Of a stretch of DNA of 35,448 nucleotides, positions 1-35,448 are shown in pieces. The notes beneath the pieces were generated by a model. It was not told the origin of the DNA and did no database searches. It saw only the letters and a list, made by a program, of their open reading frames with translations. Numbering within the stretch: the stretch's first letter is position 1; every line of letters begins with the position of its first letter. The stretch covers positions 1 to 35,448 of the forward strand of contig CAYMLT010000002.1 in assembly GCA_964391265.1 (NCBI GenBank), written 5' to 3'. The translations under genes were made by a program, and so were the position numbers. The DNA comes from an uncultured archaeon (GTDB lineage Archaea; Asgardarchaeota; Thorarchaeia; Thorarchaeales; Thorarchaeaceae).

Positions 1-124
1 CAACTCCTAAGGTGAGAGGCCGTGAGCGACACACACCAATTCCACGCATTCGCAACAAGAACAATTATGTGAAAAGGTTCGTGAAAGGTCAGATTGTAGG
101 CGTGAGAAAGTAAGCACCAGTCAG

Positions 125-952
125 TCAATATTGCATTCTTTTTCCAGTCAAGTCACGATAAGATTTACCGAAATCGTCCATTTTGGTAAGTTGACTACCA
201 GAAAACACTGGTCCATCTATGCATACCAGTTCACCATTCGGGTCCATACTGCATGTCCCACATAGCCCACATCCACATTTCATGTAGCGTTCAAGTGACG
301 CTTCGAAAGCAATCTCGTTCTCCTTTGCAATCGTATGAAGGCCCTTCATCATGAGCTCAGGGCCACATGCGTACATTCTATCAAAGGCATTCTCCTTGAT
401 GATATCATGAACTGCCTCAGTAGCGAACCCCTTGTATCCTGCTGATCCATCATCCGTTGCCAGTCTTATCGAAAACCCAAGATCAGAAGATTCCTTGAAG
501 TCATACATAACTAGTTCTTCCTTTGTTTTAGCCGCAATTAGTAAAGTAACCTTGGTTGATTTCTCAAGCAGACTGTATACAAGTGGCCGAAGCGGTGCAA
601 TTCCAATGCCTCCCCCAACAAGAAGTGCATTGTTCGAATCGGATGAGAAGCTATTCCCAAAAGGTCCACGTATTCCAATCCAATCCCCTTTCTTCATTTT
701 GCATAGATTTTCAGTCGCCTCGCCAATTGATTTGACTGTTATCTCAACCTCCGCAGCCTTCCAATATGAAACGCTCATAGGAATCTCATCAATTCCCGGA
801 ACCCACACCATTACGAATTGTCCGGCCTCAATATGTTTGATAGCGGTTGGTAACGCGAATCGCAAAGAGGTTGTTGAGCTATTTTCTTTGGTTGCCTCAG
901 TTATCCGGACTGAACTAGGTGACCCCATTAGCTTCTCTACATCCACAATCAT
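125..952 (-). CDS. pyrK: dihydroorotate dehydrogenase (class 1B) electron-transfer subunit PyrK
   Basis: 275-aa ORF. Ferredoxin-reductase-like core (LLVGGGIGIAPL, MYACGPELMM) and C-terminal 2Fe-2S motif CGCGLCGTC. 4-nt overlap with upstream pyrD. Confidence 0.9.
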   Translation of the reverse strand: MIVDVEKLMGSPSSVRITEATKENSSTTSLRFALPTAIKHIEAGQFVMVWVPGIDEIPMSVSYWKAAEVEITVKSIGEATENLCKMKKGDWIGIRGPFGNSFSSDSNNALLVGGGIGIAPLRPLVYSLLEKSTKVTLLIAAKTKEELVMYDFKESSDLGFSIRLATDDGSAGYKGFATEAVHDIIKENAFDRMYACGPELMMKGLHTIAKENEIAFEASLERYMKCGCGLCGTCSMDPNGELVCIDGPVFSGSQLTKMDDFGKSYRDLTGKRMQY

Positions 953-1824
953 TCCCTCCCAGCAAGTCCTACAATATCCGACACTTTGGAGTATCCCTTT
1001 TCTTGTAGATAGTTTTGTACTCCTTCCTTTACTTTTTCAAAAACATGCATACCGTCCAACAAAGCCGTTCCAATCTGAATTGCACTCGCCCCAGCAAGAT
1101 GCATTTCCACTGCATCTTCCCATGTTGCTATACCACCAACACCAATTATTGGTACATCTAGTGCATTATGGAGATCATAGACACAGCGTACCGCAATAGG
1201 AAATATCGGGGGTCCTGATAACCCACCCAATTTGTTTCCAAGAACAGGACGTTGCTGATGGATATCGATTTTCATAGCTCTCACAGTGTTGATAGCCACA
1301 ATGGCATCGGCTCCTGCCTCTTCGGCAGATTTACCTACCGATACATAGTCCGAGGCGTTAGGAGTTAACTTGGCAAAGACCTTGCAGGTGACAACATCTT
1401 TTACAGCACTAACGTATTCAAAAGTAAGCTCGGGACTGTGTGCAATTTGCGCAATTTCTGCATGAGGGCAAGATAGATTCAGTTCAATGGCATCCGGACC
1501 GTAAGTATTTCCCTTTTCAGCAACTTTGGTCACCTCCTCTACGGACGAACCAAAGACACTCAACACTATTGGCACTCCTGCTTCTTTTAGGGATGTGATT
1601 TCACTTTCAAACATGTCAATACCGGGATTTGTAAGACCAACTGCATTCAGTAGTCCACCATGAGAAGTTGTGAGGACAGGTCCTGAATGCCCCTTTCTGG
1701 GAACCAATCCTATGGACTTTGTAACGATGGCATCAGCACCAGCATCACACACCCGACGCATGACCGAACCAGTTACTCCAAGAATACCAGAAGCCAGCCA
1801 ATAGCCTTCAACTTTCATCTGCAC
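949..1824 (-). CDS. pyrD: dihydroorotate dehydrogenase catalytic subunit PyrD (class 1B)
   Basis: 291-aa ORF with TIM-barrel DHODH motifs (LASGILG, AIVTKSI, LLNAVGLTNPGID, IELNLSCPH, GGLSGPPIFPIA, IIGVGGI). Coupled to pyrK. Confidence 0.9.
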   Translation of the reverse strand: MQMKVEGYWLASGILGVTGSVMRRVCDAGADAIVTKSIGLVPRKGHSGPVLTTSHGGLLNAVGLTNPGIDMFESEITSLKEAGVPIVLSVFGSSVEEVTKVAEKGNTYGPDAIELNLSCPHAEIAQIAHSPELTFEYVSAVKDVVTCKVFAKLTPNASDYVSVGKSAEEAGADAIVAINTVRAMKIDIHQQRPVLGNKLGGLSGPPIFPIAVRCVYDLHNALDVPIIGVGGIATWEDAVEMHLAGASAIQIGTALLDGMHVFEKVKEGVQNYLQEKGYSKVSDIVGLAGRE

Positions 1825-2256
1825 ACCTATTTATCTCACGAAATGAATGTCTGTAATAAGGTTAAGCGACACACAGACACACTTGTGACCAATCTCCTGA
1901 GATGAGTGAACTTCAACTCCGAGATACTTTTGCGTTCTACCCTTCCTCAGACGAACGTCACCGCACTTGCTCAGCATTACCTGAAGGATGTCTGAGGCAT
2001 TATCTACTATCATCGGGATACAATCCCTCCTGCAGATCCGGCTTCTTTCTCCTGCACTACTGGATTCCGTTCTTTCATCTTTACTCAGACAAAAGTTGCA
2101 ATAATCGCTTCACGCTCGTTTGAAGATTGCCTACGTAGCCAAACAGAGCTAAGATATTGGCATCATGAATCCCGGTATCGACCGCAAAAAGAAAAACAGA
2201 GAATACGACACACTTATCCGAATCACACTATGTCCAGAGTCTGGAGATGATGTACA

Positions 2257-3525
2257 ATGGGTACCTATCTGACATTCACCGCATTTGGCGTCTTCCTACT
2301 TGATGAAGATAGCAAAGTTTTAGCTGAACAGATTACATATCCCGACGTGGATGCTTCAGCTGACAATGTCAGGAAAATCAGTGATGGAACTCCCTCTGAC
2401 ACACTGCAGAAAATGTTAGAGCAAGTCAAAGACCATCCAGAACTAGTAGTCGCAGATTCTCGGCTAGCAAAGGCACTGTCACAGATTAGTGATATATCAG
2501 TGAAAGTTGATCCATCCTCGAAAGCCATCAAATGGTTCCTTAGTCAACATGATACACAGATGTTAGAAAGAAAGGTCTCCAAATCATCATCTGACACCCA
2601 GAATTTCCGAAATCAAGTAGGATTGATATTGGCGAAATTCACCGTAAGCGAAGCAGGTGAAGAAAAAGACCCATCCATTAAACATGCTATTGATAGTGTT
2701 GGTGAAATTGACAAATCTATCAATATCATTGCAATGCGCCTTAGAGAGTGGTACTCGCTTCACTTCCCAATACTAACCGAACTTCTTGAAGATCACGAAG
2801 AATACACTCGTGTTGTCAATATCAGTGGCAGAAAATCCAACATGACTCGAGAAAAACTGTTGGAAGCCAAGCTTTCAGAACCCTCAATTGCCCTCGTAGA
2901 AGATGCAGTTGCTAATCTTCTTGGTTCAGATCTCTCTGATGCAGACATGAGTGCTATCGGGACACTATCGGATGTCATTTTAGACCTCTATAAACAAAGA
3001 CGTGTATTGGAAGCCTATGTAACTGATCTAATGGAAGAAGCAGCTCCCAATATCACTTCGTTGGTTGGTCCATTAGTTGGCGCTCGGTTGCTAAGTCTAG
3101 CTGGTTCACTGAAGGAACTCGCACGAAAACCATCAAGCACATTACAAATTTTGGGTGCTGAAAAGGCTCTTTTCAGGAGTCTGAAAACTGGTGCTGACCC
3201 TCCAAAACATGGTGTCATTTTTCAAGTACCTGAAATTCATTCTGCCCCATACTGGCAAAGGGGCAAAATTGCACGAGCACTTGCAGGAAAGCTTTCAATT
3301 GCAGCCCGAATTGATGCATATTCTGACTCGAAGGTAGTTACCGGACTGAGAGAGCAATTTGAGAACCGCCTAGCAGAGATACAACGCCAACATCCAGAAG
3401 CTCCCCCACCAAAACCAAAGCCTCCCAGTAAACTCCAACGAAAACAGAGGCAACAAGGGAGAGGACCTCCAAGAGGAAGGCAAGGAGGTCGGCAAGGTGG
3501 AAGACAAGGAGACCGACGACGATGA
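2257..3525 (+). CDS. nop5: Nop56/58 (Nop5) box C/D snoRNP core protein with RG-rich C-terminal tail
   Basis: 422-aa ORF. NOSIC/Nop domain motifs (AMRLREWYSLHFP, LLSLAGSLKELARKPSSTLQILGAEKALF, PKHGVIF). 4-nt overlap with the fibrillarin gene. Confidence 0.92.
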   Translation: MGTYLTFTAFGVFLLDEDSKVLAEQITYPDVDASADNVRKISDGTPSDTLQKMLEQVKDHPELVVADSRLAKALSQISDISVKVDPSSKAIKWFLSQHDTQMLERKVSKSSSDTQNFRNQVGLILAKFTVSEAGEEKDPSIKHAIDSVGEIDKSINIIAMRLREWYSLHFPILTELLEDHEEYTRVVNISGRKSNMTREKLLEAKLSEPSIALVEDAVANLLGSDLSDADMSAIGTLSDVILDLYKQRRVLEAYVTDLMEEAAPNITSLVGPLVGARLLSLAGSLKELARKPSSTLQILGAEKALFRSLKTGADPPKHGVIFQVPEIHSAPYWQRGKIARALAGKLSIAARIDAYSDSKVVTGLREQFENRLAEIQRQHPEAPPPKPKPPSKLQRKQRQQGRGPPRGRQGGRQGGRQGDRRR

Positions 3526-4220
3526 CCACAATAGCACCTCACAAATTTCCAGGAATCTTCAATGCTACTGACAGAGATAGAACATCCATCTCTACTCAAA
3601 CACTCGTTCCTCGACAGAGTGTCTATGGCGAAAAACTTGTGAAGGAAGGTGGTAAAGAGTACCGTCTATGGGCTCCTAGAAGGTCCAAATTAGCCGCGGC
3701 AATACACAATGGACTCCGAGAGATGCCAATTCAACCTGGTTCTCGTGTACTGTATTTGGGTGCGGCCTCAGGCACTACTGTTAGTCATATATCTGATATT
3801 GTAGGGCCGGACGGAGTTGTTTTTGCTGTCGAGTTCTCTGTACAAGTATCAAGAAAGCTAATCCGACTCGCGGAAACCAGAACGAACATTGTACCAATCA
3901 TTGATGATGCCCGTCATCCTATTCGATATACGGCTTTAGTTGGAGGCCCAATAGATATTGTCTATCAAGACGTAGCTCAATCGGACCAAGCACGAATTCT
4001 TTTGGATAATCTATCAACATTCTGTACCATAGGTGCATGGGGTATGATTGCAGTCAAGGCTCGAAGTATCGATTCCACTTCCAATATTGATGACATCTAC
4101 AGGAAGGAAATCGCAGAACTAGCAGCTGGTGGTACCGAAATAATCGACAATGTAAATCTTGACCCTCTAGAGAAGGACCATCGGTTCATAGTAGTTAGAG
4201 TTGCGGAGGAGCTTATTTGA
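3522..4220 (+). CDS. flpA: fibrillarin, rRNA/tRNA 2'-O-methyltransferase
   Basis: 232-aa ORF. SAM-binding motif VLYLGAASGTTVSHISDIVG and the canonical nop5-flpA gene order. No N-terminal GAR domain. Confidence 0.93.
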   Translation: MTTIAPHKFPGIFNATDRDRTSISTQTLVPRQSVYGEKLVKEGGKEYRLWAPRRSKLAAAIHNGLREMPIQPGSRVLYLGAASGTTVSHISDIVGPDGVVFAVEFSVQVSRKLIRLAETRTNIVPIIDDARHPIRYTALVGGPIDIVYQDVAQSDQARILLDNLSTFCTIGAWGMIAVKARSIDSTSNIDDIYRKEIAELAAGGTEIIDNVNLDPLEKDHRFIVVRVAEELI

Positions 4221-4672
4221 GTCGGTTCATAGAGCGCTTGATCGAAAATGAGATTGACACATCAAATGACCACCTGCCAGCGAAAAGGGTTTCACTTGCT
4301 GAACTAGGTCAACAAACATCTCCAAGCTTTATAACTCGTGGTGGGGAAAGCTCCATCTTTTTGAAAGATGAAATTGATATGCTTGTGGAAGAGGTGCCCT
4401 CCATTTACCACAACGAATTCATGCTTCCAATAGTGCTTCTACGGAGAATGGACTTGGGAACCGGAATCTATACAATCGCTGGTTCGAAGACCGAGCTCTT
4501 TCTAATATCAAAGATTTTAGGACAAGACGATCTACAATGGGAGAACCTGCCTAGCTGGCGTCCGGTTGACAGACTTGCCCGGCCTCAAGTTCAAATAGTC
4601 AGACGAAAACTGCCATCGACAACAAGTCTTGGTTTTACAACTTCTCTAAGTTACGTAGATGACTCTCATTAA
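4217..4672 (+). CDS. UPF0216/DUF61-family archaeal protein (function unknown)
   Basis: 151-aa ORF starting at a TTG that overlaps the flpA stop. Its pattern (NDHLPAKRVSLAELG...P.F..RGG..S.F.KDEIDML...P......LPIVL...G.Y.I.G...E...ISKILG) matches my recollection of the UPF0216 family. Confidence 0.6.
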   Translation: MSRFIERLIENEIDTSNDHLPAKRVSLAELGQQTSPSFITRGGESSIFLKDEIDMLVEEVPSIYHNEFMLPIVLLRRMDLGTGIYTIAGSKTELFLISKILGQDDLQWENLPSWRPVDRLARPQVQIVRRKLPSTTSLGFTTSLSYVDDSH

Positions 4673-4724
4673 TACTTAATTTCACATTCAGGAACGCTGA
4701 AAAGCATTCAATACAATCTGAGCG

Positions 4725-5699
4725 TTGGCAATCACAATGACTAAAGCTCGAGAACAGCTAATCGATGAGGTAATCACTACCCTAGAAGAGGCTGGATTTG
4801 ATTTATCGTCTCGTTGTGATGTTAGACCAAGTTGTTTCGACTTGGTCGCAAGGAAGGGCGAGCAGTTGATTCTTGTCAAGATGCTCTCCAATATAGACTC
4901 AATCACAGAAGAAGATACAAAAGCGCTGCAATTGGTGGCACATTTCTTCAATGCAACACCATTGATTGTGGGAATGAAGACAAGACGTGGCCAATTGGAT
5001 TCCGGAGTTATATACAAACGATACGGGATCTCTACAATTGCTCCAACTAGCCTGTCAAGTATAATTGACGAACAAAAGATGCCTCGCGAATTCATACAAC
5101 GGGGTGGACGATTTGTAGCTATTGATGGTGAAAAGCTACGCGAAGCACGTATTTCACACAATATCACAAAGGAAGATCTTGCAAGCTGCGTCGAGGTATC
5201 AGCCAGAGCGATTCTTGCATACGAGAAGGATGAGATGGATGTGAGTAAGGATGTCGCAATGCATCTCGAAAAGGTCCTTGAAACCGACCTTGTTATTCCA
5301 ATAGATATCATTAGCGACCGACCGAAAGAACAACCAATACCAACGGCTCGTAATCCTGAAAAGACTCTAGATATTGAGAAACGCGTTAACGAATTCTTTG
5401 AACGATTGGGAATGCGGGTTCTTTGGAGTGACAGAGCACCATTTCATGTCGCTGCTAAAGAAGAAGGTCCCCCACTTATGACTGGGATTGGCTCGCTGAG
5501 GAGCGTCGCTCTTCAGAAAAGGATGGAGATTTTGAAGAGTGTTTCACATGTTGCCGAATCTGAAGCACTCATAATAGTGGAAGAGGGTCATGCAGAAGGG
5601 AACATTGCCAATCTGCCAGTCATTAGACAGCTTGAATTGGACGATATTGAAAAGCCACATGAATTGAAGAAGATAATCTCAGAGAGATCCAGCAACTAG
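4725..5699 (+). CDS. archaeal HTH (XRE-type) domain protein, putative transcriptional regulator (COG1395-like)
   Basis: 324-aa ORF with a central Cro/C1-type HTH (LREARISHNITKEDLASCVEVSARAILAYEKDE). Size and layout are typical of the conserved archaeal family. The antisense ORF 4688..5311 is judged spurious. Confidence 0.65.
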   Translation: MAITMTKAREQLIDEVITTLEEAGFDLSSRCDVRPSCFDLVARKGEQLILVKMLSNIDSITEEDTKALQLVAHFFNATPLIVGMKTRRGQLDSGVIYKRYGISTIAPTSLSSIIDEQKMPREFIQRGGRFVAIDGEKLREARISHNITKEDLASCVEVSARAILAYEKDEMDVSKDVAMHLEKVLETDLVIPIDIISDRPKEQPIPTARNPEKTLDIEKRVNEFFERLGMRVLWSDRAPFHVAAKEEGPPLMTGIGSLRSVALQKRMEILKSVSHVAESEALIIVEEGHAEGNIANLPVIRQLELDDIEKPHELKKIISERSSN

Positions 5700-6391
5700 T
5701 AGTCCAATTTGCCTTGGACCGGTTTTCCATTTTGAGTAGCTCGTGATACCGATTTCCATGATCTTCTAACAAAAAAAGGAAGTTCTTCATTATTACGTAT
5801 TAATTTCTTCAGAAAGGCAATAGATTTCGGATCTGTTGGATAACCAGAACCAAAATCACCATAGTGTTCATGCAATTTTGTAATTACAGCATCGCGTTCA
5901 GTTTTTGCTATTATTGATGCCGCAGAAACGACCACATATTTCGAATCTGCTTTGTGTTCAGAAACAATTTTGCATTCTTTCAATGAAAGATTTGATACTT
6001 GTCGTATCTTATCACCGAAACGCTTGGCATTGACATCTACAGCATCCATATAGAGTTCGGTAGGATTTAGCTTTTTTGCGATAGCCGCAAAGACATTAAC
6101 TTCCGTTTCATTCAGATTGGTTCCTCTGCGTCTGGATGTATCAATCTGTATCGCAGAAATCTTTTCACTAACTATCTTTGATGCTACTTTTCGTATTATC
6201 TTCGCATATTCTTCACGACGTTTGGCAGATAGGGCTTTAGAATCCTTCACACCAGCTTTCCTGAGGTATTCCAACGAATTTGAATCCACTAAGACACCAC
6301 ACACAACCATTGGCCCGAACATTGGTCCTCGTCCTGCTTCATCTATACCTGCAATTCTCAAAGGAGCTGATTGTGAACTCATACATTTCAT
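5696..6391 (-). CDS. rnhB: ribonuclease HII
   Basis: 231-aa ORF. Catalytic motif GIDEAGRGPMFGPMVV, then DSK and ASIIAK motifs. The start could instead be the second in-frame ATG at 6382. Confidence 0.9.
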   Translation of the reverse strand: MKCMSSQSAPLRIAGIDEAGRGPMFGPMVVCGVLVDSNSLEYLRKAGVKDSKALSAKRREEYAKIIRKVASKIVSEKISAIQIDTSRRRGTNLNETEVNVFAAIAKKLNPTELYMDAVDVNAKRFGDKIRQVSNLSLKECKIVSEHKADSKYVVVSAASIIAKTERDAVITKLHEHYGDFGSGYPTDPKSIAFLKKLIRNNEELPFFVRRSWKSVSRATQNGKPVQGKLDY

Positions 6392-6525
6392 TTACTATGA
6401 GAAGCTATTTTACAGTCTCGGAGTGGTCTGGATCGAAAGTGATGGTCGCGGAATGCTTCGGCAATGAAATTGACACAGTATATTTCTCGTGAGGGTATAA
6501 CTACGAGATGAAATGAGGTGGGAAA

Positions 6526-6984
6526 TTGAATGGAACGAAATCTAATGTGGTGCCATTGGTAGTAGCAATTGTCGCTCTCTTTTTTCCGATGCTAGTTGGT
6601 ATAGATTTTGACTACTTCGAAGGCACAACGACTATGGTCATTCAGGCAGTCTTTTGGACCATGAATGTCAACGGTGGCAGTACTATTGCCACATTCAACT
6701 TCGTGTATGTCATTATGCGAGTCGCTTTCATTTTGCAGGTGTATAGATACTATCAAGCAAAAACAACAATTAGAAAGGCATTATTTGTCGCACTATTAGC
6801 CGAGCTGCATATACTCGTTGTTTCAATTTTGTTTTACATTTTTACAATAACTTACTTCTATCCAGTAACATATCTTATAATCACTGTTCCAATTCCTATA
6901 CTCTTCATAACTGGTGTTATTCTGTTAGCAGCTATATCTCCCTCGAAAATAGAAGAACATGACAAATGGCTTACTACTCGATAA
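6526..6984 (+). CDS. hypothetical polytopic membrane protein
   Basis: 152-aa ORF with about 4 hydrophobic segments and no recognisable motif. Confidence 0.5.
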   Translation: MNGTKSNVVPLVVAIVALFFPMLVGIDFDYFEGTTTMVIQAVFWTMNVNGGSTIATFNFVYVIMRVAFILQVYRYYQAKTTIRKALFVALLAELHILVVSILFYIFTITYFYPVTYLIITVPIPILFITGVILLAAISPSKIEEHDKWLTTR

Positions 6985-7312
6985 TTGATTCCACAATCGC
7001 TATCAGCCTATGAAAAGGTAGGAGTTTACACTCTTCAAATCAAAGGTTTGGCAATCGATAATGAAAGAAGAAGAAAGTGGCAGCTTTGACCCTTGTCACG
7101 GGCTCGCGCACCGCACATTTGATCAAACGATTCGAGGCTTAATTGCTGAGTTCAGCCGAGATCAGATGACCCCTCGAACCTATGGCCGCCATCAAGACTT
7201 GCCAGAGATTGTTGTGTTTTAAAGCTTACTCTAGAGACAAGAAAAAATCGAGGTGGATAATTCAGCACGTACTGAAACCACTCTCATTTTTCCTTCCCAA
7301 AATTCATTATTT

Positions 7313-7329
7313 CTATGGTGACCTTATTA
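7313..7329 (+). repeat. 17-nt exact direct repeat CTATGGTGACCTTATTA, copy 1
   Basis: Identical 17-mer recurs at 7809..7825. Ends 38 nt upstream of the ATG at 7368. Confidence 0.8.
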
Positions 7330-7367
7330 TAGGGTGAACTCTGTTACAATAGAGGGGGAATTCGATA

Positions 7368-7769
7368 ATGAATGAGAACCAGAAGTTTGAATTGGCTGCA
7401 ATCATTCTGCTTCTTACCACGCTGTATGCACCTTTCGCATTTGGGATGCTTTGGCTAACTGGAAATCCAATATACCAAATCATTGCTCCTCTATGGATTC
7501 TACAGAAACCACCAAACGGTATCGGTGTTATGTCTATTAGTATCATCGGCTATTTGTATCCTATTATTCAATTACCATTTCTCTTCCTGACACTACTTGC
7601 CTTCCGGGGACGATGTAGTATGAAACCACCATTAATTATCGGTGCGATGACACAAATTCTCTATTGTATTCAATTCTTCTTTGTTTCTCCTGTACAACTA
7701 ATTATCACATTCCCAATTACACTAACTCTCCTGACAGGATTGGTTCTGAAAGAATACCTCTCGCGATAG
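7368..7769 (+). CDS. hypothetical polytopic membrane protein
   Basis: 133-aa hydrophobic ORF with GGGGGA purine tract upstream of the ATG. Architecture is loosely similar to the 152-aa protein upstream. Confidence 0.5.
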   Translation: MNENQKFELAAIILLLTTLYAPFAFGMLWLTGNPIYQIIAPLWILQKPPNGIGVMSISIIGYLYPIIQLPFLFLTLLAFRGRCSMKPPLIIGAMTQILYCIQFFFVSPVQLIITFPITLTLLTGLVLKEYLSR

Positions 7770-7808
7770 ATAACTTGAACCAATAATTATGAAAGAACTG
7801 CTTGAAAA

Positions 7809-7825
7809 CTATGGTGACCTTATTA
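7809..7825 (+). repeat. 17-nt exact direct repeat CTATGGTGACCTTATTA, copy 2
   Basis: Identical to 7313..7329. Ends 22 nt upstream of the ATG at 7848. Confidence 0.8.
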
Positions 7826-7847
7826 GTCACTGACGAAACATGACTCC

Positions 7848-8423
7848 ATGACCCCCCCTCCCCGGCTGCGTCTGGTCTGTCACCCTCCCTCCCGGCCAGA
7901 GCATACTCCGTTACATGCTGATACGGACAGGGCGCAGCTGTGGGAACTCGTGAATGATCAAGATGTGCATCTCATTCTCAGAGCTCCCGGTCTAATGGAG
8001 CTCGCCCGTAGACACGATTCCAGTGTTCTTGATTATTGCGAAAAACTCCTTGAATCGAATAACTCAGAAGAATGGTTTCTGGGTGTAAAGACAATAGCAG
8101 AATTGGGCACCCAAGAGGCAATTGACCGACTTGTGATGATTTATGCCGCTTCATTTGACGAAAAGCGACGGTATATCCTACATCTAATCGCAAAAGCCCT
8201 CACTACAAAAAATGTACATCCCTTTAGCATCATGGTTCGAGAACTTGTAATATGTGATGAAGTTGACATAACTGGATGGACGTCGACTGCAGTTGCTACT
8301 TTGCAAGATGTATGCAAGCGAATGGGAGTAGAAACCGTAACTAAAGGAGCAACTCAGAATTCAGCAAGCAGATTACTTGAGGCAGAATCCGAACTTGTAG
8401 ACGCCTCTATTCTTTCCAAGTGA
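7848..8423 (+). CDS. hypothetical HEAT/PBS-lyase-repeat-like protein
   Basis: 191-aa ORF. Helical repeats (EWFLGVKTIAELGTQEAIDRLVMIY) resemble HEAT-like repeats. The first ~30 codons are unusually GC- and Pro/Arg/His-rich, so the true start is uncertain. Confidence 0.45.
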   Translation: MTPPPRLRLVCHPPSRPEHTPLHADTDRAQLWELVNDQDVHLILRAPGLMELARRHDSSVLDYCEKLLESNNSEEWFLGVKTIAELGTQEAIDRLVMIYAASFDEKRRYILHLIAKALTTKNVHPFSIMVRELVICDEVDITGWTSTAVATLQDVCKRMGVETVTKGATQNSASRLLEAESELVDASILSK

Positions 8424-8475
8424 AATCATACATACCACATGGTATTAATCAACGACCTTATTCTATTTCTATGCA

Positions 8476-10083
8476 ATGCCGGACAAAGTCGTGGATTATG
8501 CTCTTTATAGAGAAATCATAGATGCGATATTACAGAGCGATGTTCCTGTCGATAAGAGAGTGGTAAATCGAATCAAGAACAAAATCTGTGGAAAATATCA
8601 ACGGCCAACAATTCCTTCAAACGCTGATGTTCTTCAGGCATCCATCCCAGAAGAAGCCGATATTCTCATTCCAATTTTACAAAAAAGACCTGTAAGAACA
8701 GTATCCGGTGTTGCTGTAGTCGCTGTAATGACTGAGCCTCATGCCTGCCCTCATGGTAAATGCGCGTATTGTCCCGGTGGCCCAGATTTGGGGGTGCCTC
8801 AGAGCTATACTGGACATGAGCCTGCAACAATGAGAGGTATTCAGAATGAGTTCAACCCATACAAACAGGTAGAAACTAGGTTGAATCAGCTCAAAACCAT
8901 AGGTCACAGTATCAACAAAGTCGAGCTAATCATTATGGGTGGTGACTGGTGTTCAAAGGAATCAAATTACAGAGAGAATTTTGTAAAGAACTGCTTCGAT
9001 GCAATGAATGGATTTGCCAGTTCAACAATCAAACAATCTATGCTGAATAACGAAACCGCGGAAGTACGAAATGTTGGACTCACCTTTGAAACGCGTCCTG
9101 ATTGGGTGAATAAAGAAACAATTGATGATATGCTGAGAATGGGCGCAACAAGAGTTGAACTGGGTGTACAGACTCTCTCAGATGAGATTCTTGAACGAGT
9201 TGAAAGGGGCCATGGAGTGGAAACAACTGCTAAAGCGACTCAGTTGCTGCGTGATTCCGGTCTGAAAATATGTTACCATATGATGCCCGGTCTGCCTGGA
9301 AGTACACCCGAAACTGACATCCAAGACTTCAAGAAACTCTTCTCAGATTCAAGATTCCAACCAGACATGCTGAAGATATATCCAACAATCATTGTGAAAA
9401 ACACCAAAATCTATGACTGGTGGAAAAAAGGAGAATACATCCCCTTCGAAAGTGATCAAATAGTGGACTTAGTTTCCACGGCAGTTAGCCAGATGCCGGA
9501 ATATGTACGGATTCAGAGAATGCAGAGGGATATTCCCCTACATCAGATAGAGGCTGGGCTCAACAAGGGGAACTTGAGAGAGCTTGTGCATCGCCAGATG
9601 CTATCCAGAAACCTCCGAAACCCAACTATCAGATATCGTGAAATTGGCCATTATCAAATGCGCTCTGGTTTGGACGTCAATCCTGATGAAATTGAACTAG
9701 TGCGTCGTGACTATGATGCAGCTGGTGGGAAGGAAGTATTCCTGTCGTTTGAGATACCTAGACTTGATATTATCTTTGGTTTTCTTAGACTCCGCTATCC
9801 AAGTCCGGAAGCATATCGCCTTGAGATAACCGAAACACCCTGTGTATTAATCCGAGAGTTGAGAGTATATGGTCCAGTTGTAGATCTTGGGGAACGTGAT
9901 TCTGAGGCATGGCAGCACCTTGGACTGGGTGAAAAAATGATTGAAGCGGCTCAGGATATTGGGCGAGATGAATATGGCGCTAAACGAATTATTGTAAATA
10001 GCGGAATAGGTGTGAAAGAGTACTATCGTAATCTCGGTTTCAAGGATAGTGGCCCATATCTTGCCAAAGATTTGCTTTCTTGA
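8476..10083 (+). CDS. elp3: Elp3-type radical SAM / GNAT acetyltransferase (tRNA U34 modification)
   Basis: 535-aa ORF. Radical SAM cluster motif CPHGKCAYCPGG, an Elp3 core and a C-terminal GNAT domain (QHLGLGEKMIEAA). Confidence 0.92.
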   Translation: MPDKVVDYALYREIIDAILQSDVPVDKRVVNRIKNKICGKYQRPTIPSNADVLQASIPEEADILIPILQKRPVRTVSGVAVVAVMTEPHACPHGKCAYCPGGPDLGVPQSYTGHEPATMRGIQNEFNPYKQVETRLNQLKTIGHSINKVELIIMGGDWCSKESNYRENFVKNCFDAMNGFASSTIKQSMLNNETAEVRNVGLTFETRPDWVNKETIDDMLRMGATRVELGVQTLSDEILERVERGHGVETTAKATQLLRDSGLKICYHMMPGLPGSTPETDIQDFKKLFSDSRFQPDMLKIYPTIIVKNTKIYDWWKKGEYIPFESDQIVDLVSTAVSQMPEYVRIQRMQRDIPLHQIEAGLNKGNLRELVHRQMLSRNLRNPTIRYREIGHYQMRSGLDVNPDEIELVRRDYDAAGGKEVFLSFEIPRLDIIFGFLRLRYPSPEAYRLEITETPCVLIRELRVYGPVVDLGERDSEAWQHLGLGEKMIEAAQDIGRDEYGAKRIIVNSGIGVKEYYRNLGFKDSGPYLAKDLLS

Positions 10084-10161
10084 TTGGATTGTATACATTC
10101 CATATCAGAATATTAGGTGATAAAGACCCGAGGAACTAAAACTACAGATGAGGTTGATACC

Positions 10162-10371
10162 ATGCAATGGACCAACGAATCACTTGGAATAACAATTGAA
10201 ATCAATGAAGATGACTGTAGCCTTTGCCAAGACCATACCTGCGTTAAGGTATGTGATGTTCTCTCGTTCAGCTATAGTGATGGACATGCACATCCATCAG
10301 CCCTTGAGAAATGCAATGGATGTGGTGAATGTACCGATATGTGTCCGTTTATGGCGATAACTATCAGCTAG
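10162..10371 (+). CDS. small 4Fe-4S ferredoxin-like protein
   Basis: One canonical motif CNGCGECTDMCP and one atypical motif CSLCQDHTCVKVC. The track ORF starts at GTG 10117; ATG 10162 is preferred because GAGGT lies about 8 nt upstream. Confidence 0.65.
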   Translation: MQWTNESLGITIEINEDDCSLCQDHTCVKVCDVLSFSYSDGHAHPSALEKCNGCGECTDMCPFMAITIS

Positions 10372-10396
10372 GACAATCCAACTCGATGAACACTAC

Positions 10397-10414
10397 TTGG
10401 AACATGTGTTCCAA
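10397..10414. promoter_or_regulatory. perfect 18-nt palindrome TTGGAACATGTGTTCCAA
   Basis: 8-nt arms and a 2-nt centre, lying between the ferredoxin gene and the formamidase-family gene. Could be an operator or a hairpin. Confidence 0.3.
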
Positions 10415-10495
10415 ATATTCATTGAGAAAGAACCCATGTGGAGGGCGTCTGGGAATACTTAATTCCAGCATGTTCGTCGTCCTAAGTGATTAATA

Positions 10496-11392
10496 ATGGT
10501 CGATGGAAAGTATCATCGTGTAAGTATGAAGGATGTAGTTTTCAAAGCTGATAGTAGCAATCCTCCGGTTTTGAAAATACAATCAGGAGAAACAGTTGTT
10601 TTCGAATGTCGAGATGCTTTCAATCAAACAATTCAGAAATCTACTGATTTGCCAATCAATTTCGATATGGAAAGAATAAACCCTGCTACAGGTCCAGTGT
10701 ATGTCGAAGGTGCAGAACCCGGAGATACTTTGGAAGTTCACATTTTAGAAGTTGATGTTGCAAAACAAGGATCTTGTTGTATAATCCCGAGTTTTGGTTA
10801 TCTTGTTTCTGAATTTCCTGAACCTTGGACTAGAATAATCCCTATAGAAGATGGAAAGGCCATATTTAGTGAAATAGTGAAAATTCCCATAGATCCTTTT
10901 CCAGGCACTCTGATTGTAGCACCTGCCGAGGGTTCTCATGGGACGCTTATTCCAAGAGAATATGGTGGCAACATGGATTCACGTGCCTGTAAGGCTGGAA
11001 CCATTGTCTATCTACCAGTTTTTGTCAAAGGAGCTCTATTTGGTGTTGGTGACGTGCATGCAGTTCAAGGTGACGGCGAAGTCTGTGGGACAGCAGTAGA
11101 AATTGATGCCAATGTCACAATAAAACTAGTAGTCAATAAGACTAAGAAAATAGAACGACCCCAATATGAAACGGATGAACATTTCATGACTACTGCTTGG
11201 GGTGAAACAACTGAAGATGCTGCGAAAATTGCCCTGAGGGATATGATTGAGTGGCTGGTTGCTGAAAAGGGAATGACACGCGAAGAAGCATACGCTCTTT
11301 GTAGCTGTGCTGTCGATATGAGAATCAGCCAGCTTGTTGATATCACTCCAGGAGTAAGAGCGGTCCTTCCAAAATCAATCTTCAAGAGGTAG
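10496..11392 (+). CDS. acetamidase/formamidase (FmdA/AmdA) family amidohydrolase
   Basis: 298-aa ORF with family-typical motifs (NPATGPVYVEGAEPGDTLEV, GGNMD, GDVHAVQGDGEVCGTAVE). Confidence 0.8.
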   Translation: MVDGKYHRVSMKDVVFKADSSNPPVLKIQSGETVVFECRDAFNQTIQKSTDLPINFDMERINPATGPVYVEGAEPGDTLEVHILEVDVAKQGSCCIIPSFGYLVSEFPEPWTRIIPIEDGKAIFSEIVKIPIDPFPGTLIVAPAEGSHGTLIPREYGGNMDSRACKAGTIVYLPVFVKGALFGVGDVHAVQGDGEVCGTAVEIDANVTIKLVVNKTKKIERPQYETDEHFMTTAWGETTEDAAKIALRDMIEWLVAEKGMTREEAYALCSCAVDMRISQLVDITPGVRAVLPKSIFKR

Positions 11393-11397
11393 AGAAA

Positions 11398-11967
11398 ATG
11401 GCAGAGAAAAAGCGTTGTGACTGGGTACCTCTGGACAATCCACTTTATGTAAAGTATCATGACGAGGAATGGGGAGTTCCTGTTCATGATGACAGATTGT
11501 TATTTGAGTTCCTTTTGCTTGAAGGATTTCAGGCTGGATTGAGTTGGATCACGATTCTGAGGAAACGAGAGAATTACAAACAAGCTTTCGATAATTTTGA
11601 TGCAAAGAAAATTGCATTGTATGATGCAAAGAAAATTGAAGAGCTGATGCAAAACAGTGGAATCGTCAGGAATCGGAGAAAAATTGAATCTGCGATCATA
11701 AATGCGAAAGCGTTTCTTGAAGTGCAGAAAGAATATGAATCATTTAACAAGTACATTTGGGGATTTGTTGGTGGAACGCCTATTGTGAACAAATGGAAGA
11801 AACTAGAGGGAATTCCTGCAAACACAGAATTATCTGACAAGATTAGCAAAGATTTGAAACGAAGAGGCTTCAAATTCGTCGGATCTACCATTATCTACGC
11901 ACATATGCAGGCGACTGGAATGGTAAATGACCACACAGTTGACTGTTTCAGATATAATCAAGTATGA
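11398..11967 (+). CDS. tag: DNA-3-methyladenine glycosylase I
   Basis: 189-aa ORF. Tag signature RCDWV...YHDEEWGVPVHDD..LFE.L.LEGFQAGLSW and a C-terminal H..C zinc ligand region. Confidence 0.9.
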   Translation: MAEKKRCDWVPLDNPLYVKYHDEEWGVPVHDDRLLFEFLLLEGFQAGLSWITILRKRENYKQAFDNFDAKKIALYDAKKIEELMQNSGIVRNRRKIESAIINAKAFLEVQKEYESFNKYIWGFVGGTPIVNKWKKLEGIPANTELSDKISKDLKRRGFKFVGSTIIYAHMQATGMVNDHTVDCFRYNQV

Positions 11968-11984
11968 TTTGTTCCAATCTAGGC

Positions 11985-12018
11985 AAAATAAGAATGGCAC
12001 TGAGGATGAGATGTGTTC
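11985..12018 (-). repeat. tRNA-Ser 3'-exon-derived att-like repeat, copy A (distal)
   Basis: aaaataagaaTGGCACTGAGGATGAGATgtgttc. Matches the tRNA copy at 17586..17618 with 2 mismatches in the 18-nt core, and retains 6 nt of the T-loop intron. Confidence 0.8.
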
Positions 12019-12085
12019 AGAAATAGCAAAACATACATATTCTGAATTCTTCCTCTGGTTACTATAAAGGTGGTATGAGTCCGAT

Positions 12086-12313
12086 TTGACCAAGAAACGA
12101 GTACTTGCTGCTATATTCCTTATCACAGGTACAGTATTCTTTTTGGATGAGCTTTGGATGCTCGGAGTTCCATTCGGACATATTCTTCCGGATTTAAGTC
12201 AATTTCACATTGCACCATTCGGAATAGAGTATCACCACTGGATGACCGGAGTGATTCTATTGATACTGGCTCTATTTCTTTTCGACCGTGACCGTAAAAG
12301 TGAAGTCGGATAG
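12086..12313 (+). CDS. hypothetical small 2-TM membrane protein
   Basis: 75-aa ORF with a TTG start, two hydrophobic helices and GGTGG upstream. Confidence 0.4.
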   Translation: MTKKRVLAAIFLITGTVFFLDELWMLGVPFGHILPDLSQFHIAPFGIEYHHWMTGVILLILALFLFDRDRKSEVG

Positions 12314-12399
12314 AAGACAGCGTTGCACAATCTCATATTCTCCATTCTGAAAACAAGCAAATGAAATATCATCTTTAGTGAAGGAGTGCGGGTTTTATG

Positions 12400-12425
12400 A
12401 AAAGAAATGGCGCCAAGGATGAGAT
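12400..12425 (-). repeat. tRNA-Ser 3'-exon-derived att-like repeat, copy B
   Basis: aaaagaaaTGGCGCCAAGGATGAGAT, 1 mismatch to the tRNA core. Lies 1 nt from the stop codon of the minus-strand nitroreductase-like gene. Confidence 0.8.
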
Positions 12426-12426
12426 T

Positions 12427-13206
12427 CTATTTAATTCTGTATCTTGCAATTTCTGGATAATCAAGGAAATCCCAATTTCCCTTGACACCGGATACAAGTG
12501 CTCCCAACTCAAGATGCAGCATGGCAATACCACAATCAAGCCGTCTAGATATACCGAGTCCTTCTCTCTTGCTATTGGATGACACAGTAATTGCACTATC
12601 GTTGATTTGAAATCTCCAAGGTTGCCTATTTCCAGCTGAGGGCGCAATCCTGGCTGCCTCTAATGCAGCCATACTCCAATTGTTATCACTTACTTCTCCA
12701 CTAACAATGAGATTATCAAGCATCTTTCGTCGGTACTCTTTCGACGAAACTCCCACTCTGTCTTTTTCTTCCTTTGAATATCCAATTGGTGTGATGCCTA
12801 ATACTCGTTCCTTATCTTCCAGATCAATCTGTTTTATCACAGAGTCACGTCGATAAAACCCTCCGACCCAGCATGTATTCAGACCAAGGGCTGTCGCTTC
12901 TAGGATAATTCCTTCTCCAAGATATCCCATAGCTGCTTGTACATTCGGTGCATCCATATCACCAATGAATGTGATATAGTATGGAGTTTCTTTGACTTTG
13001 TAGAAGAACTCACCCACAGCTCCCTTGAAAACATCCTTTCCAGAATCCCTCACAAGGACTGCTCTTGCACCAGGAAAGGGTCTGAAATTGTTGCAAATGC
13101 TTTCAATTCTCGAAGTCACTTCATCATCTGGCATCTCACCAGAATACACTCTATGAGAGTGTCTAAGGGATATTGCATCGTACCATGAATTAACAGGAAT
13201 ATCCAA
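12427..13206 (-). CDS. nitroreductase-fold protein (two-lobed, TM1586-like arrangement)
   Basis: 259-aa ORF. N-terminal AISLRHSHRVY and LGLNTCWVGG motifs, plus a second lobe with ARIAPSAGNRQPWRF. Confidence 0.7.
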   Translation of the reverse strand: MDIPVNSWYDAISLRHSHRVYSGEMPDDEVTSRIESICNNFRPFPGARAVLVRDSGKDVFKGAVGEFFYKVKETPYYITFIGDMDAPNVQAAMGYLGEGIILEATALGLNTCWVGGFYRRDSVIKQIDLEDKERVLGITPIGYSKEEKDRVGVSSKEYRRKMLDNLIVSGEVSDNNWSMAALEAARIAPSAGNRQPWRFQINDSAITVSSNSKREGLGISRRLDCGIAMLHLELGALVSGVKGNWDFLDYPEIARYRIK

Positions 13207-13267
13207 AATTTAGCACCAACTAGCTTATCTATTGCCTTCAAAGTAGATTAGTGTCTGCTATTGCGGC

Positions 13268-13291
13268 AAAAGGTGGCGCCGAGGAAGAAAC
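13268..13291 (-). repeat. tRNA-Ser 3'-exon-derived att-like repeat, copy C
   Basis: aaaaggTGGCGCCGAGGAAGAAAC, the most diverged 3' part. It overlaps a local hairpin CCGAGgaAGAAACactgGTTTCTCTCGG at 13279..13306. Confidence 0.7.
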
Positions 13292-13419
13292 ACTGGTTTC
13301 TCTCGGAGCGCAAATTCTAGGTATACTTGATGGAACTGATCTTTTGTTTTCTTGAAATAAGATTAGTCTTTATTAGAGGGAACTTGTGTAATGTTTACAG
13401 AAGTTGGAGGCTGATACGA

Positions 13420-13716
13420 ATGACAATATCGACCATAGTAATTACATTGATAGACAAGAAGGGGGCTCAAAGCATCATGGAACAGGTTCTCTCATTGCCA
13501 GGTGTCAAAGAGGCATTCATTCTTGATGAAATGATGCTAATGTTCCTGAAGCGAACGGGAGTCAAGTTCTTTGAACTATCCGAAAATGAAGAACAACTCC
13601 AGATTAGTGGAAACTTTGAATCGGTAGAAGATTTCAAAGCATATACAGAAGCCTTGCGGAACATAGAAGGTGTCAAAGAAGTGAAAGGCATGCAGGTTCC
13701 TGAGGGATATAACTGA
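13420..13716 (+). CDS. hypothetical 98-aa alpha/beta protein (possibly Roadblock/LC7-like; weak)
   Basis: ATG 13420 is preferred over the track start at 13327 because GGAGG lies 9 nt upstream. The pattern IMEQVLSLPGVKEAFILDE is reminiscent of Roadblock/MglB or ACT-like small domains; no firm assignment. Confidence 0.45.
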   Translation: MTISTIVITLIDKKGAQSIMEQVLSLPGVKEAFILDEMMLMFLKRTGVKFFELSENEEQLQISGNFESVEDFKAYTEALRNIEGVKEVKGMQVPEGYN

Positions 13717-13742
13717 TACTCATGTCATAGGATACCTAAATG

Positions 13743-13771
13743 AAAAATAAGAATGGCGCCGAGGAAGAGAT
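13743..13771 (-). repeat. tRNA-Ser 3'-exon-derived att-like repeat, copy D
   Basis: aaaaataagaaTGGCGCCGAGGAAGAGAT, 2 mismatches to the tRNA core. Confidence 0.8.
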
Positions 13772-13834
13772 TTGAGTCCTATAGGCTTTTTAGATTTCTA
13801 ATGTATGTATTAGCGTGATGAGGGCAATGGTACA

Positions 13835-15223
13835 ATGACTTTCAGGGTATACTACACGAAGTTTGATGGGAAGAAGGGATACTCACCTAGTTCTCCCAAC
13901 ATCGACTTATCCTCCAAGTTAATCAAGGAAATTGACCTTTCATGCTTCTCAGAAAATTGCCACTTGCAGGAAATCAAACTAGACGACAACTATCTTGAGA
14001 ATATTGATCTCACTCCTCTGTCCAACTGTAACAACTTGCAGGATATCCATCTAGGTGGAAACAGACTAGAGAGAATCGACCTAACCCCTCTCGCGGAGTG
14101 CTCAAACTTAAGAAATCTCTTACTAGCTAGTAACTCTCTGGAAACCGTGGATCTCAGTCCCCTTGTCCACTGCACATATCTGAAACGCCTCCTTCTGAAC
14201 AACAACCAGCTTGAGAGCATTGATCTGTCCCCTCTCTCTGCTTGTAAGAACCTATGGCAACTTGGCCTTTCCGAAAACAAAATGAAGCGCATAGATTTAG
14301 CACCTCTTGCAAATTGCACAGAACTGAGTTTACTCTGCCTACCTACTAGCCATCTGCTGCAAAGTATTGACCTTGAACCCATCTCAAGATGCAGTTTGAG
14401 AAATATCTCATTTGGGAAATACCTTCCCCATAGTATTGATTTGACCCCTCTCGTATTTTCTGATAGACTAGATCGACCATCACTCCTTGTTAGAAACCAA
14501 CCTTCTTGGCTTAAAACTAAGACAAAATCCAGCGAGTTTGATCGGAATACTCGTAGGTACATCATGTCCCGTTATGGTACATATCACAGACCCACACGAA
14601 TCTATTCCTGGCAATTTCTCCACAGGGTTGTACAAGAGTATGGAACTGACCATCGTGTGCAGCAGGATGTCTTACTGGCCATGGGCTTAGGCGGCTACGG
14701 TTTCATCAATGCTGATCTCAGAACCGCGCTCCTATCCATTTCTTGTGAGAAATCTATTAACGACGCTCGTGAACACATTCTACCCATCATCCTAAAAGAG
14801 ATAGATAATGCCATAGACCAAGGTGGTTGCACAACTGGCTTAGATATTGAAAAACTCTCTACTCAGAAAGGAGAAATTGTCGTCAGGACCAAGCAAATCA
14901 TCCACAACAGGGAACGAGAACTAAAACGTGTGAGGGTCGGTCTCAAATTTAGACGGGTCGATCTCAGGGAGTTGTATCTCACAGCTTACGGATATGAGAT
15001 TCTTAATGCATTGGATATGGGTTTGGAATCAAACTTGGGAGGGTTCGAGCAAATCCAACAGGCTTCTGCTGACTTAGGTTACGATATCAAGACAGCTGAC
15101 AAATCAGAGTCAGGTGTAAATATGAGCGATGAGCTAAAACAGGCCATCTGGTGGATTGTAGAGAATCGTGGGCGGTCATGGCATGAGATAGTATCAAGAA
15201 GTGGCGCCGAGGATGAGAATTAA
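13835..15223 (+). CDS. leucine-rich-repeat protein with uncharacterised C-terminal domain
   Basis: 462-aa ORF. About seven 24-aa LRR units (C.NL..L.L..N.LE.IDL.PL) with a 72-nt DNA periodicity around 13.95-14.45 kb. The C-terminal ~230 aa have no recognised motif. The last codons and the stop lie inside or directly after repeat E. Confidence 0.8.
   Translation: MTFRVYYTKFDGKKGYSPSSPNIDLSSKLIKEIDLSCFSENCHLQEIKLDDNYLENIDLTPLSNCNNLQDIHLGGNRLERIDLTPLAECSNLRNLLLASNSLETVDLSPLVHCTYLKRLLLNNNQLESIDLSPLSACKNLWQLGLSENKMKRIDLAPLANCTELSLLCLPTSHLLQSIDLEPISRCSLRNISFGKYLPHSIDLTPLVFSDRLDRPSLLVRNQPSWLKTKTKSSEFDRNTRRYIMSRYGTYHRPTRIYSWQFLHRVVQEYGTDHRVQQDVLLAMGLGGYGFINADLRTALLSISCEKSINDAREHILPIILKEIDNAIDQGGCTTGLDIEKLSTQKGEIVVRTKQIIHNRERELKRVRVGLKFRRVDLRELYLTAYGYEILNALDMGLESNLGGFEQIQQASADLGYDIKTADKSESGVNMSDELKQAIWWIVENRGRSWHEIVSRSGAEDEN
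15196..15220 (-). repeat. tRNA-Ser 3'-exon-derived att-like repeat, copy E
   Basis: aagaagTGGCGCCGAGGATGAGAAt. The core is identical to the tRNA copy over 17 nt. It encodes the last residues (SGAEDEN) of the LRR protein. Confidence 0.85.
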
Positions 15224-15646
15224 ACTTGTGAGCAGGTATTTTTTACAGAAAAATGTTAGCCTTTGCTCGAAGCCGTTGTACCAATTTTCGACATAATTTG
15301 GCTAATAGCCCACCATAGACCCCCTACTACACATTCTCTAGGTTATCATACCTTCTTTTTCGCCATGAGGGGACTCAAAGTATCAACCTTCTTTGAATGA
15401 CCGCTATTGCTGGAGCACAATCATTCCCTTAACACCTAAACATTGCATGGTTACTATAATTAGTAGAACAGATTGGAGAGAGGTCCAAGAACAGGGAGTT
15501 ATCATAGAATGACCAGTAAGAAACTAGGACATCCCCGTCACAGGGGGACGCTACTTCGGCATCACCTTACTTGTGATGGAGATTTTGGGGAGCTTAAGAT
15601 ACCTATCAAGATACAACAATATGAAACAAAAGAAGGAACATGAATA

Positions 15647-17581
15647 TTGGTAGAATTTAGAGAATATGATGACTCAGATGAAGGGGCCCGTCCGGAAGAA
15701 ATAGTAGAAATGCTGGATGAATATAATGCATCAGTGCTCTCTGGGGAACAATGTGAGGAGTTGTTACGGGCTGCTGATATCGAAACAAGGTGGAGCGAAG
15801 ACGATTATCTAGATGCGCTGGAAAACAATCCTCAGGTACGATTGGAAGAATATTTTGAAAGGGAAGATGCGCTGGCACGGTACTACTTCAAGCTAGAGAA
15901 AGGAATGGCCGGCTCCTATGCGAAGATTGCGGAAGGATGTGCCGTGTCTGTTTCCCGTGGAACCATTGGAAATTGGGAGAAAGGAATGGAACCTAGGATA
16001 ATCCCAAGGCTACGTAGACATTCCACAAACTGCTTGGGCGATTACACACCTCTCCAACAAGCAGAGGGTGCAAAGGTAACTCGAATATCAATATCCACTC
16101 TAACTGACGACTCTTCAACAGATGACAATCGGGAAAACCATTGGGAAACTTTTGCCACAGAACTGGCGGATGATATCGAAAAGGTCCAGCTGAAGGAATC
16201 ACGAGTTGTTTCAGTTGATCTCGAAGATAAATACGACATTTCCACTGAGAATCTAAGGGACTTGGAATATATAATCCAGCAAAGAATCGATGCTCCCTCC
16301 CTCAAAGTTGGATTCATTGACGGCACACTCTATGTCTGGAACCCCGATACTAATCCACTGGAATTGATAAACGCCTACCAAGATTCGCACTTCTATTTTC
16401 GTGATAAGAACGAACTTGCAGGATTCATTGCTGAGGTCAAAAATGTCCTCACAGGTACCAGTGGGGGAGGACTGTTTTCCACTATCGAGAATCTCAATGG
16501 ATTGTTATATCAAATATTCCCGGAACATGATGAAGGACCTTTCATAGATATAAAACGTACAAAGCTTCAAGGCCAATTCTTTCACTTATTGATTGACCTG
16601 ACAGGCCGAACATTATCGGATTTTGAAGGAAGGATCTCAAAGATTACTGGTCAAAATGGGCAGAATGGCATAGAGAATCCGAGATTCATTGAAGGAAAAG
16701 AACTGAGGAGAGCGCTGGCAAAAACAATAGCAGTGGTAATTAGCGATGGATTCTTGGGGAATTGTGGTCGAGTTTACTTTTCCGAACCTGACTTGAAACG
16801 AATAGGGATTGTAGAGAACAATCTGAGGAATTTTGGAGGTATTTCTCTGAACTACTGGTCGGACCCCCGAGCCAACTGTTTCACATCATCCTTTCCAACA
16901 GTGTTAGGTAATGCCCTTCTGCATGTCGGTTTGTGTGCAGGTAATAAGACCCTGAATAATCCAGAATTACCCAACTGGCTAATAGAAGAAGAATGGGATA
17001 TACTGTGTGACTTCTTTGGGGAACTTATCCCACAAGATGGCACTGTCACTCTATCAAGGATATCATGGACTCATACATGTGCACTACATCCCGGAAAGGA
17101 GATTCAGGAATATCCAAAAGCAGCAATCATCTCTGATGCAGAGATTGAACTAATTCAACAAGAAGGAACGAGAGGGAAGAAATACATCACGTTGAATCTA
17201 TCTGACCTTGAACTTCTCAGAAAATCAGAAGATACAGAAACTGCATCACTTGCTTCAAAATTAATGATAAACGTATACCAAAATCCAAACAACTTCGTAA
17301 TGGCTGAAAAGAAAATGGCTGAAAGGCTTGGCATTAAGGTAGAGGTCGACCCATATTCGATTAAATACCATTACAAGACTCAAAGAGTTTCAGTTGCATG
17401 GGATGCCAGAACGGCAGGCACTGATGAAATGATCAGGATGGCAATAATAGCCCCTCCAAATGACATTCACAAACGAGAAGTTGTGAAAGAAGGGCTACTG
17501 CAAAACCAAGAATCAGTCCAACAAGTACTCCAGAAATTGAATGAGAAAAAGCGCCAAATAATAAAATGGTGGATGCTCTAA
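15647..17581 (+). CDS. large HTH-containing protein with double LAGLIDADG-like (homing-endonuclease-fold) C-terminal region
   Basis: 644-aa ORF with a TTG start; the next in-frame ATG is at 15710. HTH-like segment SYAKIAEGCAVSVSRGTIGNWEKG. Two LAGLIDADG-like motifs, LAKTIAVVISDGFLG and LCDFFGELIPQDGTV, separated by ~90 aa. The motifs LPNWLIEEE and ERLGIKVEV match HE-domain conventions. Assignment is by eye only. Confidence 0.55.
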   Translation: MVEFREYDDSDEGARPEEIVEMLDEYNASVLSGEQCEELLRAADIETRWSEDDYLDALENNPQVRLEEYFEREDALARYYFKLEKGMAGSYAKIAEGCAVSVSRGTIGNWEKGMEPRIIPRLRRHSTNCLGDYTPLQQAEGAKVTRISISTLTDDSSTDDNRENHWETFATELADDIEKVQLKESRVVSVDLEDKYDISTENLRDLEYIIQQRIDAPSLKVGFIDGTLYVWNPDTNPLELINAYQDSHFYFRDKNELAGFIAEVKNVLTGTSGGGLFSTIENLNGLLYQIFPEHDEGPFIDIKRTKLQGQFFHLLIDLTGRTLSDFEGRISKITGQNGQNGIENPRFIEGKELRRALAKTIAVVISDGFLGNCGRVYFSEPDLKRIGIVENNLRNFGGISLNYWSDPRANCFTSSFPTVLGNALLHVGLCAGNKTLNNPELPNWLIEEEWDILCDFFGELIPQDGTVTLSRISWTHTCALHPGKEIQEYPKAAIISDAEIELIQQEGTRGKKYITLNLSDLELLRKSEDTETASLASKLMINVYQNPNNFVMAEKKMAERLGIKVEVDPYSIKYHYKTQRVSVAWDARTAGTDEMIRMAIIAPPNDIHKREVVKEGLLQNQESVQQVLQKLNEKKRQIIKWWML

Positions 17582-17585
17582 TTGG

Positions 17586-17618
17586 AAAAAAGGATGGCGC
17601 CGAGGATGAGATGTGTTC
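17586..17618 (-). repeat. tRNA-Ser 3'-exon att-like repeat, copy F (the functional tRNA 3' end plus trailer)
   Basis: aaaaaaggaTGGCGCCGAGGATGAGATgtgttc. On the minus strand this is intron end / T-stem 3' strand / acceptor 3' strand / G73 / CCA / T-rich trailer. Confidence 0.85.
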
Positions 17619-17742
17619 GCCTTGACTGATTGTCAAAGGCATTGAACTCATGCATCCGAAGATACCGGTTAACCTGGTCTGAGAGTGCATAACACTCCAA
17701 TTTTCAAGACCGGCGCCGTAATCCGGGCTTGGCTACCTCGGC
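17595..17742 (-). tRNA. tRNA-Ser(UGA) with two predicted introns and an encoded CCA
   Basis: Minus strand. Acceptor GCCGAGG pairs perfectly with CCTCGGC. D arm GCC-AAGCCCGGATTAC-GGC. Anticodon stem CCGGT/ACCGG with loop CTTGAAA, interrupted after position 37 by ~32 nt. Long variable arm TATCTTCGGATGC. T stem ATGAG/CTCAT with loop TTCAA..AT, interrupted by ~29 nt (hairpin GCCTTTGAC/GTCAAGG). G73 then CCA. 148 nt genomic, about 87 nt mature. Confidence 0.8.
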
Positions 17743-17833
17743 ATATTTGTAGGTCGTTATCGGACCCGTTTCTTCAGTCCATTTGAAATGCCTTTTAAGC
17801 TTCTTGTCGTGGTGGCACTTTGATGTGAATCAG

Positions 17834-18268
17834 ATGACCAAGAGAGGTTTCAAATTTCATGAGCACACTGCAGACATCACTGTAGAGTGCTGGGCACCTA
17901 CTCTTGAAACTGCCTTTGCAGAGGCTGCCCTTGCAACCTATGAGGTCATCATGGATACTTCGACTGTTTCCCCTACAGAATCCACCAAAATCTGTGTCAC
18001 TGGGTACGATCTCAATGAGCTTCTCGTTGAGTGGGTTGGTCAAGTTATCGCATTGATTGACATCGAGTACAAATTCTACTCAAAGTTTGAAATCACTTCA
18101 CTAGCCAAAATTGATAACACCTATACTCTGGAAGGGTTAGCTTGGGGCGAAGCGATAGACTTTGAGAAGCATAAAACACGGACTGAAGTAAAAGCAATGA
18201 CATATGCTGATATTAGAATCGAAACCGAACCAGAGATTACGCGGATTTGGTTTACTTTAGACCTCTGA
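17834..18268 (+). CDS. archease (RtcB/tRNA-splicing ligase cofactor)
   Basis: Signature FKFHEHTADITVE near the N-terminus and a C-terminal VKAMTY motif. ATG 17834 is preferred over the upstream TTG at 17783. Confidence 0.85.
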   Translation: MTKRGFKFHEHTADITVECWAPTLETAFAEAALATYEVIMDTSTVSPTESTKICVTGYDLNELLVEWVGQVIALIDIEYKFYSKFEITSLAKIDNTYTLEGLAWGEAIDFEKHKTRTEVKAMTYADIRIETEPEITRIWFTLDL

Positions 18269-18278
18269 GGAATGAAAA

Positions 18279-19133
18279 ATGCCATTCGAAATTGCACTTC
18301 CCGACACTTCTCTCTCCGATTGCTCTGACCTTCGACAGAAAACTATCAAAATTGGTCAGATTGCACGAGCAATTGCTGTATTCAAAGTAGATAGTGTAGT
18401 AATTTATCAAACAAACTCTGAAGGAAAGATTCGAAGAGACCTGAATCTACTTGAAAAGCTCCTGAGGTATATGGACACGCCTCAATATCTTAGGCGTACA
18501 GCATTTCCTATGGCCCCCTCATTGAAGTATGCTGGGATTCTCCCTCCCCTGCGAATACGGAGCCATCCTATTGCACAATCAATGAGATCAGTGTCTGATG
18601 GGGATTTTAGATGGGGTATTCAAGCAGGACCTGGAAAAGTGGATATTGGCCTAAATGAATTGATAGATTGTGATGAACAAATCAGTAATCGCGACCCCAC
18701 CTTGTTCCAGCTTCGTTGGATAGATCGTGCGATTCATCTCGCCGTGGTGGAGAGGAGTTCCACAGACCGTTACTTTGGCTTTGATGTCAAAGTCACTGAT
18801 AGTTTAATAAAACATCTCGAAATATCCAGTTCAAAGACACGAATTGCCCTTTCAAGAATTGGTGTGCCCTACAGTAGTATAGAATCAGAGATCAAATCGG
18901 TAGTTGGTAATACACGGGATGTGGTTGCAATCTTCGGCGGTCCCCGTCGAGGTATTAGAGAGCTATTTCCTCAGGAGAAAGACACCATGAAGGGTTTCAT
19001 TGATTACTGGGTGAATACTGTAGATGATCAGGGAACAGAAACTGTGAGAGTTGAAGAGGCACTGTGGGCAAGCCTTACGATGTTCAACAGTTCATTTGGT
19101 GCAGACGTAACAAAACCTGGCTTTTTTGCCTGA
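18279..19133 (+). CDS. SPOUT-superfamily putative RNA methyltransferase (DUF171/COG2106, SPOUT1-like)
   Basis: 284-aa ORF. N-terminus IALPDTSLSDCSDLRQKTIKIGQIARAIAVFKVDSVVIY is typical of this family. A GG...G knot region lies near the C-terminus. Confidence 0.7.
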   Translation: MPFEIALPDTSLSDCSDLRQKTIKIGQIARAIAVFKVDSVVIYQTNSEGKIRRDLNLLEKLLRYMDTPQYLRRTAFPMAPSLKYAGILPPLRIRSHPIAQSMRSVSDGDFRWGIQAGPGKVDIGLNELIDCDEQISNRDPTLFQLRWIDRAIHLAVVERSSTDRYFGFDVKVTDSLIKHLEISSSKTRIALSRIGVPYSSIESEIKSVVGNTRDVVAIFGGPRRGIRELFPQEKDTMKGFIDYWVNTVDDQGTETVRVEEALWASLTMFNSSFGADVTKPGFFA

Positions 19134-19140
19134 GAAATAC

Positions 19141-19169
19141 GGAACGGAGGTTTGGGTACCATCCGTTCC
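19141..19169. terminator. hairpin between convergent genes (GGAACGGA-13 nt-TCCGTTCC)
   Basis: Perfect 8-bp stem located between the stops of the SPOUT gene (+) and the acyl-CoA dehydrogenase gene (-). Confidence 0.35.
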
Positions 19170-19184
19170 ACGACAATAATTCTC

Positions 19185-20384
19185 TTAGAAGTCAGGTGCT
19201 TTTTGTCCAGTCCACTTGGGTAGATTTTCCATTGCAGGTTGGTAACCATCAAGTACAAACCTGCCGAGTATCAAACGTTGCACCTCGCTTGTACCTTCAT
19301 ATATTTGGTATAGTTTTGCATCTCTGAACAGCTTCTCAACAGGATACTGGTCAATGTATCCGTACCCTCCATGTATCTGAACCGCTTCACTTGCGCACCA
19401 CATAGCTGCATCAGTGGCATATGCCTTGGCCACGCTTGCTGGAATTGTAGCATCAGGTGTATTATCTGCAGCCCATGCAGCTTTGAGGTACAAGAGTCGA
19501 GATGCTTCTACTTTCATATACATCTCTGCCAGTTTGAACTGAATCACTTCAAACTCTCTAAGTTTGCTACTGAAGACCTCTCTTTTGTCAGTGTATGCTC
19601 TAGCGAATTCCATTGATGCTCTTGCAAGGCCTGTTGCAAATGCAGCAATTGCTGGTCGTGTCATAGCAAAAGTCTGCATAGCAATTCGAAAGCCTTGTCC
19701 CTCACCCGCAAGAAGATTCTCTACTGGTACCTTTGCATCTCTGAACATTACTGAAGAAGTGGCGGAGGCTCTATGTCCCATTTTCTCAACTGGTTTTCCA
19801 GTTTTGACTCCTGGAGTGTCCGCATCTACAATGAATGCACAGAGTGCTTTGTGTCTTTTACTCGGATCAAGACTTGCGAAGACTGTGAAATAATCCGCAT
19901 GAGGTGCATTTGTTATCCAAAACTTGGCACCATTGAGAATGTAAGAATCACCTTCCTTTCGTGCAGTGGTCTTGATTCCTGCAACATCACTACCCATTCC
20001 AGGCTCAGAACACGCAAAAGAAGCAAGTTTCAGTTCTTTCGTTAGGGGGCGCAAATACTTCTCCTTTTGCTCATGAGACCCTGCAATCAACACTGGCTCT
20101 GGCCCAAGTTGGTTGGCAAATATGCTCGTAGTCATTCCCGCACAGCCAGCAGCAAATTCTTCGACTGCGATACATGCATCGACTAACCCAAGGCCAAGTC
20201 CACCATATTCCTTTGGTATTCCCAGATTCATCAATCCAGCTTCCCACGCTTTCTTGATTATTGGTATTGGAAATTCACCAGTTTTGTCATAGTATGAAGC
20301 GTATGGAAGCATGTATTCTTGCGCGAAGTCACGTGCTTTCTTCTGTATATTTTTCTGTTCGTCTGTTAAAGAGAAGTCAATCAT
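19185..20384 (-). CDS. acyl-CoA dehydrogenase (short/medium-chain type)
   Basis: ACAD motifs (CSEPGMGSDVAGIKTTA, ILNGAKFWITNA, QIHGGYGYIDQYPVEKLFRDAKLYQIYEGTSEVQ). Start set at MIDFSLTDEQ (ATG 20384). The track's N-terminal extension to 20582 overlaps the upstream gene and looks non-coding. Confidence 0.9.
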   Translation of the reverse strand: MIDFSLTDEQKNIQKKARDFAQEYMLPYASYYDKTGEFPIPIIKKAWEAGLMNLGIPKEYGGLGLGLVDACIAVEEFAAGCAGMTTSIFANQLGPEPVLIAGSHEQKEKYLRPLTKELKLASFACSEPGMGSDVAGIKTTARKEGDSYILNGAKFWITNAPHADYFTVFASLDPSKRHKALCAFIVDADTPGVKTGKPVEKMGHRASATSSVMFRDAKVPVENLLAGEGQGFRIAMQTFAMTRPAIAAFATGLARASMEFARAYTDKREVFSSKLREFEVIQFKLAEMYMKVEASRLLYLKAAWAADNTPDATIPASVAKAYATDAAMWCASEAVQIHGGYGYIDQYPVEKLFRDAKLYQIYEGTSEVQRLILGRFVLDGYQPAMENLPKWTGQKAPDF

Positions 20385-20440
20385 ATCTAACAACACCCAA
20401 CCTTTGTTACAATAACTAGAACAGTTTCTATCTGTATATG

Positions 20441-22753
20441 TTACTTTTGAAATGGTGCGTTCGTTTGAATGTATCCGTTCGGAGAAACAATTTGCCTGAC
20501 AACTTCCGGAAGGTTCCACTTGAGGTCTAGTTCCAATGCACCGCCTTCTGTGCCCGGACATCTTCTTACACAGGTTCTGCATCCAACACAGAGCCAGAGA
20601 TCTACTTCAATTGTTCCAAATCCTGGTTTTTGCTCATTGAGTCTTATTTGGGAGGTTGGCTTGACCGTTGCAAGGGACCTGACGGTCTTGTAAAACATTG
20701 CCTTGTTTACAAGCTGTTTTTCAATCTCCTCGTCCGTCAATTCAAAGAACTTGGGTACGTCGATAACTGGTTTGAGTTTGATAGCATCCTCTGGACATGC
20801 AATTTCACATGACTTGCACCCGACACACTTTCCAAAGTCCCACTCAATTGTACCAAAACCTAGGAGTGGGGCATATCCCATCATACCTCGGTATTCCTCC
20901 AGTACAGATGGAACGTCAACATCTAGCAAGTCTTCAATTGTGACCTTGGGTCGCGTGCTTGGGAGTCGTGCTCGAGTTCGATAGCCCATTGAAACCGATG
21001 ACTTGATTGTTTCTTCTACGCTCGAAAGAATGTCCTTTCCAACTACCGTTCCATCTATTGTGATTGACTCCATTTTATCACGTGACTTAGAGAAGATCTC
21101 AAGAGCACTTGTAAGTCTGCCAATTGTTCCAGGAGTAAGATCGGAGAGAATCTCTCGAAGCTCAGCTCCAGCCTGAGCAGTCTGAGATGCCAGATTACAG
21201 GCAGTCTGAATTGCAATTTCTGCTTCGTTCAGTGTTCTCGGGACATCATATAGAATATACCCATGCTCTTCGCCAGCAATGGTCAGCAACTCATCACGTT
21301 TCATCCGTAGTAAGTGTTGTAAAACTCTATCTTGCGGAATCCTAGACTTTTCAGCAAGATCTTTTGTAGTCATTGCTCCAATCTCTCTGATTAGAATGAG
21401 CAAAGTTCCTCTCTCAAGCTCGGTAACGAGATAATTATCCATAATCTGTTTGTATTTCTCAGAATCAAGCTGTTCTCCATAGGCATTAAGCCCAGAAACC
21501 AAGTTTGGTCCTTTCTCAAGCGTGATTTTCAATCTGAATCTTGTAAAGGCCTCAAGACCTGCTGATACTAGAAGACGAAGCTCATCTGAATCTTCGGAAG
21601 ATCCCGAACTTATGGCCGCTTCTGTAGCCTTTTCGACAACTTCTCGGAGATTGGTCACAGACTCAGAGAGAGCAGTTTCATCATACGCTCCTAATAGCTG
21701 AAGTCGCTCAAGAACACCCTCAAGCTGCTCTAGAGGTTCTTGGATGATCGATTTACTTGAGTCATCCAGTGTTTTTACTATTCCGCGAAGCTGCTGAACG
21801 ATATGTTTCACAACAAGTGTTGTGTCTGGTGTCGTGGTAAGAACCTTAGCAAAGACAGGAGCATCGCCATCAAGTCCGACCATTTCCACTTCGCTTCGGC
21901 CAATCATGCTAACAATTGCATTCTGTACATCTTTTGGAGATATTCCCATAGATTCCCCTAATTGTACAGCCGTTTTGGATCCCATTTTCTCCAGCACAAA
22001 CATGATGATGCCACGGCGAAGTTCTACGAGAAGGTTTGTGCGAATCAAGTCCCCGAAACGGGTATCATCTATTCTCCCATCTCTTTTTCCTCTCTTTAGC
22101 TGTGCCGCAATTCGAAGAAATGGACCATATCGGGTCTTGGTTCCCAATTTCTGTAGTCCCGTCAGTGAAGCATCTGGGTCTGAATTCAGATCTGAAGTCA
22201 GTGAGGCAAAGGATTCGGTCAGAACCTCTAGTTCTTTCATTGCTTCTTCCTCATCTGCTTTTGCCTTCTCCTCAAAGCCGCTAATAATTGCTTGAATGCT
22301 AGAAATAAGGTCCCCTACTGGTTTTAGAATCCCTGATACATCTCCCGCTGAATCATCTTGGGTAGTATCTTCTTTCTCTGCCATGGAATCAAGGATAGTC
22401 TTCAGAGTTTCAAGTAGGCCCGTTAACGCTGATGAATCGCCCTTAGAAAGTGCAGCCTCAAGATTTCCTATAGCTTCAGTAAGAACACCTCTATCGGAAA
22501 GCGAACTACCAAGACCTGCCTTCTTTACAGTATCAAGGAATGCTTGGAAGTATCTCTCTGGAAATTCAAGAATCTCTGCCGTGAGGGGTTCAATATCCTG
22601 TTTCAACTTAGAGATTTCTTCATTCACTTTGCTAAGGGGAACAGCAGTTTCCTCTTTGAGTCCACCAAGTACCAACATCATATCCATCATGCGTTGTCTC
22701 TTGGGCGCACTCGCCTTTGCAACTACATCGCCACTCATTTCTCTGTCTCCCAT
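20441..22753 (-). CDS. large uncharacterised protein: helical N-region, two winged-helix-like modules, C-terminal 2x[4Fe-4S] ferredoxin domain
   Basis: 770-aa ORF. Internal duplication (NLLVELRRGIIMFVLEKMGSKTAVQLGESMGISPKDV versus NYLVTELERGTLLILIREIGAMTTKDLAEKSRIPQDRV). Motifs CVGCKSCEIACPEDA and CVGCRTCVRRCPG lie ~65 aa apart. The start is either 22753 or 22738; the latter forms an ATGA overlap with the hdrA stop and has GGGAG upstream. Confidence 0.75.
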   Translation of the reverse strand: MGDREMSGDVVAKASAPKRQRMMDMMLVLGGLKEETAVPLSKVNEEISKLKQDIEPLTAEILEFPERYFQAFLDTVKKAGLGSSLSDRGVLTEAIGNLEAALSKGDSSALTGLLETLKTILDSMAEKEDTTQDDSAGDVSGILKPVGDLISSIQAIISGFEEKAKADEEEAMKELEVLTESFASLTSDLNSDPDASLTGLQKLGTKTRYGPFLRIAAQLKRGKRDGRIDDTRFGDLIRTNLLVELRRGIIMFVLEKMGSKTAVQLGESMGISPKDVQNAIVSMIGRSEVEMVGLDGDAPVFAKVLTTTPDTTLVVKHIVQQLRGIVKTLDDSSKSIIQEPLEQLEGVLERLQLLGAYDETALSESVTNLREVVEKATEAAISSGSSEDSDELRLLVSAGLEAFTRFRLKITLEKGPNLVSGLNAYGEQLDSEKYKQIMDNYLVTELERGTLLILIREIGAMTTKDLAEKSRIPQDRVLQHLLRMKRDELLTIAGEEHGYILYDVPRTLNEAEIAIQTACNLASQTAQAGAELREILSDLTPGTIGRLTSALEIFSKSRDKMESITIDGTVVGKDILSSVEETIKSSVSMGYRTRARLPSTRPKVTIEDLLDVDVPSVLEEYRGMMGYAPLLGFGTIEWDFGKCVGCKSCEIACPEDAIKLKPVIDVPKFFELTDEEIEKQLVNKAMFYKTVRSLATVKPTSQIRLNEQKPGFGTIEVDLWLCVGCRTCVRRCPGTEGGALELDLKWNLPEVVRQIVSPNGYIQTNAPFQK

Positions 22754-24900
22754 GAGCCGGCTTTACCACTATGCACCGGAGTTTCCCCATATTTTACAGC
22801 CCTGGCCACCATTTCCTTTATTGCATTGGTAAACCGTTCAGGTTCTGCCGAAAACATTCTGAACATCTCAACTCTATCCCCTTTCCATCCAATGGCATTC
22901 AGGATATCTCGGGCAACATCCACCTGCACTTGTGCAATTTCATTACCCGTTCCACCAACATGACATCTATCCTTCTCACAAGCAGCAATCATAACAGATC
23001 CCGCACCATTTTCAAACGCTTTCAGAATGTCAATTATACTCACACGCCCCGCACAGGGGACTGGAATCAACCGTGTGCTCGCCGGGTATTCCATTTTTCG
23101 AGTCCCTGCAATATCTATGGTGGAAACTGCGCATTCTTCACAGTAGAAACACAAAGTCGTGGGTTTAGCTCCATCTGCCTTTTCCAATGTTGCCTCAATT
23201 TCGGACCAAAGTTGATCATTGCTCAAGAAGTTCAGTTGTGTGGCACCAGAGGGACATAAACTCTGACACACACCACAAGCATGACAATTCAGAGTGTCAA
23301 TGGCTGCTTTGAAGATAAATTTCTGGTCTTCATCTAACACCTCTTCCTCTGTCTGCTCAATCATGAGGGGCACTCCACGTGGACATTGTTGTGCACACAG
23401 GCTGCAACCAACGCAGTCATCTACGTTCAGAACAGCACCACGGGCAATTGACCGGATTTTTCCTCCTTGCAACTCATTGTGCAATACCAAGGCTGCAGCT
23501 TGAGCATCAGTCATTGCCTCGAAGACGAATTGTGGTCTAGTTACAGCACCAACTGCAACGACGCCGCGTCGACGAGTTTCGTTTCTCCGGAGTTTCCCAT
23601 AGAGCTCTTTGATATGACCATCATCTTGCAGAGCATACCCTAGAGTTTCCGATAGTTCTGATAGTCCATCAGAGGGAAGAATTGCAGCAGAAAGAACGAC
23701 TAGATCTGCAGGGACTTCAAAATACTGATTCAGAAGCGAGTCATAGATTTTGACATAGGTTTGTCCTTCCTTTTCCCAGACCATACTAATACGGCCACGA
23801 ATGTAATCTACACCTTTTTCTCGTGATTCTTTGTAGATCATCTCATTCTCAAAGGGTACTCGAATATCCATGTAGACAATTCTCACATTTATACTTGGGT
23901 CCCTTTCAAGAAGTTCGAGTGCATTATCTATTGCAAATGTACAACAAAGTTTGCTACAGTTTCTCTTGTAATCCTCAGATCTGCTTCCTACACATTGAAC
24001 CATTACTACCTCTTTTACTTCTCCCTCATTAGAAGGTCTCTTAAGAGTCCCTCTAGAAAGCATGGTGGAGAGCTCATACTGTGTCAAGACATCGGGGTTC
24101 TTTCCATAGCGATATTCATTCATCATGACTGGCTTGAATTCCTTGAATCCGGTGGCCATCACAACAGCAGATGTCTGCAAATTGCCCTCATTTTCACCAC
24201 TAGTCACGTAGTTTACTGTAAAGTTGCCCATTTCACCCTCGAAATACTTGACTAGAGTCTGAGTCATGACTGTGATATTCTTACTCTTCTCAAGTGCCTC
24301 AAGTCTGCCTTTCAATACTTCAATACCTGGTTTGCCAGTAGGTGCGATTACTGGAAGATTCACAACATGGCCACCCAGTTTTTCTTCGAGTTCTATAAGG
24401 GTTACACTGTAGCCTAGATTATCCAAGCTCAATGCAGTTTCTATTCCTGCGATTCCACCACCAACCACAGTCACATGATTTGCGACTTCTTTTTCTTCAA
24501 TTGATAGTGAAGTGGAGATACCCGCAGAGGCAAGACCGCCTCGCAGCATATCCAGAGACTTTTCGGACGCTTCTTGCTTGTCCGGATGCACCCAGGCAGA
24601 ATGCTCACGGATGTTAACGTAACGAATTCTTGAAGGATCTATCCCCTTCTGTTTCAAGTATTGATCAATTCTGGGCTGAATCTTTTGATTTGTACAGGCA
24701 CCAAGAACAAGTCGACCGCCACTCTTGACCATGAGTTCTGCAATCTTCTCCAGTCCATCTTCTTGACAACATGTGTCATGAACTGTGACAGAAGATGCCA
24801 TTGAAATCCTTCCCAACTCAGACGAAAGGAAGTCATAATCCAAATTGAGTTGTTTGCCACATGTGCATAAGAGAACTGGTGATTTTTCAATATCTGCCAT
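22735..24900 (-). CDS. hdrA: heterodisulfide reductase subunit A with C-terminal MvhD-like domain
   Basis: 721-aa ORF. N-terminal Cys domain (LLCTCGKQL), FAD motif VTVVGGGIAGIETA, HdrA cluster region VQCVGSRSEDYKRNCSKLCC, ferredoxin motifs CVGCSLCAQQCP and CHACGVCQSLCP. MvhD-like end: CFYCEECA...IPVPCAGRV...MIAACEKDRCH. Confidence 0.88.
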   Translation of the reverse strand: MADIEKSPVLLCTCGKQLNLDYDFLSSELGRISMASSVTVHDTCCQEDGLEKIAELMVKSGGRLVLGACTNQKIQPRIDQYLKQKGIDPSRIRYVNIREHSAWVHPDKQEASEKSLDMLRGGLASAGISTSLSIEEKEVANHVTVVGGGIAGIETALSLDNLGYSVTLIELEEKLGGHVVNLPVIAPTGKPGIEVLKGRLEALEKSKNITVMTQTLVKYFEGEMGNFTVNYVTSGENEGNLQTSAVVMATGFKEFKPVMMNEYRYGKNPDVLTQYELSTMLSRGTLKRPSNEGEVKEVVMVQCVGSRSEDYKRNCSKLCCTFAIDNALELLERDPSINVRIVYMDIRVPFENEMIYKESREKGVDYIRGRISMVWEKEGQTYVKIYDSLLNQYFEVPADLVVLSAAILPSDGLSELSETLGYALQDDGHIKELYGKLRRNETRRRGVVAVGAVTRPQFVFEAMTDAQAAALVLHNELQGGKIRSIARGAVLNVDDCVGCSLCAQQCPRGVPLMIEQTEEEVLDEDQKFIFKAAIDTLNCHACGVCQSLCPSGATQLNFLSNDQLWSEIEATLEKADGAKPTTLCFYCEECAVSTIDIAGTRKMEYPASTRLIPVPCAGRVSIIDILKAFENGAGSVMIAACEKDRCHVGGTGNEIAQVQVDVARDILNAIGWKGDRVEMFRMFSAEPERFTNAIKEMVARAVKYGETPVHSGKAGSWETEK

Positions 24901-24904
24901 TTAA

Positions 24905-26155
24905 TCACTTCCTCCCTTGGAGAATCTTTGAAACCACGGCTCTTGCTTGTGTAACACTTTCGGGAACCTCAGCTGGTCCCAAAGCTGCTCCACAAGCATA
25001 GACATGGTTTCCGGCTACAACTTCATTTTCCGAAACAAGATCCGCAGGGGCAATAAAGCCGCTTGCAACTTTTAGCCCGAGTGATTCGATTATCTTCTCT
25101 CCGCCTTCAGGAGGTTCAAGAGCTGATGACAATACAAAAAGGTCCACTGGAAACTTGAGGTATTTATCTAACAGTGAATCGTACACGATGATATCAAGTG
25201 TGTCATCATCTCGTGGTTCAATCCTTGCCACTCTTCCACGGACGAATTCAACGCCATTTTGTCTGGCTTCTCGGTAGTAGCGCTCATGTGAGTCATAGGT
25301 TCTGATATCCATATAGACGACACTGATCTTACTTGCATCACGCTCCTCAGCAATGATATTTGCATGTTTGAGAGCAAAGACACAGCATATCTTGGAACAG
25401 AATGGATAGTAATTCTCATCTCTACTTCCGACACATTGTACCATCATTACTCGTGTTGCAGGCTTTCCATCTGATGGGCGAAGGAGCTTGCCCCCCGTAG
25501 CACCATTTGGATCCAATATTTGAGCCAGCTCGAGTTGAGTCACTACATTCGGATACTTTCCATATGCATATTCATCAATATTGACTGGCTTCATCTCGTG
25601 ATAACCAGTTGCGATAACAATATCTGAAACCTTCACGGTTTCATCTCGAGTCGTAGCATCCAGATTGATTGCTTTAGTTGGACACTCCTCAGCAGCTTTT
25701 TTATCACCTTCGCCTGCTTTAGATGAATCATAAGTTACTGCCTGTGGCTGACACTGAGGGGATACCAATGAAAATGCGTCTGAGTGTTCCATACAGAGTC
25801 CACACATGATGCACTTCTTGGCTTCGACATATTCTGGTTCAATGTGTATTGTAACATCGAACTTTCCTGCTTCTCCTGCAATATTCTCAACATATGAGTT
25901 GATTTTGAGGTCTATATTTGGCTGGTCAGTGAGTGCACTTCTGTAGAAACATTTTCTGATACCTGGACGCCAACGATTTCCTTCGAAACAATAGAAGCAA
26001 TCATCAGTTGGAAATGCCTTGTAAAGATCCAATGCATTTCCTCCAACCGTCGGAAGTCTTTCTACAACGATAGTGGGAACTCCTGAGTCTGCAAGTTCCA
26101 CCGCAGCGGTGAGACCTGCCACTCCAGCGCCTATGATGAGGACCGGATTCGACAT
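24905..26155 (-). CDS. HdrA-like FAD/FeS oxidoreductase (short paralogue lacking N- and C-terminal ferredoxin/MvhD domains)
   Basis: 416-aa ORF. Motifs VLIIGAGVAGLTAAVELA, inserted CIMCGLC, VQCVGSRDENYYPFCSKICC and ACGAALGP. GAGGT upstream of the ATG. Confidence 0.8.
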   Translation of the reverse strand: MSNPVLIIGAGVAGLTAAVELADSGVPTIVVERLPTVGGNALDLYKAFPTDDCFYCFEGNRWRPGIRKCFYRSALTDQPNIDLKINSYVENIAGEAGKFDVTIHIEPEYVEAKKCIMCGLCMEHSDAFSLVSPQCQPQAVTYDSSKAGEGDKKAAEECPTKAINLDATTRDETVKVSDIVIATGYHEMKPVNIDEYAYGKYPNVVTQLELAQILDPNGATGGKLLRPSDGKPATRVMMVQCVGSRDENYYPFCSKICCVFALKHANIIAEERDASKISVVYMDIRTYDSHERYYREARQNGVEFVRGRVARIEPRDDDTLDIIVYDSLLDKYLKFPVDLFVLSSALEPPEGGEKIIESLGLKVASGFIAPADLVSENEVVAGNHVYACGAALGPAEVPESVTQARAVVSKILQGRK

Positions 26156-26168
26156 CAGATATCATACC

Positions 26169-27035
26169 TCATTCCGTCAAATGGTTCATGATCTCATCCG
26201 CAGCTACACGGTTCATTGAGAGTCCAACTTCTTCATCGTCCATTCCCATAGCAAGACCTAGTATTTGTGGATACAATAAAACTGGAAGATTGTATTCTTC
26301 ACCATATGAGTCTTTGAGCCCCAACTGCTGCAAATCTAATTGATTTCCACATGCGGGACAGACTACAGTGGCAAACACTGCACCCGCTTCAGTCATGGAC
26401 TTCAACTTGTCGCGTGCCAATCTGATTGCTAAATCCTCATTAACTGGTAATACTGTTGCTCCACAGCATTGCTTCCATAATGGATAATCAATGACTGTGG
26501 CACCTGTTACTCTCACAAGTTCATCAAGTATCTCAGGAGAAAACTCAGTAACGTCCCCAGGTCTGAGAATATGACACCCATAATGAATGGCTATTCCCAC
26601 GCCATCCAAGGGTTTGGTGATTTTCTTTTGTATTTGCTCAATACCAATGTCTGAATAGAGCGCTTCCACGAAATGTCGTGGTTTAGCGGTGCCCTTGAAC
26701 TCTAGCCCTTCATTCTTCAGCACTTCATTGACTTTTTTCCTGTGCGACTCATCATGCTTGAGAAAATGATATACATCCTTCAACGACCCAAAACAACCAT
26801 TACAGGGAGTCAGAATATCATGACCATTCTTTTCTGCAATAGCTAATGTTCTTGCATTAACAGTTAACCAACCCATGTGATCAAATGCTCTAAGGTTTGG
26901 ACTGCCACAACAAGCTACGCCTTCCATATAATTGAGTTCCATTCCAAACTCATTGGCAACCTTGAGCATAGCAGCTTCATAATTAGGATAGTTGGCAGGT
27001 ACACTACAACCCATATAGAGATTATATGATGGCAT
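26169..27035 (-). CDS. hdrB: heterodisulfide reductase subunit B (two CCG domains)
   Basis: CCG motifs VACCGSP and KQCCGAT, plus CPACG. ATG 27035 is preferred because GGAGG lies ~9 nt upstream. The track start 27056 would overlap hdrC by 20 nt. Confidence 0.88.
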   Translation of the reverse strand: MPSYNLYMGCSVPANYPNYEAAMLKVANEFGMELNYMEGVACCGSPNLRAFDHMGWLTVNARTLAIAEKNGHDILTPCNGCFGSLKDVYHFLKHDESHRKKVNEVLKNEGLEFKGTAKPRHFVEALYSDIGIEQIQKKITKPLDGVGIAIHYGCHILRPGDVTEFSPEILDELVRVTGATVIDYPLWKQCCGATVLPVNEDLAIRLARDKLKSMTEAGAVFATVVCPACGNQLDLQQLGLKDSYGEEYNLPVLLYPQILGLAMGMDDEEVGLSMNRVAADEIMNHLTE

Positions 27036-27036
27036 C

Positions 27037-27579
27037 TTATTCTTCGCCTCCCACAATCTTTCCGGTTCTAGTGGCCTTGATTATCTTCTTGAACTCATCT
27101 GTTGAAAGACCTGGCACTGCGGGTTCAAGATCCATATCCTCTCTCTCCCAGTCTGCGGTAACCTCATAGAGTTGACCTTTTTCTATCAGTGTTTTTGCTA
27201 GGCCAACAATATTCTCGGGAATCTTACCCTCCTCTGCTGCCAAGTTCTTACAATCAAAGAAGATGTCAGTAACCCTCACTTTCTGGGGACATCGTTCCTG
27301 ACACTGGAAGCAAGTCAAGCATAGCCATATTTCGTCCGAGGATAATACTTCTTCACGCATTCCCAAGATTATCATCCGAATAAGCTGATGTGGCTTATAC
27401 TGCCAAACATTAGCGATAGGACATGCTGCAGTGCATGTGGAACATGCAAAACATGCCGTTAGCTCGTCGCCATTAGGCATGCTCTTTATCTCCCCCCCAA
27501 ATTTGGGATCGAGCTTAGACATGTCTATTGGGTCTACCAATACGGCTGGAGGGCCGTCCTTACCATCTACTTCGGTCAT
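27037..27579 (-). CDS. hdrC: heterodisulfide reductase subunit C (2x[4Fe-4S])
   Basis: 180-aa ORF with motifs CFACSTCTAACP and CLTCFQCQERCP. Confidence 0.85.
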   Translation of the reverse strand: MTEVDGKDGPPAVLVDPIDMSKLDPKFGGEIKSMPNGDELTACFACSTCTAACPIANVWQYKPHQLIRMIILGMREEVLSSDEIWLCLTCFQCQERCPQKVRVTDIFFDCKNLAAEEGKIPENIVGLAKTLIEKGQLYEVTADWEREDMDLEPAVPGLSTDEFKKIIKATRTGKIVGGEE

Positions 27580-27641
27580 GATTAATAACCACCAATGCTA
27601 TGACTGGCGAAGGGGCTAGATGCCACATCACAAATGAAGCC

Positions 27642-27651
27642 TATATTAAAA
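27642..27651 (-). promoter_or_regulatory. candidate TATA box (TTTTAATATA on the minus strand) for the hdr cluster
   Basis: AT-rich octamer about 65 nt upstream of the hdrC ATG, with GGTGG nearer the start codon. Position-based guess only. Confidence 0.25.
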
Positions 27652-27673
27652 GTTTGCAGAAGAAGACAATCTC

Positions 27674-27886
27674 CTACCAATCTTCAAGAGCTCTCTTTTG
27701 AATAAGTAGAAGAATACCAAAAACGCCTAGGATTACAGTAACATCGAAGACTAAAATATACAGAATCCCCATCTCGTTAAGAGGATGCATGAAATCACTA
27801 ACAAGAGTGATTGCAACACATATAATTCCTGCAATATAGAGAATCCACTCTCGCTCCGCTGTCATACGAATCAGACTGGTAGGCAT
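27674..27886 (-). CDS. hypothetical small 2-TM membrane protein
   Basis: 70-aa ORF with two clear hydrophobic helices. Confidence 0.4.
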   Translation of the reverse strand: MPTSLIRMTAEREWILYIAGIICVAITLVSDFMHPLNEMGILYILVFDVTVILGVFGILLLIQKRALEDW

Positions 27887-27915
27887 CCACTTAGAGCTTT
27901 CTATTGCCTGAAATC

Positions 27916-28248
27916 CTAGAGCCTCTCCATCTGCTCTGCAAGTTCATCTAATTCCTTGATCAGACTTTCATAGCTACAGTTTATCTGCTGCCTTATCTGC
28001 CCAAGTAGTTTTAGCACATACCCTTGAACATCTGTCGGTGAGCCCTGTAACGTAGTCAACATTGACTGTTTTCCATCCAACAAACGAAAAACGCCTGTAA
28101 GCGCTATAAGGATCTTTTCAAATTCTTCTTCGAAGGTTCTGTTATCCTTCTGAGTTAGATTCTTTATTGCATTCAAACGTGATTGAATATGCTCATCCAT
28201 TGGGTTCGGCCTCCTATTTTGTAGGAGATACTCTTGCAACTGTTCCAT
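27916..28248 (-). CDS. hypothetical helical protein
   Basis: 110-aa ORF directly downstream of the GINS gene. Its 5' end overlaps that gene by 35 nt, so the start may be ATG 28200. No recognised motif. Confidence 0.4.
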   Translation of the reverse strand: MEQLQEYLLQNRRPNPMDEHIQSRLNAIKNLTQKDNRTFEEEFEKILIALTGVFRLLDGKQSMLTTLQGSPTDVQGYVLKLLGQIRQQINCSYESLIKELDELAEQMERL

Positions 28249-28822
28249 CTCTCAGCCATACCTTTGCGTTTGCAGTAGGAATTGTAGCAACATCCTCTTC
28301 CTGAAAGGGTCCGTACACTGTTTCATCCAATCCCATAAAGGATTCTTCAACAGCTCTCAAGAATCGTACCATCACATATTCAATCTCTTCAGGATCAACC
28401 TCGAATTCTTTTTCTGGCTGACGCGTCTTCTCTGTTTTTTCTTTTCGTTTCATCGTGGGTGCCGGAGATCCCGCAATCACTTCGTCAATGAATTCAATAT
28501 GACTTGTAATTCCCCTTTGCATACGATTGTAGAATTCCTCCTCCGCCAAGGTCATTATCCCCTCGGGAGCTGTATTTTGCAGAACTGAGTTCATTATTTT
28601 TGTGCGTCTAAGCAGTAGAAGGTCGCGAAGCATATACTCTATGTTGAGTCCTTCTTGAGTGAGTAAATCCACCTGGATGACATTCTCAGATGGAGTTTCA
28701 GCCAATTGTTGTCGAACTGCTGATAGGTATGATACCATTTTACTTAGACGAAGGTCTTCGAAATCCTGAAGCCTTTTGCTATTCTTCTCATCTTCCCATG
28801 TTTTGCTTATCGCATCATACAT
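28214..28822 (-). CDS. GINS subunit (Gins51/Gins15-type), probable
   Basis: Start set at MYDAISKTWEDE (ATG 28822), 4 nt after the priS stop. Helical A-domain pattern (LTQEGLNIEYMLRDLLLLRRTKIMN), an acidic linker and a small C-terminal domain. The priS-gins15 linkage is known in archaea. Confidence 0.6.
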   Translation of the reverse strand: MYDAISKTWEDEKNSKRLQDFEDLRLSKMVSYLSAVRQQLAETPSENVIQVDLLTQEGLNIEYMLRDLLLLRRTKIMNSVLQNTAPEGIMTLAEEEFYNRMQRGITSHIEFIDEVIAGSPAPTMKRKEKTEKTRQPEKEFEVDPEEIEYVMVRFLRAVEESFMGLDETVYGPFQEEDVATIPTANAKVWLRDGTVARVSPTK

Positions 28823-28826
28823 AATA

Positions 28827-30218
28827 TTACTCAACTGTTGCCATCCCCTTGCATAATAGAAAGACTGCTGCCGCTTTAGGCAGGTCTTCAACGGTATTAT
28901 TGAACGGTCCATAATGCGCATCTGCAATTCTGAACTCTGGAACATCAATTGCTCTCTGTGGAATTGCTATTTTCATGGTGCCCTCATCAAATACAATTGC
29001 GTCGCTAAAAGGGTCAAAGTCAGAAAGTTCGTCACGTGAAATCTCATTTACCGTAAATCCAGTCTTACCATTTAGACTTCCAATCAATCTAATCACTCTA
29101 TGAATATCCGTCGTAACAGGTTGATCAATATCTACGCCGTACAGGATTGCAGCTTTATTCGCTATCTCTTGCCAGTATTTTGGACCCACTCCCTTTACTT
29201 TGGCATTAAGAATCGGCGGATTTTTCCTCAGTCCCTCAATTGCATCTTGCTTATGGATTAAAACTCGCTTGACCCATGGCTCCTCACCGGCATACAATTC
29301 AATAGTATCAATGAACTCAATCATTGCATCTGCAAGCTTTCTGGCAATCGCAGGAAGTTGCCAGTTTCTTAGCTCACCAGTAGGTACAATTCTCAGAAGG
29401 CCGTCCGATGTGATTGTACTATTCAATCCCATACCTGTCAAATAATGAGCAATTTCCATTCTAGCATTTGAGCTCAAATCGAAGACACTTGGGTCTCGTA
29501 CACGTACATGGTATCCCCGATGACCACTATAATTCAACTGGATGCGTTCAGGATCAATACCGAAGTGTTTCACAAGAAACTTATCGTACAGTTTTATTGT
29601 GTTCTCTCTTGATGCATTCAGACAATCATCGCAAATCCATTTGAGACTTCTAAACGATACACCGTTACAACTCGGACAATTCTCGGGTGCTTTTCCTTTT
29701 CCTGCTTGATTGCACTCGGTGTTACTGCATTGCCAAGCATCATGTTTGTTCGCACAGGGAATGTCTAGATGATCTGCATCAATATCAAACACAAGCTCGG
29801 CGCCATTCCATTCCTTTTCCGCCATTGAGCGGGCTACCGGCACTCTGTAGAATGCAGCCGAATGATACACGCTGTGAGGCACAGATCTAGCCAATTCACC
29901 CAATAGGTTATCTCGTGTCCGAAAGCCGATATGGCGTGACCATCTTGTTGTCTGCAATCCTTGGGCGCCACAGTGAGGACAAACATGAAGGTTGGAAAAT
30001 GACCTTCCATTTCTTCCACACCCTCTCTGAACTTCTGTTCCATCCTCTAGAGTTTCCATTCGTTTCTTACATACCCAGGAGAAATCCCAATTTTCCAGTC
30101 CAAACTCACGATTCTGAATCCTCTCAGGTATGTCAATCTTATCATGATTTGTTCGGTAGTACTCCTGAAACATTAGCTGTAACAGCTTTCTGGTGCGCGC
30201 TTTTTTATCTGGGGCCAT
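28827..30218 (-). CDS. priS: DNA primase small (catalytic) subunit PriS
   Basis: 463-aa ORF. Catalytic ELVFDIDADH, SGHRGYHVRV and RLIGSLNGKTG motifs. Cys clusters (CPHCG; CSNTEC...CPSC...CDDC) are consistent with zinc-binding modules. Confidence 0.9.
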   Translation of the reverse strand: MAPDKKARTRKLLQLMFQEYYRTNHDKIDIPERIQNREFGLENWDFSWVCKKRMETLEDGTEVQRGCGRNGRSFSNLHVCPHCGAQGLQTTRWSRHIGFRTRDNLLGELARSVPHSVYHSAAFYRVPVARSMAEKEWNGAELVFDIDADHLDIPCANKHDAWQCSNTECNQAGKGKAPENCPSCNGVSFRSLKWICDDCLNASRENTIKLYDKFLVKHFGIDPERIQLNYSGHRGYHVRVRDPSVFDLSSNARMEIAHYLTGMGLNSTITSDGLLRIVPTGELRNWQLPAIARKLADAMIEFIDTIELYAGEEPWVKRVLIHKQDAIEGLRKNPPILNAKVKGVGPKYWQEIANKAAILYGVDIDQPVTTDIHRVIRLIGSLNGKTGFTVNEISRDELSDFDPFSDAIVFDEGTMKIAIPQRAIDVPEFRIADAHYGPFNNTVEDLPKAAAVFLLCKGMATVE

Positions 30219-30241
30219 TCTCTGCCCTCAATGAATATCTG

Positions 30242-31009
30242 TTATTTCTCCCATCTCTGTTCGACAATGGGAGCTAGTATGAAGCTGATACGACCACTTT
30301 CAGCAATTCCAAACTCGACAATGATGGGTCTATCAGTACTGAAACTGAGCACCACACTATCTCCAGCCATTGCCTTGGCAATTTCGGCCAAGTAGCTCAA
30401 GGAGTATCTCGCGCGTGAGTTATTTTTCACCTTTAGATCAAAGAGGGCTGATTCCTCGTCTCCTTTCTTGAGAGAAACCTCTGCCTCTCCTGTATCCCCT
30501 TCACCTTGGAATGAAATTGAATTGGAATCAGAGGATATTCTAATATGATTTGAAACAACCCCAATGTCTTTCACAGCCTGCTTGAACGAATCCGCAAACA
30601 TCTCCGCTTTGGTGTCATGCGTCTTAAGGTCCGGTTCTTTACTCCTAGCTTCTGGTGGAGTAAGTAGCTGAAGATTGAATCGCCTTTCCGCTTGACCAAT
30701 CATCTTAATCTCAAAACGCTGATCTGTTGTGTTCAAGTTGAACTCTAAATGGTCATCGCCTGCCATTCTTTTACTTACTTTGACAAGATCATCTATGCTC
30801 AGGCAGACATCATGTTCGCCCTCTGATACGAACTCTTGGAATACACCTGCGGGAAGTTTGAGGTTTACCATTGCTGCTTTTGAAGAATCAAGCTGATTCA
30901 ATACTATACCAGTATCTGATATAATGAAATGAGCATCTGTTAGCAAAGTTGCCAGTGCATCAATAATCTGTTTCCAGGTTTTGGTGCTATCCAAGGTCGC
31001 ATGAAACAT
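30242..31009 (-). CDS. pcn: DNA polymerase sliding clamp PCNA
   Basis: 255-aa ORF. N-terminus FHATLDSTKTWKQIIDALATLLTDAHFIISDTGIVLNQLDSSKAAMV is typical of archaeal PCNA, as is the length. Confidence 0.9.
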   Translation of the reverse strand: MFHATLDSTKTWKQIIDALATLLTDAHFIISDTGIVLNQLDSSKAAMVNLKLPAGVFQEFVSEGEHDVCLSIDDLVKVSKRMAGDDHLEFNLNTTDQRFEIKMIGQAERRFNLQLLTPPEARSKEPDLKTHDTKAEMFADSFKQAVKDIGVVSNHIRISSDSNSISFQGEGDTGEAEVSLKKGDEESALFDLKVKNNSRARYSLSYLAEIAKAMAGDSVVLSFSTDRPIIVEFGIAESGRISFILAPIVEQRWEK

Positions 31010-31373
31010 TACATATCCTCCGAACTACATTTTCATCCTGCAAGTGCCTGATTAATCCTTTCTATTTAATGAGCCTAAGAAGCTTGCTCTCTTTTTCAGT
31101 GAGCGGAATGCCTTATAGATTATGCTTCTACTTATGATATAATCTCCCATCAATCCAATTAGTTCCTTTGCTAATGCTAATTTCATTTGTAAATTGACCT
31201 CTTACCTTCTCACATTTTACCAGTTGATGGTATTAAGATTCAAATCAAATCGCATCTGAAGACCGTGGTTGTCAAAGCCACACGATGTTAATAGAAAGAT
31301 TGAATATGCACCAAGAGTAGTTTTGTAAACACTCATTAAATCATCTCGAAAATGTGGTCGCGGGGAGAAAATA

Positions 31374-31905
31374 ATGCCTCGAGTAGATGTGCCATTTATC
31401 CAACAAAGAGGAAGTAATGACTGTCTAATCGCATGCATCATGATGATTTTGGAGTGGGCTAAAACTAAGTACAAAGATGTCGCACAATTCGAGTATGAAG
31501 AGCTTGAGAAAATTCTAGGAATGAATGTAAGTGGGACCAAATTTTGCGATGTAACCTAAGTTGAACAATGATAAACGAGTCAAAGATAGTGCATTTCAGC
31601 TTGAATTCTGTTGTGCCCCATCCTCTTTTGATTTCATTTTAGAGCAGATTAAACAAGGGCAGCCAGTTATTGTATTCCTTTTACATCATTCTTATGATAG
31701 CGAGATTAAGCATGCGGTGATTGTACATTCTATCTCTAAAGATAAAACAAAGATTGGCATATCGGACCCATTAAAGCACAAACCGATAGACAAATCAACG
31801 GGTACTTTTATGGAGGAGTGGGATAAGTTGCTTAGGTACACAATTTATGTAAAAGTAAATGAGTTTAAAGACCTTACAATGTATTTTGGAGCTGACAAAG
31901 AATGA
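31374..31905 (+). pseudogene. C39-like papain-fold cysteine peptidase split into two frames (frameshifted, or a two-piece gene)
   Basis: ORF 31374..31559 carries the Gln/Cys motif VPFIQQRGSNDCLIACIMMIL. ORF 31561..31905, in the +1 frame, carries the His/Asp motif KHAVIVHSISKDKTKIGISDP. The frames can only be joined within 31555..31559. Confidence 0.6.
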
Positions 31906-32843
31906 ACACTCATGAAAGCATAGTTAGCTATGTTATTGAGAATTATGGACATTTAATCCTCAGTGAAGATCCTGAGTATAATGAAGATCAAGATCTTTGG
32001 GTTTCTAAGCTTCGTTCCGATTATCCTATTCTTATACATGATGATAGAAAAGCAACAAAGTCACTTCGATTCATTAAGATTTCTTCCTTAGGTTATGTTG
32101 TGTTCAATAATCGAAATCAACTGGTAGGAAGCAAGACTACGTCGGATGAAGAAGTATCTTCAAGGATTGAAACATACTTGGACATGTGGAGAACATATGC
32201 CGAAAACATAGTAGTAGCAGCAGCAGCAGATAGAATTGGTCGATTAGTAGAAGTTTCCAATGCATTGAATCCAATATATGAGATAATCAATTTTGTATCT
32301 GATAGTAACTATATCAGTTTAAGCCACTTCGAGAAGGAACGCTCTGATAAGAAAAGGAAAGCAAAACAATACTTGATGATGTTAGAAGAGTTAGAACTAC
32401 TAAGAGAGCACGATGGCGGATACGTTCCTGGCAACTTATTTGTAGCTTTGAGAGAACAAACAGACAAGTTCGGACAATTTGCAGAGGCCGTATATGCGAC
32501 AATTCTGAAACGTAGATATTCATTCCTACGAAATGTACTGAATCTAAGCAATCTGGAAACAGTGATTCGAATTGCCAACATAGTTTACTATCCTGAATTA
32601 CATATGAAAGGACCTGTTCCCAGAAACCAAAAGACTCTTGTCAAGGAATTTGAGTTGGAGTATCGATGTGAAATTACAGAACCCAGAATGGGTGGATATC
32701 TCAGAAAGCTTGAGGAATTAGATGTAATTCGTATCAACTCTGGTTACTATCAAGGTGATGATCAGTTACGAGCGGATATGTTTGACATTCAGAAAAATTT
32801 TGTATCCCCCGAAACACTATGGTCAGTACCTTCACCAATTTAA
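31902..32843 (+). CDS. hypothetical protein with two winged-helix-like segments
   Basis: 313-aa ORF with an ATGA overlap onto the peptidase C-part. The segments KQYLMMLEELELLREHDGGYVPG and GGYLRKLEELDVIRINSGYYQG resemble wHTH recognition units. No family assignment. Confidence 0.55.
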   Translation: MNTHESIVSYVIENYGHLILSEDPEYNEDQDLWVSKLRSDYPILIHDDRKATKSLRFIKISSLGYVVFNNRNQLVGSKTTSDEEVSSRIETYLDMWRTYAENIVVAAAADRIGRLVEVSNALNPIYEIINFVSDSNYISLSHFEKERSDKKRKAKQYLMMLEELELLREHDGGYVPGNLFVALREQTDKFGQFAEAVYATILKRRYSFLRNVLNLSNLETVIRIANIVYYPELHMKGPVPRNQKTLVKEFELEYRCEITEPRMGGYLRKLEELDVIRINSGYYQGDDQLRADMFDIQKNFVSPETLWSVPSPI

Positions 32844-32952
32844 CTCCGGATTTCCATCAGGCTCACAAAGGTTATGTCAGATAAATAGGAAAGTCACCAT
32901 CATTATATTATCCATTGATTCAGAAAATCAAGAGCCTTTGCCATTGAAACTC

Positions 32953-32980
32953 GTGAGTTCGAATATCATTCTCGGTACCA
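32953..32980 (+). repeat. degenerate intron-less tRNA 3'-end-like fragment (T arm + acceptor 3' strand + CCA)
   Basis: GTGAGTTCGAATATCATTCTCGGTACCA matches the spliced 3' end of the window's tRNA-Ser (ATGAGTTCAAATCTCATCCTCGGCGCCA) at 22 of 28 positions. No matching 5' acceptor strand (ACCGAGA) was found upstream. Confidence 0.5.
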
Positions 32981-33040
32981 TCTAAAATATTCGGAATGTA
33001 GCTTCGTATATCAAAGCATAGAGCCCTGAAGAGTTACTTT

Positions 33041-33505
33041 TCAGTTCTTCAAATCTTGGGAGCATATTCCATCAGGGTACTTCCGTATTTCAAATACTAG
33101 TGGCTTGGGAAAGGGATACAGAAACATGGCGAGGTCTCGAAGGCGTGCGCCAGCATAGTTCAGAAGAGCATTTAGTGGTCCAACTGATCCTTCAAGCCAG
33201 CTATAGACTCGTTTGGATTCCTTACTCCCCATCTGTCTAGCAGTTGTCCAGCTATACTTGAGAAATTGTCCCCGCATATTCGGTTCTGCATTCTGTACAA
33301 CCGAGAAATCGGTCAGATTAGAGATTTTTTGTACACTCAGAGAATCTCTAACATAGGTCCACATCTTGTTAATACTCTGATAGAATCGACGAGTTTTCTT
33401 GCTTGCTCTATCTCGAGAAATCCGAACTAATGCGACAAGACCCATGTACACTGCAGTACTGATAATTGCACTTGGAGTGCGTACCTTACCTTTGCTACCC
33501 CTCAT
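33041..33505 (-). CDS. hypothetical protein
   Basis: 154-aa ORF divergent from tnpB. It contains no histidine, so no HUH motif, and no recombinase motif was recognised. Confidence 0.4.
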   Translation of the reverse strand: MRGSKGKVRTPSAIISTAVYMGLVALVRISRDRASKKTRRFYQSINKMWTYVRDSLSVQKISNLTDFSVVQNAEPNMRGQFLKYSWTTARQMGSKESKRVYSWLEGSVGPLNALLNYAGARLRDLAMFLYPFPKPLVFEIRKYPDGICSQDLKN

Positions 33506-33762
33506 TAAGGTTATTTGTTAACTAATCACTTATCAATGATATTAAATTTCGTAGGTAAATAAAATTTCTATTAAGTCCTTATTTATAAATTAGAGATATA
33601 TGAAAAGCCAAAATCAAAAATAAAGCGATTTATCTTATTAAATTTATATACCTATTTACTGAGTAAATGTACGAGTAAATAACCAATCTTGGGAACAAGA
33701 AGGGGAGTGAACTCAACTGGCCAGAAACTTGGTCAGAAATTTATATACAAAAAGCGATTACT

Positions 33763-35448
33763 ATGGCTCGTTCCAAAGGTGTGACAATCTCTGTAAAGGT
33801 CCCAATCAATTGGGAAGCAATGACCGAGAGGTCTAGGCAAAGGCTTAGACAGATCGTTGGAAGGGACACTAGAGTGATTCGTGCATTCTTAGGAATAATT
33901 GAACAATATGAAGACGATTTGCTAACAGGTAGAAACAAAGATAGAATTGATGACGGCAAGTTGGACCAGTTGACCATGACTGCGCTCAAGGTCAAACCAG
34001 GATACAAACAGAGAACAAGCGTTCCGCATGATTTCAAGGTCCGATTTCCCCGAATCTCAACAAACGAACTGACGGAGTGTAGACAGACAGCTGTTGCACT
34101 AAGTGAAAGCTATCTAAAGTTGAAAAAGAAGAGGGGCATGAAAGCATCACGTCCCACATCAATCAACTGCACACGACGAATTCCACGATGGGTTTTCTCT
34201 CAGAGATTCAAACTCATTGAAAGAAACGCCTCCGCTTTTAGATGGTGGCTTGATGTTCGTGATTCCCTAGACTCCGTGGGAGAAGGAAGAATTCTCCACG
34301 ACCACTTGAGAATACCCCTTAAGATGTCACCCTTCCATTTGAATCAGATTAGGCGTGGTGATGTAAAAGCACTTCAGCTCTTTACAGATTCGAAATTGAA
34401 GTCGTGGGTGACGTTTGCTGTACGAGTTCGTATCAATGATGCTTATGAGGATAACCTTCCAGCAGCTATTCTTGGTATTGACCTCGGTATTGAGAAAGCG
34501 GTCTGTTCGACACTCCTCACTCCAGAAAAGACCAGAGAAACTCGGTACTTTGTTCAAAAAGAGAAGGGGAAATCTATCAGGAAGTACGATAATCTTGTAG
34601 CAGATTTACAGAGAGAAATGCACCTACGACATAACAATGGGTTGGTTCACGACGAGGTTTCAAAGAAACTACGTCAAATGCGTTCCAAGAGAGAGAACGT
34701 TGCTCGTGAATATGATCATGCTCTTGTTCGACAACTCCTTGATTATATCTCTGAATTGTCCAAAAAATACACACTCTATGTTGCTATTGGTCGCCTACAA
34801 AATATACGAATGCGTGCAAAGAAAGGAAACTACCAAGGCCGAAGGTTCCGAGGGATGATACATTCTTGGGCTTTCGCTAGAATAACTAACAGTCTGAAAC
34901 ATGGACTGGCTCAGCTTGGATGGAAGGTTGATGGGAAGGATGCTCGATTTCGGGCAGTTCCTGAAGCGTGGACCTCCATCATGTGTTGGAAGTGTGGAAG
35001 TAAGGGTAGGAGACCCAAGCAGAACTACTTCCATTGCCCATCCTGTGGCCATAAGACCAATGCTGATAGGAATGGTAGCACCAATATTGCTGCACGCATG
35101 CTTACGCTCACAAAGTCACTACACTCTGTGAGAGGACTAGGTCTGTGGACTAGAGCGGTTACTCGTAGAGTAACTAATCGACGTGCGCGTCCGAAAGCCC
35201 AAAGGAAGAAGCCTTCACAAGGGAAGTCCTTACTCTCCAAGAAGGAACAAACATCAGGTTCTGGAGAGTCCGCGGCCGTTCACTTTGTCCAATCGGACCT
35301 TGTTAGTATTAGTGATAATGCTAATGAGAGTGATAATGACCCTGCCGTGGAAAGAACTGTGGAAACTCTCTCTGTCGCTGGAAGTGATGAACCAGCACAA
35401 AGACAGGAGAAAGAGGCCAGGTCTGTAGGAGGGATCCCATCTCAATGA
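33763..35448 (+). CDS. tnpB: TnpB-like (IS200/IS605 OrfB / IS1341-type) RuvC-fold protein with long C-terminal tail
   Basis: 561-aa ORF. RuvC-I ILGIDLGIEKA (D240), zinc ribbon CWKCG...CPSCG, RuvC-III NADRNGSTNIAA (D435). The RuvC-II position reads YVAIGRLQNI (G343) instead of the usual ..iEdL.. The stop is the last codon of the window. Confidence 0.85.
   Translation: MARSKGVTISVKVPINWEAMTERSRQRLRQIVGRDTRVIRAFLGIIEQYEDDLLTGRNKDRIDDGKLDQLTMTALKVKPGYKQRTSVPHDFKVRFPRISTNELTECRQTAVALSESYLKLKKKRGMKASRPTSINCTRRIPRWVFSQRFKLIERNASAFRWWLDVRDSLDSVGEGRILHDHLRIPLKMSPFHLNQIRRGDVKALQLFTDSKLKSWVTFAVRVRINDAYEDNLPAAILGIDLGIEKAVCSTLLTPEKTRETRYFVQKEKGKSIRKYDNLVADLQREMHLRHNNGLVHDEVSKKLRQMRSKRENVAREYDHALVRQLLDYISELSKKYTLYVAIGRLQNIRMRAKKGNYQGRRFRGMIHSWAFARITNSLKHGLAQLGWKVDGKDARFRAVPEAWTSIMCWKCGSKGRRPKQNYFHCPSCGHKTNADRNGSTNIAARMLTLTKSLHSVRGLGLWTRAVTRRVTNRRARPKAQRKKPSQGKSLLSKKEQTSGSGESAAVHFVQSDLVSISDNANESDNDPAVERTVETLSVAGSDEPAQRQEKEARSVGGIPSQ

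Follow-up and report, generated by a model that had tools for sequence, protein, structure and literature searches.

A tRNA gene which is followed by a row of partial copies of its own 3' end, with genes of unrelated function between them, raises the question how such an array is built and by which enzyme. The case studied here lies in a stretch of 35,448 nt of thorarchaeal DNA, in the following called the window. A preliminary description, based on its letters alone, had offered two explanations: an integron-like cassette platform using a tRNA-derived recombination site, or serial integrations, stacked and heavily decayed. The features discussed are collected in Table 1.

Table 1. Positions of the tRNA-Ser(UGA) gene, its displaced 3'-end copies, the units between them and neighbouring genes in the window.
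Feature	Position	Strand	Remarks
tRNA-Ser(UGA) gene with trailer	17585-17742	-	T-rich trailer 17585-17594
tRNA-Ser(UGA) exons	17742-17702, 17669-17642, 17612-17595	-	last exon is copy 6
tRNA-Ser(UGA) introns	17701-17670; 17641-17613	-	32 nt, position 37/38; 29 nt, T-loop
Copy 1 (outermost)	11985-12018	-	native trailer, 3' exon and GTGTTC (6 nt of T-loop intron)
Copy 2	12399-12427	-	1-2 nt past nitroreductase stop codon
Copy 3	13268-13291	-	3 mismatches; trailer TTGCGGCAAAAG
Copy 4	13743-13775	-	runs into T-loop (TTGA) of an allele without T-loop intron
Copy 5	15193-15228	-	runs into T-loop and 5' T-stem strand of an allele without T-loop intron
Unit 1	12019-12398	+	75-aa ORF 12086-12313, possible small membrane protein
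Unit 2	12427-13206	- (tRNA's strand)	TM1586-type nitroreductase; Pfam TM1586_NiRdase 4.5e-44
Unit 3	13327-13716	+	129-aa ORF (98 aa if ATG at 13421)
Unit 4	13835-15223	+	leucine-rich-repeat protein, 462 aa; Pfam LRR_8 8.7e-17
Unit 5 (tRNA-proximal slot)	15647-17581	+	644-aa protein (E5); predicted LAGLIDADG fold, residues ~200-644
FmdA-type formamidase	10496-11392	+	Pfam
tag glycosylase	11398-11967	+	Pfam

Six copies of the tRNA-Ser(UGA) 3' end, all in identical orientation, are present where they had been reported, and a repeat finder and an nhmmer profile agreed on them. With up to three mismatches, TGGCGCCGAGGATGAGAT starts at 11995, 12408, 13274, 13754, 15202 and 17595 and nowhere else in the 35 kb. 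By shuffling, 0.03 matches are expected by chance, and none out of 100 shuffles contained six. The spacing from copy to copy is 413, 866, 480, 1448 and 2393 nt. The last copy belongs to the tRNA gene itself. Because of its two introns, the intact gene is called neither by ARAGORN nor by Rfam at the gathering threshold. After removal of both introns in silico, ARAGORN recognises a tRNA-Ser(tga) of 87 nt whose CCA is encoded; copy 6 is thus the true 3' exon together with its T-rich trailer, as had been proposed.

The other copies differ in their origin. Copy 1 is the original tRNA 3' end, displaced: to its left, the sequence runs collinear with the trailer of the tRNA in L001, a relative with an empty site (L numbers designate loci), and its homology extends over ~33 nt to the window's own tRNA allele and over 32 nt to the top-scoring allele, that of L001. 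It also shares the intron piece GTGTTC with copy 6, as noted before, and has two substitutions in the 3' exon (GCACTG). Substitutions are found in copies 2 and 3 as well; in copies 1 and 2 they fall into the acceptor strand. Copy 4 matches best, over 31 nt, the intron-free allele of L023 and reaches into the T-loop of such an allele; therefore, it was not derived from the resident intron-bearing one. Similarly, copy 5 matches an allele without T-loop intron over 35 nt and the resident allele over just 17 nt. It encodes the final seven codons (SGAEDEN) of the leucine-rich-repeat protein.

The nitroreductase and leucine-rich-repeat assignments of the preliminary description were confirmed by Pfam, whereas its statement that every internal repeat lies near a stop codon fails at copy 3, which abuts the start of the inverted nitroreductase gene. 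For the ORFs of units 1 and 3 no homologue was found. Exact look-ups yielded no population variants of this contig, and its proteins are singletons. Homologues of the nitroreductase occur in the tRNA-Ser island at 22 loci. The copy distal to the nitroreductase gene, copy 2, has counterparts in L072, L016/17, L013, L025 and L028, and the trailer of copy 3 travels together with the unit.

Comparison with relatives shows how the array came to lie at this place. We used 73 related Thorarchaeota loci, 74 sources with the window. Elp3–tRNA-Ser–archease is their conserved frame, and the interval from Elp3 to the tRNA is entirely variable. In L001 (~88% nt identity) tag directly adjoins the tRNA: window positions 11388-12018 correspond to L001 4604-5227 and positions 17591-22702 to L001 5200-10313, with an overlap of 28 nt. 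Hence, the whole 5.6-kb block is an insertion with a 28-nt duplication at its flanks. In L007-L009 it is Elp3 that directly adjoins the tRNA. Direct repeats of the tRNA 3' part around the insert and an empty site in relatives, as expected for tRNA-targeting integrative elements, are both present. The block had been placed between tag and the tRNA; the insertion relative to L001 is indeed there, but the island reaches further left, up to 10083, where Elp3 ends. The genes fmdA and tag, not counted to the island before, are the older, distal part of it.

From two to six copies occur in 21 of the 73 related loci; these are further arrays of the kind that the preliminary description had proposed to look for. 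One could regard the copies as a generic terminator-like motif, as 3' halves of split tRNAs or as an assembly artefact. A T-rich run does follow every copy on the tRNA-sense strand. However, throughout the 74 sources all copies have the tRNA's orientation and lie exclusively on the 3' side of this tRNA, and the empty and occupied pairs stem from independent assemblies. A split or trans-spliced tRNA was rejected on the grounds that the copies have no complementary leader and carry mutations at acceptor positions. We give this group of explanations practically no credence.

The segments between the copies behave as discrete cassettes that are gained, lost and swapped singly. Breakpoints fall within the copies in five pairs of loci that are either occupied and empty or hold alternative cassettes (among them L004/L003, L005/L006, L070/L021 and L018/L012, the last with alternative cassettes in an identical slot). 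Unit 2 (12405-13288) and L072 365-1250 share 88.5% identity over a stretch that reaches exactly from copy to copy, compared with 78% in the archease flank. In L031, FmdA forms a 990-nt unit with a copy on either side, and the order of FmdA and nitroreductase in L014 is unlike that in L012 and L031. In two metagenome assemblies, which may be strain mosaics at short repeats, L011 3910-6315 and L031 4743-7148 are 99.5% identical over 2406 nt, again from copy to copy, with flanks that are 85%, 90% and 95.5% identical and adjoining units that differ per array. Judged by these identities, the unit appears to have moved recently and alone; it occupies an internal array position, not the one at the tRNA. 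Thus the presence, absence and reordering of cassettes that a comparison of syntenic loci was to reveal are indeed seen.

These data bear on the second of the original explanations, according to which proviruses or plasmids integrated serially and each was cut down by deletion to about one gene. The substitutions in copies 1 and 3 would be in line with such a decayed stack, and so would the existence of multi-gene units, such as the 8-kb unit with a HerA-like ATPase in L051 and a 3.4-kb unit with four ORFs in L011. Against this, intact ORFs occupy most of each unit, integrase, capsid and replication fragments are all absent from the window units, one-gene units recur complete and in changed order in other genomes, and one 2.4-kb unit seems to have moved recently. 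We therefore consider a decayed stack very improbable.

The first explanation holds for the behaviour of the array, not for its membership in a known class. Integrons, including archaeal ones (Ghaly et al. 2022, PMC9668308), have mostly single-gene cassettes, a repeated site and a fixed platform, and their cassettes are shuffled and shared between genomes. The same is found here: units mostly with a single ORF, bounded by copies, reordered and common to several arrays, one of them probably transferred alone. But no IntI gene adjoins the array, the repeats are tRNA 3' ends and not attC hairpins, gene orientation is mixed within units, and an essential tRNA gene takes the place of attI/Pc as platform. 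In a test for attC-like hairpins, five of the six copies folded no better than shuffled sequences (z from +0.46 to +1.38, and -0.16). Copy 3 is the sole one to form a hairpin, a local minihelix-like structure with z = -2.8. Rfam gave no match to the copies.

No recombinase of any other type was detected, in agreement with the preliminary description. Window ORFs of at least 110 aa have no Pfam match to Phage_integrase or another recombinase, and the roughly 40 gene families of the island include no tyrosine recombinase, serine recombinase or DDE transposase. Pfam, PHROG and NCBIfam profiles, which highly divergent integrases could slip past, found no integrase or fragment of one in the 74 sampled islands. 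Nevertheless, the units might be integrase-less, att-flanked passengers, comparable to cis-mobilizable elements (CIMEs) or to leftovers of tycheposons, mobilised in trans by a tyrosine integrase with T-loop crossover that might sit at another chromosomal site, on a plasmid or in a virus. The copies, identical in orientation, span the T-loop to CCA plus trailer, and most of them stop at the 5' edge of the T-loop (TTGAA), which is also the classic identity block of such enzymes and is a counterpoint to the reading that we favour below. Tyrosine integrases crossing over in the T-loop, with an identity block starting from there, were reportedly described by Williams in 2002.

Serial accretion with partial tRNA copies as separators is documented for the tycheposon islands of Prochlorococcus, which use few tRNA anchors, tRNA-Ser(TGA) among them (Hackl et al., bioRxiv 10.1101/2020.12.28.424599), and accretion also for CIMEs (PMC5704250). 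In tycheposon islands, as here, partial tRNA copies alone separate the elements, newcomers displace older ones outward, and the cargo is adaptive or defence-related. However, tycheposons are several kb long and encode a tyrosine or large serine recombinase, in many cases together with a replication module, whereas the Asgard units mostly consist of one gene (0.4-2.4 kb), yielded no recombinase in the 74 sampled islands and have HNH and LAGLIDADG nucleases alone as mobility candidates. Prochlorococcus commonly has integrase-bearing elements at such sites. CIMEs likewise are att-flanked segments without integrase, in tandem at a tRNA-type site, but their definition requires that an ICE or IME with the cognate integrase uses this site too, and no such element was found in the 74 tRNA-Ser loci or in IMG/VR. 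No IMG/VR contig had a plausible attP or a relative of the HNH family described below. (One exact 18-mer match in IMG/VR lies within an acidic ORF and was judged to be due to chance.) An integrase acting in trans is further opposed by the boundaries of the copies, which range in length from 17 to 60 nt and include 6 nt of the intron, the whole intron or none, by the internal position of the recently moved unit and by changes of the tRNA 5' of the T-loop that accompany cassette gain. We regard it as possible, yet rather doubtful. 'Gene capture' by integration of SSV-type and pNOB8-type elements into archaeal tRNA genes is said to have been described by She and colleagues in 2001. There too, a tRNA 3' part is duplicated around the insert and foreign genes are kept in the long term, but those inserts comprise several genes and leave behind a tyrosine integrase gene, split or intact; the Asgard array shows neither feature.

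The tRNA gene itself, in its introns and variable arm, is undergoing recombination, a point that had not been recognised before. The tRNA-Ser genes of 64 loci fall into 54 alleles, one of which is common to L005 and L056 despite 85% flank identity. L005 and L006 differ from their sisters L003 and L004 in the variable arm and both T-stem strands, and the displaced copy in the L005/L006 clade retains the ancestral CTCAC. In this single clade, a change of the tRNA body 5' of the T-loop coincides with the gain of a cassette. In the anticodon-loop introns, the anticodon-stem strand and the variable arm are present once more, in an alternative version.

Such mosaicism could point to a process without any dedicated enzyme, in which host homologous recombination acts on DNA from relatives, the tRNA and its copies serve as portable homology, and the nucleases are cargo or selfish. 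In archaea such as Sulfolobus, 10-30 nt of homology suffice for recombination. The variable copy lengths, the conversion tract reaching into the tRNA, the mosaic alleles and the replacement of cassettes also in internal slots would all be expected. Left unaccounted for are the origin of the first duplication at a virgin tRNA, two unrelated nuclease families in the tRNA-proximal slot, and the tie of one of them to tRNA genes. Host recombination alone appears unlikely to us.

That these two nuclease families are likely mobility genes also goes beyond what had been described. For E5, the suggestion of a LAGLIDADG-like protein was borne out by structure prediction. With a 20-sequence alignment as input, AF2 gave a model with pLDDT 91.9 (36 from the single sequence), and the best Foldseek matches are LAGLIDADG enzymes: the Tli VMA intein endonuclease (1e-5) and I-Tsp061I (1.4e-5, TMt 0.60), with PI-SceI and I-DmoI also among the top matches. 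In the model, residues ~200-644 form a double-motif LAGLIDADG homing-endonuclease fold with the motifs IAVVISDG and GELIPQDG, whose acidic and glycine residues are conserved. By sequence, E5 matches nothing in Pfam, NCBIfam, PHROG, PADLOC or PDB. An exhaustive HMMER search yielded 291 representative homologues of its C-terminal module, compared with one relative by a word-index search. At tRNA-Ser E5 was met in this window alone, and three other members of its family do not adjoin RNA genes. It might instead be a WhiA-like DNA-binding protein or mere cargo.

The second family, fam21, combines two HTH with two HNH motifs (CxxC…H…N…CxxCH…H), which from their residues are probably catalytic. It matches PHROG HNH endonuclease families (2.3e-13 and 5e-6) and, in a fusion in L051, PF01844. 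Nine of ~65 tRNA-Ser loci carry it: in L051 it is fused within a larger unit, and in the other eight it is free-standing and in each case the tRNA-adjacent unit. Its distribution is patchy, with presence in L036 and L056 and absence from L050 and L003 at 88-89% flank identity; most arrays, including that of the window, have no HNH gene. The HNH family to which it belongs comprises at least 122 clusters, nearly all from Thorarchaeota, and adjoins tRNA genes at six of the seven distinct genomic sites looked at. In L080, one member has tRNA-Thr(CGU) on one side and, on the other, a copy of 23 nt of the 3' end of that tRNA. We know of no characterised homing endonuclease with two tandem HNH domains and 2-6 HTH repeats; the combination of HTH and HNH as such matches phage HNH endonucleases. 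A sporadic HNH or LAGLIDADG gene in an intergenic slot by RNA genes, with co-transfer of neighbouring DNA, is also typical for free-standing homing endonucleases, such as T4 SegB in a tRNA region and the trans-homing MobE (PMC2790892, PMC13096335). A homing-endonuclease-bearing element, HeimM2, adjoins tRNA-Arg in Heimdallarchaeum (PMC8813620). Unlike these, the Asgard insertion duplicates a tRNA 3' segment, and non-nuclease cassettes accumulate.

Taken together, we favour, at about even confidence, an array of gene cassettes that works without an integrase, has the 3' end of tRNA-Ser(UGA) as its anchor, recombines via tRNA-derived copies and is probably driven by nucleases. A cassette would consist of one gene, a T-rich trailer and a tRNA copy of ~20-60 nt from T-loop to CCA. 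Such cassettes are inserted, deleted, replaced and passed among Thorarchaeota genomes singly, by recombination inside the copies. This recombination would be a break repair guided by homology, or a gene conversion, with another array as partner. One arm of homology, the long one, would be the conserved body of the tRNA, and the other the short copy of the 3' end. A fresh tRNA 3' end would arrive with the incoming DNA and the old one be shifted outward as a repeat. The breaks would most likely be begun by site-specific nucleases riding as tRNA-proximal cassettes, the putative break-maker being the HTH–2×HNH endonuclease in the nine other loci and the LAGLIDADG-fold protein here. The repeats, the empty site, the gain, loss and transfer of single cassettes, the lack of recombinases in the searches, the nuclease folds and the link of the HNH family to tRNAs are observations, while we infer that the candidate nucleases cut the tRNA-Ser gene and that homologous recombination does the repair, not a site-specific recombinase that escaped detection. 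The tRNA-body change in L005/L006, the variable copy lengths and the 54 alleles appear to speak for a homology-type exchange, the conversion-tract argument coming from one clade. Two further points run counter to this scheme. A target wholly within the mature tRNA would outlast the insertion, so that self-immunity of the nuclease is not accounted for, and neither is the first gain of flanking copies by a new gene.

A wider proposal can be made with distinct reserve: Thorarchaeota may possess integron-like gene capture without a tyrosine recombinase, in which tRNA genes are the target of a lineage-specific family of HTH-repeat/tandem-HNH nucleases and, by convergence, of LAGLIDADG enzymes. These would promote the insertion of single-gene cassettes that bring a replacement tRNA 3' end. 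Recurrent replacement of the 3' part would then also create the hypervariable introns, since these hold the second anticodon-stem strand and variable arm.

Asgard archaea have large genomes rich in accessory genes, and few mechanisms of gene flow are known for them. The locus described here is a concrete, recurrent route of gene flow, in which the landing pad is portable and consists of an essential, highly conserved tRNA gene. Single genes, metabolic, surface-related or defence-like, join the array there, replace one another and pass from species to species, and none of the 74 islands examined yielded an integrase. Should HNH and LAGLIDADG nucleases be the driving force, this would represent a new enzymology of cassette capture and also a source of a family of modular HTH–HNH nucleases with long targets. 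Finally, the hypervariable introns of the target tRNA make testable the old idea that introns and fragmentation of archaeal tRNA genes stem from, or guard against, mobile elements that target tRNAs.

Up to three mismatches, the motif TGGCGCCGAGGATGAGAT has six matches in the window, compared with a shuffle expectation of 0.03, and a repeat finder and an nhmmer profile returned the identical six copies. ARAGORN and Rfam called no tRNA on the unspliced window. The minus strand at copy 6 reads as a tRNA-Ser(UGA) gene split by two introns, one of 32 nt at 37/38 and one of 29 nt in the T-loop; after in silico splicing it was called as tRNA-Ser(tga) of 87 nt with encoded CCA. According to this reading the repeat comprises the T-stem 3' strand, the acceptor 3' strand, G73 and CCA. 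Next to the CCA, on the tRNA-sense strand, follows a T-rich trailer, and GTGTTC from the T-loop intron is common to copies 1 and 6. The preliminary description, which had seen six copies of the tRNA-Ser(UGA) 3' exon in one orientation, the outermost with GTGTTC, was correct.

Individual copies have peculiarities. Copy 3 and the sequence on its right form a 12-bp hairpin (CCGAGGAAGAAAC/GTTTCTCTCGG, z = -2.8) resembling an acceptor/T-arm minihelix, which is absent from the remaining window copies and from the equivalent copy in the related locus L072. The LRR ORF of unit 4 runs through copy 5; its final seven codons (SGAEDEN) and the stop come from this copy and adjoining bases, so that the C-terminus is shaped by the insertion site. 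Elsewhere in the window an orphan degenerate tRNA-Ser-like fragment extends from T-arm to CCA (GAGTTCGAATATCATTCTCGGTACCA) with no matching 5' half nearby. Beside it lies a low-GC stretch (36-37% vs about 43%) with two ORFs, the longer of which had no Pfam match; fragment and stretch may represent another insertion scar.

The archease gene adjoining the tRNA was used as query and yielded nine genome loci, all from Thorarchaeota and allies; an archease profile added 64 metagenome loci. Of the nine genome loci the closest is L001, with about 85-91% nt identity. It aligns collinearly to either side of the block between copies 1 and 6 but lacks the block, and the two alignments share one 28-nt overlap in L001. 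L001 is the empty site, and the window block is an insertion with a 28-nt target duplication. Farther along, L001 has extra DNA near the 5' end of a 770-aa ferredoxin-domain ORF, possibly an added gene or an intein-like insert. Archease adjoins tRNA-Ser in every locus whose contig reaches that far. In L007-L009 and L021 the tRNA is directly beside the conserved Elp3 gene, and across the compared loci all content of the Elp3-to-tRNA interval is variable. Two to six copies occur in 22 of 74 sources (window counted), every copy being oriented like the tRNA and located 3' of it. This synteny comparison, which the preliminary description had proposed, found cassettes present, absent or reordered across the archease–tRNA-Ser loci.

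Judged by these comparisons, the units move as discrete cassettes. In the occupied/empty pairs of loci listed in the Table the breakpoints lie within copies. A 2406-nt unit, encoding an SLFN/AlbA_2 protein and a 374-aa PD-T7-5-like protein, is 99.5% identical between L011 and L031 and matches exactly copy to copy. Identity in the homologous flanking DNA is 85% at FmdA, 90% from the HNH gene to the tRNA and 95.5% downstream; the adjoining units are unlike in the two arrays. The unit 2 nitroreductase is frequent in these islands (22 loci). Often a distal copy closely follows its stop codon, and the tRNA or a further copy adjoins its start; the window unit is 88.5% identical to that of L072 copy to copy, the archease flank 78%. 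FmdA is a 990-nt unit flanked by two copies in L031 and resembles ordinary flanking DNA in the window, and the order of nitroreductase and FmdA in L014 differs from that in L012 and L031. One slot holds alternative cassettes in L018 and L012. The TPR unit of L014 is found again in L072, where a truncated copy (TGGCACCG) and then the HNH unit come after it. Among the cargo are nitroreductase, formamidase, tag, thiolase, hydrolases, an epimerase, LigT-like, rhodanese, TPR and LRR proteins, and defence-like proteins (PLD/DrmC-like and HerA-like). A TATA-like motif, CAGCTTTTATTCTCATAC, lies between tRNA trailer and HNH gene; in L016 motif and copy occur a second time ahead of the nitroreductase gene, which looks as though promoter and repeat travelled together.

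Coordinates of features in the window and in the compared loci
Feature	Source	Position	Remark
Matches to TGGCGCCGAGGATGAGAT	window	11995, 12408, 13274, 13754, 15202, 17595	all plus strand
tRNA-Ser(UGA)	window	17742-17595	minus strand
Anticodon-loop intron	window	17670-17701	32 nt
Copy 3 hairpin	window	13279-13306	
LRR ORF end in copy 5	window	15200-15223	
Block absent from L001	window	12019-17590	
Left alignment	window = L001	11388-12018 = 4604-5227	
Right alignment	window = L001	17591-22702 = 5200-10313	
Extra DNA in L001	L001	10313-12987	about 2.7 kb; 5 nt at window 22702-22708
Ferredoxin-domain ORF	window	20441-22753	minus strand
Orphan tRNA fragment	window	32945-32981	plus strand
Low-GC stretch	window	30500-33500	ORFs 31561-31905, 31902-32843
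Occupied/empty pair	L004/L003		1.9 kb
Occupied/empty pair	L005/L006		1.1 kb, epimerase
Occupied/empty pair	L070/L021		1.7 kb, rhodaneses, 29-nt overlap
Shared 2406-nt unit	L011; L031	3910-6315; 4743-7148	
CAGCTTTTATTCTCATAC motif	L016	1122-1181, 2197-2256	duplicated
CAGCTTTTATTCTCATAC motif	L036; L072	2541-2600; 2984-3043	
tRNA-Thr(CGU) site and second pair	L080	833-4305	
Second pair of 3' ends	L080	833, 2306	
tRNA-Leu(CAG) site	L077	5769-6583	
tRNA-Ser(CGA)-like site	L090	1956-3690	
LAGLIDADG-family relative	L087	3001-4845	614 aa
Point equivalent to L087	window	6392-7300	152-aa ORF
5S rRNA gene	window	7075-7193	minus strand

Nuclease genes are associated with the arrays. A family of roughly 330 aa (fam21), with L016 1186-2175 as an example, occurs in nine loci, free-standing in the tRNA-adjoining unit in eight of them and fused inside an 8-kb unit in L051. 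It combines two N-terminal HTH modules with two tandem CxxC…H…N…CxxCH…H motifs and its residues 8-194 (2.3e-13) and 206-315 (5e-6) match PHROG HNH-endonuclease families; the fused version passes Pfam HNH. A profile search gave at least 122 clusters, almost all from Thorarchaeota, with 2-6 HTH repeats. At six of seven distinct genomic sites examined, family members are beside tRNA genes, and other Thorarchaeota tRNAs show the same pattern as tRNA-Ser. In L080 tRNA-Thr(CGU) and a 23-nt copy of its 3' end delimit a 1.4-kb unit that is filled by an HNH member; in L077 tRNA-Leu(CAG) and a decayed 49-nt copy of its 3' end enclose a 182-aa ORF. L080 also has a second pair of 3' ends, from a tRNA with a Leu-like acceptor end, and in L090 an HNH gene is flanked by two tRNA-Ser(CGA)-like sequences.

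The tRNA-proximal unit of the window holds the gene of a 644-aa protein. For the C-terminal 430 residues of this protein 291 representative homologues were found, and the structure model of these residues (pLDDT 92) matches LAGLIDADG homing endonucleases almost exclusively, with the acidic/glycine positions of both motifs conserved. None of three further family members adjoins RNA genes, which makes the role of this protein less secure than the role of the HNH family. A relative in L087 directly follows RNase HII, in a fibrillarin–DUF61–HTH–RNase HII neighbourhood common to that genome and the window; at the equivalent point the window has a small ORF and a lone 5S rRNA gene.

The tRNA-Ser gene itself is a mosaic. 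It is hypervariable (54 distinct alleles in 64 loci), and its alleles have either one of two introns (37/38 in the anticodon loop, or T-loop), or both, or none; in some alleles the insert at 37/38 is readable equally as an intron at the variable-arm/T-stem junction. Intron content differs in L011/L031, L044/L052 and L003/L004 despite 92-95% identical flanks, and L005 and L056 have an identical allele at 85% flank identity. The anticodon-loop intron of the window contains a second, alternative anticodon-stem 3' strand and variable arm, of TTCTTCGGAAGC or GTGTTCGCAC type, followed by the D-arm-like GCCAAGCC. Such introns are also found in L059, L002, L004, L048 and other tRNA-Ser alleles, that of L004 containing the variable arm of its sister L003. 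These alternative parts suggest that the introns are remnants of tRNA segments that were replaced.

How the cassettes are inserted can be judged from the copies. Their extent varies from 17 to 60 nt: some end at the T-loop, others hold the entire T-loop intron, and 6 nt of that intron are present in copy 1. Copies 4 and 5 stem from alleles without the T-loop intron that the resident gene has. The tRNAs of L005 and L006 are unlike those of the sisters L003 and L004 in the variable arm and in both strands of the T-stem, and the displaced copy in this clade retains the ancestral CTCAC; hence the exchanged tract extends 5' of the T-loop. Variable extent and this tract point to homology-guided exchange, not conservative site-specific recombination. 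The main rival is a tyrosine integrase acting in trans, which fits the T-loop-to-CCA identity block, but no candidate gene is present in the 74 islands sampled. No tyrosine or serine recombinase and no DDE transposase turned up when the window ORFs and representatives of about 40 island gene families were searched with Pfam; PHROG, NCBIfam and PADLOC gave the same result on subsets. No attC-like hairpins were seen in a folding test of the copies. IMG/VR yielded no plausible attP. Less likely explanations are decayed proviruses and unassisted homologous recombination.

Together with the mosaic tRNA, the variable copies and the L005/L006 tract favour break repair against a donor array. One end of the break would use the tRNA body and the other would anneal to the first suitable 3'-end copy; one or several cassettes would be transferred and the old 3' end left as a repeat. 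The break would be supplied by the nuclease cassettes.

Among known systems, tycheposon-built islands, integrons, CIME accretion and free-standing homing endonucleases come closest. The first three have their logic in common with the locus, but the cognate recombinase which defines tycheposon-built islands and CIME accretion was not found here, nor were the cognate recombinase and attC sites of integrons. Free-standing homing endonucleases share the nuclease type and the sporadic distribution. What makes the locus of interest is its integrase-less, single-gene, nuclease-associated architecture, its Asgard archaeal host and the tie to tRNA intron dynamics.
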